The translations under genes were made by a program, and so were the position numbers. The notes below the pieces were generated by a model, which was given only the letters and a program-made list of their open reading frames with translations, was not told where the DNA came from and ran no database searches. A DNA stretch of 56,305 nt. Origin: an uncultured virus (IMG/VR IMGVR_UViG_3300042446_001322) (lineage: Duplodnaviria; Heunggongvirae; Uroviricota; Caudoviricetes). Shown one piece after another: positions 1 to 56,305 of the stretch. The stretch is taken from the IMG/VR virus record IMGVR_UViG_3300042446_001322; one strand, written 5' to 3'. The first letter of the stretch is position 1. Each line of letters starts with the position of its first letter.

Positions 1-3000
1 GCTGTTGATTTAGCTGTTGATGGATATAGAGCTGTTAATACTACACTTAAAGAAGCAAATAGTATCAATGGTGCTAGAAAAATGTGGAAAGGAGCAGAAA
101 CTTTTGGCAATAATAAACTTGTTAAATTTTTAAATCCACTTGAAAATACATATAGTGCAGTTATGGGCATTGGTAAAAATGCAGATAACTTAACAGGTCT
201 TGCAAGATTATCACGTGAAACTAGTAAAACAGCAGGTGGTTTATTCAGAGATGTAAGAAATATTAATATGGCATTATCAGAAGCCCGTCTAGAAGGTGGT
301 ATGAATGATAATAAAGTATATGATGAATTATATGATGAATACTACAGAAAGAATGAAAGAGCTCCAAGTGATGAAGAGCAATATGAAATGACTAAAACTG
401 CAAAAGCATCTGGTATAAATACATTGATGTGGAATACTGCATTAATATTTGCATCAAATAAAATTGTACTTCCTAACTTAATGAAATCCGGTGCAGGTAA
501 AAATGCAATTGGTAATAAGTTAGATGATGTATTAACCATGAAAGATGGTAAAGTTGTACTTGAAAAAAAATTTGATGCAGGTAAAAAAATTGCAAAAGGT
601 GAATTTACATATGTTGCTAATTCATTTAAAAACTCACTTAAAGGATTTAAAGCTGCTCCAATTAGAACTACTGCTAAAGTAGCTGGAACATATCTAAAAG
701 GTAATTTACTTGAAGGTGTTCAAGAAAACTTACAAGATGTTATATCAGTAGCTAATGAAGAATACTATATTAATTCATATAAGAATAAAGAATTAGGTGC
801 TCACTTATATAATAAATCACAAAGTTCATTAATGCTAGATGGATTAAAAAATCAATTCTCATCACAGGGATTTGAAACATTTGCTTCAGGTGCATTAATG
901 GGTTTATTTTCTGGTGGATTAAACTTAATTAAAGGAGGTTTAGATGCAGGTTATAATAATATATTTAATAAAGAAGAATATAATACATATAAAGCAGAAA
1001 GAAAAACACATGGTGAAAATGTAGCAAAACAATTAACTGCATTGTATAATGACCCTAATGAATTCTTTGACCCAAAGTTATTTAATTATGGTAATCAAAA
1101 TAATGTTGTAGCAAATACAGAAGATGCAGATACTAAAGATAAAAAAGATGATTTGCGTGATGCATTCATGAGTCAAGTATGGACATCATTAAGTTCTAAT
1201 ACACTTAATTATTTTAAAGATCATATCTCTTCATTTAAAGATGTAACACCAGAAGAGTTTGAAGATGCATTTGGATTTGAAAAAGGTACTGGTATTGAAA
1301 GACAAGGTAAAATTGATACTATTATATCTAAGATAGATGATGTTAAAAAAACATATGATTATGCAAGTGATAGATTTCCTAATCCAATTGACTTAAGTAA
1401 ATATGATAAAGCTTTACCTGAATATAGAGAAGCAGCATTACTTAGTAGAGCTTGGAATGAAGGGGTAAGGCAATATGTTTTTTCAAACCATAAATATATG
1501 GACAATGTTGATAGAATGGTAAGTATTTCTGGTACCATTCTAGATAATCCATCTATGAAAAAGATGTCTCAAACAGACATGCAAATGATACTTCAACCTT
1601 CAAAAATAAATGATGAAGTACAATTACTTAAATCAGAAATAGAAGGGCTTAGTCAATTAACTGATTCTAAGTCTAAAGCAGAATTATTAAAAAAACAAAA
1701 TAAAGTAACAGCTTTAGAAGAATATGCATCTGCACATAATATGCATGAAGCATACTATAACAGTTCTACAAGAGATCAGTTTATTAATGATTTATTTGAA
1801 GAAGTAAAAAAACAACAAGGTGTTGCAGAATTAACAGAAGATGATAAAAAACAAATACTTGAGATTCAAGAAAATGCAGTTGATAATGATTTAGAATTAG
1901 CATATAAAAACTTTTTAAAAGTTGCAAATGGCATTGATTCATCTTATATATTTGATACTGATGTTGATGAAAGTTTTAGTAAGCTTAAAGATCATTATAA
2001 AATAGATGAAGAAACAAAAGATCTTGTTAAACAAATTAATTTAATGCATGACCCAAAGTTTTTTATGGGTCAAGTTAATAAATCTAAAGTTTGGATGACT
2101 AATATGTACAATAATAGAAAAGACTATTTTGTAGATATGGTTAATAAGCAAATTAATGGATTAGAAAATAATACATTCTTAAATGCATTAGCTGATAAAA
2201 ATATATTCATGGATCTTGAAGAATTTCAAAATTATATGGATAATAATGTTCCACCTAAAGAATTTCTTAATGATACTACAAAACAAGTAATAAAACCAGG
2301 TACTATTGAATATGCATTAATATTTGATATGCTACAAAAGAATAAAGAATTAAAAACTCAAGAGACATCAAAAGAAACATTTGAAGAAAAATTACAAACA
2401 GTACTTGATGGTTTAGATATAGCAGAACAAAAAGAAATTGATAAGCTAGAAAAAACTGAAGTTAAAACTAAAGTTAAAACAGTTAAGAGAGAGGGTATAA
2501 AAATTAAAGATGTTGCTATTGAAATTGCACTTGGAGAATATGTAGATATAACAATTGAAAAAACAGATCAGGTATTAACATTATTTAGTTCTGCTGAAGG
2601 ATTAAGAAATAATAATAAAGATGGTGACGTAATTAGCATTAAGGATATCAAGGATACATTCTCTGAATATACAATTTATAAACTTGAACTTAAACCAAAT
2701 GCAGCAGAGGTTAAAGAAATAAATAAAAAATATACAGATCTTAAGAAAGAAGCAATAGATAAATTTAAAGCTGAAAAAAGTAAAAATGAATTAAAACAAT
2801 ATTCAATATATACTGAGTTAAAAGATTTCCCTAAAGACTTATACAAAGAGTTGCAGGCTGAATTTAATAAATCTGAAGAACTAGCAGCTGCATCTGATGA
2901 AGACTTATCTGATGAAGAGATATTAGATATGTTTAAAGCATTTATTGAAAAAGATGCTAATGCTAAAACTATTATAGATAATTATAATGGTAAAAATGCA

Positions 3001-4881
3001 GAAGAAGTAAAAAAAGAAGAATCTGGTGAAATAGAGGAATTTGATTTTCAATATAATAATAAAACTGAAAACACTTCTAAATTTGATAATGAGCAAATAA
3101 AAACTTTAAGTAGTCAATTTAAGAATTTTAGAGATAGTGAAACTGATCCTGTAAAAAAAGAATATTATGCAAAGGTGGTTAATGATTTTAAAAAATTAAT
3201 TGCTACACGTTTACTAAAAAGCTATAAACCTGATATACAAGAGACAATAAGAATTATAAAAGAAAAGTTAACTGATCAACAAGGAAGAGCACAAAAAATA
3301 GGTCAACTGGGTTATTTAGTAAATAATAAAATTCTTGAAAGAGTAACTAATTTTATACAAGGTTTAAAAAGTAATAAATATAAATACACAGGAAAACAAA
3401 TAATAACTAATGCTTTTGATATTACTATTAATAAAACTGGATTGAATAAAGAAAGCATTGATGCTTTCATGACTGAGATTGATGAAAAATTAATGCCAAC
3501 TCCAACAAAAGATACAGGATATACAAAAGATACTCTTGATGGTGTTGCATCCACTTCAAATAATTTAAGAAATTACTTAAATGATATACTTGAAAATAAA
3601 GAAACAAATGGTCTTAAGAGTAAAAAAGATCAGTTAGATGCAATACAAAAATATATATCTGATAATGCATATGAGTATACAAGAAAAGCTGGTGATTATT
3701 TAGATGAGCAATTAAAAAGTTTCTTTACTAAAGGAGAAAAACCAGAATTTAAAGAATCAGAAATTATTAGAGAAGCATTTGATGATATATTTGGACCTAA
3801 AGGTTTTTTAAAACCCATTAAACAAAAAATAGATTCAGGTGAGTTATATGTATTAGCAAAAAATCTTGTAGTATTTGATGAAGAAAGTGGTATTGCTGGT
3901 GAAATGGATTTACTGCTTATTGATAAACAAGGTAAATTACACATAGTAGATTTTAAAACTGGTGAACAAAAAAAATGGAATGGCTTTGTTGAAGGAACAG
4001 ATTCAGGTTTAAATAAAACTGAAGACTATACTCTACAACAATATACTTATGCTAGATTATTAAAAAAGATGACAGGACTTGATGCTGAAATAAACATCAT
4101 GCCTATTGAAATAAATATTAATAAATATAGATATCAAATTGGAACTGTAAATGAACCTACTAATAAAAAGTTATTAGGTTTAGATAATTGGTATTTTCCA
4201 TTAGATCCTAATTTTGCTGATGCTAAAACTAAAATAGATAAAGAAATTAGTATTACAGAACCTGTTATTACTGAGCCTGTTATTACAGAACCTGGTATTA
4301 AAGTAGCTACAGAAGTAAAATTAAGTGATGAAGATAAAACTAAACTAGGTAGACTTGGTTATAAATCTGAATTTTATAGACAGCTTTCTAAAGAAGACTT
4401 AACAAAAATACTTCAAGATAGTATTCCAATTGAAGTGTTTACTAAAGAGCAAACAATAACTGAAGAAAAACAAGTTACAAAAGTATCTGAACTTACTTTT
4501 AAAAATGGTGATACTGTTATAGTTGAGAAAACAATACCTGGTAGAAAAAATGATCCTGATTTTGCTTCAGTAGGTGCAGTAATAACTGTTATAGAAACTA
4601 CAGAAAAAGGTGTCAGATTTACATACATGGGACGCCAAAAAACATTATCTTTGTCTGAGTTAGATAAATATGTTACAACAAAAACTATTGAGAAAACTAA
4701 AGAAGCTGAAAAGGGTGATGAAGTTTTAGATGCAATAGATCAAGACTTAATTGCTGAGTCATTAAAAGTATTAAAAGATTTTATTTCTAGTGATACAAAT
4801 ATAAATAAAGCAAAAACAAATGCTAATGATAAAACATTAGTAGAGATTTATGATGAATTATTAAAATACTTAGATTGTTAA
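1..4881 (+). CDS. Giant virion cargo protein with C-terminal PD-(D/E)xK nuclease-like domain (5'-truncated)
   Basis: Frame is open from base 1, so the true start lies outside the window. Motif GIAGEMDLLLIDKQGKLHIVDFKTG...YTLQQYTY at ~3890-4050. Directly precedes the virion RNAP gene. Ends in Cys. Confidence 0.7.
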   Translation, partial: AVDLAVDGYRAVNTTLKEANSINGARKMWKGAETFGNNKLVKFLNPLENTYSAVMGIGKNADNLTGLARLSRETSKTAGGLFRDVRNINMALSEARLEGGMNDNKVYDELYDEYYRKNERAPSDEEQYEMTKTAKASGINTLMWNTALIFASNKIVLPNLMKSGAGKNAIGNKLDDVLTMKDGKVVLEKKFDAGKKIAKGEFTYVANSFKNSLKGFKAAPIRTTAKVAGTYLKGNLLEGVQENLQDVISVANEEYYINSYKNKELGAHLYNKSQSSLMLDGLKNQFSSQGFETFASGALMGLFSGGLNLIKGGLDAGYNNIFNKEEYNTYKAERKTHGENVAKQLTALYNDPNEFFDPKLFNYGNQNNVVANTEDADTKDKKDDLRDAFMSQVWTSLSSNTLNYFKDHISSFKDVTPEEFEDAFGFEKGTGIERQGKIDTIISKIDDVKKTYDYASDRFPNPIDLSKYDKALPEYREAALLSRAWNEGVRQYVFSNHKYMDNVDRMVSISGTILDNPSMKKMSQTDMQMILQPSKINDEVQLLKSEIEGLSQLTDSKSKAELLKKQNKVTALEEYASAHNMHEAYYNSSTRDQFINDLFEEVKKQQGVAELTEDDKKQILEIQENAVDNDLELAYKNFLKVANGIDSSYIFDTDVDESFSKLKDHYKIDEETKDLVKQINLMHDPKFFMGQVNKSKVWMTNMYNNRKDYFVDMVNKQINGLENNTFLNALADKNIFMDLEEFQNYMDNNVPPKEFLNDTTKQVIKPGTIEYALIFDMLQKNKELKTQETSKETFEEKLQTVLDGLDIAEQKEIDKLEKTEVKTKVKTVKREGIKIKDVAIEIALGEYVDITIEKTDQVLTLFSSAEGLRNNNKDGDVISIKDIKDTFSEYTIYKLELKPNAAEVKEINKKYTDLKKEAIDKFKAEKSKNELKQYSIYTELKDFPKDLYKELQAEFNKSEELAAASDEDLSDEEILDMFKAFIEKDANAKTIIDNYNGKNAEEVKKEESGEIEEFDFQYNNKTENTSKFDNEQIKTLSSQFKNFRDSETDPVKKEYYAKVVNDFKKLIATRLLKSYKPDIQETIRIIKEKLTDQQGRAQKIGQLGYLVNNKILERVTNFIQGLKSNKYKYTGKQIITNAFDITINKTGLNKESIDAFMTEIDEKLMPTPTKDTGYTKDTLDGVASTSNNLRNYLNDILENKETNGLKSKKDQLDAIQKYISDNAYEYTRKAGDYLDEQLKSFFTKGEKPEFKESEIIREAFDDIFGPKGFLKPIKQKIDSGELYVLAKNLVVFDEESGIAGEMDLLLIDKQGKLHIVDFKTGEQKKWNGFVEGTDSGLNKTEDYTLQQYTYARLLKKMTGLDAEINIMPIEININKYRYQIGTVNEPTNKKLLGLDNWYFPLDPNFADAKTKIDKEISITEPVITEPVITEPGIKVATEVKLSDEDKTKLGRLGYKSEFYRQLSKEDLTKILQDSIPIEVFTKEQTITEEKQVTKVSELTFKNGDTVIVEKTIPGRKNDPDFASVGAVITVIETTEKGVRFTYMGRQKTLSLSELDKYVTTKTIEKTKEAEKGDEVLDAIDQDLIAESLKVLKDFISSDTNINKAKTNANDKTLVEIYDELLKYLDC
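4252..4296 (+). repeat. 15-bp in-frame tandem repeat x3 (ITEPV-ITEPV-ITEPG linker)
   Basis: attacagaacctgtt / attactgagcctgtt / attacagaacctggt. Confidence 0.85.
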
Positions 4882-4885
4882 TATT

Positions 4886-7800
4886 ATGGTAAACTGTTCA
4901 TTATCACCAACACAAGTTGAAAATTTATATAAGTTAATATATAAACAAATGCTTAATTCTTTAGAGGATAATTCTTTTAATCAAGAAGCATTTATGACTG
5001 ACCTATTTGAAAAAATAGAACAAAAAGCAGATATTAATACAGCATCTACTTTTTTACAAGTTGTACCTGTTTTAATGAAAGAGGCACTTGAACAAGATGA
5101 ATTAGGAAATGTTAATTTTGATTTAAATATTAATAGGGAATTAATAAATAACTTTAAAAATACAGAAAACGGATTATTTAAAACATTAAAATATTTTAAA
5201 CCTGAAGCTACTTTAGCAGATTTAGAAATCAGTATGGAAATAGAAAAAGGTATAATAAATACTCCTGAATCAGATCAAGGTGATGAATTAACTGATATAC
5301 TTAATGATCCATTTAGATGGCAAGCAGATGATGCTTTAACTTCTACAATGCAAGAACTTTCTACTAGAAAACCTGATGAAAAAGACACTGGAGCTAAAGA
5401 AAAAAAAGATCCTAATAAAGAAAGAATATATAGAGCAATAAGAAAGATTAAAGAAAAAGGTGTAAGAAAAGAAGGTGGACCTGAATTAATTTATCAAGGT
5501 AAAGTATTAAAATTAAAAACAGTAAAATTATTAAGTCTTAATGCTAAAAATTTACTTGATAAAACTACTGTTGCATTTGTAATAAAAAGTAATTCAATAG
5601 TAGATCAAGGTACTAGTCTAGAAGATGTAACTCCTGCTAAAGATATAATTGCATTAGTAGTAACTGATGAAAATGGTGTAGAATTATTTTTTGATGAAAA
5701 TGGAAACATATCTACTAAAGAAGAAGGTGGTCAAATTGTATATCAATTTTTAAGAGATGTAAGAACTGAAAAAGATTCTAATAAATTAAGAGTTACAGAC
5801 ATATATGGTTTAGAAGATAGAATTCTTTCACCTGCAGAATTAATTGAAAAAGATGCTCATAATAGTAAAATGAGTATGGAGTCATATAAAAAATGGTTAA
5901 TTGACCAGGGTACTACATATGAAGAATTACTTGTTGCAGTAGATAATAAACAACAAGAAAGCTTTAAAGAATTACAAAATTTAAGAGATGATGCACGTGC
6001 AGATAAACCTAAATTATTAAACATAACAGATATTAGTGCTGGTATTACTGATGTTTTCTTTTCTGAAACAAGTACAACATTAGATGACTTTCTTACTAGT
6101 AGTAAAAAAACATTTGAAGATTTAGATCTTCAAATTAATCCAGATAAATTTACTGCTCAAGTATATGTAAATGATACTTATTATACAATTGATAGACCTA
6201 ATTTACCTGAAGAATACATAAATCAAATTGCTGCTGTATTAGTAAATCCTAAATTAACTAATGAACAGAAAAATAATTTTTATTTACAGTTTACTAATAA
6301 TAATATTAATAGAGATAAAAGAAAATTACTTGTATTTTATGATTCAGTAACAAAAGAATTAACAGCTAAATATAGAACTAAGTCTTCTGAAAGTGCTCAA
6401 TTATTTGATTTATCAGCTTCTGGTGCTGAAAAAATTATAATTGACAGTTTATTGTATGAAAGTACATATGTTAAAACTAATGGTGAAACAGAAATTTATG
6501 CTACTACCATGGGTTATAATAAAGATTTACTTATAAGTAAAGGTGTCAGTAAATTTTATACATATGACCGTACTACTGATAAACTTATAGCTAAGTCATA
6601 TAAAGATTTTCTTAATGGATTAGACTTAAAAGTTTTAAAACCAGATACTGAAAAAAATGATAAAGATAAAGCAGTAAATAATCCATATTTTCAATTTAGA
6701 ATTGATAAAGATTTTATTGCTGAAACAGAAGAAGTTAAAGAAGCAACAACATCTACTCCTGTAGATAAAATTAAAGAAACTAAAGATAACCTTGTTGCTA
6801 AATTAAAAGTTAATAAAGATTTATCTGGTACTATATACAGTGGTAAAGCACTTACAGATGCTACATTTGAAATGATGATAGATGGTGTACGTGTAGAAGG
6901 TAGATATGAGGATGGTAAACCAATTGCAGGTATAAAAATTGGTGATCCGGTAACATTTATAGTTAATGATGTATCTCCTACTATAACTGATGTGATATCA
7001 ATATATAAAGGAGATAAAAAAATAGGTCAAGTAAGTCAAACTGATTTTACCTTAAAACCAAAAACTCCTAAAGCAACTGTTACTCCACAACAAAAAGCAG
7101 CTGAAAAAGATAAACCACTTACTAATCCAGATAAAGTTGGTCAAGCTGATGATACAACTGGTATAAGTGATGCATTTGATTTAAATAGATCTGCTAAATT
7201 ACCTAATAATGTTACTCAAGAAGAAATTACTGCTGCTCAAGAATGGTGGGATAATTCTCCATTATCTAAACTTATTAAACTTGAGCACATGGCTAACATT
7301 GTTAACTCTGATGTTTATGCAAGATTTATTATAGCAGGTAAAAGATTAGAGGATACTAAAATACAATTAGATACTGCTACTGGTAGTTCTGCTGTAGATT
7401 TATACCATGAAGCTTGGCATGCATTTTCTCAATTATATTTAACTAAGGATCAAAAAACTAAGTTATATGCTGAGACAAGAAAAAGATTAAATAACTATGA
7501 TCTTTCTCCAATTGAAGTAGAAGAAATTATTGCTGAAGACTTTAGAGATTATGCTAAAAATCCTCAAACTATAAAAGATGGGCCAACAAGAAATAGTTTA
7601 TTCAGAAAAATCTGGAATTTCATTAAAGCATTATTTGGTAAACAAAATACTAAAGATGAGTTATTTGAGAAATTATTTTTTGCAAGTAAAAACCCTAAGC
7701 TTTTAAACAAATATACTCCACTTGTTGATAACCATATGTTCAACACTCTTAATAGAGCAAGAGGTATAGTCAACACTGAAACAAAAGAACTTGTTTTAAA

Positions 7801-10800
7801 TTATCAAGATAGTCTTAAGGTATCAAATCAAATTGATTCTGCTTTATCACAGATTATTGATGAAGTGTATAATGATAGACTTAATAAAAATATTAATAAA
7901 GTTAAAGATCTAGCAGGAAATATAGTAACAGTAAATAAAACTGGAACTATTCAGATATTAACTATTGATAAAAATAAAAAAGAAGCTTATGCTAGAATTG
8001 AATTAAGATTTAATAAAAGACTTGATAAATTCAAAACAGAACTAGAAACTACTCCTCAAGAAGATTTTAATAAAAGAAGTTTATTAAATAATAAAATAAG
8101 AATAATAGAAGAAGCACTTGCTAATTGGGATAATGTATTAGAGTTTCATAAAGAACACAGTACATTTGATTTAATTAAACAAAAGTACATTGAAATAAAT
8201 GAAGAAGAAACTGAAATAGATGAAGATAAAACTGGTACAGAAGTTGTTGAAGAATCTGAAGCAGTATCTAAAAGTGAAGTAGGTGAAAAATCATTATTAC
8301 AATTAGCTGAAAAAGAAACTCTTTACATTCTAAAAAGTCTATTTAAAATAGTTGATGGTAAACAAGTAGAAGGGCCATTAGGTTTTCCAGAATTAGTTGA
8401 CTTTAGTAAAATATGGAATACAGTTACTAAAGTAATTGGAGGTGAAAAGAATCCAGTTAAAATGTATCTTAAACTTCAAGAAGCTATACCTTTTTATCCA
8501 GAATTAGCACAACTTGTAAATAATAAATTCCCAGATCCAAGAAATATTAAAACATTACAAGAATTTAATATCAAAGCAGCATTTTGGCAAGATTTTAAAA
8601 AACCTTTAATAAGATATGTTCAATTAACAGTTGATACAGATAAAGAAACAGGTAATTATAAATCTGAAGTAACTGATGCTTCAATTGAATTTAAAAATAT
8701 TATAAATAGTTTTAAGAGTGCATTTAATTCATCTGCAGAAACTAAATATATCAGTAAAAATGAAAATAATAAATCAGCATTAAAACTTGATACACTAATT
8801 AAAGCTTTTCCTACTACTGCATCTATTGCTTTACCTGCACAACAGATTGAATTTGTTAATGCATTAGGAATTGGTTTACAAGATTTAAAAAGTATTAAAG
8901 ATGAATTAGGTTCTAAAGACTATAGTATTTTTTATATATATCAAATTGCAAAAGCAGTTGATACATTAAATAAAGATTCTAAACTTAGTAATAATGAGCA
9001 AAAAGAATTTATTAAAAAATTCATAGATAATCCTATTGATGCATTATATGGTAAAATACCTGCAGGTATATATAAAACTACTACAAGTGAAAAAGCTGTA
9101 ATACAAAACTTAGCAAAATTACAAAGTAAATATGGTAATAATTATGCAAGTTTTAGTGTATTAAATGCAGAGAAAAAACTTGTAAATGAATTTACAGAAG
9201 ATAGTAGTGTTACTATGATAGTAGATGCTATTAACAATGTTAAAAATGGTAGAGATTTATGGATGAATAAAGGATATAACTATATGAGTTACCTTAATCC
9301 ATTGATAAACGGTTTTACTGAGCAATCACAATTACTTAAAAGTATATTTGAGGTTGAAGAAAATACATGGGCAAGAAGAGGAGATGCTAAGTTAGATCTT
9401 GTAATGGTGTCTGGTACTCAAATAGTAAATCTTGATGGTGCTAATACTACTTCTCTTGATGTACATAGTAAATATATTCAAGAATTAAACATGATGTTAA
9501 AATCAGGTTTCCAAGAATTTATGAGACATGCTTCTAAGTCATCATCATTTGGTATGAAGTCTAATAAGTTAAACTTATATGTTGACATTGAAAAATTTAA
9601 ACCAGGAGGAGATGCTAATCAATACGCTGTTGATAATATATTTTTAGGTTATATCCAAGCTGAGTTACTTAGAATACAAAAAATAAGAGGAAATAAAGAA
9701 GAGTATAAAAAATATGTAGGTTATAATAGAGAAATTAAATCTGCAGATGGTAAAACTGTTCTTGGAATGGCTGGTGAGTTCTTTACTGCATTTGATAATA
9801 TATTAACTAAAGATACTAAAGAAGAGATAATTGAAAAAGTAAAAGATGGTAAATTACTTGATTATTTAGAGTCAGACCCTAAATTAAAAGAAGATATAAC
9901 TGAGCAAGTAAGTGCATATTTTGAAAGACAGTCTGCTGATAACAAGAAAGATTTTCAAAAATCTAAATGGATTGACCCAGCATTAACAAATAAATTAAAA
10001 GTTTATGAATTATCAACAGATGATGAAGAAACTACGCTTATTAAAGCACATACAATGAATGCATGGATTCATAATTTTGAGACTGCTAGTTTAATATATG
10101 GTGATATTGTACAGTATAATCATGCTAAACAAGAATTACATAAAAGAAATCCAGGTTCTACTTCAGGTGGTAGAGGATTCATGGATGATCTTTATACTCA
10201 AAACTTTTTAAATAGTGACTTAATTAAAGGTACATCATATGGTGCTAAACTTGCAACTATGGATGAATTTGGTAGTGATTATGCTCCATTTAGTTACAGT
10301 AACACTTATAATACTGCTATTATGCAGGAAGTTAAAAGAAGTTCAGTATATGTTAAAAATATTGAAAAAGGTCTAAGAGAAGATTATAAAAACAGAGGAT
10401 TATCTCAAGCAGAAATTGATAAAAGACTTCTTAAAGAATTAAAACCATATAAAGATATGGAAGAGGGTGATGGTCAAGGTTATATAACTATTGATGCATA
10501 CCGTCTATTAAGACTTGCTGAAAAGAATTGGTCATCTGAACAAGAAGATTTATTCCAAAAAGTAATTAGTGGTAAAGAAGTTAGTACTGAAGATATAACA
10601 CAAATCTTTCCTGTATATAAATTACAACACTTTGGCCATTTAGCTAATACACCATTACCGGTTAATGCAATGCATAAATTTGCATTGATGCCATTAATTC
10701 CATCACTTATTGTTGGTTCTGATTTAGAGTCATTACATCACCAAATGATGAAAGGTAATATACAATATGCTACATTCCAAACTGGTTCTAAAGTAGGTAG

Positions 10801-13800
10801 TGTAACATCTCAATTAAATAAAGATGGTAAAGCAGTAGCAGATCAGATATATGATGATAATGGTGCTCAAAAAACATTAAAATCAGATATTGCTTTTACT
10901 CCAAATACAATATACTTAGCATATCTTAAAAATGTTACAGCTGTTCCAATTAAATTAAAAGGTAAAACAGTATTCTCTACTCAGTTAAGAAAACTTATTA
11001 TTGAAGGTTTATATGAGAATGGTAAATTAGTTAATCAAGAATATGCACCATTTGTTAAAGCTTATGAAGATGCTGTAAATGGTTATACTGAAATACTAAA
11101 AACTGAATTATTAAATGAAATTGGTTATGAATATAAAGATGGTAAATATGTTAGTGGTAATATAACTAAATTCATGGATGTAGTTCAAAGAGAACTTACT
11201 AGAAAAGATTTACCAGAACATTTAATTGACTATATTCAAGTTGGTTCTAATAATGTTTTAACAAAAGATTTATCATTACATATGCTTTCAGGAGACATTG
11301 AAAAAATGATAACATCACTTGTTGAAAAAAGAATCATAAAACAAAAAGTAAAAGGTGAAGCATTAGTACAGGTTGCTAGTTCTTTAACTAATGGATTATG
11401 GGATTCAGGTTTTAAATTTGAAAAAGCTCAAACTGCAGAAATAGAAAAATACTTAGGTACTAATAACTTACCTTTCTATAATCCAGGTGAAAATGGTAAT
11501 ACATCTGCAATGAAAGTTGCTATTGCATTACAAGGTGATTTTAAAAATCTTTTAAAACTGAAAGATCTTGATGGTGTAGAAATAGGTACAAGAGAAAGAT
11601 TAAATGTATTAATTAAAAATGATGAGTGGTTAAATAAAGGCAATAACCGGAAATCTGTTACTTTATCAGCTGTAAGGATCCCTGTACAAGGAATGAACTC
11701 TATGGAGTTTATGGAAGTATATGAATTTTTAGATCCAGCTGCAGGTTCTATTATTATTCCTCCATCAGAAATTGTTGCTAAATCAGGAGCAGATTATGAT
11801 GTTGATAAGCTTACTACATTCATGCCTAATATAGATGAAAATGGTAATTATGTAACATCTAATATATCTGAGGAAACATTAAAAAAATTAATTGCAAATG
11901 CAGAATCTAAAGGTGATAAAGCTGAAGTAGTTAAATTAATTGCATTACAGAAAAAAGCAATTGAAAATAGATTAATTGATTCTATCAGAGGTATATTACA
12001 ACTACCTGATAATTATGCTACATTAGTAAGACCAAATGAAACTTACTTAATGAAAGATATTGCAGATGAGTTAGTAGACTCTTCACCTGAATATGGAAGA
12101 TATAAAACTATTAGTCCAACAAATACATTAGAGGTAGGTTATAATCTAGCTAAACATGATTATAATATGACAGGGAAAGATGTATTAGGTATTATTGCTC
12201 TTGAAAATGCATTACATCCATTGTATACAGCATTAGGTGCTGCTTTACCAAAAACATATTATGGTTCAGTTAAAAATAAAAGGACTAAAAAATATGAAGA
12301 TGATAAAAGTATAATCTATGATATGAGATTATTACTTGATCATAATAAAACTGAAGATGGAAGAATTTCTTTATCAGGTATTAATAGTGTAGATGGCCAA
12401 GATAAAATAGCAGATTTATTTTCACATTTAATGAATGGTTCTGTGGATGTTGAGAAAGATGCATGGATTTTCTTTATTCAAGCTAATAAAGAACTTATAC
12501 CAATGTTGTTGAATTTACTTAAAGCTGGTGTCCCAAAAAGACAAGCAGTTTATTTTATATCTCAACCATTAGTAAAAGAATATGCAAATCAACAAAGACT
12601 ATATGCTAGTACATATGCAAATCTTACTGGTAAAGAAACATTACCTGATGAAAATGCAAAATATAATGCTCTTCAAGCTACATTAAAACAAACTGATATT
12701 AGTCAAGCTATTTTTAAAGCAAATGAAAATAGATTAAATAATACATTAGATAATCTTAATCCTAATACTATTATAAAAGTAAAACCAAAAAATAATAAAG
12801 ATTCATTTGAAATTACTGTTAAAGAATTTAAAAAATTTATTACTGAAGGTGAGATTAAATTAGACTATACTGATGCATTACTTGATATTAAAGGTAATGT
12901 AATATTTAAAAGTATAATTGCAGATCCTAATAATGCGTTTTATCACCCAATGTCTACTCCAAACTATAAAGATGTTGTACTTGCAGCAACTGAAGGTATG
13001 GATAAGTTTACTACAGCTGATTTAAAAGAGACAATGGAAAGTAATGATACTACAAGTCCAAAAGCTATTGCAATGTTCTTACATTACCTAGAATATGAAA
13101 GGCAAATAAAAGATATGGCTGATCTTAAAAGACAGTCAAATCCTGATACTGCTACTTCTAAAACTATACAGGAGATCATGCAAAGAAAAATTGGTTTAGA
13201 TATTTTATCTAGGTCATCTAAAATAGATCAAGATTTAGTAAGAAAATTAAGAGAAGAGTCTATATTAGGATCTTTCTTTGATAATGTTATTACTCAAGAT
13301 TTAGTAGAACCTTTATTTCCATTAACAGATGATAAAAGAGTATCTGATTATTTACTTAATTATATTAATAATAATAACATTCCACTTAAATTTGGTGAAG
13401 GAGCAGATGGCATAACTAATTTTATCACATCATTTAAACAAGCAATGGTAAATTATATTTATCAAAACAGATTAAATGAGATAATAACTACTAAAGAGTC
13501 ATTCCCAGGTGTACCAGAATTATTTAATTCTTTAAATCACCAAGCATATGTGACTAGATTTATGAGTATGATAAGTGAAAATACTCACTTAAAAGAATTG
13601 TATTCAGTACTAGAACAGATTACTGATGTACCGGTAAATATATTTGATTCTAAAACTAAGCAAATTAAAGGTCAGATATCTGTATTAACATTAAACAATA
13701 AACCTGTAGTAAAAGGAGCACTATCTGATAGTTATCATCAAAACTTAATTGATCTTGCTGATGAAAATGTTATTAAAGTAAAAGATCCAGTTAAGAATAA

Positions 13801-14803
13801 AAAAATATCAGACATGTTTAAGATATTACCTCTTATATCTGTTTTACAGAATGGAGTAGGTAACACTAAATATGGTCTTAGTTATGTTCTTCCTGATACT
13901 ACATACTTTGAAATAGTAGAACCAGCATCTAGAGAATTTATTTCTAATAAGATGAATACATCTACTTTTGATAAAATTGCAGCTATGATGATTGCTAATG
14001 ACCCTAATGTAAATAATTACATTGATGGTTCAATTATATTTAAACCTACTACTCAACCATCTACTCAACAACAAGCTCCAGTAGGTAAAGTTTTTGATTA
14101 TAATTATAAAATACCTTATGAAAAACTTAAAGCAGTCATACCGGCTAGTAAATTTAATTCATTATTTATTAAAATTGAGGATTTACTAAATAATTATAGA
14201 ATTAGTAAAGATGTACTTGATACTGTTCTTACTAAAAGCTCAGATAAAATGAAAGGTTTAATATTACTTATAGAAAAGCGATTTAGAAATGAAAATCTTA
14301 TATATGGTACACCTGAATTTGATTTAAATATATGGGAAGAAAATAGAAATTACCTTTCAACTCTACTACATGCTGAACTTAAAAAGATTTATCCAAATTT
14401 ACCTGCACTTGAAAAAATACAAACAGTTGCAAAAAGACAAGCTTCAGTAACTGAAGAAGAACCAGATGGACAAACTGGAGAAGGCACAACTGAAAATCCA
14501 GTACCAGAAGAAAGAAATATAATAGTAAATCAATATACTTTCACAATTAAACCAGATGGTAAAATATATTATGGTAACGGTAAAGAATTAACTGAACAAA
14601 CTATTAAAAATAAAGTGTATATTAGAAAAGAATTACAAGATGGTACATTAAGAGTGTCTACCTTTGATAAAAAAAATTATTATGTGCTTTCAGATAATAG
14701 AATAATTGATTCTGGAAAAACTGTAGGTGATGAATCTGTATTAAATTCTTTAACTAAAGAAAGAATATTAGAAGCAGCTTCACTTTATAAAAAATCTTGT
14801 TAA
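4886..14803 (+). CDS. Virion-packaged two-barrel DNA-dependent RNA polymerase (phi14:2 gp66-like) fused to a zincin-like domain
   Basis: 3305 aa. RIPVQG...SGADYDVDKL gives the catalytic DxDxD (11792-11806). DGQGY motif. HEAWH...EEIIAEDF zincin motif (7406-7420). Architecture typical of crAss-like phages. Confidence 0.88.
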   Translation: MVNCSLSPTQVENLYKLIYKQMLNSLEDNSFNQEAFMTDLFEKIEQKADINTASTFLQVVPVLMKEALEQDELGNVNFDLNINRELINNFKNTENGLFKTLKYFKPEATLADLEISMEIEKGIINTPESDQGDELTDILNDPFRWQADDALTSTMQELSTRKPDEKDTGAKEKKDPNKERIYRAIRKIKEKGVRKEGGPELIYQGKVLKLKTVKLLSLNAKNLLDKTTVAFVIKSNSIVDQGTSLEDVTPAKDIIALVVTDENGVELFFDENGNISTKEEGGQIVYQFLRDVRTEKDSNKLRVTDIYGLEDRILSPAELIEKDAHNSKMSMESYKKWLIDQGTTYEELLVAVDNKQQESFKELQNLRDDARADKPKLLNITDISAGITDVFFSETSTTLDDFLTSSKKTFEDLDLQINPDKFTAQVYVNDTYYTIDRPNLPEEYINQIAAVLVNPKLTNEQKNNFYLQFTNNNINRDKRKLLVFYDSVTKELTAKYRTKSSESAQLFDLSASGAEKIIIDSLLYESTYVKTNGETEIYATTMGYNKDLLISKGVSKFYTYDRTTDKLIAKSYKDFLNGLDLKVLKPDTEKNDKDKAVNNPYFQFRIDKDFIAETEEVKEATTSTPVDKIKETKDNLVAKLKVNKDLSGTIYSGKALTDATFEMMIDGVRVEGRYEDGKPIAGIKIGDPVTFIVNDVSPTITDVISIYKGDKKIGQVSQTDFTLKPKTPKATVTPQQKAAEKDKPLTNPDKVGQADDTTGISDAFDLNRSAKLPNNVTQEEITAAQEWWDNSPLSKLIKLEHMANIVNSDVYARFIIAGKRLEDTKIQLDTATGSSAVDLYHEAWHAFSQLYLTKDQKTKLYAETRKRLNNYDLSPIEVEEIIAEDFRDYAKNPQTIKDGPTRNSLFRKIWNFIKALFGKQNTKDELFEKLFFASKNPKLLNKYTPLVDNHMFNTLNRARGIVNTETKELVLNYQDSLKVSNQIDSALSQIIDEVYNDRLNKNINKVKDLAGNIVTVNKTGTIQILTIDKNKKEAYARIELRFNKRLDKFKTELETTPQEDFNKRSLLNNKIRIIEEALANWDNVLEFHKEHSTFDLIKQKYIEINEEETEIDEDKTGTEVVEESEAVSKSEVGEKSLLQLAEKETLYILKSLFKIVDGKQVEGPLGFPELVDFSKIWNTVTKVIGGEKNPVKMYLKLQEAIPFYPELAQLVNNKFPDPRNIKTLQEFNIKAAFWQDFKKPLIRYVQLTVDTDKETGNYKSEVTDASIEFKNIINSFKSAFNSSAETKYISKNENNKSALKLDTLIKAFPTTASIALPAQQIEFVNALGIGLQDLKSIKDELGSKDYSIFYIYQIAKAVDTLNKDSKLSNNEQKEFIKKFIDNPIDALYGKIPAGIYKTTTSEKAVIQNLAKLQSKYGNNYASFSVLNAEKKLVNEFTEDSSVTMIVDAINNVKNGRDLWMNKGYNYMSYLNPLINGFTEQSQLLKSIFEVEENTWARRGDAKLDLVMVSGTQIVNLDGANTTSLDVHSKYIQELNMMLKSGFQEFMRHASKSSSFGMKSNKLNLYVDIEKFKPGGDANQYAVDNIFLGYIQAELLRIQKIRGNKEEYKKYVGYNREIKSADGKTVLGMAGEFFTAFDNILTKDTKEEIIEKVKDGKLLDYLESDPKLKEDITEQVSAYFERQSADNKKDFQKSKWIDPALTNKLKVYELSTDDEETTLIKAHTMNAWIHNFETASLIYGDIVQYNHAKQELHKRNPGSTSGGRGFMDDLYTQNFLNSDLIKGTSYGAKLATMDEFGSDYAPFSYSNTYNTAIMQEVKRSSVYVKNIEKGLREDYKNRGLSQAEIDKRLLKELKPYKDMEEGDGQGYITIDAYRLLRLAEKNWSSEQEDLFQKVISGKEVSTEDITQIFPVYKLQHFGHLANTPLPVNAMHKFALMPLIPSLIVGSDLESLHHQMMKGNIQYATFQTGSKVGSVTSQLNKDGKAVADQIYDDNGAQKTLKSDIAFTPNTIYLAYLKNVTAVPIKLKGKTVFSTQLRKLIIEGLYENGKLVNQEYAPFVKAYEDAVNGYTEILKTELLNEIGYEYKDGKYVSGNITKFMDVVQRELTRKDLPEHLIDYIQVGSNNVLTKDLSLHMLSGDIEKMITSLVEKRIIKQKVKGEALVQVASSLTNGLWDSGFKFEKAQTAEIEKYLGTNNLPFYNPGENGNTSAMKVAIALQGDFKNLLKLKDLDGVEIGTRERLNVLIKNDEWLNKGNNRKSVTLSAVRIPVQGMNSMEFMEVYEFLDPAAGSIIIPPSEIVAKSGADYDVDKLTTFMPNIDENGNYVTSNISEETLKKLIANAESKGDKAEVVKLIALQKKAIENRLIDSIRGILQLPDNYATLVRPNETYLMKDIADELVDSSPEYGRYKTISPTNTLEVGYNLAKHDYNMTGKDVLGIIALENALHPLYTALGAALPKTYYGSVKNKRTKKYEDDKSIIYDMRLLLDHNKTEDGRISLSGINSVDGQDKIADLFSHLMNGSVDVEKDAWIFFIQANKELIPMLLNLLKAGVPKRQAVYFISQPLVKEYANQQRLYASTYANLTGKETLPDENAKYNALQATLKQTDISQAIFKANENRLNNTLDNLNPNTIIKVKPKNNKDSFEITVKEFKKFITEGEIKLDYTDALLDIKGNVIFKSIIADPNNAFYHPMSTPNYKDVVLAATEGMDKFTTADLKETMESNDTTSPKAIAMFLHYLEYERQIKDMADLKRQSNPDTATSKTIQEIMQRKIGLDILSRSSKIDQDLVRKLREESILGSFFDNVITQDLVEPLFPLTDDKRVSDYLLNYINNNNIPLKFGEGADGITNFITSFKQAMVNYIYQNRLNEIITTKESFPGVPELFNSLNHQAYVTRFMSMISENTHLKELYSVLEQITDVPVNIFDSKTKQIKGQISVLTLNNKPVVKGALSDSYHQNLIDLADENVIKVKDPVKNKKISDMFKILPLISVLQNGVGNTKYGLSYVLPDTTYFEIVEPASREFISNKMNTSTFDKIAAMMIANDPNVNNYIDGSIIFKPTTQPSTQQQAPVGKVFDYNYKIPYEKLKAVIPASKFNSLFIKIEDLLNNYRISKDVLDTVLTKSSDKMKGLILLIEKRFRNENLIYGTPEFDLNIWEENRNYLSTLLHAELKKIYPNLPALEKIQTVAKRQASVTEEEPDGQTGEGTTENPVPEERNIIVNQYTFTIKPDGKIYYGNGKELTEQTIKNKVYIRKELQDGTLRVSTFDKKNYYVLSDNRIIDSGKTVGDESVLNSLTKERILEAASLYKKSC

Positions 14804-14813
14804 TAATAATATT

Positions 14814-15572
14814 ATGGCTTGTAAACTACAAATTAAAGAAGATTTAAATAAAGAAATTGATAAAAAACTAGGTGGGTATAGAGATACTACACATAGTGAC
14901 TTTAATGCTGAAAGAATCTTAAAAGATATTAATAATGAATATCCTAAACTAGCTAGTAAAAGTGTTTTTGATAAAGATATAGTTGTAATAAACATTTCTG
15001 AAAAAGTTCTTGATAGTATTGTTGATGAAAAATATAATGCTCAATTACAAATAGAAGAAGAGTTAGCAATGATGTCTGGTGAAGTAGATTTTGATGAAAG
15101 AGATATTAGTTTTTATAATGGTGATGAAGCTTTATTTGATCAGGAAAATAGAGAAGAAGCAGAAATAGAAGTAGATGAAGAATACATAGAAGAATACCCT
15201 ATTCAAACTGAATATAAAAAAGAATTTGAGAAGACTGGTAAAAAACCAAAATCAGTTATAATTGGTGGTTCAAAAGCTATTTTAAATAATAATGATACAT
15301 ATGATATAACAGATTTATCAGGTAAAATAGTATTATTAAAAAATATTGACCTAGATACTATGGAATTAGTAGAAGAACCAGTATCTTTAAAACCATATAA
15401 TCAAAAAGCATTTAATTCTTTTGTAAATGATACTATGTTAAATCTATTTACAGAAGAACAACTTGCTTATAAAGGTATTGACATTAATGATATATTTGAT
15501 GAATTAGAAGTAATTACTACTGAATCTGAGTTAGTCAAAATAATGGTTAAAGTACTTAAAAATTTGTGTTAA
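14814..15572 (+). CDS. Acidic hypothetical protein in cargo/RNAP operon
   Basis: 252-aa ORF tightly packed between giant genes. Cys at residue 3 and at the last residue. Confidence 0.7.
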   Translation: MACKLQIKEDLNKEIDKKLGGYRDTTHSDFNAERILKDINNEYPKLASKSVFDKDIVVINISEKVLDSIVDEKYNAQLQIEEELAMMSGEVDFDERDISFYNGDEALFDQENREEAEIEVDEEYIEEYPIQTEYKKEFEKTGKKPKSVIIGGSKAILNNNDTYDITDLSGKIVLLKNIDLDTMELVEEPVSLKPYNQKAFNSFVNDTMLNLFTEEQLAYKGIDINDIFDELEVITTESELVKIMVKVLKNLC

Positions 15573-15590
15573 TTAAAAATTCTAAACAAT

Positions 15591-18500
15591 ATGTATTGCC
15601 CAATTAAAACCAGCAAAGAATATGTAAAAATACTTAACTCAGTAAATGGAAATGATACTAGAGCTGAAGAAGAATGGATTAAACAAGGTTTTGCTAATAA
15701 TAAAGATTTAAATTATATACCTGATGAATTAACTGATAATGCTGAAGTAAAAAAAGATGATATATCTACTATGGTGGATAGTATTTGGGGATATTTAGAA
15801 AAACAATTAAAAATACTTCAAGGTCAAAAATTAATTAATCAAGAAGAAAAAGAAGAAAGACAAAAAAAATTAATTGAAGAATTTAGACATCTTGAAGGTA
15901 TTAATTCTATTAACATGTTTGTTAAAGACAGTTATGAAAAAGCTTTAGAAATTGAAAAATTAATGAAAGCTATCATTAATAAAAAAGATGATGGCACAGA
16001 TGATTTTAAAAAAAATCAAATTGCTGAACTTACTAAGTTAAATAATTTTGCTAGTGGTTATAGTATTCTTGATGAAATTTCTAAAGCTGATATATATAGT
16101 TTTTTTACTGCAAAAGAAGGAGAAGAACAAGTCTCTGAAGAAACTGGTAAAACTATAAGAGAAATGTTAACAGATGCAATCTCAATAAAAAAAGCAGTTA
16201 AAGAACAATATATAAGACAGGGTATACCATTAATGGCCTCATTTTTACTTAATTATAAAAATTTAAATTTAGATGAAGCAATTGATAATGAAGTAAATGC
16301 ATTAATAAAAAAATTAGAAGCTGAAAAAACATCTGCAAATGCTAATGATAAAAAAATTAAACAGATAACAGATAGAATTACTAAATATAGATCTTTTACA
16401 CAGACTCAAGAGTCAATGGAAGATTTATTAAAATTTGCTGCTAAAGATGAAGGTTCAATGGAATTTTGGTTTGGACCATTAATAACTAATGCAGATGCTT
16501 CATTAGGTTTATTTGCAAGAGCAGTTAAAACAGAATTTGAAAGTGCAAGACAATTGGATATAGATATAGCAAAACTTGCAGGTAAAGCATTTACAAAATA
16601 TAAAGATAGTCAAGCAGAAAGCAGAGACAATCCAGCTAAGTTTAATGAAGGTTTATATGAAGTATTATCATCTTATAGTACAGATAAGAATGGTGAACCT
16701 GTTATTACTAAAAAAATGGCTTTTGTACAAAAATACCGTATGAGTGATTATAATAAAGAGTTAAATAAAATATATACTAATCCAATTAAAGGTACTGATC
16801 TTTCACCTGCTCAATTAAGAGCAAAATCTGATTATGAAGCTAATAAAACTACTATAATAAGAGACTGGTATGCTGAGAATGCACAAAAGAAAAGTGATGC
16901 AGAAATTGATAAAATTCTTGCTGAAAAAAATAAATTACTAAATTCTGGTGCTTGGAATCAAAAAGATTATGATAAATGGCATAAATCTGTTTTAAAAATC
17001 TTAGATAATGGTACTAAGATTTATATGAAAGAATTTAGTGAGCCAGCTGATAAATATCTTAATAAAAAATGGGAAGCTTTGTATGATAAAAATGATAAAC
17101 CTAAAAATGCTAAAGGGGAATACCATTCATTTTTATTAAATCTATATCTTGATGCTCAAGAAAAAGTACCAGATACTCAAAAAATGGGTTATGTTTTACC
17201 ATCAATACATAAACGTACTATAGAAAGAAGTAGTATTAAAAGTGTTATAAAAGATAAATTTGAAGATGCAACAACTATAAGAGGAGATGAACCTGAATTT
17301 GGTGTTTCAGATTTATCTAATGAAAGTGCAAAGTTTATACCCGTATACTATACTCAAGATATGGATGCTGATGAAGTAAGTTTAGATTTAATAAGATCTG
17401 TAGAACTTTATTCTCAAATGGCAAATAAATATGAATCAGTAAATAATATCTCAGCAGAAACATCAATGTTTAAAGCCATTATAGGAGATAGAGAAGTTGC
17501 TGTAACTACTTCTAAAGATGTTAAAGTATTAGATGCACTTGCAAATAAACTTGGTATTAAATCTACTATTAAAAAACAAGGTGAAGCAAATTCTAAAAAA
17601 CATGTAGATGCATTTATAAATATGCAATTATATAATGAAATGCAAAAAGCTGAAGTAATTGGAAGTTATTCTATGGGTAAATTAACAAATCTTGCTTTAA
17701 GTTATTCTGCTATAACAAGTATTGCTGCAGATTTACTTAAAGGTGTTGCAAATAATTTACAAGGTAATATCCAATTAATTATTGAAGCTAACTCATCTGA
17801 ATTTTTCAGTAGAAAAGATTTAAGAAAAGGTAAATTGTATTATGCAAAAAATGTAACCTCATTTCTTTCTGATTTTGGTAAACCAACACCTGATTCATTA
17901 GTAGGTAATCTTGTAAATCATTATGACCCAATGCAAGGTAACTATAAAGATCAGTATGGTAAAAATGTTTCAGGTAGTGTATTTGCTAAGTTAATGAGAA
18001 CAGATACACTATTCTTTAATCAGCATTTTGGTGAGCATGAGATACAAGTATCTGCAATGTTTGCATTAATGGAAGCAACTAAAGTAACTGATACTAATAC
18101 TGGAGAAACAATTTCTCTTTTAGATGCATATACTAAATACGGCATTAAAGAACTTGATAAAAATACAGATTTCAATAATACAAAGAAACTTGACTTACAA
18201 AATAGAATACATGCAATAAGTAAAAAATTACATGGTGTCTATAATGATTTTGATAAAGGTACTGCACAAAGATATTCAGTAGGTAGATTAGCTATCATGT
18301 ATAGAAAACATCTTATACCTGGTTATAAAAGAAGATATGGTAAACTTCAAGTAGATCAAGAACTTGGTGCTGTAACTGAAGGTTACTATATAACTTTTTA
18401 TAATACAATGTTAAAAGATTTGGCTAAGCTGAAACTTAATATGATGCAGAACTGGTCAACATATACACCTTTTGAAAAAGCACAAATCAAAAGAGTAATG

Positions 18501-18905
18501 GCTGAAACAGTAATCATATTTGGAACAACTGCTTTTATAATGTTATTAATGCATGCTTTTGGTGATGATGATGATGAGAAAAAAGGATATGTATACAATT
18601 TTATGTTGTATGAATTATCTAGAATGCAATCTGAAACTGCATCATATATATCTCCTCAAGATGCTTATCGTACTGTTAAATCTCCATCAGCTATGGTTAG
18701 TACAATAGAAAGAATGACAAAATTTGTTGATCAATTTTTATTTACATGGAGTCCTGAAAAATTAAGTTATCAAAGAAAAGAAGGTGTATGGAATAAAGGT
18801 GATAATAAATCTTGGGCATACTTTCTTAAACTAATGGGTTTCTCTGGATATAATTTTAATCCAGAAGCAGCAGTTAAATCATTTAAAGCTACACTATTAA
18901 AATAA
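15591..18905 (+). CDS. Large virion cargo/ejection protein with hydrophobic segment near C-terminus
   Basis: 1104 aa, predominantly helical composition. TM-like VIIFGTTAFIMLLMHAFG. Last large gene of the operon. Confidence 0.6.
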   Translation: MYCPIKTSKEYVKILNSVNGNDTRAEEEWIKQGFANNKDLNYIPDELTDNAEVKKDDISTMVDSIWGYLEKQLKILQGQKLINQEEKEERQKKLIEEFRHLEGINSINMFVKDSYEKALEIEKLMKAIINKKDDGTDDFKKNQIAELTKLNNFASGYSILDEISKADIYSFFTAKEGEEQVSEETGKTIREMLTDAISIKKAVKEQYIRQGIPLMASFLLNYKNLNLDEAIDNEVNALIKKLEAEKTSANANDKKIKQITDRITKYRSFTQTQESMEDLLKFAAKDEGSMEFWFGPLITNADASLGLFARAVKTEFESARQLDIDIAKLAGKAFTKYKDSQAESRDNPAKFNEGLYEVLSSYSTDKNGEPVITKKMAFVQKYRMSDYNKELNKIYTNPIKGTDLSPAQLRAKSDYEANKTTIIRDWYAENAQKKSDAEIDKILAEKNKLLNSGAWNQKDYDKWHKSVLKILDNGTKIYMKEFSEPADKYLNKKWEALYDKNDKPKNAKGEYHSFLLNLYLDAQEKVPDTQKMGYVLPSIHKRTIERSSIKSVIKDKFEDATTIRGDEPEFGVSDLSNESAKFIPVYYTQDMDADEVSLDLIRSVELYSQMANKYESVNNISAETSMFKAIIGDREVAVTTSKDVKVLDALANKLGIKSTIKKQGEANSKKHVDAFINMQLYNEMQKAEVIGSYSMGKLTNLALSYSAITSIAADLLKGVANNLQGNIQLIIEANSSEFFSRKDLRKGKLYYAKNVTSFLSDFGKPTPDSLVGNLVNHYDPMQGNYKDQYGKNVSGSVFAKLMRTDTLFFNQHFGEHEIQVSAMFALMEATKVTDTNTGETISLLDAYTKYGIKELDKNTDFNNTKKLDLQNRIHAISKKLHGVYNDFDKGTAQRYSVGRLAIMYRKHLIPGYKRRYGKLQVDQELGAVTEGYYITFYNTMLKDLAKLKLNMMQNWSTYTPFEKAQIKRVMAETVIIFGTTAFIMLLMHAFGDDDDEKKGYVYNFMLYELSRMQSETASYISPQDAYRTVKSPSAMVSTIERMTKFVDQFLFTWSPEKLSYQRKEGVWNKGDNKSWAYFLKLMGFSGYNFNPEAAVKSFKATLLK

Positions 18906-18910
18906 ACACA

Positions 18911-19045
18911 ATGACAGGTAAAACAACAGGAAGCGCAAGTGCTTCAGTAAAAGTATCAAGACCAGGTGTACACTCTAAGAATGGTACATCTAAGCTTAAG
19001 AAATCAAAGCTCTATAAGAAAGGTTATCGGGGGCAAGGCAAGTAG
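18911..19045 (+). CDS. Small very basic protein (44 aa, ends YRGQGK), not in ORF track
   Basis: MTGKTTGSASASVKVSRPGVHSKNGTSKLKKSKLYKKGYRGQGK. Starts 5 nt after the previous stop and ends just before a terminator. Confidence 0.7.
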   Translation: MTGKTTGSASASVKVSRPGVHSKNGTSKLKKSKLYKKGYRGQGK

Positions 19046-19046
19046 G

Positions 19047-19083
19047 AAAAAAAAAGGAGAGAACCGTTATGGCTCTCTCCTTT
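19047..19083. terminator. Bidirectional intrinsic terminator between convergent modules
   Basis: A-run + GGAGAGAACC-gttat-GGCTCTCTCC + TTT. Confidence 0.75.
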
Positions 19084-19119
19084 AAGTTTAAATCTTTATT
19101 ATTTAAATATATCAAGTTT

Positions 19120-19148
19120 AAAAAAGGAGATACATTGCTGTACCTCCT
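19120..19148 (-). terminator. Intrinsic terminator for the replication module
   Basis: AAAAAA + GGAGATACA-ttgc-TGTACCTCC. Confidence 0.6.
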
Positions 19149-19192
19149 AATTGATATATTTGTTTAACTATACTCCCTTGGAGCAAGTGCTT

Positions 19193-20455
19193 TTATAGGA
19201 AGAACTCTCCTCCTAATGTGTCATCATCAGTATCATCTAGATTAAAATCAAAATTAAAATCATCATCTTCTAGTATACCTTTTGCTATAACTTTAATTTC
19301 TCTTTTATCTAACTTTTCTTGTAGTTGTATAAGTTCCTCAGCTTCAGCAGGTTTAACCTCTTCTACTTCAAGTGTTTCTTCAAGTGCTATTTTCTCAGCA
19401 TTTGGTATTCTTATTAGAATATCATCTAAAGATAATCTTTCTGGTTCAACTAATTCAGGTTCACCTTCTATTGCAGCTACTCTAGCATTATACTCTTCAT
19501 CAGACTCAATGTGAATCTCAATATCATCAACTATAGGTGCTTCAAAAGTATTACCTGCTGGATCTTCATAGAATAGAACATCTCTTTCAGCTTCTTCCCT
19601 TTCTTCAACAACTTGTAATAACTCAGCATCTACTTCAGCTTTTTCAATCTCAGTAAGAATGTTTAACTGATTCTCAGGTTGACCATAGTTTAACTCTAAT
19701 GGATCTACAGAAACTAATTCTGCATCTTCAACAAAGTTAATTAAATCAAATTCAAATGCAATAAACCAGTGAAATTTTCTCTGGTCATCCATCCAGTCTC
19801 TTGGATGTGATTTCTTCAATGCATAAGTAACATGATTATAAAATGCCCACAATGAATTTATCTCACAGTTGTAGTCATAACCTGGTTTATCCATTTGTTG
19901 TTTTACAATAGATATCTGCTCATTAGTAAGAAGTTCATACTCTGCGTATAATACACCCAATAATTCAGCTTGTTTTCTTTCAGTAATAGTAATTTTCTTC
20001 ATTGTATCTTTATCAGCTACAATTCTGTCAAAGTATACATCTGCATTACTAATTTGCTCAATGATTGCTTTAACAGTTTCAGTGTCTGCAGTTCCAAGAT
20101 GTTTTCTTCCATATGAACCCATATCTCCGGCTACTACACCATTCATGCATATAAACACATAACCACCCATTGCACATTTAAATCTCATTAGTTTATTATA
20201 ACTATTAGACCATGCAAACATTAATCCTATCTCAGGATCTTTATCATAATTAATATAATATATACCTTGAGCAATAGAGCCATCAGAATTAGATCTGTAT
20301 GTTTCTTTTTCTACAGTGAAACCATGGAGAGTTAATTGCTCCATAGTATGATTAATAATAAATTCATGTGAGATAACAGTATATGACTCTGCATGATTTG
20401 GTAATGCTACACTAGTTAAATATTCTTTTGTGCAGTCTTTAGTTCTTATTGCCAT
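19193..20455 (-). CDS. DUF932-like protein with long acidic C-terminal tail
   Basis: NSYN...GGYVFICMNGVV motif and SLWAFYNHVTY. The last ~170 aa are D/E-rich. Confidence 0.6.
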   Translation of the reverse strand: MAIRTKDCTKEYLTSVALPNHAESYTVISHEFIINHTMEQLTLHGFTVEKETYRSNSDGSIAQGIYYINYDKDPEIGLMFAWSNSYNKLMRFKCAMGGYVFICMNGVVAGDMGSYGRKHLGTADTETVKAIIEQISNADVYFDRIVADKDTMKKITITERKQAELLGVLYAEYELLTNEQISIVKQQMDKPGYDYNCEINSLWAFYNHVTYALKKSHPRDWMDDQRKFHWFIAFEFDLINFVEDAELVSVDPLELNYGQPENQLNILTEIEKAEVDAELLQVVEEREEAERDVLFYEDPAGNTFEAPIVDDIEIHIESDEEYNARVAAIEGEPELVEPERLSLDDILIRIPNAEKIALEETLEVEEVKPAEAEELIQLQEKLDKREIKVIAKGILEDDDFNFDFNLDDTDDDTLGGEFFL

Positions 20456-20456
20456 T

Positions 20457-22457
20457 TTAAAATAATTTTAATTGATTACTATTTGGTGCTAACTGGTTAA
20501 TTTCTTTATTGATTTTTTGTAAATAGAATTGCTTATTGATTAAATATTCATCAAAAGGTTTTTCTACATAGTTAATGAATACAGTTTGCATCCACTTACC
20601 ACTTTCAACTTGTATCTTTCTACCATCAGTTTTATTTGTCTTAATAATTTTAGACCCTTTCTCAGATATATAATATCTAATAGTCTGCTGTAGTTTTGTA
20701 GCTGAATACTCAGAGTTTTCTATTTTCTCTTCAATAAATTCCCAGTCACCTTTGATCTTAACTCCTCCACAATAATCATACACATTAGTCTGAGTAAGTA
20801 AAAAAGCTTCAGGTTTAATACCGTGTACAAAATGATAATATATTGCTCTTGGTATAATTAAAAAACTTTTATTCTTATGTAAGGCAAGATTATTAAACTC
20901 AAATCTACCTTTACACTTAGTTGCAGCATAATAGAACTTATCACCTTCTTCTTTAAAAAGATAATGCGGGTTCTCTTGCTTTACTTCATTATATTTATCT
21001 ATGTCTACAGGTTTGTAATCATGTATTGCTATATAGTTATTTACATCTCCAAGAATCATTTTACTATAAGTATCATGTTCTAATTGAAGATTAGTTATCT
21101 TTTCCCATCTATTGCAAATCTCTAGATATTTATCTTGATATTCTCTAGGTATAATAGTTTCTAGACCATCAGTATTTTGCATTAAAGGATATGCATCAGG
21201 AATCTCCTCACATATCATCTCATATAGCATGCATAAACTTAACTGGCCATTAATTGTAATTTGCATAGTAAACTCTGGGTCATACAGAAAACTATTAGCA
21301 TCATTACTTAATCCATAAGTTGAATTAAGAATAATCTTATATACATAATTCCTTACATCTTTTTTACTTATCTTTTTTCTTTCATTAAAGAACCATTCAT
21401 ATAACTCACAAAACTCTGCTTTTGGTAAATGTGCAGGAGACCAACCATTTCTGATTGCTAAGTTAGGATAATATGATACTACGTCACTTGTCATAATAAT
21501 AACATCTTTATCAGACTCATATATACCACTTTTCCTTGCACCGTGAATACCACCTAAACCAAAATCAGTTTTAACACCTTTATAATTCAGACTATATTTA
21601 AATCCTCCTTTTGTGTTTTCTGGATATACAATTATTTCATTAAATCTTGTTAATAGTTTTTGAAAAGTTGCAGTTTTAAATTCAGTATAATCAAGTATTA
21701 TATCTTTTACTGTAATACTTTCTCTTTTAGTTCTTAATTGTCTTAAGTCATATTTTTTAATACCGGTACTCTCACTCAAGAAATGTAAAAATAACTCTTT
21801 ACTAATTCTTGGCTCAGATGCACTGAATAAAGGAATGTTATACTCCTCAGTTAATGTCTTCCGTAAAGCAATTTGACTTTTACTAAGCATCATTATACGC
21901 TTAGTTGACTTTACATCATTCCAACAATAACCAATTATCTCATCAATCTGATCAAATGTGGTCACTTTGGTAGTATGGTGTATAGGCATATCCTGTATGC
22001 TTTCCCAATCCATACTATACTGAATCCACTTTAGTGAGCTTCTTTTAGCTGGATTATCCCAATGATTTAACTTAAAGACATCTACTTGCTTTATGCTCAT
22101 TGTCTTTTCATAAAAATCTAGAAATTCTCCACTACTTTGTTTATTGATTACATGCTGTGCTTTATCATATATCCAGTTAGCAATTTCACTACCTGACATA
22201 TAGGATAGACTTTCAGCATTCTGAATTATATATTCAGTTATCTGACCATCAAATCCTAATCCATTATAAGATACATGCCATTCATCATGTAATATATTTC
22301 TTTTAATAAATTGAATATAATCATCAAAATCATTTTGTAAATCATGTACAACAAATACATGTCTTTCATCTGATTTTATGCTTTCAAAGCATCCTATGAA
22401 ACAGTCAATCATAGTTTCATAATCCATTACCCAGTGGGTCTTAGCTGTTTCTCCCAT
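20457..22457 (-). CDS. polB: DNA polymerase family B
   Basis: Exonuclease motifs DYE and YNGLGFD. Polymerase motifs DVVSYYPN, KIILNSTYG and NTDG. Confidence 0.92.
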   Translation of the reverse strand: MGETAKTHWVMDYETMIDCFIGCFESIKSDERHVFVVHDLQNDFDDYIQFIKRNILHDEWHVSYNGLGFDGQITEYIIQNAESLSYMSGSEIANWIYDKAQHVINKQSSGEFLDFYEKTMSIKQVDVFKLNHWDNPAKRSSLKWIQYSMDWESIQDMPIHHTTKVTTFDQIDEIIGYCWNDVKSTKRIMMLSKSQIALRKTLTEEYNIPLFSASEPRISKELFLHFLSESTGIKKYDLRQLRTKRESITVKDIILDYTEFKTATFQKLLTRFNEIIVYPENTKGGFKYSLNYKGVKTDFGLGGIHGARKSGIYESDKDVIIMTSDVVSYYPNLAIRNGWSPAHLPKAEFCELYEWFFNERKKISKKDVRNYVYKIILNSTYGLSNDANSFLYDPEFTMQITINGQLSLCMLYEMICEEIPDAYPLMQNTDGLETIIPREYQDKYLEICNRWEKITNLQLEHDTYSKMILGDVNNYIAIHDYKPVDIDKYNEVKQENPHYLFKEEGDKFYYAATKCKGRFEFNNLALHKNKSFLIIPRAIYYHFVHGIKPEAFLLTQTNVYDYCGGVKIKGDWEFIEEKIENSEYSATKLQQTIRYYISEKGSKIIKTNKTDGRKIQVESGKWMQTVFINYVEKPFDEYLINKQFYLQKINKEINQLAPNSNQLKLF

Positions 22458-22495
22458 AATCCATATTCAGTTAAGCTGTTTCCCCCTATTTAGTT

Positions 22496-22528
22496 AAAAA
22501 CACAGAGCATCAGTAATGACACTCTGTG
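22496..22528 (-). terminator. Intrinsic terminator
   Basis: Minus strand: CACAGAGTGTCA-ttac-TGATGCTCTGTG-TTTTT. Confidence 0.7.
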
Positions 22529-22538
22529 AATTATTTAA

Positions 22539-22925
22539 TTATTTTGCAGGTTGTACTGCTTTAGCTAATGTAGTCTGAAAGTCAAACTCTTTAGCATTAA
22601 TACCTATATAGTTAATTAGATTTTTAATATCTAACTTGTTATCTAAGTAGTACTCTTGAAATGTTTCACTTGACACTCTTTCTTCTTTTACATTTCTACC
22701 ATTAGGTCTCAATGCTTTAGTAGCAGTAGGGTCTCCATTTTCATCTAGTTTTGGTAACATGTGTAATGTAGTTTTAGTTACTTTACCTATGATAACAAAT
22801 AATCCTGATGTCAAATCATAGATACACTCTACATAAGGTGAATCATTAGATACTGGGATCATTCTGAATGTACTATGGCCATTCCATTCTGAACTAATTA
22901 ATGTCATTGTGTTTTCTCCTGTCAT
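22539..22925 (-). CDS. Hypothetical protein
   Basis: 128-aa ORF in a packed operon. Confidence 0.7.
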   Translation of the reverse strand: MTGENTMTLISSEWNGHSTFRMIPVSNDSPYVECIYDLTSGLFVIIGKVTKTTLHMLPKLDENGDPTATKALRPNGRNVKEERVSSETFQEYYLDNKLDIKNLINYIGINAKEFDFQTTLAKAVQPAK

Positions 22926-22930
22926 AATTT

Positions 22931-23500
22931 TTATTTTAAATCTTTATTTAATTTTTGTAACTCTTCTACATTTACTATTAATATTTCTTTTTCCATGTCT
23001 GGTATAGTACATAATTCTCCTACACTTCTTAATGTCTCTTCTGGGATATCAAGTAACTCAGAATAAATATTAAAATACTTTTCAGGAAATAAAAAACTAT
23101 CCATATACATGAAATTGCTTCCATTCTTATCAAAATGGTCTCTTATTTTGCGCTTAACTGTGGGATTCATCTTACTATATCTACCATTGATTAAATGCAT
23201 CCAATCATCTTTCATATCAGAAAAATCAAATGTATATAATACCTCAGTATCATTTAGTTTAATATAATCACTTAGTCTATTATGTTTTAACAGTACATTT
23301 TTCTCAAAATTAAGATAATCTTGATCTTTTCTTTCATGAAAAATTGCTACTAGTTTCATATCCTCAGGTTTTACATAATCATTCCAGCCAAAATAAGTTT
23401 GAACTGGAGTGACACTTGAACCTTTTTTAATTCCCAAGAGTGGATATACAAATATCTTGGACTTTTGAAAGTAATTCTTATAAAGCGCACTAATACTCAT
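22931..23500 (-). CDS. Hypothetical protein
   Basis: 189-aa ORF in a packed operon. Confidence 0.7.
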   Translation of the reverse strand: MSISALYKNYFQKSKIFVYPLLGIKKGSSVTPVQTYFGWNDYVKPEDMKLVAIFHERKDQDYLNFEKNVLLKHNRLSDYIKLNDTEVLYTFDFSDMKDDWMHLINGRYSKMNPTVKRKIRDHFDKNGSNFMYMDSFLFPEKYFNIYSELLDIPEETLRSVGELCTIPDMEKEILIVNVEELQKLNKDLK

Positions 23501-23505
23501 AATTG

Positions 23506-24513
23506 TTATAATTTTACATTACCGGTTGCTAATTGATATGGAAGAGTAAAATCCTTATTAGTATAATGATAGTCTACAACTGTCAATATTTCTCTAAAGT
23601 TTTCTTCCCACACCTTTAATGTTTCTGTTGATACTTGAAAAGGATAAATTAAATTAGCTTTATCAATCACAATAAAAGTAATAACAATTTTCCATTCAGG
23701 CATATCAGGTAAACCCTTAAGATATTTACCCAAACTCAATTGTTTATACATGACGGCCTGTATCCAATATTTGTAATATTGCACTGAGTCTGGAAAATCC
23801 TGAATAGGCTTACCAGTTGTTTTTAAGTCATTAATGAATAAAGTCTTAGTATTATAGTCCATGACTACATTATCTAAGATACCTTTAAAACCAAATTTAT
23901 ATTTACTTGATTTTATCTGTACACCTTCTTCATTAAAGATTTTAATATTCTCATCTATATCACCATTAAGTTGCATCAACTCACTCACAATTGGATGCTT
24001 TCTTAATAACTCTACAGATTCTTTTGCTGTGTCTAATGTGATTTGATCCACAATAGTTTTACCTTGCTTTACTTTTAAAAATTCAAAGTATTGCATATTT
24101 TGTTCAGTTGCCATTTTTGCAATTCTACCTTCATCATTTTTTAATGATTGGTGCAAGTTAATACCTGCAAGTACATTAATTATTGAATCAGGGAAATCAG
24201 TTAATGTTAAATCAGTATCAGGTTGTGATTGATAAACCTTAAAGACTTCATCTACTAATAACCTGTTGTTATCTTTTGGAAGATTACTAGGTATTACTAT
24301 AAACTCTTTATCAAAATTCTTTGGTTCAAGTAATAAACAATGTACTACTTTCCCTGCTACTAAATGAGCATCAACCATATCTTCTCTTTGATTTAAGATA
24401 TAGTGTCTATAAAAAGCTGCTGGTGAATACAACAGCTTATTAATACTTGAGTAACTAAAATAAAAGTCACTGTTATAAAATTGATTTAATTCTTCATTAT
24501 AAGAGATAGTCAT
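23506..24513 (-). CDS. PD-(D/E)xK exonuclease (RecB/Cas4-like phage exonuclease)
   Basis: FSYSS, GKVVHCLLLE, KGILDN...INDLKTT and YWIQAVMY motifs. Confidence 0.8.
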   Translation of the reverse strand: MTISYNEELNQFYNSDFYFSYSSINKLLYSPAAFYRHYILNQREDMVDAHLVAGKVVHCLLLEPKNFDKEFIVIPSNLPKDNNRLLVDEVFKVYQSQPDTDLTLTDFPDSIINVLAGINLHQSLKNDEGRIAKMATEQNMQYFEFLKVKQGKTIVDQITLDTAKESVELLRKHPIVSELMQLNGDIDENIKIFNEEGVQIKSSKYKFGFKGILDNVVMDYNTKTLFINDLKTTGKPIQDFPDSVQYYKYWIQAVMYKQLSLGKYLKGLPDMPEWKIVITFIVIDKANLIYPFQVSTETLKVWEENFREILTVVDYHYTNKDFTLPYQLATGNVKL

Positions 24514-25750
24514 CAGTGTTTGTTTTTAATTCTAGATTCACATTATCAAAGTCAATTAAGATTTTATTTATTTTTTCAGGTTCTGTTGCAATAGATGCAA
24601 CAACTGCTTCTTCTTCTAAATCAGGTAATTCAATTTCTGGGGATGATGCAATAAAGTCTTCTTGCACTACAAAAGTATAATTAAAATCCATAACTTCAAG
24701 ATATTCAGTACATAAAGTAATAGTTTTTACTCTAAAAAACATAGAATCACCTCCTCTAGTTATATCATCCCCGTGTAGCTTTAGCACTATATCAATATTT
24801 TCTTTAGTTAATTGCTTATGCTTTTTCAGTTTATTCATAACATCATCAATATTCATTCTAAAATATGAATTTGGTAATGTCATTAAAGATAATAATGATT
24901 TAAAATTTACATGCCCTTTACTTCTACATTGTTGCATTTTATCAGAGTATGAATAAAATAGTAAACTAAGATACAACACACTATCTTCAAAATTTGAATT
25001 AGCCATAATTTCCATAGCCATTGTGTGATTATCATTATCAGAACTTTTAAACATTTCACATAAGCTGTCATACATATCAGAATCAATACCTAATGCTTCA
25101 TTTCCATTAAGATGTTTTAGTAATTCTGATTCATCATATACTGGTAAAGCTGAATTATTTATTTCATGATAAGCACTAAGATATTCATCTAGTATATAAT
25201 CATATCTTATAGAAGAATAACTAGTACCAGATGTTAATCTAAATGGAATATTTCCATTTTGAAGAAAACCTCTTGTATTATAAGAAATTGCAATTAATTC
25301 TTCAGTATAAAATTCTAATGCATCATCTACTTTTTCATTATAATAAGTATCACCTGAATCTAAAGCTACGTAATCTTGAAAATATTGTTTAAAATCAACA
25401 GTATTAACAGTATATGTCCATCCATGAGTAGTATATTTAGAATTACTATTTTCTGAAACAAACATTGCTGTTGCATCTGCTAAATTAGTAGTAGATTTAA
25501 TTTTGTAATCCTTTGTAAGATTTTTAAGTTTTACTCTTGGAATATTAACTCCTTTTGCAAAAAATAATTTATCATTTAATACAGGTGTATAACCTGTTGA
25601 TATTGTATTGAATATTTTATTATTATTCACATTATCAAAATCACATAATTTAATATCTACTTCAAATTTAAAAGCTAACTTGCTCATATCATAAGAATCA
25701 TACCAATCAGTATCTACAAGACTCATGTCTATAAATAATATTTCTTTCAT
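24497..25750 (-). CDS. Hypothetical protein downstream of the MoxR/VWA pair
   Basis: 417 aa. Shares a motif with the 29263-29670 ORF. Confidence 0.7.
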   Translation of the reverse strand: MKEILFIDMSLVDTDWYDSYDMSKLAFKFEVDIKLCDFDNVNNNKIFNTISTGYTPVLNDKLFFAKGVNIPRVKLKNLTKDYKIKSTTNLADATAMFVSENSNSKYTTHGWTYTVNTVDFKQYFQDYVALDSGDTYYNEKVDDALEFYTEELIAISYNTRGFLQNGNIPFRLTSGTSYSSIRYDYILDEYLSAYHEINNSALPVYDESELLKHLNGNEALGIDSDMYDSLCEMFKSSDNDNHTMAMEIMANSNFEDSVLYLSLLFYSYSDKMQQCRSKGHVNFKSLLSLMTLPNSYFRMNIDDVMNKLKKHKQLTKENIDIVLKLHGDDITRGGDSMFFRVKTITLCTEYLEVMDFNYTFVVQEDFIASSPEIELPDLEEEAVVASIATEPEKINKILIDFDNVNLELKTNTDDYLL

Positions 25751-25763
25751 ATATTTTAATTTT

Positions 25764-25789
25764 AAAAAAAGCGGCTTTTACACCGCTTT
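25764..25789 (-). terminator. Intrinsic terminator
   Basis: AAAAAAA-GCGG-cttttaca-CCGC-TTT. Confidence 0.55.
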
Positions 25790-25846
25790 ATATTTGTTTT
25801 AATTGTGTTTATGCTCCTTTTTATGGGAAACAGTTTTATGCTTTTA

Positions 25847-26599
25847 CTATTTTACAGCCATCTTTACTACTTGTGGATTCATCATTAGCTTAGAAAACTT
25901 AGGTTTATTTCCTGCTAGTAACTCTTTCACTAAATAGTATTTAAGATCATTAGTAAATGCGTCACAGTCTGTAGTAAGTTTTACTAATCTGTTTATCATA
26001 GCATCACTTATAGAATGATTAGCTGCATGTGTCAATGAATAATTTATAAGTCTTGTAGTAATAATACTACTGATATCAGCTCTAAATTCATCTCCAGTAC
26101 CTATTGCTCCATTTAATGCTCCAACTACATATGCTTCATTTACATTAGTCATAATATCAGCTGGAGATATAATTTTATCCATCTTATTATTAATAAACAT
26201 AGTGAACATACTAGAAAATTCAGGTCCTACTGAACCTTCTCCAATCATTTGAATTAACGGCAACTGCTCTTCAAACTTTTCAATAGAACTAATAGCATTA
26301 AAGAAAGTAGTAATAGCTCTTGGATTAACTTTTTGAGTTACTACTTCTGGATTCATCAACATAAAATTAATACATCTACCATCAATTCCTACTTGTTCAG
26401 CCCACTTAGCCCATACATTAATATCAAATTTAATTTCAACTGAGATAAATCTAGTCTTTTGAGCTACATCTAATGCAGTTACATTATAATCTCCATTGTC
26501 TGGATTTGAAGTTAATATTATGTGCCAGTTCTTTGGTAACTTCCAAGAAATATATTCTTGCTGATCAATCAATTCCATTGTTGCTTGCATAAAGCGGTG
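25847..26599 (-). CDS. MoxR-like AAA+ ATPase, exon 2
   Basis: HRFMQATMELID...IILTSNPD...LDVAQKTRF continues the Walker B region of exon 1. Confidence 0.85.
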   Translation of the reverse strand, partial: HRFMQATMELIDQQEYISWKLPKNWHIILTSNPDNGDYNVTALDVAQKTRFISVEIKFDINVWAKWAEQVGIDGRCINFMLMNPEVVTQKVNPRAITTFFNAISSIEKFEEQLPLIQMIGEGSVGPEFSSMFTMFINNKMDKIISPADIMTNVNEAYVVGALNGAIGTGDEFRADISSIITTRLINYSLTHAANHSISDAMINRLVKLTTDCDAFTNDLKYYLVKELLAGNKPKFSKLMMNPQVVKMAVK

Positions 26600-27646
26600 C
26601 ATTATGTTATCTCATAGGCTCTTTATCCTATGATTCTGTAGTTTCTTTTAGATTATATCTACAGTTCAGACTATATCATCACATATTTCTATGTGTTCTG
26701 CGCTCTTGGTATTTTACTGCCTGTTCTAGGCTCCATATACTAGTCGTTGCACCTTCCTTACATCCCTGTAAGGCTTGGCTCAGGATTGTCCATCTCTGGA
26801 GTTTCCCTGAGTTCACAGAATTTATTGCGGACCAGCCACTTTATGCTTTTTTCCATCTATAACCACCTGCTGTTAAGTCTTTAGATATTGCTCTATTAAT
26901 ATTAGAGATACTAAGTTCTTTACTTGCTTGTTTTATAGACTCCCATTTTTTGATAAAAATATTATCAGTAGTATATTGTAATACTGGTTCTAATCTATAT
27001 TCTTTCAATCTATATAACATATTAATGTTATAAGTAAAAGACCATATAAATCCTCCTGCAGAAGATGTATTACCTTTACAAACTGCTTTTATACCATTAA
27101 TACTTTTAGCATTAATAGATTTAGCAGCAGCTGTAAGAGATTCAAAACTTTCTAAATACTCACCTTTATCAAGTGAATACATATGTACTGCTTTAAGATT
27201 ATGAGGTTTTAAACCATTTGCATAAGCTTTTTTCTTAGCATCACTTATCCTTTGTTTACATATATCATCTCTCACTAATGTTTGTGGATCTAGTATATGA
27301 TTTATATAAGGAATAATTGTGTTAATATAATAAGCTTCTCTTTCAATTAAAATATCATCAGTGCATTCCTCTACAACATTAAAGTAAATTTCATTTTTAC
27401 CATATTTATTATATAAGTTTTGCATTGTTCTATTATGATGCTTTAAATTTTCAAGAGACCACAAATGATGTTTTAACCTGTGACCAATATTACAAGAGCT
27501 ACCAATGTACTCTTTATCATTAATTTTAATTTTATAGATTCCTACACACTTTAATGCTATCTTAAGTGTTTGCATGTTTAATTTTTCCATATCATAAAGA
27601 TAATCAAATTATTCACACTAACACAATTAGACTGCATATTTTGTTA
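26600..27646 (-). mobile_element. Group I intron in the MoxR AAA+ ATPase gene
   Basis: P1 pairs GGAU with GUCU, placing a U-G wobble at the 5' splice site. Core elements: GAACUCAGGGAAAC (26801-14), AAUCCUGAGCCAAG (26774-87), GCAACGACUA (26741-50), GAUAUAGUC (26669-77). Terminal G at 26600. Splicing restores the frame (DDYTRAD|HRFMQA). Confidence 0.92.
26841..27590 (-). CDS. Intron-encoded GIY-YIG homing endonuclease with NUMOD-type C-terminal repeats
   Basis: GIYKIKINDKEYIGSS motif. FESLTAAAK and WESIKQASKEL...AGGYRW repeats. Confidence 0.9.
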   Translation of the reverse strand: MEKLNMQTLKIALKCVGIYKIKINDKEYIGSSCNIGHRLKHHLWSLENLKHHNRTMQNLYNKYGKNEIYFNVVEECTDDILIEREAYYINTIIPYINHILDPQTLVRDDICKQRISDAKKKAYANGLKPHNLKAVHMYSLDKGEYLESFESLTAAAKSINAKSINGIKAVCKGNTSSAGGFIWSFTYNINMLYRLKEYRLEPVLQYTTDNIFIKKWESIKQASKELSISNINRAISKDLTAGGYRWKKA

Positions 27647-28069
27647 ATCCGCACGTGTATAATCATCTAAAATCAAGAAACCACCTTCACCTTTACCTTG
27701 AATCCACTCTGGAGCAGCATGAGACATTCTACTATTACTAGTAGGTTTATATTTATTCTTAATGTAAGTTTCCATTAAAGATTCTTGGACCCATTTAGTA
27801 AAACCATCTTCTCTAACCATTTCAAATTCTTTGAATGGAAAACCAATTAAATCACCTAACTCTTCTATCTGAGAAAGATTTAATTTAATAATATCCATAC
27901 CCATTTCAGTTGCTAATTGCTTAACAGCTGAAGTCTTACCAAGACCAGCGTCACCTTCTACATTTATTGCAACAGGCACTTTACCTTCAGCTTGGATATA
28001 TTGATTATTACCAACTATGTGTTTTAAAAACCCTTTTAACTCATCTACATTTAATTGAACTTGACTCAT
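27647..28069 (-). CDS. MoxR-like AAA+ ATPase, exon 1
   Basis: Walker A GDAGLGKT and Walker B LILDD. The apparent TAA stop is the first 3 nt of the intron. Confidence 0.88.
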
Positions 28070-28082
28070 CTTTTTTAATTTT

Positions 28083-29273
28083 TTAAATTTCTAACTTAAT
28101 AACTTTTCCCGGTAAATCTGTATTCATACCAGATTGCTCAGACAGCACCCACAATATAGGAGCTTTTGGCTTTACACTTGTACAGCATTCACCGTCAGTA
28201 AAATACACTAAGCTAGTATACTTTCTTATATTTTCATTATAATATTCAAGGACGGGATCAAATTCTGTCCCACCTCTTCCATATATCTCAATTTCATTTT
28301 TACCTTTATAAGGCTCTATGCTTTTGATAGCAGTATCACATTGTACTATGGTAATATCAACACCTTGTTTATAGATGTGTAATATCTCATTCATAAACTC
28401 ATGTAATTCTTGATCACATACGGATCCTGAAGTATCAATAGCCAACAACATATGTTGTTTCATTTTAATTTTAAGACCGGGATTCTCAGAATATCTTCTA
28501 TTCTCTTTTCTCCTTATCTTTTTAGTATACACTTTTGATGACACACCAGTAAATCTTCTGATATATCCTTTCCAATCAAATTTAGCAGGCTTGATTTCTT
28601 CCATTTCAAGTAAACCCTCAATTTCTCCAGGGATATTACCTCTTTTCTTTTCAGTCATTTCCTTAGCATCATTGAGAATCTTATTTAATTGTTTCTCAAT
28701 TAGCTTTTGCTCAGCTTCAGTCATGTCTTCAAAATCAGCCCAAGTAGGATGATCACTGGCCATTTCATCTCCAGCATCCATTTGATCAGCTAACTTATCA
28801 AAATTATCATCACCACTTGTGCCACTTTTGTCTTTATCTTCTTTAGCCTGTTGTAGTTTATCATAATAATATCTACAACCTGCTTTTCTATCAAGATTTA
28901 AATCAGGATAATCATCTATATTAATACCACCTTCTGGTAGTAATTCATCTAAGATATACTGATTAATCTCCATATCCATAGCAATATTAGCTAATCTCTT
29001 ATCACTAAACTTAAAATACATAGTAAGATGACCAAAAGCTATATGAAGTAATTCATGCTTAAGTAAACCTAATCTATGATCTTCAGATAAACTTGTCCAG
29101 AAATCTTCATTAATTGTAAGTTGATAATTAATATTATTTTTACTTACACCAGCAGTAGGAACTATTTTATTATTCCATACTTTATTTAACATGATTAAAA
29201 AGAACCCATAATAGGGCTCCTTTAACATCAAGTCTTTACTGGTTTTTGCTAAACTATCTTCTCTATTTTTCAT
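28083..29273 (-). CDS. Metallopeptidase-like + VWA domain protein (DUF2201-like), MoxR partner
   Basis: HELLH, MIDAS motif DTSGS, GRGGTEFDP and YFTDG. Confidence 0.85.
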   Translation of the reverse strand: MKNREDSLAKTSKDLMLKEPYYGFFLIMLNKVWNNKIVPTAGVSKNNINYQLTINEDFWTSLSEDHRLGLLKHELLHIAFGHLTMYFKFSDKRLANIAMDMEINQYILDELLPEGGINIDDYPDLNLDRKAGCRYYYDKLQQAKEDKDKSGTSGDDNFDKLADQMDAGDEMASDHPTWADFEDMTEAEQKLIEKQLNKILNDAKEMTEKKRGNIPGEIEGLLEMEEIKPAKFDWKGYIRRFTGVSSKVYTKKIRRKENRRYSENPGLKIKMKQHMLLAIDTSGSVCDQELHEFMNEILHIYKQGVDITIVQCDTAIKSIEPYKGKNEIEIYGRGGTEFDPVLEYYNENIRKYTSLVYFTDGECCTSVKPKAPILWVLSEQSGMNTDLPGKVIKLEI

Positions 29274-29670
29274 TTTTCAATGTTATTGAGTAATTTAATT
29301 TATTAATTGGATAACCCCAGTTTGACATTGCAGTTTTTAATTCTTCAACATGAATTTTTAAATAGTAATCCATAATTTCAGGTTCTACTGCTGCAGTAAT
29401 TAAGGTATTAACAATTTGTGCTGCACTTAACTTATACTCACTTTGAATACCTAATTCACTGATTTTTTCAAAAGCATTAGGTATATTTTCACGCCAATAA
29501 CTTTCAGTTTTTAAACTCATACCATAAAATATGATTAACCATCCTTCAGATGCATCAATATCACAATTATTTAGTATTTCATTTGCAACAACATGATTCT
29601 CTTTATCAGGAGAATTATACATTTCATATATACTTTCAACACTCTCTCTATTCAGTACTACTTTTTCCAT
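29263..29670 (-). CDS. Hypothetical protein
   Basis: 135 aa. Overlaps the next start. Confidence 0.7.
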   Translation of the reverse strand: MEKVVLNRESVESIYEMYNSPDKENHVVANEILNNCDIDASEGWLIIFYGMSLKTESYWRENIPNAFEKISELGIQSEYKLSAAQIVNTLITAAVEPEIMDYYLKIHVEELKTAMSNWGYPINKLNYSITLKNEK

Positions 29671-29682
29671 TAGTTTTCTGTT

Positions 29683-30078
29683 TTAATATAATTTACCTGT
29701 TTCTTTTTCATACTTCATTTGCCATTCAGATGCTTTTGCTAAATCATATTGGTGACGATAAAAATCTGTTGCAAGTAATAAAAGTGATTCTTGATATACT
29801 TCTTTTGCTACATACATTTTAGGCCAACTTACTAGTATGCTTTCTAAATTTTTTTTAACATCATGACTTTCATTAATCCATTTTTCATATATGCCGTAAT
29901 GACCATGAAAATCTACAGGAAAAGTCATAATAAAACCATAAGCATCTTTATTATAATTTGTGTTTTCTTTTACAAAAATTGGTACTTCATCAAGAGGTTT
30001 TTGCCAACCTAATTCTGTCATTATAACATCAATCTTAGGTGTAGCATATACTTTTTGTGTAAATGCATTTTCTTCCAT
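29683..30078 (-). CDS. Hypothetical protein
   Basis: 131 aa with TAATG stop-start coupling. Confidence 0.65.
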   Translation of the reverse strand: MEENAFTQKVYATPKIDVIMTELGWQKPLDEVPIFVKENTNYNKDAYGFIMTFPVDFHGHYGIYEKWINESHDVKKNLESILVSWPKMYVAKEVYQESLLLLATDFYRHQYDLAKASEWQMKYEKETGKLY

Positions 30079-30215
30079 TAGTCTTTAATTTTAGTTTTTA
30101 TTTTATTAATCCATTCAGGAAAAGCCATAAACCAAAGAGCATACAAACCCATGCATGTTAAAAGTAATAAACTGATTCCTAGTATAACCAATACTATTAT
30201 TCCAATAATCTTCAT
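30078..30215 (-). CDS. Small membrane protein (45 aa), not in ORF track
   Basis: MKIIGIIVLVILGISLLLLTCMGLYALWFMAFPEWINKIKTKIKD. TAATG overlaps at both ends. Confidence 0.65.
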   Translation of the reverse strand: MKIIGIIVLVILGISLLLLTCMGLYALWFMAFPEWINKIKTKIKD

Positions 30216-30562
30216 TAGTCTTCAATTTTTAAAGTTTTTATTGCCCATTCTTTAGGTTTACCTGATGATATCATATCAACCCATTCTTTAGCAGTAGGAA
30301 TATAGTTATTACAATCCTCTTTTACATGTTGTTCTCCAACATATCTTGTATATACAGTTTTACCATCTGAATTTATAAATGATGCTCCAAATACTTTTTC
30401 ACATTCAAATATACCTTCACTGTGGTGACGGAACATTCTGTGTTTACTATGACCTATCCAAGCTTTAGTTTCATCAAACCAGTTGTGAATTGCCTCATAA
30501 TCAGATATTTGTCCTCCAAATTTCTTTACTGAGCTTTTACAATGTTGTAAGGGGTGTGCCAT
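30215..30562 (-). CDS. DUF6915-like protein
   Basis: MAHP..H..SS..KFGG...DY..IH.WFD.TK...HR..RHH.EGIF...GEQHV.ED pattern. Confidence 0.7.
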   Translation of the reverse strand: MAHPLQHCKSSVKKFGGQISDYEAIHNWFDETKAWIGHSKHRMFRHHSEGIFECEKVFGASFINSDGKTVYTRYVGEQHVKEDCNNYIPTAKEWVDMISSGKPKEWAIKTLKIED

Positions 30563-31148
30563 TTTTTGTGTTATTATAGACAGTTTCTATCCATTTTAGA
30601 AAATCTGCTAAGGGTAAATCACTTTTTGCTCTATTGCAGATTTTACAACAACTGACAGTGTTATCAAGAGTGTATCCTTTTTGAGAGTTTACTCTGTCAA
30701 TACCATTATACATTACAGGTATACCGGCTCTAACAGCTTTTGTAGTAGAATTTAATATCTGATAAACAGCAAAAGGTTCTACTTTACAGTAAATACAGTT
30801 CTTACTAAGAAGCTTTTTAAACTCATCAAATGTCAAGTCAAAAGATAAACCTCTTTCTCGAGCATGTTTTTTATAAGAGTAAAGTAATGCATTATAGCTA
30901 GTGTCTTTATTCCGTTTACCTATAAGCTTATTTGTTCTGCAGGGAGTTTTTCCACAACAAATTGAATTACCATTTCTGATATTAGTCAGTTGTACTTTTA
31001 AAAGTTTTTTACATCTGCATTGCACAAGCACTAGTCTTTTGTTTCCGGTACTAACACCTGCTTCACCTTGATAAGTAAAGAAAGTTGCTTTTTCTGTTGA
31101 TGTGTAGATAACCTGTCCAGGTTCATAATTTAGTTTATATTTTTCCAT
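30537..31148 (-). CDS. Free-standing HNH-type (His-Me finger) homing endonuclease
   Basis: CIYC...GIDRVNSQKGYTLDNTVSCCKICNRAK, plus an N-terminal CRC...SICCG module. Confidence 0.82.
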   Translation of the reverse strand: MEKYKLNYEPGQVIYTSTEKATFFTYQGEAGVSTGNKRLVLVQCRCKKLLKVQLTNIRNGNSICCGKTPCRTNKLIGKRNKDTSYNALLYSYKKHARERGLSFDLTFDEFKKLLSKNCIYCKVEPFAVYQILNSTTKAVRAGIPVMYNGIDRVNSQKGYTLDNTVSCCKICNRAKSDLPLADFLKWIETVYNNTKNGTPLTTL

Positions 31149-31266
31149 AAGATTTAGTATTGTACATTACAAATATACAATAATAAATCTTATAATGTAT
31201 GTAATCTTCCCATGTTCCTCCCCACCTTTTTGCAGCAGATTTGGCATGCATTATTGGATGACTCAT
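31135..31266 (-). pseudogene. Orphan 5' fragment of a DUF6915-like gene
   Basis: MSHPIMHAKSAAKRWGGTWEDYIH aligns with MAHPLQHCKSSVKKFGGQISDYEAIH of the 30215-30562 ORF, then runs into the HNH leader and stops. Confidence 0.8.
31147..31193 (-). promoter_or_regulatory. Hairpin covering the HNH start, with an internal TAnnTTTG promoter box
   Basis: Arms ATAAGATTTA-g-TATTGTA / TACAATA-a-TAAATCTTAT. Minus-strand TATATTTG at 31170-31177. Confidence 0.65.
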
Positions 31267-31267
31267 T

Positions 31268-31672
31268 TTATTTAATGTATTTTTTAATAAGTTCTATTAT
31301 ACATGTTTCTTCAGCTATTTTTCTATTAGAATAGGAAAAACTTTTTATTACATTTTCTTCATCAAAAGAAATAGTAAATCCAAATTCTGTTTTTCCAACT
31401 TGTTGTATTGAAATTAACCAATCTGTTTTTTCATCAAACCAATTAAATACAAAAGGTCTAAGTGCCGCAACACAAGATTTTTCAGTTGTATTTTCTAACT
31501 TGTCAATAATTTCATTTGTTATGTATCTTGAATACCAGCCAACATGAGCATCTTTAATATACAACATAAGGCTCATTCCATCATAGCCTAAATCTTTTAA
31601 TTGTTTTGAAAACTCATAATCAAGATATCCAGTATCAATTTCCATTTTTTCTATTTCTTGTTTTTTATTCAT
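31268..31672 (-). CDS. Hypothetical protein
   Basis: 134-aa ORF in a packed operon. Confidence 0.65.
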   Translation of the reverse strand: MNKKQEIEKMEIDTGYLDYEFSKQLKDLGYDGMSLMLYIKDAHVGWYSRYITNEIIDKLENTTEKSCVAALRPFVFNWFDEKTDWLISIQQVGKTEFGFTISFDEENVIKSFSYSNRKIAEETCIIELIKKYIK

Positions 31673-32064
31673 TATTTCTTATTTTTATCTTTTAAATTAC
31701 CTTCATGATGATAATCTTCATACTCAGTTACTCTGACACTATTATTAATTGTATATGTACCAAGTTCTACATCAATATAAACATAACCACGACCACCTTC
31801 ATCATTCCACCAGTCTTCTATATCATCTAATAACATCTCTTGACAGTAATCTTCAATTAAAGTACTTAATCCACTATCAATATCATTTAATAAGTATTCT
31901 TGATCCCAATTTTCTAAATCATAATAACCTATATCTGGATCTTGAGTAGCATGAACATATTCAATTGCTCCACTATCTCCAGCACCTTCATAATGTACTA
32001 CAACTTTTTTAATACCATGATTAACTAAGCCAAACATTATTTTTTCTAGTCTATTTTCATCCAT
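31672..32064 (-). CDS. DUF6878-like acidic protein
   Basis: VVVHYEGAGDSGAIE...WWNDEGGRG pattern. Confidence 0.55.
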   Translation of the reverse strand: MDENRLEKIMFGLVNHGIKKVVVHYEGAGDSGAIEYVHATQDPDIGYYDLENWDQEYLLNDIDSGLSTLIEDYCQEMLLDDIEDWWNDEGGRGYVYIDVELGTYTINNSVRVTEYEDYHHEGNLKDKNKK

Positions 32065-32073
32065 AACTTTTTA

Positions 32074-32493
32074 TTATTTAAACTTATAAAATTTACCTAA
32101 TATATTACCGTTTAAATATCTATCAGACTCAAGTACTCCTAATACAAATTGATGTTTAGTTTCCTGGTATGATAATTCTAATTTAGTAGTACATATCATT
32201 AGTATATCTCTTTTAATTTTTACATTATCTTTGTGTGCTTTTTTCAGTACTTCATTGCTACTGTAATAATTTTGATAAGTAGCTTTTCTTACTCTTTTAT
32301 ATGTCTTCAATCTCTTATCAGTTGGCATAGCCTTCTTACTCAGTTTTGTTTTAATATCTGCATAAAAATTCTTTTTACCAATATAACTAATTGATTTTCC
32401 ATCTATTATTGCAGTCATATTATAAATAAAACCTATTGCATTTTCAGGAATCATATCTTCGGTAAAAATTTTACCTTTATATATCCAACTCAT
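32074..32493 (-). CDS. Short GIY-YIG family nuclease
   Basis: GFIY...SYIGKK, YYSS, ELSYQE and YLNGNI motifs. Confidence 0.7.
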   Translation of the reverse strand: MSWIYKGKIFTEDMIPENAIGFIYNMTAIIDGKSISYIGKKNFYADIKTKLSKKAMPTDKRLKTYKRVRKATYQNYYSSNEVLKKAHKDNVKIKRDILMICTTKLELSYQETKHQFVLGVLESDRYLNGNILGKFYKFK

Positions 32494-32504
32494 AATTTTA
32501 AAAT

Positions 32505-32738
32505 TTAAGCATCACCTTGTGGTATAATACTGCTACGTTCTTGTATAAATTTACCTGAGAATACCTCAGTTAATGTTTCTTTTACATTGATACCACCTTC
32601 TCTTTCAATAGTCTCTATCAATAATACTACTGCATGTATAAGATGTGCAGGAGTAACTCCACTTATCTTTAAATTTGTAGTAAACTTTTCTGGTGCCTCT
32701 TTATCAAACTCATAATTTATTTTAATCTTACCTTTCAT
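32505..32738 (-). CDS. Hypothetical protein
   Basis: 77-aa ORF overlapping the primase stop. Confidence 0.6.
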   Translation of the reverse strand: MKGKIKINYEFDKEAPEKFTTNLKISGVTPAHLIHAVVLLIETIEREGGINVKETLTEVFSGKFIQERSSIIPQGDA

Positions 32739-33714
32739 ATAATGTTTTATTAAGTAATAATAATACTTCTTCTTTTACTTTTTCAATACCGTGCACTTTA
32801 ATAGCATCTGACACATCTTTCTCCATATCAAGAATAATAAAATCAAGATTATATCTTTCTTTATATTTTTTCATAGAATTAATACCTGCTTCATCATTAT
32901 CAAATAGTACACATATCTTTTTATATTTTTCTTTAAGTTTATTTATGCTCTGCTCTTTAATCATAGTGTTTTCACTATCCGGAGCAATACACTCTATATC
33001 CTTAAAGCCAAGCTTATTAAAAGCCATTATATCTTTCAATGAAGAAGTAATAACTAAATAATCTACTGTAAGTGATAGTTGTTGTGATCCTTGTATATGA
33101 TTAGCTAACTTTAAGAATTTTTTATTCATATTCTTAGGCTGATAAATCTTATACAATGTACCATCTTTTTTAAAATAGCCATACAGATTTAAGCCTGTAA
33201 TAATAATTTCAGATGTAGTACCATTAAGTTCAAGTCTGGTCATCTTATAATATTCTAATGCAGATACATTATATGCTTCTAGCATTTTAGAACCAATATG
33301 ATATTGTCCCCAGTATTTCTGATCAAAGTTGGACCAATGCCTAATAGTATAATCAGTTACTTTATAATTTTCATAAGTTTTAATTTCAGGAGCTTTATAA
33401 GGTTTATGATCATCTAAGTATTTAACATAGTCATTAACTATTTTATAAGAAACTTCTCCTCTATCTTTAATACCAAATATATATTGTACTAAAGCTATAG
33501 AATCTCCCTGATAACCTGATGAAAAATCTTTAAACTTATATGTCATTGTTGCAGCATCCATATAAATAATCATTGATGGAGTCTTTTCAGTTTTAAATAC
33601 AGATTTAATCTTTATCTGCTGTCCGTCTAATTGTTCAGTAAGATTTAAATAATTCTCAAAGATCCAGATTGTTGGTACATCTTGGAATCTAATCACATTT
33701 TTAGTTGAAATCAT
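32728..33714 (-). CDS. DNA primase (DnaG-type TOPRIM)
   Basis: ITSSLKD, APDSEN and LFDNDEAG...KDVSD motifs. The N-terminal domain lacks obvious Zn-binding Cys. Confidence 0.82.
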   Translation of the reverse strand: MISTKNVIRFQDVPTIWIFENYLNLTEQLDGQQIKIKSVFKTEKTPSMIIYMDAATMTYKFKDFSSGYQGDSIALVQYIFGIKDRGEVSYKIVNDYVKYLDDHKPYKAPEIKTYENYKVTDYTIRHWSNFDQKYWGQYHIGSKMLEAYNVSALEYYKMTRLELNGTTSEIIITGLNLYGYFKKDGTLYKIYQPKNMNKKFLKLANHIQGSQQLSLTVDYLVITSSLKDIMAFNKLGFKDIECIAPDSENTMIKEQSINKLKEKYKKICVLFDNDEAGINSMKKYKERYNLDFIILDMEKDVSDAIKVHGIEKVKEEVLLLLNKTLYER

Positions 33715-33731
33715 ATCTTTTAACTTTAATT

Positions 33732-33762
33732 AAAAAGGGAGCCCATTTCCTGACTCCCTTTT
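33732..33762 (-). terminator. Intrinsic terminator
   Basis: AAAAAGGGAG-cccatttcctga-CTCCCTTTT. Confidence 0.7.
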
Positions 33763-33771
33763 AAACTATTG

Positions 33772-34452
33772 TTAGTCTAAATCAAAGTCTGAGCCAACCT
33801 TAGTTGATACCTCAAAATCATCTTCACCAAAAGTTTCTACTTTCTTAGCTTCTAATTTTTTAAGATGTAGAGCTTCAGAATATAGTAACTGTTTACCAGA
33901 TCCAAGTTTAGCATATGCAAAACCATCTCTAGAAGATTTTGGCAAATATAAGTCATAATTTGTATAACCCGTTTTACCTTCATATTCTTTTCCTGCAATA
34001 CAGAAATCTAAATACTTATCTTGATAAGGTGCTGTTTTATCAAATGCAGTGATGAACTCTTCAATTGTATTATGCTTATTATCTTGAGCATCAAACCAAT
34101 CTACTATGTCTAATGTAGTACATAATGATTTAATAAATACTAATATACTATTATCTCTAGAGATTTGTACACCTGATTTAGTTACTCCATCTGCAAATGC
34201 ATATTGACCAGATTTTACTCTACCAATTTGACCTTTGTAATGACCAGCATCTGGATTTTCTTTATCCAACATGAATCCTTCAAATCCTTCAAGAGGTTCA
34301 GTCTCAACATTAAGTACTAAACTTATACCACCTGGGATAAATTTAAAATCTTCACCTACTAAACTATTAAGTTTTAATTTGTGATTACCTGGAGTAATTG
34401 TTTTAGGTATTCCACTTCCACCTGTTCCTACATCTTTTGTTCCAATTGCCAT
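33772..34452 (-). CDS. Putative single-stranded DNA-binding protein
   Basis: Lies between the Sak4-like ATPase and primase. Beta-rich N-terminus and acidic-aromatic tail (EDDFEV...SDFDLD). Confidence 0.55.
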   Translation of the reverse strand: MAIGTKDVGTGGSGIPKTITPGNHKLKLNSLVGEDFKFIPGGISLVLNVETEPLEGFEGFMLDKENPDAGHYKGQIGRVKSGQYAFADGVTKSGVQISRDNSILVFIKSLCTTLDIVDWFDAQDNKHNTIEEFITAFDKTAPYQDKYLDFCIAGKEYEGKTGYTNYDLYLPKSSRDGFAYAKLGSGKQLLYSEALHLKKLEAKKVETFGEDDFEVSTKVGSDFDLD

Positions 34453-34471
34453 TTTTCTTATTTTTTATTTA

Positions 34472-35200
34472 TTATTTATATATCTCATCCCAGTGAGTAA
34501 CTATTTCTCCTTTGTCATTAGCTTCACTAATAACTATTTCTGCATTTCTTAAATGCTCAGGTCTTGCACCACAAGTTGTTTCTTCATTAGTTTTAAATGA
34601 TAAGAATACTTGATTACCTTTTCTGAACATATAACCAATTGCATCAGCATTTGCACAGATTAGAGACTTGATCTTACCAGTTAAATCTATATTAGCAGAC
34701 ATAACCATTTCACCTTTATCATCTACTTGCTTATCTTTGATATGTCCAGATAGAATAATATGGTCAGCTAAAGTATCTACATAGTTTAAAACATCAAAAA
34801 ATGCTTCTCTCACATATAAATAACCAGCTCCATTTGGTAAAGTAATTACATTATCTCCATCAAAGTTTTTACCCATACTAGTGGCTTTATACTTTTTGAC
34901 AGCTAATGGCATTACCATTTCTTCTAATGCAGTTACAGTATCAATAGTAATAAACTTATAAGGTTTACCAGCTTCAACTACTTGTTTACCAATTGCTAGC
35001 AACTCTTTAAGATTACCTGCTTTAACCTTTAATGCATCTACATAATCAGTCCCATTTTCCAAATCAATAATTAAATTATCTTCTAAACCAGCAAATGCAG
35101 TAGTTTTACCTGTCTTTGGTTTAGAATAAATAATTAATCTTTTTGGATTGACTCTTGTTGCACTCACTTTCTTAGTGGGCAATACTAATCCTTCACTCAT
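34472..35200 (-). CDS. AAA_24 / Sak4-like ATPase
   Basis: YSKPKTGKTT, IIDLENG, ITIDTVT and ADAIGY motifs. Confidence 0.8.
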   Translation of the reverse strand: MSEGLVLPTKKVSATRVNPKRLIIYSKPKTGKTTAFAGLEDNLIIDLENGTDYVDALKVKAGNLKELLAIGKQVVEAGKPYKFITIDTVTALEEMVMPLAVKKYKATSMGKNFDGDNVITLPNGAGYLYVREAFFDVLNYVDTLADHIILSGHIKDKQVDDKGEMVMSANIDLTGKIKSLICANADAIGYMFRKGNQVFLSFKTNEETTCGARPEHLRNAEIVISEANDKGEIVTHWDEIYK

Positions 35201-35204
35201 ACTT

Positions 35205-35759
35205 TCATTTTATTAAATCATTTAACCATTTTTTATTACTTACTGGCTTCTTTAATAGAATGGCAGCTAGATCTCTTACAGTTAAACTGCTTAAAGGAGC
35301 ATCTAAATCTGAATCCATTAAATCATCAAAATCAGGAAATAACCCTTGCGTTTCAGTATTCTTAGTTTCAGTTTTAGTTTCAGGTTTAATTTTTATCAGT
35401 TCAGATACAGGAATTAGATACCTTACATGCCCATTTGCATTAGCATCTGTAGTTTCATACTCCTCATCATAAAATGAATTATAACTCCATTTATACAGTG
35501 TTCTTGTTGGGTCTTCAGAATCTAGTGCAATACTTACGTATTCAGTATAGATGTCTTCTCCTTTTGATAATTCACTCTTAAAGAATCCCATATATAAATC
35601 ATCTTTACCATATGGTCTATAAGCACATTTAGGAATATATAGTGGACTACTTATACCTAATGCATCAAATACTTTTTGATGGTGTTTTACCAGCTCTTCA
35701 GTTTTTTCTTTTCTGTTAAAACCAGCATTATTACTGGTGTCTTTTGTTGTTAATGCCAT
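35205..35759 (-). CDS. Hypothetical protein
   Basis: 184-aa ORF in the replication operon. Confidence 0.7.
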   Translation of the reverse strand: MALTTKDTSNNAGFNRKEKTEELVKHHQKVFDALGISSPLYIPKCAYRPYGKDDLYMGFFKSELSKGEDIYTEYVSIALDSEDPTRTLYKWSYNSFYDEEYETTDANANGHVRYLIPVSELIKIKPETKTETKNTETQGLFPDFDDLMDSDLDAPLSSLTVRDLAAILLKKPVSNKKWLNDLIK

Positions 35760-35766
35760 ATATTAA

Positions 35767-36777
35767 TTATTTGGTTCCAATTCTTTTTTCTTGTTGAGCT
35801 GGAGTATTCATTTCTGCTATACTCATTTTCTCAAATTCAGCTTTAAAGAAACTTAATCTAGTATCACCATTTCTACATTTAAGAAAGTGTAATACCATTA
35901 CCCTATCATTTTCAATTATATATCTATCAGGACCATAGAATCTGATCTTCTGTTTAGCTGGTCTATTAATACCAATTACAGTATCTGCATGTTGTAATAA
36001 AGCATCAGCACCAAATATATCTGATTCTAATACATAATTACCATACTTTCCATCTTCTGATCTCTCAGGATTATCTATATTTCTGTTTAATTGACTTAAT
36101 ATAATGAATGCTATCGGGTAAACTCTTTTAAGATTTGTTAATGCTTCACCAAGGTTATTTAAAGTTTCATTCTTATCTCTTTCAGTTTGTGCTTTTTTTA
36201 CAAGTAAGGAATGGTCAAGAGAAATTAAAGTCTTTTTATATTTTCTTATACCTTCTTCATCTACTTCAGAATAATGTGACATATACTCATGTATAGTTCT
36301 GATAAATTCATCTACTGTACATGGTTTTTCTACTATATCAATGGGATACTTAATCTTTTGCTTAGCATAATCATAGCATTTCTGTAAATCTTCATTTGAT
36401 AATTGACCATCTGCACTACATAAATACTTGTATGACTTACCAATAATACTTGAATATTCTCTAATTGCAGATGACCTAGCTAACATCTCAAATTGAAACT
36501 GTAATACTCTAAAGTCTTCTGCAGGATTAAGAATAAAAGATTCTCTTATAATCTGCTCAACTATTAAAGTCTTTCCTGAAGCAGGTCTTCCTCCAATTAC
36601 AGTCATAGTATTCCATTCAATACCATCAGTCATTGCATCATTAAACTTAGGCCATGGTGTTCTAAGACTTTTAATCTCACCTACCATTCTGCCTTTTAAA
36701 TAATGTAATGATTCTTGAAAACCTTCTTTTTGACTAACCCATTTAGAATTAGTAGTTTGCTTAAGTGCCATATACAA
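35767..36777 (-). CDS. dnaB: DnaB-like replicative helicase (ATPase domain)
   Basis: GGRPASGKT, FQFEM, SLDH, LSQLNR, QHAD and KCRNG motifs. Confidence 0.88.
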   Translation of the reverse strand: MYMALKQTTNSKWVSQKEGFQESLHYLKGRMVGEIKSLRTPWPKFNDAMTDGIEWNTMTVIGGRPASGKTLIVEQIIRESFILNPAEDFRVLQFQFEMLARSSAIREYSSIIGKSYKYLCSADGQLSNEDLQKCYDYAKQKIKYPIDIVEKPCTVDEFIRTIHEYMSHYSEVDEEGIRKYKKTLISLDHSLLVKKAQTERDKNETLNNLGEALTNLKRVYPIAFIILSQLNRNIDNPERSEDGKYGNYVLESDIFGADALLQHADTVIGINRPAKQKIRFYGPDRYIIENDRVMVLHFLKCRNGDTRLSFFKAEFEKMSIAEMNTPAQQEKRIGTK

Positions 36778-36780
36778 TAA

Positions 36781-36957
36781 TTAAATAATTTTTACTTTTA
36801 CTCTATTATATGTAGTATGTAATACACTAATTAATACCTCAATTAATATAAACGGGATTATATTAATCTCAATAATAAATGTATTAGTAACTAAATATCC
36901 TAATAGAACTCCTACTATGGCACAAAACCCTAGTATTAATCTGGATGATTTATACAT
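36781..36957 (-). CDS. Small two-TM membrane protein (58 aa), not in ORF track
   Basis: MYKSSRLILGFCAIVGVLLGYLVTNTFIIEINIIPFILIEVLISVLHTTYNRVKVKII. Fills the gap exactly. Confidence 0.65.
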   Translation of the reverse strand: MYKSSRLILGFCAIVGVLLGYLVTNTFIIEINIIPFILIEVLISVLHTTYNRVKVKII

Positions 36958-37547
36958 TATACTACCCTTTCTTTAAAATGTGTTTGTGATGGATCATCTG
37001 ACCCATTTAATAACATATCACAATAATTTGCTAATTCAGAATCATAAGTTTTATCTGAGCCTTGCTTTCTAATAAAGTATTGAGATGTTCTCATATACTT
37101 ATATCCTGTTGCTTCATACTCATCAACATATGTCTTTGTAGCATTAATTACTGTTTCCCATGTATAAGTATGTGATTCAAAGAACCATCTAAAGTTATTC
37201 TCTAAATTCTTTTTATCTGACCTTGCATATTTACCACTTGGTAGCTTAAATTTAGGAAAAATATCTAAATAAACATCAATATTTTCCATAAAATTATCAC
37301 CCATCAATGTTGCACTTGTTTTCTTTTTGCTATTCTTGAAATAAGACTCTAGTTCTTGTAAAAGAATAATTGCCTTACCTGCTAGTTTCATATCAGCTTC
37401 TAACCAGTCTGTTGACTGTAAGCGTTTTACCTCTAATGCATCATTGATAAAATCATTAGTTTTAATTTTATGCTTAATACAATAGAGTATATACAATTGA
37501 TTTGGACTCAACTGTTTCTTTATTAATAAATTAAAAATTTCATCCAT
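36957..37547 (-). CDS. Putative replication initiator / helicase-loader-like protein
   Basis: N-terminal wHTH-like segment. Located just upstream of DnaB. Function is inferred. Confidence 0.4.
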   Translation of the reverse strand: MDEIFNLLIKKQLSPNQLYILYCIKHKIKTNDFINDALEVKRLQSTDWLEADMKLAGKAIILLQELESYFKNSKKKTSATLMGDNFMENIDVYLDIFPKFKLPSGKYARSDKKNLENNFRWFFESHTYTWETVINATKTYVDEYEATGYKYMRTSQYFIRKQGSDKTYDSELANYCDMLLNGSDDPSQTHFKERVV

Positions 37548-37548
37548 A

Positions 37549-38262
37549 TTACCATTTTATATCAAAATTATAATTCTTTTTTGTAATCTCAGAAGTTTTT
37601 CTAAATACATCATCACAGGGCCATTTCTTTTTACCTAAAGATATAGCATTCATAGGATGAGTTAAAATAAATAAAGGATCTTTTTCAGATAAGTAATCAA
37701 TTAACTGTTCTGAAGTTCTTCCTATCAAAATATAACATAATCCAGGATTGTAGATTTTAAGGTAATCTAATAAATATGCCATCATTGGTCTCCATAATTT
37801 CACATGTGAATTTGGTTTGCCTATTGTAGTAGTAAGGGCACTATTTAACATTAGAATACCTTGGTTACTCCATCTCTTTAAGTCTTTGTCAGTAGAAATG
37901 CTCTCAGACTCATATACAGTATCATTAACAGCTTGTAATAAATATTCCAATGCTGGTAATGGTTTCTTTTCAAAAGCACATGAGAAGGCAAGTCCATCAG
38001 ATTGCTCAATCCCATTATAAGGATCTTGTCCAATAAGCACTACCTTGAGTTCATCATATGGACATTCTTCAAATGCTCTAAACACATACTTCATAAATGG
38101 AGTGAACCGTCTATCTTCCTGTGAATCTTTTATCAATGTCAATAAAATAGTATCAAACTCACTACTAAATATAAATCCTCTGAGAACTCTTGCCCATCCT
38201 GATTCAATTAGTTTTGTATTTAATTTCTCTTTTATTTCATTTATGTTTATATTTGTTGTCAT
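37549..38262 (-). CDS. ung: Uracil-DNA glycosylase (family 1)
   Basis: KVVLIGQDPY, GLAFS, QGILMLNSALT and THP motifs. Confidence 0.92.
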   Translation of the reverse strand: MTTNININEIKEKLNTKLIESGWARVLRGFIFSSEFDTILLTLIKDSQEDRRFTPFMKYVFRAFEECPYDELKVVLIGQDPYNGIEQSDGLAFSCAFEKKPLPALEYLLQAVNDTVYESESISTDKDLKRWSNQGILMLNSALTTTIGKPNSHVKLWRPMMAYLLDYLKIYNPGLCYILIGRTSEQLIDYLSEKDPLFILTHPMNAISLGKKKWPCDDVFRKTSEITKKNYNFDIKW

Positions 38263-38282
38263 ACTAATTAAAATTTTAAGCC

Positions 38283-38603
38283 ATGGCTATAAAAGTAAAA
38301 GAATTAAAAGATGATGCTCAAATCAGTGTCCCAGTAAACAAAGCATATTACTTCATGTTGAAGAATAACTTGTTTTATTTATACAATCAAATTCAATTGG
38401 CTGGTCCAGAAGCTTCTGAAAAGTCATTTGAAACTATTAAAGAAGCAGATTACTCAAAGATGTCTCAAGTTGAGCAATCTTTTTATACTGTTACTTTAAT
38501 GATAGCTGAAATTGAGAGACTTGCTTTAGAGCAAAATCTTTTTGATGAGAAAGAGGTACTTGAACCTACAGATGAAGGTTATGTTGAGCCTACGCTAGAT
38601 TAA
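38283..38603 (+). CDS. Hypothetical protein, sole + strand gene in the - strand block
   Basis: 106 aa with natural composition. Fills a gap that has no competing - strand ORF. Confidence 0.7.
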   Translation: MAIKVKELKDDAQISVPVNKAYYFMLKNNLFYLYNQIQLAGPEASEKSFETIKEADYSKMSQVEQSFYTVTLMIAEIERLALEQNLFDEKEVLEPTDEGYVEPTLD

Positions 38604-38976
38604 TATTGTATTCCGCTCCTATTTCTATACATGCTTGAACAGCTTGGGATAGCTCATCACTTGAACACTCAGCAAATGATTTGCACATCTCAAGCTTTTT
38701 ACCTTCATCATTTACATCAAAGCATAATCCTGCTTGTGTTTTAACAAGCTTTTTCATTTCATCAAATGTATATCCTGATTCTTTTGCCATTTCTCTAATA
38801 CATACGTGTATTTTTGAGATTTGTGCATAAGATCCAGCTTTACCTTGAATACTAATAAACATTTCCAATTCTTCACCTTCTTCTACTAATTTTACAAATT
38901 CAGCATAAGCTAAACTTTCTTTTTCAGTTCTGTAGGTAAGTTTTCCGTTTTTCTTAATAAATTTTGCACTAAACAT
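38590..38976 (-). CDS. NinB/YbcN-like protein
   Basis: S..Q..KIH..IREMA..SGYT.DEMK...KSF..CS..EL pattern. Confidence 0.5.
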   Translation of the reverse strand: MFSAKFIKKNGKLTYRTEKESLAYAEFVKLVEEGEELEMFISIQGKAGSYAQISKIHVCIREMAKESGYTFDEMKKLVKTQAGLCFDVNDEGKKLEMCKSFAECSSDELSQAVQACIEIGAEYNINLA

Positions 38977-38994
38977 GTTGGTTTGTTTTAAAGG

Positions 38995-39972
38995 TTATAA
39001 TGGTATTTTACTCCATTTCTTAAATAAGTCAATAATTAATATTACATCTTCAATGTCTGTCATAGCAACACCCCAAGAGTGTTCATATACTTTCCACTGA
39101 TTATTATTTATCTCATCACTTTCATTTGATACTAGTATTACATCAGAGTTTATTTCATATGAGTAATAGTAATAATCATTTTTGTCACCGGATTCTTCTT
39201 TAGTAACAATTACTTTATCAAATCCTGCTTCAGTTAATTCTTGCTGTTTCATTTTTGTAATTTTTTTTCTATTAACTTATCAATATAATCTTCAGCCTCC
39301 ATTGCTGTAGAGAATAGTATAATAAATCCTTGTGAATCTCTACTATATCTCCAAAAGCCAAAAAAGCCTTCTTTAGTTTGTACAAAATACCCACCATATG
39401 AGTATTGTGATTTTAATATTTTATATTTTGTCTTCATATTACTACTGACCAAGTTAATAATTAATTGTTTGTGTGTAAAATCCTGTGCTTGCTTTTTTTT
39501 CTATGTATTCTCTGTGTAATTTTCTATGATTATGTTTTTTAATTATCATAGAATTATTTACAGGTGATCTTTTTATTATTTTTGCTTTTCTCAACTTACT
39601 TGTTTTATTTATCACCTTATAATTTAACCATTTAAGCATTAATACAACTCCATATAAATCTTCCATATCAGTCACTATTTTTAATTTGATAATAAATAAT
39701 ACATACTACTACAATTACTATTAACAATAAAACCATCATAATATTTATTTTTTAATCAACTTTGCCATATAATCATTAAGAACTACCATAAAAGGTGTGT
39801 AATCAAGATTATAAAAAGCATCAGTTGTGTTTTTCCAACCTAAATGCATAAAACATTTATCTAAAGCAGCTTCATCAAAAGTAATACTTTTTTTTATTAT
39901 ATTTTTTTTAACTACTTGATTATGCATTTTTACAGTATTTCTTCTCTCATTCCATTCTTCCTGTAAACCCAT
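38995..39972 (-). other. Cluster of small hypothetical ORFs (38995-39252, 39249-39452, 39454-39675, 39745-39972)
   Basis: Packed, co-oriented short ORFs with no recognisable motifs. Confidence 0.55.
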
Positions 39973-39982
39973 ATTATTTACT

Positions 39983-40176
39983 TTAACGGTTTTTTCTCTG
40001 TTCTATATAATCAATAATAAATCCTGTAGCAACTATTAAATTCATGCCACATGATGCAACAACTTCTATAATATCTTCATAAACATTTACCATAAGATGT
40101 AAATGCCCAACTGTCCAGAATGGAATAGCCAAATTTTGACTAATCCACACTGTAAGATATTTTAAAAAATGCTTCA
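39983..40176 (-). CDS. Small membrane protein (likely start MKHFLKYL)
   Basis: Hydrophobic ORF. The track start at 40246 overlaps the DUF1566 gene, so the downstream ATG is preferred. Confidence 0.55.
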
Positions 40177-40181
40177 TTTTT

Positions 40182-40532
40182 TTAAATTGACCTAACCGCA
40201 CGCACATAGTTTGTGAAGTTCTTATTGTAGTAGTAGGCATTCCCATAGTTGAAGAGGAAGGACCACGCGAGGCCGTAGTTGGTCCCCGTACTACTCCAAT
40301 AGCTGTCAGTAGTAATTACTTTATGATTATACATAATAAAGCATTCTTCAATAGTTGGTAATCTCCAATCATCTCCTAATTCTTTAACTGCTTTTACAGC
40401 ATCTTCCCAATTCATTTTACCTAATTCTTCAGGATGTACTTCAAATTTATAATGTTGTTCTACAATAATTGATTCTAGTTCTTTATCTTTTTCTTTAGGA
40501 ACATATACTATTCCATCTATTATTACTTCCAT
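40182..40532 (-). CDS. DUF1566 (Lcl-C, C-type lectin fold) protein, putative DGR target
   Basis: MNWEDA...DDWRLPTIEE...YWSST...AW...VRAVR. Confidence 0.85.
   Translation of the reverse strand: MEVIIDGIVYVPKEKDKELESIIVEQHYKFEVHPEELGKMNWEDAVKAVKELGDDWRLPTIEECFIMYNHKVITTDSYWSSTGTNYGLAWSFLFNYGNAYYYNKNFTNYVRAVRSI
40185..40301 (-). repeat. DGR variable-region-like segment
   Basis: 17 C-ending codons (ACC AAC TAC GGC CTC..TCC TTC CTC TTC AAC..GCC TAC TAC TAC..) in a genome that otherwise favours A/T at third positions. Ends GTGCGTGCGGTTAGG. Confidence 0.7.
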
Positions 40533-40534
40533 AA

Positions 40535-40816
40535 CTATTTCTTTTTAAATTCTACATAACACTCAACTCTATCTGTATGATTTCCTCCCATTCTATCTGA
40601 GAAATAGATTACATTTAATGTTTTACATTTCCAGCAATATACTAATCCTGTCCAAGGTATAGATTTCAATGTTTCTTGATTAACTTGATCTTTACAACTA
40701 TAACAACCTTTATTTTGTGTAGTATCAATATCTAAAGTTTTATCAAGTTTAAAATGAGGTTCAATATCTTTTGCGGGATCAATTGTAAATTTTGCTTCAA
40801 ATTCTTGTATAGTCAT
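40535..40816 (-). CDS. Zn-ribbon protein
   Basis: CYSC...CWKC. Confidence 0.6.
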   Translation of the reverse strand: MTIQEFEAKFTIDPAKDIEPHFKLDKTLDIDTTQNKGCYSCKDQVNQETLKSIPWTGLVYCWKCKTLNVIYFSDRMGGNHTDRVECYVEFKKK

Positions 40817-40818
40817 AA

Positions 40819-40989
40819 CTATTTCTTTTCAGATTCATCAATTGCCATATTAGCAAATACAATATGTAATGTAACATCATCATCACATTTCTCACATCTG
40901 TAATTAGCTCTTGATCTTATGTACCAACCTGCATTACAGCATAGTGTTTTGATATCACTGATCTCCAGTTTCTTCTCTTTCTTCTTCAT
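40819..40989 (-). CDS. Small Zn-finger-like protein (56 aa), not in ORF track
   Basis: MKKKEKKLEISDIKTLCCNAGWYIRSRANYRCEKCDDDV... Confidence 0.55.
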   Translation of the reverse strand: MKKKEKKLEISDIKTLCCNAGWYIRSRANYRCEKCDDDVTLHIVFANMAIDESEKK

Positions 40990-41098
40990 ATTCTCTTTTT
41001 TTAGCTATATAATCTCCAATTTCAATATCTAGTGGAATGTCATCCACATGTCCGTACTGATTAATTAAATCAATATATATTTGTTTTACTCTTCCCAT
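40955..41098 (-). CDS. Small acidic protein (47 aa), not in ORF track
   Basis: MGRVKQIYIDLINQYGHVDDIPLDIEIGDYIAKKREYEEEREETGDQ. Confidence 0.5.
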   Translation of the reverse strand: MGRVKQIYIDLINQYGHVDDIPLDIEIGDYIAKKREYEEEREETGDQ

Positions 41099-41541
41099 AA
41101 TTTTAATACTGATAAGATTAATTGTTTAGCAGCTACTTCAGGTTTATCAATCTTTTTAAATTGCATATATCTTGAAAAACTTGCTAACTGATTATGTGTT
41201 AATGTTATTGATACCGTTGATGCAGTAGTATTATATTCTCTTTTTTTTACATCAAAATCATTAAATTCAGCTGGATACAGCTTTATAAATTCATTAACAT
41301 TTTTCAAAAACAACGGATCCTTAATCTTATACATATTATATGCTGCTCTTTTAGCATAATTTACTGTACTTGTTGAAGTTAAGTTAGTATAAGTAAAGAT
41401 TTCTTTTTCTTTTACATTAAAAGTATAATGTAAAATAGCTATTAAATAGTTTCTCCTATCTATAACATAAGGCTCTTTTGTTTTTGGTTCACTCTTAATT
41501 TTTAATAATTCTTTTACTATATCATCTTTAGTGTACTCCAT
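41086..41541 (-). CDS. Putative DNA-binding protein (DnaA C-terminal-like HTH)
   Basis: K..PYVIDRRNYLIAIL...EI......STVNYA resembles DnaA domain IV. Weak match. Confidence 0.4.
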   Translation of the reverse strand: MEYTKDDIVKELLKIKSEPKTKEPYVIDRRNYLIAILHYTFNVKEKEIFTYTNLTSTSTVNYAKRAAYNMYKIKDPLFLKNVNEFIKLYPAEFNDFDVKKREYNTTASTVSITLTHNQLASFSRYMQFKKIDKPEVAAKQLILSVLKLWEE

Positions 41542-41546
41542 AATAT

Positions 41547-41720
41547 TTAAATAAAAAATGGAAACAAAAATCCTTTAATCTCAGCTACTATAGGACCTAC
41601 AAATACAGTACTTAAGAACCCGTGATTTTGAGACCATAAATACCAAAAATGCATGCTAAATAACTGAGTACAAAATATATATATAAATAAGCTTGTAGCA
41701 AATACATTTTCTTTTTCCAT
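41547..41720 (-). CDS. Small membrane protein (likely start MEKENV)
   Basis: Hydrophobic ORF following the junction motif. Confidence 0.55.
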   Translation of the reverse strand: MEKENVFATSLFIYIFCTQLFSMHFWYLWSQNHGFLSTVFVGPIVAEIKGFLFPFFI

Positions 41721-41721
41721 A

Positions 41722-42414
41722 CTATTTCTTTTTAAATTGTTCTTCAAAATCTACAAACCAGTCAATTAAAGCTACACCTTTTTTTATTTCAGGTATTTCA
41801 AAATTTGGACATACATCAGAGTTTTCATCATACCAATTAATTATATCAATTAGTGTTTTCATATCTTCCTCAGTATACATTCTATCAGCTTGCCATAAAG
41901 CACCATTAATAAATGAATGTCTATCTGATGGGATACAGTTTATGTAATGTCTTTCAGCAGCTTCTTCTAATGTTTCTTGTTTAGGTTCTTCTTGTGGTAT
42001 AGTGATTTTGTAATATAAATCCCATTCTCCTTTAGTTTCCCAACTTTCTATTCTAACAAACTCACAAGAACTATTCTTCACATACCACTCCAAGAACTCA
42101 TCATCTATTGCTTGTACACCATCAGCAATTAGCTTTTTGTCTGTTGTTAGGATGATTTTTTTAAATACAATACCATATTTTCCATTATCAGAAATTACTT
42201 GTTCAGTTACTCTACCAATTTGTGTATTAAATAATGAAGTTCCAATAGTATGACACCAATCACCAACTTTTATATCTTCATCAGAAGTGATGTAGATGTG
42301 TTGACCTGTTACATAAAATGTACTTCTTCTAGTGTAACATAATTCTTTTCCTTTATCAGCATAAAAGAGATTACTTTCTCCTTCTGTTGGTAATATGTGT
42401 ATATTTTTTTCCAT
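41722..42414 (-). CDS. Hypothetical phage protein
   Basis: 230-aa ORF ending EQFKKK. Confidence 0.7.
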   Translation of the reverse strand: MEKNIHILPTEGESNLFYADKGKELCYTRRSTFYVTGQHIYITSDEDIKVGDWCHTIGTSLFNTQIGRVTEQVISDNGKYGIVFKKIILTTDKKLIADGVQAIDDEFLEWYVKNSSCEFVRIESWETKGEWDLYYKITIPQEEPKQETLEEAAERHYINCIPSDRHSFINGALWQADRMYTEEDMKTLIDIINWYDENSDVCPNFEIPEIKKGVALIDWFVDFEEQFKKK

Positions 42415-42425
42415 AATTATTTAAG

Positions 42426-42689
42426 TTAAACTAATGCAAAATCTTCTTCAAGAACCTCTTCTGCTTTCTTAGTCTTGCTTGTACTTACTACAGCAAATCT
42501 ATTAGCATTATAATATTCATAAGGAAAACATCCATTAAGGTTTATTTCTTCTAACTCATATCCATATGTGTTAGCTTGAATACCCATATTTATTACTCTG
42601 ACCACTGTGTAGAATTGATCTTCTACTAGCCATTGACTTAAAGGAATCTTATTGGGTTTATTTTTTGAATTAATGCATTTGACTTTCAC
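42426..42689 (-). CDS. Hypothetical protein
   Basis: 87 aa with a GTG start overlapping clpS. Confidence 0.6.
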   Translation of the reverse strand: MKVKCINSKNKPNKIPLSQWLVEDQFYTVVRVINMGIQANTYGYELEEINLNGCFPYEYYNANRFAVVSTSKTKKAEEVLEEDFALV

Positions 42690-42918
42690 CTATCTCTACA
42701 TTTAATTCTAGATCAGATAATTGGTTATATATATTAAAGATGTCATCAAAGCCACCGGATTTAATATCATATGAACCTATATTATCTACTATTACAGCAC
42801 ACTGTTCTGCTTGATCAGGTGTATGTTTACATACTTTAATGAGACAAGCTATGATATATAAAAAATCATGGTGATCATCATTGTATAATGTTATTTTATG
42901 TGTCTTTTCCAAAACCAT
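42670..42918 (-). CDS. clpS: ATP-dependent Clp protease adaptor ClpS
   Basis: HKITLYNDDHHDFLYII..LIKVC.H...QAEQCA.IV...G. Confidence 0.85.
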   Translation of the reverse strand: MVLEKTHKITLYNDDHHDFLYIIACLIKVCKHTPDQAEQCAVIVDNIGSYDIKSGGFDDIFNIYNQLSDLELNVEIGESQMH

Positions 42919-42934
42919 GTTTATATATATTAAT

Positions 42935-43447
42935 TTACAAATTATTTTCCTTAGTTCCTACTATTATTGTGTTTCCTACTTTATTCATGGACTCAACAAT
43001 ATCAGTAAAACCTTTACCATATGGATCTACATAGTCTGTGTAAGACTTAAAGTAACCTTTACCAGTTAATGTTTCTATATTCTTAATTAATAAACTCATT
43101 CTTGATTTATTATCAAATTCAAGTTGGATTAAATCCCATCTTGCTGATGCAATTTTAGCTAAAAATAAGTTTAATCTAGTATTAAATTCATCTTTTATGT
43201 GAATTTTATGACTATAATCATCAAAAATTTGTATTAGGGTCATTAAAGCATTAGCATCAGTATTACCAAATACATTCATTGGTTCTTTAATATACTCTTC
43301 AGACCATTCATGCCATTCAGATACATCTTTCTTTAATGCATACTTAAACTTTTTATTCTTTTTCATTTCATCAATATCATAAAGAGCACTAGATATTTTT
43401 ACCAGTGCTCTTATAAATTTGACATTGTCTTCATCATATTCTGCCAT
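42935..43447 (-). CDS. Hypothetical protein
   Basis: 170-aa ORF. Confidence 0.65.
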   Translation of the reverse strand: MAEYDEDNVKFIRALVKISSALYDIDEMKKNKKFKYALKKDVSEWHEWSEEYIKEPMNVFGNTDANALMTLIQIFDDYSHKIHIKDEFNTRLNLFLAKIASARWDLIQLEFDNKSRMSLLIKNIETLTGKGYFKSYTDYVDPYGKGFTDIVESMNKVGNTIIVGTKENNL

Positions 43448-43532
43448 AATTAGTGATGTATTATATCATAAAGCATTAAGCTTGCAATTATATACCCAAT
43501 TATGAATGCCGCTAATGCTACAAGTACTTTTT

Positions 43533-45138
43533 TCATATATCTATATAAATTAAAAATGATATTTTACGTTTAAGACTAGGATAAGTCTTGATTAAATAAG
43601 TTGTTAACTCATCATCCTTATCTTCTTTACTATAGTGAAACTCAGCATATGAATACTTAATTTTAGGTATTAAAGAATGTTCTCTTAATTTTACTGGGAT
43701 AGAAGATAAATCTATCACTGTTCTTGTTATTTTATACATATTAAATTTTTTTTAAAATTAAGCATCCGTTTGAGTCAAGCTTTGGTAAGCCCATATTAGT
43801 TTTGATACCGTCTCTGTTTTACTCTCATCTCTAAAAAAGCATTTGCTACAACTAATAAGACTAAAATTATAAATACATTCATTATTCATTTTCAATATTT
43901 AATTCAGCAAAATAGTCATCCCATTTTTTACTGTGATTAGCTTTAATTTCAGCCATATCCTTCAAAGTTGCTTGGTCATCTTTTAATTTAATCATTTCAA
44001 TACACATTTGAATCATATCCACCTGCGTATATTCAATACTAAAACCTACACCCTGCATCATTAACATTAGCATATTAACATCTTTTTCATAGTCCTTTAT
44101 TTGAACCTTTTTTTCTTTAATTACATTTGTTTCCATATTATAATCTTTTTAAAATTAAACATCCATCTTCATCTAAATAAGGTATTTGTTCAGGATGATT
44201 GCATCCATCTTCATCGCATCCATATTGCATTCCACATACATATGTATCTGATGGATGAGGGCATATTAACTCAACCTCAACTTCAATTTCTGTTGGTTGT
44301 TGTAGTGATTGGATATAATTATCAGTTAATTCTTGATAAGTTTTTCCACATTTTTCAAATGGATTACTTAATAGTATCTTACATAGTTCTACAACTTCTT
44401 TTACACCAAACAACTTATCTTTATTCAACTCCATCGCTTTGTTAAAACCTTTGATAAAACAAAGAACAGCACCATTAGATAAGTCAATTTCTTTTTTATC
44501 TTCACCAAATATATCACACACAAAATCCTCAGCCAACTTCCCAACATTAACTACTCCAAATATCTCATCACAGTTTTGTTTAGATAATTTACCTTCTTGT
44601 AAAAAATCTTTAATAACTTCATCATTAGAATCTAACCAATATCCATTACTATCTTTAACTAGTTTTGCTTTCATAATTTTATAAGTTTAAATATTTTATT
44701 TTCTGTACTCTCCTTTTTTATAAACTACAAAACAGTCTGATTTCCTATTCTCTCTTACTGATACTACTATATTATCAGACCACTCAGTTATCCAACAATA
44801 ATTTTTACCATCATTAGATATTTTACCCTGCTCTATTACATGTCTTACTTTAGATAATGCTAGAGCAGGGTTAATATCATTTCTTACATCAATGTGTATT
44901 TTCATAGTTTTTCCAATTCAGATTTAACTTCTAGCCAATAATCATAAGATGCTTGTAAATCAATGTCTCTATAATCAAAACATTGTTTCATTATCTCATT
45001 AACTGCAATTATTGCAAGTTGTTTAGCATCATATAAACATATACCTCTTTCTTCTAGTTTACTATCTACACCAATTATAGTAATATCATATTGATAATAC
45101 TTATTAAATAGTGAGTCAGCTTTATCTTTTGGTGTCAT
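43533..45138 (-). other. Cluster of small hypothetical ORFs (43533-43739, 43882-44136, 44138-44674, 44696-44905, 44902-45138)
   Basis: Packed, co-oriented ORFs with ATGA overlaps. Confidence 0.6.
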
Positions 45139-45285
45139 AACTTAATATTAAAATCTTTCCACTCTATTTTACTCTGATCAAATCCTGATAATGCTTCAGT
45201 AACCCAACTCTTATCAATAGTATCTATATAACATAGTATATGAATAGTAGCTGTCTCATCAACTGCTAGTCTTAAGCACCTACCT
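45135..45285 (-). CDS. SF2 helicase, exon 2 (not in ORF track)
   Basis: GRCLRLAVDETATIHILCYIDTIDKSWVTEALSGFDQSKIEWKDFNIKL completes motif VI (QRIGRCLR). Confidence 0.88.
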
Positions 45286-46183
45286 CTAAGTGCATTTTTT
45301 GTCCAACAAAAGTAAGTAATGTTGAACTCTTACATTTCTGTAAGGATTGGACTATATCTTTATTTGCATATGCTAGTTTATAACCAGCAACTTCTTTATT
45401 CATTTTAAGCATGTTAGTAACACAACTTCTTGATAATTTTAATATGTCACGTACTTCTCTTACAGATTCAGTAATAGTTATAATTAAATCATCTGTATCA
45501 AAAATAATAATAGGTTTACTTGTTGCATTAAGCAAACCTTTTTTATTTTTCATTACATTATTTTCAAGTTGTCTTTTACTTAAAGATTTTTTATGTGCTT
45601 CAGTAACCTTCCACTGAGAAGTAACAGGATATTTATCAAAGGATTCACCATGTATTCTCCATACAAACCCAAAAGCGGTTCTTCTACCATGTTTACCTTT
45701 TGTAACACCTGATATTTTCCCATTATTTTTTTTATCTCCTGAAACTGCTAATGAAGCATCACTTAAACTTTTATGAGTATTTATAAGAGTTCCTTGTAAA
45801 TCATATTGATCTACTTTAAATCTTACAGTTTCTAAACGTGCTTCAGAATGCTTATAACCTGCAGTACCTTCACCACCTATGGTAGAGTTAACTAAACGAT
45901 ATCCTAATTTTTTATAATCATGAATAGTTTTAATTTCTGCTTGCTTTGATTCTGCAATAGTATCAAAACTATCTATTAACTGAATAATAGGTTTTTGATT
46001 TTTGTTTAGTAATGATTTAACCCAACAATGTCTATAGTGTCTGCCATTTTTGTTTTTGAAAGCTTGCCTGCATGAAGCAAGATGTTGACTCAACCTTGAA
46101 ACTAACTTTTGTTGAGTTATCCCAATATATCTGACACCTTTGTCGTCACTTAATGAATAAAGTTTATATTTTTTATCTTCCAT
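45272..46183 (-). CDS. Intron-encoded GIY-YIG homing endonuclease (likely start MEDKK)
   Basis: KLYSL...RYIGIT...RL.QH, AEIKTI, LVNSTIGGEG and NUMOD-like TAFGFVW. The track start at 46303 lies inside the ribozyme core. Confidence 0.85.
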   Translation of the reverse strand: MEDKKYKLYSLSDDKGVRYIGITQQKLVSRLSQHLASCRQAFKNKNGRHYRHCWVKSLLNKNQKPIIQLIDSFDTIAESKQAEIKTIHDYKKLGYRLVNSTIGGEGTAGYKHSEARLETVRFKVDQYDLQGTLINTHKSLSDASLAVSGDKKNNGKISGVTKGKHGRRTAFGFVWRIHGESFDKYPVTSQWKVTEAHKKSLSKRQLENNVMKNKKGLLNATSKPIIIFDTDDLIITITESVREVRDILKLSRSCVTNMLKMNKEVAGYKLAYANKDIVQSLQKCKSSTLLTFVGQKMHLEVGA

Positions 46184-46397
46184 ACCTCTGTGTGTTATAC
46201 AGAGTAAAGGTAGACATAAAATACTTAATATGCAAATATCCCCCGTTTCCATGTGGTTACTAATCACACGTACTCTATTTCTAGATAGTCTCTGAACCTT
46301 CATAAGCGGACTGCTTAGGCTTGGCTGCTGATTGGCATATCATTTCTGACTTAGCTTTCCAGACAATTAAAGGGATTTAAAGAGGACAGGTATGTTT
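45286..46397 (-). mobile_element. Group I intron in the SF2 helicase gene
   Basis: P1 pairs GAGGAU with GUCCUC (U-G at the splice site). Core elements: AAUCAGCAGCCAAG (46320-33), UCAGAGACUA (46286-95), P8 AUUUGCAUA/UAUGCAAAU enclosing the ORF, AAGAUAUAGUCC (45349-60). Terminal G at 45286. Confidence 0.92.
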
Positions 46398-47347
46398 ATC
46401 CTCTGACTGGCCTTACGCTCATTACCATATGCATGTAAAATAATGCATTGCTTTAACTGAGGAATATTAATACCCTCACTTAACTGCAATACACATGATA
46501 GTTTGGTAATATTACCTGACTTAAACATTTCTAGATTCTCATTAGACTCAGGATTATTACTATGATAGCTATTTGTGCATAACACATCAGCCTGTTCTTG
46601 AGTATTAGCAAATATTATACACTTAGAACTAATTGAGTTACTCAATAGTTTAGTATACTTTTCTTTACTTGGATACTCCATCATAGCTTTCATCCTCATG
46701 ATTCTACTTATCTGTTGTTCTTTACCTGGTCTAGACATATCTATTCTATTACACCAGTATTGATAATTAGCTGCTTCAGTAGTAAAGAATTGTTTATACT
46801 TACTACCTGCTTTTACATTCTTGTTGACGTTATCTAGTTTAATCTCATGTACAATGATTTTATAATCATTTAAGATATTATCATTAACAGCATCATCAGT
46901 AAGGTATTCATAACATATTGGATAGAACTCTTGCATCATTTCACCTTTCTCACTATATGTATTTTTAGGAGGAGTACCGGTTAATCCTAAGATTTTACCG
47001 GTATACTCATCCAAAAATGTTCTATGTGTAGGTAATAATGAGTGAGCCTCATCAAAGTATATCATATCATACTCTCTAGGATCAAGCTTATTCAAACTTA
47101 AATAAGTTGTGAACTTAACATTATCCATAAGATGTGACTTTTTAAACTTTATTGCTTCAGCTCTCCAAGATGTAAAGATACTTAACTTAGGTGCTACTAC
47201 TAATACATTCATTAAAGGAGTCATGTTTTTCTCCATGTGTAATAAGGCTACTAAAGTCTTGCCAATTCCTGTTGCTAATGATAATCCAGATCTTTTTTTC
47301 TTATCAGTAGCATTTAATGCAAGTTCTTGAATTTCTTCTCTTTTCAT
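46398..47347 (-). CDS. Superfamily 2 (DExH) helicase, exon 1
   Basis: LATGIGKT, FDEAH, GLTGTP, LSEGINIP and SQRI motifs. Confidence 0.88.
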
Positions 47348-47369
47348 CTTTTTATAGTTTTAAAATTAA

Positions 47370-48110
47370 TTATACAACAAATACATTTTTTTGTATAAAA
47401 GTCATAGCTGTAACCATATCAGTCATAGTTTTAATCTGATTAATATTTTTATCAACATTAATTAATGTTGCATGATGATTATAACCAGGACTATCATAAG
47501 ATTTAATAAATACTTTTAAAAATTGATGTTTAACCCATCTATCAGCTTTACCTATCTTAATGAACATATCACTAAATCCTTTACACATTGCTTCTGCATT
47601 TGGATTACTAATTCTAAATGCACCTGTTTTTAGTAATTGACTTGCAGAAGAAACTCCATTATACCCAATTTCACTATTACAGATATTAGCAATCATTAAT
47701 GGTTCAAGATTATATAAATTCTTAAATTGTTTAAGTGTTAAATAATCAGGAATATCAAACATCCATGCATTAACATAATCCATTAATTGCCATGATTTAG
47801 ATGAATTATTATAAAAAGCTATTTTTTTAATAATATCAGCTTTATCACTAACTTCAATAAATCTATATTCTACAGGTTGATCTTCTCTTTGACAAGCATG
47901 TATTAAATGTTGACCATCAATCACATATGTTTTTAACTCACCATCAATTACTGCTGTTTTAATACATATTACTTGTCTAGTAACACCCATTTCTCTTATA
48001 CTTTGTACTAATTTTTCAACTTGTGCTGAATCAATATTTCTATTCATTGGTAAATAGTTAAACATTGAATAATCTGTTGTTGTTGCTATTTGAATTATAC
48101 TTTTTTTCAT
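47370..48110 (-). CDS. ParB-like N-terminal domain protein
   Basis: NRNI....V.KL..SI..MG...YVIDGQH. Confidence 0.7.
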   Translation of the reverse strand: MKKSIIQIATTTDYSMFNYLPMNRNIDSAQVEKLVQSIREMGVTRQVICIKTAVIDGELKTYVIDGQHLIHACQREDQPVEYRFIEVSDKADIIKKIAFYNNSSKSWQLMDYVNAWMFDIPDYLTLKQFKNLYNLEPLMIANICNSEIGYNGVSSASQLLKTGAFRISNPNAEAMCKGFSDMFIKIGKADRWVKHQFLKVFIKSYDSPGYNHHATLINVDKNINQIKTMTDMVTAMTFIQKNVFVV

Positions 48111-48147
48111 CTTTTTTAGTTTTAATTTCAGTTAATATTCTTTTCAT

Positions 48148-48540
48148 TTATTTTAACCATCCCATTATCCTAGCATCTGCTGGATTTTCATGAATATGGT
48201 TGTGGCAGTTACGACAAGTTACTAGCCAGGTACTCTGTATTAAATAAAATGCATCTCTATTAGAACCTGCATGTGTATGATGGATATCTGTACCCATATT
48301 AGTACATCCTCCAACTTTAATTTGACATAACGGAAACTTTTCCATATGTTTAGTCCTTAATTTAAGATACTCAACATCAAGTTTCTTTCTTTTTGCAGAA
48401 ACTTGTGGTATCACCTTATGATCAGGATCTTTAGACTGAATTTTACCCCAGCAATATTTACAATACTTATTGCCTTCAAAGTTTTTCCAGATATATTGCT
48501 CAGATTCACAACCTGAACAATATTTCTTTTTCTTTTCCAT
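48148..48540 (-). CDS. HNH/Zn-binding nuclease-like protein
   Basis: CSGC..CKYC and CQIKVGGC...DIHH...CRNCHNHIH motifs. Confidence 0.65.
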   Translation of the reverse strand: MEKKKKYCSGCESEQYIWKNFEGNKYCKYCWGKIQSKDPDHKVIPQVSAKRKKLDVEYLKLRTKHMEKFPLCQIKVGGCTNMGTDIHHTHAGSNRDAFYLIQSTWLVTCRNCHNHIHENPADARIMGWLK

Positions 48541-48788
48541 TACCAGCTTGTTACATTATTGATACAATAATTGGTACCAGGGTGTGCATTCATCCAATCT
48601 CCTTCTTGAAGATAAAACTTTTTATTATTTCCGCTACAGTCATTTTCAATTACTACACTATAGTCTGTAACATCATCTGACTGTACTAAACCACAGTTAC
48701 ATGGTTTATTAGGAGTTGGTTCTTCTTTTTTACAACTATAAGTGAAGCCTGCTGTTATTATTGTTATTATCAGTATTATCTTTTTCAT
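48540..48788 (-). CDS. Cys-rich lipoprotein
   Basis: Signal peptide with lipobox MKKIILIITIITAGFTYSC-KKEE. The downstream ATG is preferred over the track start. Confidence 0.7.
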   Translation of the reverse strand: MKKIILIITIITAGFTYSCKKEEPTPNKPCNCGLVQSDDVTDYSVVIENDCSGNNKKFYLQEGDWMNAHPGTNYCINNVTSW

Positions 48789-48960
48789 CTGTTTTAGTTT
48801 TATTTTCAATATAATATTGCATTCCATCTAGCATTATTTCATTCTGTTGCTTTTCCATATCTAATGCATGTTTAAAAGCAATTTCCCATTCAGTGTAATT
48901 AAAAGGTTCATCTTTTTGACCTTCTAACATTCTTATTAGCCATTGTACTGCTGTTTCCAT
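48736..48960 (-). CDS. Hypothetical protein (METAVQWL)
   Basis: Starts directly after the junction motif. Confidence 0.55.
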   Translation of the reverse strand: METAVQWLIRMLEGQKDEPFNYTEWEIAFKHALDMEKQQNEIMLDGMQYYIENKTKTDEKDNTDNNNNNSRLHL

Positions 48961-48982
48961 TTTACTTTGATTTAAATGTTAA

Positions 48983-49078
48983 TTACTTTAATCGTTTTCT
49001 AATAATAAATGATGCTATACCAATTATTAAAAAAGGCAATGCTATATCCCAATTCTCTGGGTGAAATCCTATTTCCAT
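48983..49078 (-). CDS. 31-aa membrane peptide, not in ORF track
   Basis: MEIGFHPENWDIALPFLIIGIASFIIRKRLK. Flanked by junction motifs. Confidence 0.55.
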   Translation of the reverse strand: MEIGFHPENWDIALPFLIIGIASFIIRKRLK

Positions 49079-49096
49079 CTTATTCTGATTTAAAAG

Positions 49097-49273
49097 TTAA
49101 TCTAAAAAACCAATTACCCACATAGGACAAAATATTAACCATACTAAAAAACGTTCTTGTAAGCTAACTGCTAAATTGTCTTTTCCTATTTTTTTACAGT
49201 CTTTCCTCCAAATAAGGTAGAATGGTATAAATAACACAAATTGCAATAATATACATATAAATATTTTATTCAT
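49097..49273 (-). CDS. 58-aa two-TM protein, not in ORF track
   Basis: MNKIFICILLQFVLFIPFYLIWRKDCKK...WLIFCPMWVIGFLD. Flanked by junction motifs. Confidence 0.6.
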   Translation of the reverse strand: MNKIFICILLQFVLFIPFYLIWRKDCKKIGKDNLAVSLQERFLVWLIFCPMWVIGFLD

Positions 49274-49285
49274 CTTATTCTGATT

Positions 49286-49492
49286 TTACCCACATTGATA
49301 TTGTTCCCCCTTTTGCGCAACAGCATCTAACACCCTAAATAAAGGAACTAATATAGTACCATTGGTATAAACTTCTTCTTTATCTTTAAAACTATAATCA
49401 ATTATAAAATCAATTATTTTAAGTTGCTCATCTGTCATACCAGCTAATCTGCTTTTTACAGATACATCATTTTTTATTTCTTCTCTGTCCAT
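49286..49492 (-). CDS. Hypothetical protein
   Basis: 68 aa, flanked by junction motifs. Confidence 0.6.
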   Translation of the reverse strand: MDREEIKNDVSVKSRLAGMTDEQLKIIDFIIDYSFKDKEEVYTNGTILVPLFRVLDAVAQKGEQYQCG

Positions 49493-49505
49493 CTTATTCT
49501 GGTTT

Positions 49506-49531
49506 AAAAGGGTAGACTGTTACATCTACCC
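49506..49531 (-). terminator. Intrinsic terminator-like hairpin
   Basis: AAAA-GGGTAGA-ctgttaca-TCTACCC. Confidence 0.65.
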
Positions 49532-49538
49532 GTTAATA

Positions 49539-50039
49539 TTATGCTTTCTTTAATCTTGGTAAAGCATTAAAGTCCCTATCTAACTCATAAAAGTTTTTAG
49601 GTAATATGCCTTCAGTAATAAACACACCAACTATTTGGTCTTTACTGATATTAAGATCTTTAAAAGAGAGTGTATTTTTATAATCTACATCTGTTTCCGT
49701 AGCTTCAACAAAGAACTGTGTCATAGGACTTTCCGGGAATAATGTCTTGAATATAAAATTACTATAAGCATTAGTTACCTTTTGCTTATACAGGTTAATA
49801 ACATTTTGACCTTTCATGTACACTTTGTTTACTCTCTGTTTCTTTTTACTACACATAGTAGCAATTTCATCTTGAGTAAATGCACTTAGACCATATAATG
49901 CTCTTTTATATAAATGATTTTGATAACCGTTATAGTTATCTTTTTCATATTCTGTATAAGTATTACCTCTATACAGTTGATAAGCCTCTAACTTACCTTT
50001 GTACTCTAATTTGTTTTTCTGTTGTAACTCCATGACCAT
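49539..50039 (-). CDS. Hypothetical protein
   Basis: 166-aa ORF. Confidence 0.7.
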   Translation of the reverse strand: MVMELQQKNKLEYKGKLEAYQLYRGNTYTEYEKDNYNGYQNHLYKRALYGLSAFTQDEIATMCSKKKQRVNKVYMKGQNVINLYKQKVTNAYSNFIFKTLFPESPMTQFFVEATETDVDYKNTLSFKDLNISKDQIVGVFITEGILPKNFYELDRDFNALPRLKKA

Positions 50040-50056
50040 TAGTTTTTACAATTAAT

Positions 50057-50085
50057 AAAAAAGGGATAGCTATTACACTATCCCC
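50057..50085 (-). terminator. Intrinsic terminator
   Basis: AAAAAA-GGGATAG-ctattaca-CTATCCC. Confidence 0.7.
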
Positions 50086-50101
50086 TATATACATTTAATA
50101 C

Positions 50102-50569
50102 TTAAATATTGAATTCATCAGATGCTTCAGCATTTATTGCAGATGTTTTAACACCTCCAAATGCATTTCTGATTTGCTCTACATTATCATGTTTAATAAA
50201 TACATCTTCTGCATTTGATGATAATGTGTACAGAGTTTTTCTGTAAATTGGTTCACCTCCAAGAGTACAAACAATACCAGTGTTACCTGCTTGTTTAATA
50301 TCTCTTTCTGGATTTTTTTTGTTGAATGGACTTAATGACTCCAATACTACAATTTTACCACTTAATTCTTGACCACTAAAATAACCTTCTGATTTTAAGT
50401 CTTCTATATGACCTTGAATCAAGGTACTAATAGATCTTTTTCTTAAAAATCCATTATCATCAATAGTGGTTTTTACATTTTCTACTCTTACATATCCATA
50501 ATCTGGATTAGTTGCTGACTGGTTGATAACATTTCCTGTCTCATCTCCAATTACTCTTACTTTACTCAT
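50102..50569 (-). CDS. Hypothetical beta-rich protein with SSB-like acidic tail
   Basis: Ends ASDEFNI. Confidence 0.6.
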   Translation of the reverse strand: MSKVRVIGDETGNVINQSATNPDYGYVRVENVKTTIDDNGFLRKRSISTLIQGHIEDLKSEGYFSGQELSGKIVVLESLSPFNKKNPERDIKQAGNTGIVCTLGGEPIYRKTLYTLSSNAEDVFIKHDNVEQIRNAFGGVKTSAINAEASDEFNI

Positions 50570-50663
50570 AACTTGTGTTTTTGCGATTAATACTTGTTTT
50601 GTTTTTTAATTGATTTGAGTATAATTTTAGCTGTTCCTTGGCCTACTCTTCCAAGTTAAGTTT

Positions 50664-50945
50664 TTACATATCCATACTATCTATTCTATCTAAATCATCT
50701 TGGCTTAAATCCTCAAATGATATTTCTTTAACATTCTCATCATCTATTGAGGTAAATGAGAAGTCATATTCTTTTTCTTTGTGCTTTTCTGTGGAGTTTT
50801 CATCTAGTGCAGATCTAGTGAAGGGATTGTGAATTGATTCACCTGCATTTGTTGATATCAGATACTGTATATCATTATCAGTCATAGACAAATATTGTTC
50901 TATTGTAATGTAGATTACACGTCCCGTAGGTAACTGATATTGCAT
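50664..50945 (-). CDS. Acidic hypothetical protein
   Basis: 93-aa ORF. Confidence 0.65.
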   Translation of the reverse strand: MQYQLPTGRVIYITIEQYLSMTDNDIQYLISTNAGESIHNPFTRSALDENSTEKHKEKEYDFSFTSIDDENVKEISFEDLSQDDLDRIDSMDM

Positions 50946-50956
50946 GTTTTATAAAT

Positions 50957-50974
50957 AAGTCTAAATTTAGACTT
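50957..50974. promoter_or_regulatory. Perfect 18-bp palindrome (operator-like)
   Basis: AAGTCTAAATTTAGACTT, 11 nt upstream of an ATG. Confidence 0.45.
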
Positions 50975-51084
50975 TATATACAAATAATTCAACAGTTTAT
51001 CATTTATTTCAGCATTATATGGCTAAATAATAATGGGGAATATAAATACTCCCCAAATTATTGGTCATGTAGTATACTCAGATA

Positions 51085-52465
51085 CTATCTTATTATTCTT
51101 AAATCTTCTGGTAACCATATAAACTGATCAAACTTAACTCCATTTGTTATATTCTCTATTTCACCCCCAATGGTATATGTTGGAAACTCTATTGTTACTT
51201 GTGAATAATCAACATAACTATTAATTCTTATTACTTTACAAGATAAAGTTCCTTTTACATCTAAAACAGTATCCTTTGTGTACTCTTTATTAGTAAACCA
51301 CATATGCTCCATCTTAACATAACCCATTTGACCAACTTTTGGTTTCATAGGTAAGTTTTCACCTAATAATAGTTGACCAAGCATTTCTTTTGCACATTGA
51401 CTATGATTAAACATATCTTTTATAAGATCTCTAACTCCACCAGCACTAATAAAACTATCTAAGGCATTTACTAATTTCTCTTCATCCACTTCTATTCTTA
51501 TTTTACTCATAATGAATGTTTTACTGACCTTAACCTAAAGAATAACTCCCAGTTAAAGTGGTCAAACACCTTAACATCAAGGGTATTGTTGATACATTTT
51601 TCTTCTACTTTACCATAAACAGTAGGCATAACTGTTCTAGTTACACCTCCTGTAAGTATTTTACCGTCTACCTCAAGTTTACAAGTTCTATTAAAACCTA
51701 TAACTGACATAATCATATTCTTTTCCATATCTTTTCTGAATTATATAAACATGACCAAATGTTTATCTGTTTATGTATTTATCTAAACTTATTACTATTA
51801 CTACTACTAAAATCATTAGTACTATTGAGCAACTTATTACTATTAGTGTTTCCATATCAGTTAGTTATTGTAAATTCAATACACATAATAGCATATTGGA
51901 TTTCATTTTTCATGTACTCTTTAACATCATGTGATGCATTTAAAGAGTCTACGTCTCTAAGACTTTCTTTTAGACTGTTTAGCTCATTTATCATATCTTC
52001 CATATTACAGTTTATTAAAATTTGTTGGTGTATAATTTTCTTTAAAATGTACCGGTTTTAATTTATTACTTTCACATCCCTTAAAGATTAATAAAGTAAT
52101 TAAAAGTGCACCAATTAATGGTACCATTAGTGCAAAAAACATTATTATAGCTTTTTTTTCTTCTGTTTTCATAATACTTATATTTTATATTCATCAATTA
52201 ATTTACAAACAGGAATTGTAAGCCATCCCTCTTTTATTTCTCTATGCATTGGTGCTATTACACCTGCATTAAGTAAGGTTTCATACATACCTTCATTTTC
52301 ACTATAATCTTTTATAGCTATTTCATCAGGTAATAATCCTTTAATGTTAGTAGTAGCTGTTGCAACAGGCATACCATCTTCAGCATCTACTAATCTTATA
52401 ACCTTGTTACCAAACTGATATTTCTCAATCTGTACCTCACATTTGTAATCTTTAAATGTTATCAT
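51085..52465 (-). other. Cluster of hypothetical ORFs (51085-51510, 51507-51728, 51857-52003, 52178-52465 and short TM ORFs)
   Basis: Packed, co-oriented ORFs. 51857-52003 (48 aa) was read manually. Confidence 0.6.
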
Positions 52466-52536
52466 AACTTTTAGTTTTAATTAAAGTATTTCAGCAAATT
52501 TAAACCTGCTTTTTGGACCAATTATTTTATTTTTAG

Positions 52537-52645
52537 TAGTCAGGACAGGATTCGAACCTGTAATTGTTTGGATATAACACCGTAGATGCACGTCTGCATG
52601 AACTTATCCTTTAACGGTTGTGTCTGCCAATTCCACCACCTGACT
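52537..52645 (-). tRNA. tRNA-like RNA with aberrant anticodon arm (no assignable anticodon)
   Basis: Acceptor stem AGTCAGG/CCTGACT, Leu-like D arm GGTGGAATTGGCAGACAC and T arm ACAGG-TTCGAAT-CCTGT. Irregular centre of ~58 nt. 3' end reads ACTA, with no CCA. Confidence 0.7.
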
Positions 52646-52654
52646 ATAATATTC

Positions 52655-52732
52655 AAAACAAGCATTCTACTCCCAGCTACGAGGAATTGTATCTTACTTA
52701 GCCCATCTCACCGCTGTGTGGGTACTTGTTTT
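52655..52732 (-). ncRNA. Candidate structured RNA upstream of the tRNA-like element
   Basis: Closing stem AAAACAAG/CTTGTTTT enclosing CCCA/TGGG and TTCC/GGGA hairpins. GC-richer than its flanks. Confidence 0.4.
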
Positions 52733-52881
52733 TATTATTAATCAAATACTCCAAAAGGATTATGTTCTTCTGGAGCTTCTGTATCATACCAATATAATTT
52801 ACTCTTTACTTCTTCTATTGCTTCCATGTAAGCATCATATTCTTGCTCTTCCATAACTTTTCATTTTAGTTTCAGTTAATA

Positions 52882-53139
52882 TTATAATTCTTGTACTTGT
52901 TTCATATACTTGGTTACATCATCAGGTGTTAAATACCCGATAACATCATTGGTAATTTTTGTATCATAACATAGATTGCCATCTTTAAGTACAGCTAATT
53001 CATATGGTGTATCATTATTACCATGAGCACCGAATCCACATATAACAGATACTCCATATCCATTATCAAATTCTAATGCAGCAAATTGACCATCCATGTA
53101 TTTTTTGTTTTTAAATTCTAAGTCTTTAAATTCTTTCAT
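52882..53139 (-). CDS. Hypothetical phage protein
   Basis: FDNGYGVSV...YELAVLK...DVIGYLT. Confidence 0.7.
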   Translation of the reverse strand: MKEFKDLEFKNKKYMDGQFAALEFDNGYGVSVICGFGAHGNNDTPYELAVLKDGNLCYDTKITNDVIGYLTPDDVTKYMKQVQEL

Positions 53140-53153
53140 CTTTTCAGTTAATA

Positions 53154-53444
53154 TTATAATTTTTTAAGTATTTCAATAGTATATACTGACCATTTGATAT
53201 GTGAATTACAGTATATCCATTTCATATAAGAAGGCTCTAATTTACAAGCTTCTTCAACAGTAACATTAATTAGTGAAGGCTTATTACTAAACCAACATTT
53301 ATCCCATGGTCTAGTTCTTCTTCTAGTACCATAGTTACTGTAATCATTTTTCATTTCAAAATATTGAAATTCTGGTCTTGCCATATATTTTGCATAAGAA
53401 ATATCTTGTGCAGGAACTAATGGTCTACATTTAAATGTTTTCAT
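53154..53444 (-). CDS. Hypothetical protein
   Basis: 96-aa ORF. Confidence 0.6.
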   Translation of the reverse strand: MKTFKCRPLVPAQDISYAKYMARPEFQYFEMKNDYSNYGTRRRTRPWDKCWFSNKPSLINVTVEEACKLEPSYMKWIYCNSHIKWSVYTIEILKKL

Positions 53445-53479
53445 AATCTTTTCAGTTTTAGTTTCAGTTAATAATTTAT

Positions 53480-53719
53480 TTAATATTTAAGTGTATATCC
53501 CCAATAAGTATATTTATTATAACTATGCTTAGGAACATATTCATCTTGCCATCTTAATTCTTCTTGGACTTCTTGAGTATACTCAAATTTAAGTTCACGT
53601 TGAAGCCATAGTAGATAGTTAACACATTCATGATCTCTTTCATCAAGCATTGCTTGGATAGTACAGCCTTTATATCTACCAAACTTTAAGGTGTGCTGCA
53701 TGTCTATTAATTTTTTCAT
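53480..53719 (-). CDS. FGxYKG-motif (DUF3820/ExoX C-terminal-like) protein
   Basis: LKFGRYKG.TI......NYLLWL. Likely start is MKKLID. Confidence 0.55.
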   Translation of the reverse strand: MKKLIDMQHTLKFGRYKGCTIQAMLDERDHECVNYLLWLQRELKFEYTQEVQEELRWQDEYVPKHSYNKYTYWGYTLKY

Positions 53720-54277
53720 AAGTATATATTTTAATTTATAAGATTCCGGATTCAATAGCTATTATACTCTCCTACTAAGTAATAGGTAATAAGATAGTAG
53801 TATAATGTGAGTAAGTAGCTAAGTTCATAATTTAGCCATATATTTTTATAGATATAGCATTATCAGCTGATTACATAAGTTACTTGAAGGTATGGTTTAG
53901 GTGAGTGTTTGACTGTCAACTACTTTATCTCTCACATTCTCACACAAATTATATTTATATAACCTGTTAAGTACCAGCATGTTACAGCATTACCCACAAC
54001 ATAACTAGCATCAGCTATAATATAATCAATTTGACTACAAGTACCGGTGTGAGACTGTCAATATGATTATATTAATAACACATTACTGTCAACTTATGCT
54101 TAATGCATCTGACTAAGTATATATACAGTGATAATCCTGCAACATATAATTAACTTGATCATTATATCACCATTAATAATCAATCTGACAGTTAATTTAA
54201 AAGACCGTGTTGGTTAATACTAGTCTATTAATTTACCAAATGGACCGTGGTAATTAACCTACACAACAATCCCATAC

Positions 54278-54315
54278 AGTTTAGAGCTGAATAACAAAGC
54301 TGACGTAGTCAAAAA
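54278..54315 (-). promoter_or_regulatory. Early-region repeat copy 1 (GNA mini-hairpin)
   Basis: + strand AGTTTAGAGCTGAATAACAAAGC-TGAC-GTA-GTCA-AAAA. Confidence 0.65.
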
Positions 54316-54374
54316 TAAACATACAGTATATAAAACACAGTAATACATTTAACTACAATAGGCATAAAAATAAT

Positions 54375-54401
54375 AAACCCCTACCTGTTACGGTAAGGGT
54401 T
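54375..54401 (-). terminator. Terminator-like hairpin
   Basis: AACCC-c-TACC-tgttac-GGTA-a-GGGTT. Confidence 0.55.
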
Positions 54402-54407
54402 ATATTA

Positions 54408-54731
54408 TCAGATGTTGAAATCATCAGCACTGAATGTTTCAGCAACAGGTGCTTCAACTCCATAGTCTTCAAATGTAAGAGAAGATAATGGTAATCCAAT
54501 TACAGATGGAATAATAGTAAGTCCATCATCCATAACAGATAATGCAACACTAGCATCATCTCCAACATTAACTTTGTCCCACACAGATTCATAAATTACA
54601 CCACGTGCATTTTTACCTGAGGCAGAAGTAAGAGTACATTTCTTGTATCTTTTACCATTCACGTTAATACTCAATTCTGCATCAATTGCTTTAATTGTGC
54701 AAATTACGATTTTGTCTTTAACAGCTTCCAT
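54408..54731 (-). CDS. Small OB-fold/SSB-like protein with acidic tail
   Basis: Beta-strand pattern (NGKRYKKCTL...RGVIY...VGD). Ends SADDFNI. Confidence 0.5.
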   Translation of the reverse strand: MEAVKDKIVICTIKAIDAELSINVNGKRYKKCTLTSASGKNARGVIYESVWDKVNVGDDASVALSVMDDGLTIIPSVIGLPLSSLTFEDYGVEAPVAETFSADDFNI

Positions 54732-54768
54732 AATTTTTATTATTTAATTAAACATTTATATCCATAAT

Positions 54769-54810
54769 AGTTAAGAGCTGAATAAATAAAAGCTGCCGCA
54801 GGCAAGAAAA
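54769..54810 (-). promoter_or_regulatory. Early-region repeat copy 2 (GNA mini-hairpin)
   Basis: + strand AGTTAAGAGCTGAATAAATAAAAGC-TGCC-GCA-GGCA-AGAAAA. Confidence 0.65.
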
Positions 54811-54837
54811 AGAGAGGGCATAATACCCCCTCTTATC

Positions 54838-55116
54838 TTAATTCCACATAAACTCATCCATTTCTTCAGCCATCTCAGCTTCTACTTCAGCCATTATAGC
54901 TTGAGTATATGAACTGAATACATACTCAGGTTTCTCAATGCGGTAACATTGATCTTCTATAATGCTTCCTCTTGATACCTTAGTATCTAGAAACCTTTGC
55001 ATATTAATAGCATACTGTTCATTATTCTCTGCTATACTTAAATGTACATGTACTTGATGTGCATTAAGTAAGTTCTTTGCACGTAGATGTGCACATATAG
55101 TTAAAAATGTATTCAT
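54838..55116 (-). CDS. Hypothetical early protein
   Basis: 92 aa, between repeat copy 3 and a terminator-like hairpin (54810-54834). Confidence 0.65.
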   Translation of the reverse strand: MNTFLTICAHLRAKNLLNAHQVHVHLSIAENNEQYAINMQRFLDTKVSRGSIIEDQCYRIEKPEYVFSSYTQAIMAEVEAEMAEEMDEFMWN

Positions 55117-55146
55117 GTTATATAAGTTTAAGTTAATATCAATAAG

Positions 55147-55186
55147 AGTTTAAAGCTGAATAGATTAAAGCTGCGAAGCAAGAAAG
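55147..55186 (-). promoter_or_regulatory. Early-region repeat copy 3 (GNA mini-hairpin)
   Basis: + strand AGTTTAAAGCTGAATAGATTAAAGC-TGC-GAA-GCA-AGAAAG. Confidence 0.65.
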
Positions 55187-55209
55187 AAGAAGGGGCTATA
55201 CCCCCTCTA

Positions 55210-55350
55210 TTAGTCATAGTACTCATCATCATATCCAAGCTCACCAATAAAGCTAAGATGATACTCAGTCATCATATCTTCTTCTATCTGTTCTTGTAGT
55301 ATGCATGCCTCTGCTAGCATGTAGTCTGTGTAATCTTTTTCTGTAGTCAT
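55210..55350 (-). CDS. 46-aa highly acidic protein, not in ORF track
   Basis: MTTEKDYTDYMLAEACILQEQIEEDMMTEYHLSFIGELGYDDEYYD. Preceded by the partial repeat AGTTATGAGCTG (55371) and followed by a hairpin. Confidence 0.6.
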   Translation of the reverse strand: MTTEKDYTDYMLAEACILQEQIEEDMMTEYHLSFIGELGYDDEYYD

Positions 55351-55540
55351 AATTATCTAGATTTCATGATAGTTATGAGCTGGATCTTCTGAGAGTCATG
55401 GGGGGTACCACCTCTGGCTAGCGGGGGTGGGGGTTGTTGATAGAGGGTCCACTACATCTTACTGCATGTACAAAATCCATAAGTGCATTTATTTATTATA
55501 GGTAAGGTGTATTCCGGGGAATTGTTATATATTTGTATCA

Positions 55541-55672
55541 TGTGCCAGACACGCTTCCCGTAAGATCAGCGTCCCAGGTTTGGACTTCTCAGTAAGGGAA
55601 ATGACGATGTCTATAACTTTACTACCCTCAGGAAAGTTTCTCTGATCAAGAATTACTACCTGGGGTTTTTTT
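55541..55672 (+). ncRNA. Candidate small RNA
   Basis: Follows a promoter box. ACGCT/AGCGT hairpin and a long-range CCCAGGT/ACCTGGG stem, then a T7 tract. Confidence 0.4.
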
Positions 55673-55738
55673 ATTTAAAATAGTTTATTATATTTGCTGT
55701 ATCATTATTTAAAATTGACGTTATTAGGTTAGGTAAGG

Positions 55739-55772
55739 AAACCTCTGGAGTAATCTGGAGGTTTTGTTTTTT
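55739..55772 (+). terminator. Intrinsic terminator
   Basis: AAACCTCTGGA-gtaa-TCTGGAGGTTT followed by TGTTTTTT. Confidence 0.65.
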
Positions 55773-55797
55773 ATTATTATCTTTGTATCTTAAAATT

Positions 55798-56079
55798 ATG
55801 AGCATGAAGGAGTATAGAAAAACTGCAACAGTAAAAGCTAAGATATTTGAGCTGGGTGATGAGGATGGATTCACATGGACATATCGTGAACTAGCAAGTG
55901 CTAGAGATGATATTCAGTTTGGGATTTCAGCACCAGAACCAACAATACCATATATATCTACATTGGAGAATCAAGAACTTAAAGGTGAGTTTGGAAAACA
56001 TTATGTATGTACTGGTATACAAGGTGAAAGATGGCTAGTAGAAAAAGAAATATTTGAAACAACATATACAGAAGTATGA
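55798..56079 (+). CDS. PGDYG-like small phage protein
   Basis: YRKTATVKA...YISTLE...GIQGERW.V...IFETTY. ATG at 55798 or 55804 is preferred over the track start. Confidence 0.6.
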   Translation: MSMKEYRKTATVKAKIFELGDEDGFTWTYRELASARDDIQFGISAPEPTIPYISTLENQELKGEFGKHYVCTGIQGERWLVEKEIFETTYTEV

Positions 56080-56305
56080 AATTATATAGAGAAAGGCCTA
56101 AGAGTGTTGAGGCTATGCAATGGGATGGTACAGAGGAATGTGCTATTAAGATTTCCGGGGATGAAGATTTTGCAGGACATATTAATTATGATGGAAAAAA
56201 ATTTGATAGCTTTTTTCTTACTACTAATAATGGTGAAATTAAATTGACACCGGGGGACTATGTTATAAAAGACTGGTACGGGGAATATACTTTGATGCCA
56301 GAAAA
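56076..56305 (+). CDS. Second PGDYG-like protein (3'-truncated)
   Basis: MKLYRERPKSVEAMQWDGT...TNNGEIKLTPGDYVIKDWYGEY. ATGA overlap with the previous gene. Confidence 0.7.
   Translation, partial: MKLYRERPKSVEAMQWDGTEECAIKISGDEDFAGHINYDGKKFDSFFLTTNNGEIKLTPGDYVIKDWYGEYTLMPE

What the first reader, a model, noticed from the sequence alone, without database searches (positions are those of the whole stretch)
4876..15599. Cargo proteins carry Cys only at facing termini: possible head-to-tail disulfide chain
Seen: ORF1 ends YLDC* and the RNAP starts MVNC (4876-4897). The RNAP ends KKSC* and the next ORF starts MAC (14798-14822). That ORF ends KNLC* and the last starts MYC (15567-15599). The last protein has no C-terminal Cys. 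Reading the four translations (~6260 aa) I find no other cysteines. Established: ejected proteins such as N4 vRNAP are Cys-free. Inference: the six terminal Cys link the proteins C-to-N in gene order, by disulfide or shared metal. They would be packaged or threaded out as one ordered chain and released in the reducing cytoplasm.
Basis: partly seen in the sequence, partly recalled or inferred. Interest (0 to 1): 0.88.

Follow-up and report, generated by a model that had tools for sequence, protein, structure and literature searches.

The report
Disulfide-chained phage RNA polymerase cargo
The giant proteins that crAss-like phages inject into bacteria carry a single cysteine at each end that faces the next protein, and only there, which suggests they are clipped head-to-tail into one long chain for delivery, something a simple gel on cultured gut and marine phages can test.

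Summary
Confirmed, and general. The four genes are the virion RNA-polymerase cargo block of a crAss-like phage: 6 Cys in 6,287 aa, all at facing ends. In 124 non-redundant relatives, 214 of 234 junctions carry both Cys and 73 of 73 last proteins lack a C-terminal Cys; internal Cys are 47 in 716,620 aa. phi14:2 and crAss001 follow the rule; in 11 named genomes 14 of 14 junctions do, wherever the block is split. Every extra link (12 of 12) has both Cys; window ORF3 is a two-module adapter. Charges of cognate ORF1-type/RNAP ends co-vary oppositely after tree correction (r -0.68; four controls none). Best reading: terminal docking modules pair the proteins head-to-tail and one disulfide locks each joint, standing in for the peptide bond of fused forms, so the ~6,000-aa cargo can be threaded out as one chain. 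The bond, its timing and its purpose are inferred, not shown; no complex model was obtained. Not found in nine paper searches or in term searches of the crassvirus papers I could open.

The parts
1..4881 (+). ORF1, first chain member (position of phi14:2 gp67 / crAss001 gp47); open at the window's 5' end; only Cys is the last residue
   Evidence: Weak PD-(D/E)XK match, E 2.4e-4, just under Pfam cut-off. No significant BLASTP match to gp67 (best E 0.44): equivalence is positional.
4693..4878 (+). C-terminal docking segment of ORF1: amphipathic pattern ending in Cys (codon 4876-4878)
   Evidence: Cys is the only invariant column in 52 sequences; hydrophobic periodicity before the Cys; charge anti-correlates with the RNAP N-terminus.
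4886..14803 (+). ORF2, virion RNA polymerase, homolog of phi14:2 gp66; Cys only at 4 and 3305
   Evidence: tblastn to phi14:2 g066 E 2e-19, BLASTP E 3e-28; GxDxDxDK motif at aa 2301 and HExxH at aa 841.
4886..5215 (+). N-terminal docking domain of the RNAP: six-helix bundle, Cys4 (4895-4897) on the arm before helix 1
   Evidence: Cys4 only invariant column in 52 sequences; AlphaFold2 mean pLDDT 90.9; no match above background in solved folds, best Z 5.9.
14798..14822 (+). RNAP/ORF3 junction: last-residue Cys of RNAP and Cys3 of ORF3
   Evidence: same pair in all 10 loci of this sub-clade.
14814..15572 (+). ORF3, 252-aa adapter link: N module (aa 1-87), disordered acidic linker (90-125), C module (129-252), one Cys at each end
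   Evidence: aa 122-252 match the last ~135 aa of the RNAP itself in 19 loci; aa 1-81 match the N-terminus of ~1,950-aa last members (HHalign 92%, E 6e-7); two-domain model pLDDT 76, pTM 0.35.
15567..15599 (+). ORF3/ORF4 junction: last-residue Cys of ORF3 and Cys3 of ORF4
   Evidence: this C module is followed by the ~1,100-aa last member in all strong hits, whether it sits on ORF3 or on the RNAP.
15591..18905 (+). ORF4, last chain member, homolog of phi14:2 gp65 (C-terminal part); Cys3 only; hydrophobic segment aa 969-987
   Evidence: BLASTP to gp65 E 4e-43; family N-terminal profile hits gp65 aa 8-108, E 9e-11; hydrophobic segment in 63 of 73 last members.

Best explanation
The block encodes the RNA-polymerase-associated cargo that a crAss-like phage packs in its head and injects. 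Each protein ends in a short docking segment with one Cys, and the next begins with a docking domain with one Cys. Step 1 (inferred from co-variation): cognate ends bind non-covalently in the cytoplasm, fixing order and 1:1:1(:1) ratio for packaging. Step 2 (inferred): after lysis, in air or on meeting the periplasm, the two juxtaposed Cys form one disulfide per joint, making a continuous N-to-C chain of about 6,000 aa, equivalent to the natural gene fusions. Step 3 (inferred): because cargo must partly unfold to pass the tail, docking alone would fail and the disulfide keeps the chain continuous so each protein draws the next through. Step 4 (inferred): the host cytoplasm reduces the bond. 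Absence of other Cys prevents wrong cross-links. Shown: the sequence rule, its link to gene splits, the modular ends and their charge co-variation. About 0.85 that the Cys pair at a head-to-tail contact, 0.7 that the link is a disulfide, 0.5 that its purpose is chain-wise ejection.
For: Junction rule: 214 of 234 junctions both Cys, 73 of 73 last proteins without C-terminal Cys, in 124 clusters from 166 loci picked by RNAP similarity, not by Cys. Named genomes: 14 of 14 junctions, 11 of 11 first members without N-terminal Cys, 11 of 11 last members without C-terminal Cys; summed length 5,398-6,760 aa whether split A|B|C (phi14:2, crAss001, DAC15), AB|C (Fpv1, cr118_1, cr4_1, cr1_1) or A|BC (crAss002, LMMB, cr8_1, jaberico). 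Extra links: 12 of 12 in 9 clusters have both Cys and none internal, in separate parts of the RNAP tree. ORF3's C module sits on the RNAP in 19 loci and on a separate, doubly Cys-tipped protein here. End types co-segregate across junctions and the modules of different junctions in one genome are unrelated, which would give order. Net charge, last 25 aa of first member vs first 60 aa of RNAP: rho -0.65 (n=90), contrasts r -0.68, 53 negative vs 24 positive, p 0.0013; four non-cognate or non-terminal controls r -0.05 to +0.16. crAss001 virions do contain inter-subunit disulfides in tail and vertex proteins, and cargo must partly unfold to pass constrictions under 50 A (PMC10172136, passages). On a reducing gel gp47, gp49 and gp50 were detected as virion proteins, with high-mass bands at 150, 270 and >300 kDa (PMC6235969, passages), which fits a reducible link.
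Against: No experiment shows the bond. The charge signal is weak at the RNAP-to-next junction (r -0.23, sign test p 0.053; r -0.02 with a 30-aa window) and one of nine window settings at the first junction had a non-significant sign test. Column-wise mutual information gave nothing above shuffles (max z 5.8 vs 5.85). The docking domains could not be found inside the distant AB fusions, so loss of Cys at the aligned junction is directly shown only for the RNAP/ORF3 module. Gut crassviruses of anaerobic hosts carry internal Cys (0-14 per protein), which weakens the 'no wrong cross-links' argument and raises the question of what oxidises the pair. No thiol oxidase or thioredoxin among 50 other window ORFs scanned. 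20 junctions do not fit; most are chain starts, genes past the chain end or broken genes, but L168 (Cys 18 from the end) and the fragmented L181 are unexplained.
Confidence: 0.7

Rival explanations
1. Same docking and same disulfide, different purpose: the link is a lasting tether that rebuilds a single-chain, membrane-anchored polymerase like N4 gp50 after ejection, or only stabilises the cargo in the virion; proteins need not exit as one thread.
For: Last member has a conserved hydrophobic segment (63 of 73); N4 vRNAP is one ~3,500-aa chain with loosely connected domains (PMC13434306, passages). All sequence evidence fits equally.
Against: In a reducing cytoplasm a disulfide would not last (established knowledge), so a lasting tether would rest on docking alone and would not need an invariant Cys; the Cys is more conserved than any docking residue.
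Confidence: 0.12
2. The two Cys bridge a metal ion (Zn, Cu or Fe) shared between the chains, with carboxylates as further ligands.
For: Works in a reducing cytoplasm and in anaerobic gut hosts; acidic residues and the C-terminal carboxylate lie near the C-side Cys in many sequences.
Against: A second Cys within 25 aa occurs at 2 of 214 N-ends and 0 of 214 C-ends; His near the Cys in 11 and 9 of 214; no other invariant ligand column; in several clades the C-end is basic, not acidic.
Confidence: 0.1
3. The Cys serve a ligation chemistry other than disulfide (thioester transpeptidation, splicing-like joining, lipid or other modification).
For: Strict terminal position and the fusion-equivalent pattern would also fit permanent joining; a band above 300 kDa was among those cut from the reducing gel.
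Against: N-side Cys is at position 3-8, never 2; C-side Cys is 0-9 residues from the end, so no fixed nucleophile or terminal carboxylate geometry; no other conserved catalytic residue; the three crAss001 proteins were identified from a reducing gel with bands near their separate sizes.
Confidence: 0.04
4. Each Cys pairs with its own kind (homo-oligomer), closes its own protein into a ring, or binds a common third virion protein.
For: Middle members have both Cys; several copies of each protein are packed (up to 6, PMC10172136).
Against: First members never have an N-Cys and last members never a C-Cys; both Cys appear and vanish together with gene splits; the RNAP's own two ends show no charge complementarity (r +0.14) while cognate neighbours do.
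Confidence: 0.04

Closest known systems
Crassvirales RNAP-associated cargo: phi14:2 gp67-gp66-gp65; crAss001 gp47-gp50-gp49
   Same: Homologous RNAP and last member; virion-packed, injected (bioRxiv 10.1101/2020.03.07.982082 and PMC10172136, passages); these very proteins show the same terminal-Cys rule.
   Different: The window's clade has a fourth, 252-aa adapter link and the zincin motif in the RNAP rather than in gp65 or gp47. The papers do not mention the terminal Cys or any cargo disulfide; fusions are described as polyproteins likely cleaved.
N4/DEV (Schitoviridae) ejection proteins gp50-52 / gp71-73
   Same: Giant injected RNAP; Cys strongly suppressed, 0.00075% in gp71 homologs (PMC11445570, passage).
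   Different: Unrelated T7-like polymerase in one chain; no terminal Cys reported, so no inter-chain link.
PKS/NRPS docking domains (recalled, not tested)
   Same: C-terminal helix of one giant protein binds the N-terminal domain of the next, orthogonal pairs set the order, and splits and fusions interchange.
   Different: Non-covalent, no Cys; biosynthetic enzymes, not translocated cargo; no sequence or fold match found.
A-B toxin inter-chain disulfide (recalled, not tested)
   Same: One disulfide holds an enzyme to its delivery chain during unfolded passage and is reduced in the cytoplasm.
   Different: There the chains mostly come from one cleaved precursor and are two; here separate genes, 2 to 5 members in series, no homology.

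Membership tests
Crassvirales virion RNAP (phi14:2 gp66 family) | Sequence homology to gp66 | tested here: met
   BLASTP E 3e-28, 23% over 897 columns; tblastn hits to phi14:2, Fpv and gut crassviruses.
Crassvirales virion RNAP (phi14:2 gp66 family) | DxDxD catalytic motif | tested here: met
   GADYDVDK at aa 2301, aligned to gp66 GSDFDIDK.
Crassvirales RNAP-associated cargo block | Adjacent gp65 homolog | tested here: met
   ORF4 vs gp65 E 4e-43.
Crassvirales RNAP-associated cargo block | Adjacent gp67/gp47 homolog | tested here: inconclusive
   No significant BLASTP or small-profile match; position, size (2,219-2,407 aa in relatives) and Cys pattern agree.
Crassvirales RNAP-associated cargo block | Present in the virion and injected | not testable with these tools
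   Shown for homologs in phi14:2 and crAss001, not for this phage.
Order Crassvirales (whole phage) | TerL, portal, major capsid and primase phylogeny | not tested
   Capsid block is outside the window and no genome is held; family B DNA polymerase, primase and DnaB are present.
Disulfide-linked head-to-tail chain (proposed) | Paired terminal Cys at every split, none at chain ends | tested here: met
Disulfide-linked head-to-tail chain (proposed) | Cognate ends contact each other | tested here: inconclusive
   Charge co-variation specific to cognate ends at the first junction, weak at the second; no column-level signal; no complex model obtained.
Disulfide-linked head-to-tail chain (proposed) | S-S bond in virions, reduced after entry | not testable with these tools
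   Needs non-reducing gels and disulfide mapping.
Inter-chain metal site | Three or four conserved ligands (CxxC, His) | tested here: not met
   Single Cys per end, His rare, no other invariant column; carboxylate ligands not excluded.
Intein/N-terminal-nucleophile ligation | Cys as first residue after Met removal and fixed C-terminal residue | tested here: not met
   N-Cys at positions 3-8, none at 2; C-Cys 0-9 from end, n=214.

The most novel reading that the evidence does not exclude
Crassviruses build a redox-cleavable 'virtual polyprotein': 2 to 5 separately encoded proteins are ordered by orthogonal docking modules, locked by one disulfide per joint, pulled through the tail as one ~6,000-residue thread and released by the host's reducing cytoplasm; new cargo can be spliced into the chain by giving it a Cys-tipped module at each end, as ORF3 shows.
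Probability: 0.5. Interest if true: 0.95.

Novelty: categorically new. Interest (0 to 1): 0.88.

Why it matters
[quoted passage not shown] This gives a specific, cheap test in two cultured model phages and holds in three named families that include the commonest human-gut phages. It would add a new principle of protein delivery (ordered, redox-released chain), explain why the block splits and fuses freely at constant total length, and offer orthogonal self-locking docking pairs. The label 'categorically new' refers to the linkage; the proteins themselves belong to a known family.

Tried and rejected
Stop-codon read-through as the link: junction frames 61/58/95 of 214, no excess of in-frame joints. 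Mutual information between ends: no better than shuffles. Search for junction modules inside fused proteins: too divergent. Pfam, PHROGs, NCBIfam: no informative family for the four ORFs beyond a weak PD-(D/E)XK hit and a weak radical-SAM PHROG hit on ORF3 (E 0.002) that I reject as ORF3 lacks the Cys motif. PDB sequence search with ORF2: none. ESM Atlas with ORF3: no usable hit. Fold searches: ORF3 vs viral models none at E<=0.001; RNAP head vs solved chains best Z 5.9, background level; these blanks do not show a new fold. ORF3 as a simple N-terminal piece of the long last member: rejected, it is a mosaic of two modules. My global alignment A5 misplaced the N modules and was not used. The journal version of the gp66 paper was not held; one recalled paper id was wrong.

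Full report
Observation. Other window proteins have 1.4% Cys (119 in 8,513 aa). ORF1 is cut by the window edge; full-length relatives (2,219 and 2,407 aa) have a single Cys at the last residue, and the nine complete cargo-like ORFs upstream in three close relatives have no terminal Cys, so the chain starts at ORF1.

Identity. ORF2 is a gp66-type virion RNA polymerase and ORF4 a gp65 homolog. ORF1 corresponds to gp67 by position only. The phage is crAss-like; I did not place it in a family because the capsid block is outside the window and no genome is held.

Conservation. The 166 loci collapse to 124 clusters at 90% core identity. Counting adjacent + strand ORFs of 200 aa or more, after dropping nested ORFs and ORFs with over 0.6% internal Cys (inserted endonucleases and the like), and accepting any Met in the first 40 residues as start: 214 of 234 junctions have a Cys in the last 10 aa of one and the first 10 aa of the next, 15 have neither, 4 only the N-side, 1 only the C-side; 73 of 73 complete last proteins lack a C-terminal Cys; internal Cys are 47 in 716,620 aa, about 100-fold below the filter. 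The 20 exceptions: one poly-A frameshift hiding the normal start (L005), one 189-nt break inside the RNAP (L132), three chain starts in AB fusions (L174, L177, L183), five junctions past the chain end (L174, L175, L177), one run of N (L183), eight in a fragmented locus (L181), and one with the Cys 18 residues from the end (L168).

Named genomes. Of 15 annotated records fetched, 11 with an intact block were tallied: 14 of 14 junctions carry both Cys, no first member has an N-terminal Cys, no last member a C-terminal one (crAss002 needs a start 32 codons downstream of the annotated one). phi14:2 is as clean as the window: gp67 C1797 only, gp66 C3 and C2179, gp65 C3 only. crAss001: gp47 C2339, gp50 C5, C1334, C2404, gp49 C5. 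Left out: ctcc615 (upstream gene not fetched), cr108_1 and cr116_1 (RNAP gene interrupted at the catalytic motif) and IAS virus (split RNAP, ambiguous bases); their outer ends fit, their internal breaks do not carry a clean pair. The block is split three ways across Steigviridae, Suoliviridae, Intestiviridae and Fpv1, yet totals 5,398-6,760 aa, and the zincin motif moves between members: it behaves as one polyprotein whose joints are either a peptide bond or a Cys pair.

Extra links. Twelve additional members in nine clusters, 244-1,157 aa, all have both Cys and none inside; they fall in separate parts of a 122-taxon RNAP tree (window clade; L138/L179; L163/L164; L167; L183; L160), though recombination could spread them. 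ORF3 is the clearest: its C module is the RNAP's own C-terminal domain in 19 loci, its N module is related to the start of ~1,950-aa last members, and AlphaFold2 gives two small domains joined by a disordered linker.

Contact between ends. End types co-segregate across junctions, and modules of different junctions are unrelated. The RNAP head folds as a confident six-helix bundle with Cys4 on a short arm; the upstream tail has an amphipathic pattern ending in Cys. Net charge of the two cognate ends is anti-correlated (rho -0.65, n=90; contrasts r -0.68; nine window settings r -0.53 to -0.70, eight with significant sign tests), while neighbouring non-terminal stretches, the non-cognate next-but-one N-end and the RNAP's own C-end show no such signal. 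The RNAP-to-next junction, which mixes several module families, is weak (r -0.23 and -0.02). Mutual information found nothing. No two-chain model was obtained.

Chemistry. One Cys per end, rare His, variable spacing from the terminus and no Cys at position 2 argue against a metal site and against ligation chemistry, and leave a disulfide between docked ends. crAss001 virions contain other inter-subunit disulfides (PMC10172136, passages). Against: gut members have internal Cys and anaerobic hosts; virions assemble in a reducing cytoplasm (established knowledge), so the bond must form late; no oxidase gene was seen in the window.

Mechanism. Shown: sequence rule, link to splits, modular ends, charge co-variation at one junction. 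Inferred: docking, disulfide, ejection as one N-to-C thread, release by reduction. The thread idea rests on the published need for partial unfolding in the tail.

Literature. Nine full-text searches that ran (listings only) returned nothing on terminal Cys or disulfide-linked cargo. Term searches with passages: bioRxiv 10.1101/2020.03.07.982082 (no cysteine or disulfide), PMC10172136 (disulfides only in tail and vertex proteins; peer-review file searched, first supplement a scan), PMC13434306, PMC11445570 (Cys suppression in Schitoviridae), PMC10136315, PMC7886860, PMC6235969. None was read whole. The journal version of the gp66 paper, bioRxiv supplements, theses and subscription papers were not seen, so prior notice cannot be excluded. 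Comparisons to PKS/NRPS docking domains and A-B toxins are recalled.

Verdict. Real, order-wide and apparently undescribed; a disulfide-locked head-to-tail chain is the best explanation (0.7) and is directly testable in cultured phages. Interest 0.88.

Noticed in passing
window 18911-19045 (+): A 44-aa, very basic ORF just after ORF4; tblastn finds it in 24 of the fetched loci (E<0.01), in the rows inspected right after the last chain gene; followed by a hairpin with flanking A and T runs. Possibly a small DNA-binding or core protein.
   Followed up: partly
window 18495-18551 (ORF4 aa 969-987): Hydrophobic segment; 63 of 73 last members have one, median 163 aa from the C-terminus; also in gp65 and gp49. 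Possible membrane anchor at the chain's tail.
   Followed up: partly
window 7406-7420; L084, L085, L087: The zincin HExxH motif lies in the RNAP here, in gp65 in phi14:2, in gp47 in crAss001 and near the end of gp33 in Fpv1: domains move along the chain.
   Followed up: partly
window 3838-4071: Weak PD-(D/E)XK nuclease match inside ORF1, suggesting an injected nuclease domain.
   Followed up: no
window 42670-42918 (-): Phage-encoded ClpS adaptor (PF02617, E 2e-11).
   Followed up: no
window 26841-28069 (-): Short AAA ATPase fragment followed by a GIY-YIG/NUMOD1 endonuclease; may be an intron-split gene. Two more GIY-YIG genes at 32074-32493 and 45272-46303.
   Followed up: no
L174:17837-19204, L175:13228-15318, L177:17713-20802: A different gene after the chain end with several Cys clustered near its N-terminus (positions 5, 10, 18); not counted as a chain member.
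   Followed up: no
L095-L097, upstream of ORF1 homolog: Three or more further Cys-free or nearly Cys-free ORFs of 775-1,039 aa without terminal Cys, more than the two (C1, C2) of crAss001.
   Followed up: partly
L094:14839-15130, L186:14765-15606, L132:7935-8125: RNAP gene interrupted, in cr108_1 and cr116_1 right at the catalytic motif, probably by introns.
   Followed up: no
L089, L093, L185: Gut Intestiviridae fusions carry 7-16 internal Cys, unlike the environmental loci; may reflect anaerobic hosts.
   Followed up: partly

Follow-up and report, generated by a model that had tools for sequence, protein, structure and literature searches.

What rewrites a hypervariable phage gene when the DNA around it carries neither a reverse transcriptase (RT) nor a template repeat (TR)? 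This question is raised by a minus-strand ORF at positions 40182-40532 of a 56,305-nt stretch of DNA from an uncultured virus, here called the window. We address it by characterizing the gene and its variable region (VR), by locating the template that the VR matches, and by weighing the routes by which a diversity-generating retroelement (DGR) could act on it.

A small Lcl_C gene in a crAss-like phage

The ORF encodes 116 amino acids, and a Pfam search placed the Lcl_C domain (DUF1566, PF07603) over residues 38-114 with an E value of 1.4e-11, above the curated cut-off, in agreement with an earlier note, made from the letters alone, that had described a tiny DUF1566 gene. An AlphaFold2 model of the protein (pLDDT 86) had the C-terminal domain of Legionella Lcl as its closest PDB match (8q4e, TM 0.66), and an ESM Atlas search returned Lcl_C clusters only. 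We therefore annotate 40182-40532 as a stand-alone gene of C-type lectin fold and a DGR target. The same note had pointed to an abrupt switch to C-ending codons between invariant anchors, and this too was borne out: C is the closing base in 17 of the final 39 codons versus 3 of the first 77, and the three anchors are found where it had put them, at 40301-40287, 40268-40263 and 40205-40191. The switch begins one to two codons ahead of the first anchor (codons 76-77). GC content is 28% over the first 77 codons and 47% over the last 39, the window as a whole being at 28.6%. The best 36-codon segment of the gene holds 19 C-ending codons; the maximum elsewhere, among window ORFs of at least 80 aa, is 9.

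The part before the switch (40306-40532, minus strand) is constant and has phage-like, AT-rich codons. It consists of a short beta-strand leader and the CLec core, which was unvarying across 50 homologs, with W42, L52, W56-T60 and E63 invariant. The ratio pN/pS upstream of the VR was about 0.3-0.5 in the more diverged pairs; it came close to 1 or exceeded it in the closest ones, where the counts are small. The protein was said to have no signal peptide, and indeed no signal-like stretch was found in it, its best 15-residue hydropathy being 0.43 versus 2.45 in the bacterial target described below. Together with the template match, these features confirm that the gene is a true DGR target with its VR in the CLec domain.

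The window appears to be part of a crAss-like phage of Bacteroidota, judging from a giant virion RNA polymerase gene (3305 aa; 4886-14803, plus strand) identified by tblastn. The C-terminal part of its product matches phi14:2 g066 (E 1e-16), and the 75 records matched by it are, by name, crAss-like, Flavobacterium, Bacteroides, Cellulophaga or uncultured phages. Genes for a polymerase, a primase, DnaB, a uracil-DNA glycosylase and a Sak4-like single-strand annealing protein (34472-35200, minus strand; phrog_124, E 5e-30) are on the opposite strand. The 116-aa gene sits amid small genes on the strand that encodes replication, over 20 kb away from the genes for the virion. The leftward block to which these small genes belong lies upstream of replication, and this position suggests that it is an early gene. 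A Sak4 homolog (73%) is found in G004, a complete, syntenic relative of 128,825 bases that has 37 of 51 window ORFs in common; no match to the window's Sak4 was found in the VR-bearing genomes G217, G226 and G239.

The best DNA matches of the window were lake and freshwater metagenomes, 19 of the 24 listed runs carrying at least half of the window's words, and RNA runs contained 5-7% of them. The longest contig encoding the 116-aa protein has 118,305 bases; the window and the 11 kb added by record G001 cover about 67 of the roughly 118 kb of this phage, and about 51 kb lie beyond. No cultured phage was matched by the 116-aa protein, and the phage DNA polymerase gave matches of only about 35%, of no use for host assignment. 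A repeat search in the window yielded chance AT-rich repeats only, and promoter and terminator scans stayed near chance (12 versus 7.8 +/- 3.0). The window also encodes a ClpS-like adaptor at 42670-42918 (PF02617, E 1.8e-11) and, at 38283-38603, a lone plus-strand gene of 106 aa within the minus-strand block, found in the same place in G004, L040 and L065.

Template repeats that match the variable region

A TR core was inferred from the phage VRs alone and scanned over one genome per species for 185,579 prokaryote species. Three stretches matched, all in Bacteroidota MAG contigs (JBDKEM010000057.1, CANNJE010000181.1 and JAXLTL010000003.1). Each belongs to a cassette of a secreted Lcl_C target, avd, TR and RT beside T9SS-type genes. 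The cassettes L025 and L026 are intact, with an RVT_1 protein of 419-422 aa bearing YVDD, bAvd, and an Lcl_C target whose VR departs from the TR at A only. The third (L027:7667-8100) is decayed, its RT being cut to 82 aa and its TR frame holding a stop codon, and lies near an integrase and an IS91-like transposase.

The VR of the window (40194-40305, minus strand; codons 77-113) matches this bacterial TR except at adenines. Relative to the 104-nt TR core of L026, it differs at 17 of 43 A sites and at 1 of 61 non-A sites (Fisher p 4e-7), the match reaches 4 nt past the core on each side, and blastn aligned the two at 83% over 115 nt. Thus a template differing essentially at adenines next to an RT, for which the earlier note had suggested a search, does exist, in Bacteroidota chromosomes. 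Three relatives found by protein search gave A/non-A differences of 20/0, 21/1 and 15/0 to the same TR; three more distant ones gave 18/10, 18/7 and 20/16 and presumably follow other TRs. The single non-adenine mismatch of the window to the known TRs, at codon 85 (40278-40280, minus strand), recurs in L039, a phage locus; a TR allele slightly different from the known ones may therefore have been the actual donor. Among 20 kb of the window, the VR was the sole strong match to the three TR-bearing genomes.

The residues encoded by the VRs also track the template. At its one GAC codon, 26 of the 30 closest homologs carry D, G, A or V, versus 1-6 of 30 at the 13 AAC columns. The AAG codon for K104 was unaltered in all 16 phage VRs and all 8 bacterial VRs compared, reflecting either selection or a context bias of the RT. 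A pattern search of metagenomes, accepting TRs and VRs alike, returned 19 stretches, six loci being called phage from gene context by eye; non-A conservation in the VRs found in this manner is by construction. Three of the 19 were TRs, all behind avd in a bacterial cassette. A narrow VR pattern search returned the identical copy only. Of 201 genomes from the G008 family, only the carrier, G008, had the TR at high identity. In addition, L057 and L061, which are different bacterial target genes, carry an identical VR allele, which suggests exchange of VRs between targets.

Phage and bacterial targets differ at the 3′ boundary. VR and TR have a GC-rich boundary in common (40194-40205, minus strand), and homology in the window ends 7 nt short of where the TR match of the bacterial targets ends, so that its IMH is only partial. 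Past the core, the match runs on for 4 nt in the window and for 11 nt in six of the nine bacterial targets, and the other three depart from the reference TR at the very next base; phage VRs cease to match 0-6 nt past the core. The two bacterial targets that were folded have a GC hairpin downstream, whereas phage targets have neither the full IMH nor a GC hairpin. Just downstream of the window's VR, DNA folding identified an AT-rich inverted repeat (40159-40187, minus strand) as a candidate homing stem-loop, which is present in L003 and weak or absent in L039, L042 and L043.

Independent alleles and searches for a phage-borne retroelement

Of 125 candidates, 109 proved to be homologs of the 116-aa protein. 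The closest 90 or so are mostly 114-135 aa long, with a conserved N-terminus and a hypervariable C-terminus. Among 87 parsed proteins (4 of 91 were left unparsed), 18 are at least 88% identical to the window protein before the VR and only 49-68% identical within it. All 19 VRs from proteins with at least 88% N-terminal identity were distinct, an outcome that clustering at 90% favours. In-frame insertions within the VR, found in 8 of the 30 closest homologs, may reflect slippage of the RT on runs of AAC. The VR has been lost from a few relatives (L010, P0090), and family members L107, L108 and L145 have aged VRs with only 2-3 C-ending codons in about 40, which makes them good controls for a VR that is no longer renewed.

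The comparison of the window with L002 illustrates how the VR changes. Their flanks consist mostly of blocks 98-99.5% identical, with one at 93%, and differ at 8 positions in 231 nt upstream and 14 in 600 nt downstream; within the VR, 26 of 104 sites differ, 25 of them at a template A. Across 28 pairs from eight phage VRs, the mutated bases in common numbered 3-8, with 5.0 expected from site frequencies if the VRs are independent; this comparison left out L001 (VR equal to the window's), L007 (equal to L006's), L009 (insertion) and L010 (VR deleted). Two loci that were also found by protein alignment show the contrast between the two parts of the gene: third positions differ from the window at 23 of 74 upstream in L039 and at 8 of 72 in L043, whereas the VR of either agrees with the window at all 33 non-A third positions. 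The outcome that the earlier note had set against its own reading, homologs differing mainly at synonymous third positions, is thus not what we observed; they differ at codon positions 1-2 opposite template A.

Within populations the VR looked stable. In contigs from four lake runs, out of the 24 listed runs, it was unchanged where covered, one run having a gap in the VR, and contigs drop rare variants; the read-level hypervariability that had been predicted was accordingly not seen in these contigs, which suggests that rewriting is episodic rather than constant. The window's allele is likewise unchanged in G001 and L001, and protein P0001 occurs on 14 contigs, which we counted against ongoing rewriting. 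The three TR-bearing genomes contained no spacer-like match (window 18000-56305) or prophage match to the phage. A 23-nt exact match in G008 was rejected as a spacer, as it lies in an AT-rich run outside any array.

Searches for a retroelement in the phage itself support the statement of the earlier note that the window has no RT or template repeat: apart from the VR itself, even the closest fit to the template departs from it at 26 non-A sites, and DGR RT and Avd queries found nothing by tblastn. Neither RT nor TR was found in the 67 of about 118 kb covered for this phage, nor in the complete genome of G004, which has the gene. G004 contained no template for its own VR, nor did G217 and G226, whose genomes have terminal repeats (best 22-28 non-A mismatches). 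The complete RT-free genomes had no VR of exactly the window's TR, their VRs being 8-14 non-A mismatches from the best template found, and looking for RTs in 401 + 401 Bacteroidota genomes yielded no template closer to the VRs of the other phage families, 12-14 being the lowest count. The matching TR and RT did not turn up among 2.9 million viral contigs: the TR+VR pattern returned 10 stretches, none a TR, a looser TR core returned nothing, and none of 10 RT-relative candidates was confirmed.

Of 49 virus records with genes of this kind, a single one had a DGR RT; the set was drawn from 50 loci of the VR-pattern and protein-alignment searches, with L051 left out. Eight of these records are at least 90% complete; six have a fresh VR without RT, one a decayed VR and one an RT. 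Some virus records have two or three small VR-bearing genes (L111, L113 and L115, all in one 45.8-kb record; L123, L136, L140, L141, L144 and L146), and no RT was found in the 45.8-kb fragment. The bacterial TR of the window also matches VRs in larger Lcl_C genes of 184-511 aa (L041, L042, L044, L053, L055, L062 and L068), which belong to the structural regions of other phages; the DNA retrieved for them contained no RT.

Routes of rewriting and relation to known systems

The VR-TR match, the repeated independent rewriting, the cellular location of all matching TRs found and the lack of RT and TR in complete relatives are the established part of this account. To explain them, we consider it probable that the gene is occasionally rewritten in trans by cDNA of a host DGR during infection. 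This fits the remote or trans target that the earlier note had offered as one option, the gene being a DGR target without a nearby cassette and the TR standing beside avd and RT elsewhere. The phage could instead recombine repeatedly with already diversified chromosomal VR alleles of the host target, no cDNA acting on phage DNA, but this we regard as unlikely. Such capture of DNA would give the same A-only pattern and the same independent alleles, yet no phage VR equals a bacterial VR (16 versus 9 compared) and none has the bacterial 3′ flank. Phage tail-type genes do have long protein homology to the bacterial target (55% over 174 aa for L041), and the allele common to L057 and L061 indicates that VRs do move by recombination. 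Although the substitution spectra of phage and bacterial VRs are not significantly different (p 0.11, the duplicate-VR L061 left out), phage VRs carry fewer changes (mean 17.4 versus 20.8 of 43, p 0.02). The window is also closer to the TR (83%) than to the bacterial VRs (71-78%), which both models permit. On present data, cDNA and genomic VR DNA are indistinguishable as donors.

We find it quite unlikely that the cassette is phage-borne, whether in the 51 kb beyond or on a co-infecting phage or prophage, so that the gene would be an ordinary remote target. A precedent exists in G248 (87 kb), which carries its own complete DGR in the order tail target-avd-TR-RT (L151:1-2100). Its TR differs from the C-terminal target beside the cassette at 20 A and 0 non-A sites, and from a remote 131-aa gene of the window's family, about 35 kb away (L129:2486-2881), at 12 A and 0 non-A sites over 83 nt. 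The family therefore accepts remote rewriting and a phage could be the donor, and distal second VRs are known in phages from the available text of PMC5758913 and PMC12629997. However, G004 and the 2.9 million viral contigs gave the negative results described above, the viral TRs that did turn up (three of a broader pattern and that of G248) are all more than 16 non-A mismatches from every phage VR parsed in that comparison, and a cassette in cis would be expected to produce variation within populations, of which the contigs showed none. The constancy of the allele across samples would suit an allele captured once and frozen, or left behind by a cis DGR that has been lost, and drifting since, as would the RT-less DGR remnants of epsilon crAss-like phages (PMC11054128, in the part available). 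The earlier note had left such a frozen variant open, but it is highly improbable: L002 is nearly identical in its flanks and has a wholly different VR, and the VRs behave as independent draws, so they are not one frozen capture. Moreover, non-A sites of the VR are undrifted while synonymous sites upstream have drifted, and truly old VRs look otherwise, as in L107, L108 and L145.

Under rewriting in trans by a host DGR, then, RT, Avd and template would reside in another genome, on a mobile chromosomal cassette of freshwater Bacteroidota. The phage would infect a cassette-bearing cell, its presumed host, in which adenine-mutagenised TR cDNA, the likely donor, would pair with the homologous VR of about 110 nt on replicating phage DNA. 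The cDNA would replace the VR whole, probably via single-strand annealing, because the phage keeps only part of the IMH; the 3′ match of 0-6 nt seems to fit homology-driven annealing rather than normal IMH homing. The Sak4-like protein is a candidate helper in integration. Rewriting would be occasional because cassette-carrying hosts are rare, and new alleles would then persist clonally. Weighing against this route are the 51 kb of the phage beyond the DNA covered, the lack of spacer-like matches in the three carriers, the unchanged VR in the lake contigs, the complete RT-free genomes without a VR of exactly this TR, the missing full IMH and GC hairpin of phage targets, and the three VR-bearing genomes with no match to the Sak4. 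The gene would yield a small CLec protein that stays in the cytoplasm and whose randomised face most likely binds a host protein or ligand during infection. Its use as a binder for takeover or counter-defence is a tentative suggestion, if a serious one, and there is a lesser chance that the gene is a tolerated passenger. We also incline, by a little, to a broader view in which freshwater Bacteroidota phages without a retroelement keep template-matching landing sites that a chromosomal DGR of the host rewrites during infection, one TR serving several unrelated phage gene families (here, small early genes and tail-type genes) and one family drawing on several TRs, as a common viral strategy.

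In the available portions of the literature, the closest likeness is to category 'd' DGRs (DUF1566, CLec2) such as that of Legionella LdtA, with an Lcl_C/DUF1566 target, a C-terminal VR, A-to-N changes opposite AAC codons and an avd-TR-RT cassette; about half of category 'd' targets are short single-domain proteins (PMC5758913). Here, by contrast, the target is in a virus and the cassette in a bacterium, and the target has no signal peptide and a partial IMH. Remote or trans targets of Treponema, cyanobacteria and Thiohalocapsa PB-PSB1 are likewise far from RT and TR and recognised at non-adenine sites (PMC5758913, PMC10907252, PMC7517822), but as there described they share a genome with the cassette; such targets have been argued to go with cellular rather than phage-associated DGRs (PMC5758913). 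In phages with a distal second VR (PMC12629997, as far as available; G248), a non-tail gene far from the cassette is diversified as here, but those phages encode their own RT and TR, whereas six near-complete records here have a fresh VR and no RT. The locus also departs from a complete phage-borne DGR of the BPP-1 type, with no RT, TR or avd in the 67 kb covered or in complete G004 and a target that is not a tail or receptor-binding protein. The incomplete DGRs of epsilon crAss-like phages resemble it in having a VR with a broken or missing RT, but in the text available to us (PMC11054128) they are read as inactive beside a receptor-binding gene, whereas the VR here is repeatedly renewed and matches a bacterial TR.

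The nearest experimental parallel is DGRec, in which lambda-vir was diversified on infecting cells expressing a DGR and the RecT annealase (10.1101/2025.03.24.644984, in part). There, too, an annealing protein helps cDNA from a DGR encoded by the cell to overwrite homologous DNA of a lytic phage as it infects; that system was engineered in E. coli, whereas here we would have a natural counterpart with an annealase probably supplied by the phage. A reconstituted DGR is reported, in the portion available, to favour targets exposed on the lagging strand (PMC12875486). The accessible parts of the literature cover targets remote from the cassette but in its own genome, phages that bear both a DGR and a distal VR, and relics devoid of an RT (PMC8144416, PMC8867640, PMC5758913, PMC10907252; the same ground in PMC12629997, PMC11054128, PMC12386605, PMC12875486, 10.1101/2024.11.15.621889 and 10.1101/2025.03.24.644984). 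In this literature, largely outside subscription papers, we found no natural phage gene written by a cellular DGR, although supplements may list some. According to the available text of PMC8144416, DGR surveys start from the RT and seek adjacent targets, missing remote ones; RT-free phage targets are invisible to them because they begin at the RT. If phages do use host DGRs, a host's diversifier would also arm its viruses, hypermutated viral genes would be undercounted, and the VR would serve as a sequence tag linking a phage to hosts with a given TR. Phage targets retaining the GC boundary alone would furthermore be a natural experiment on the requirements of cDNA integration, which is still open in the DGR papers as far as these were available.

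Two further members of the family have unusual architectures. The G004 homolog (L022:14295-15107) is fused in frame behind a Fib_succ_major domain, in a protein of 270 aa. In L039/L077 (2501-2851), an N-terminus of the L005/L006 type is joined to a VR from the window's TR; one gene lineage can therefore switch templates.
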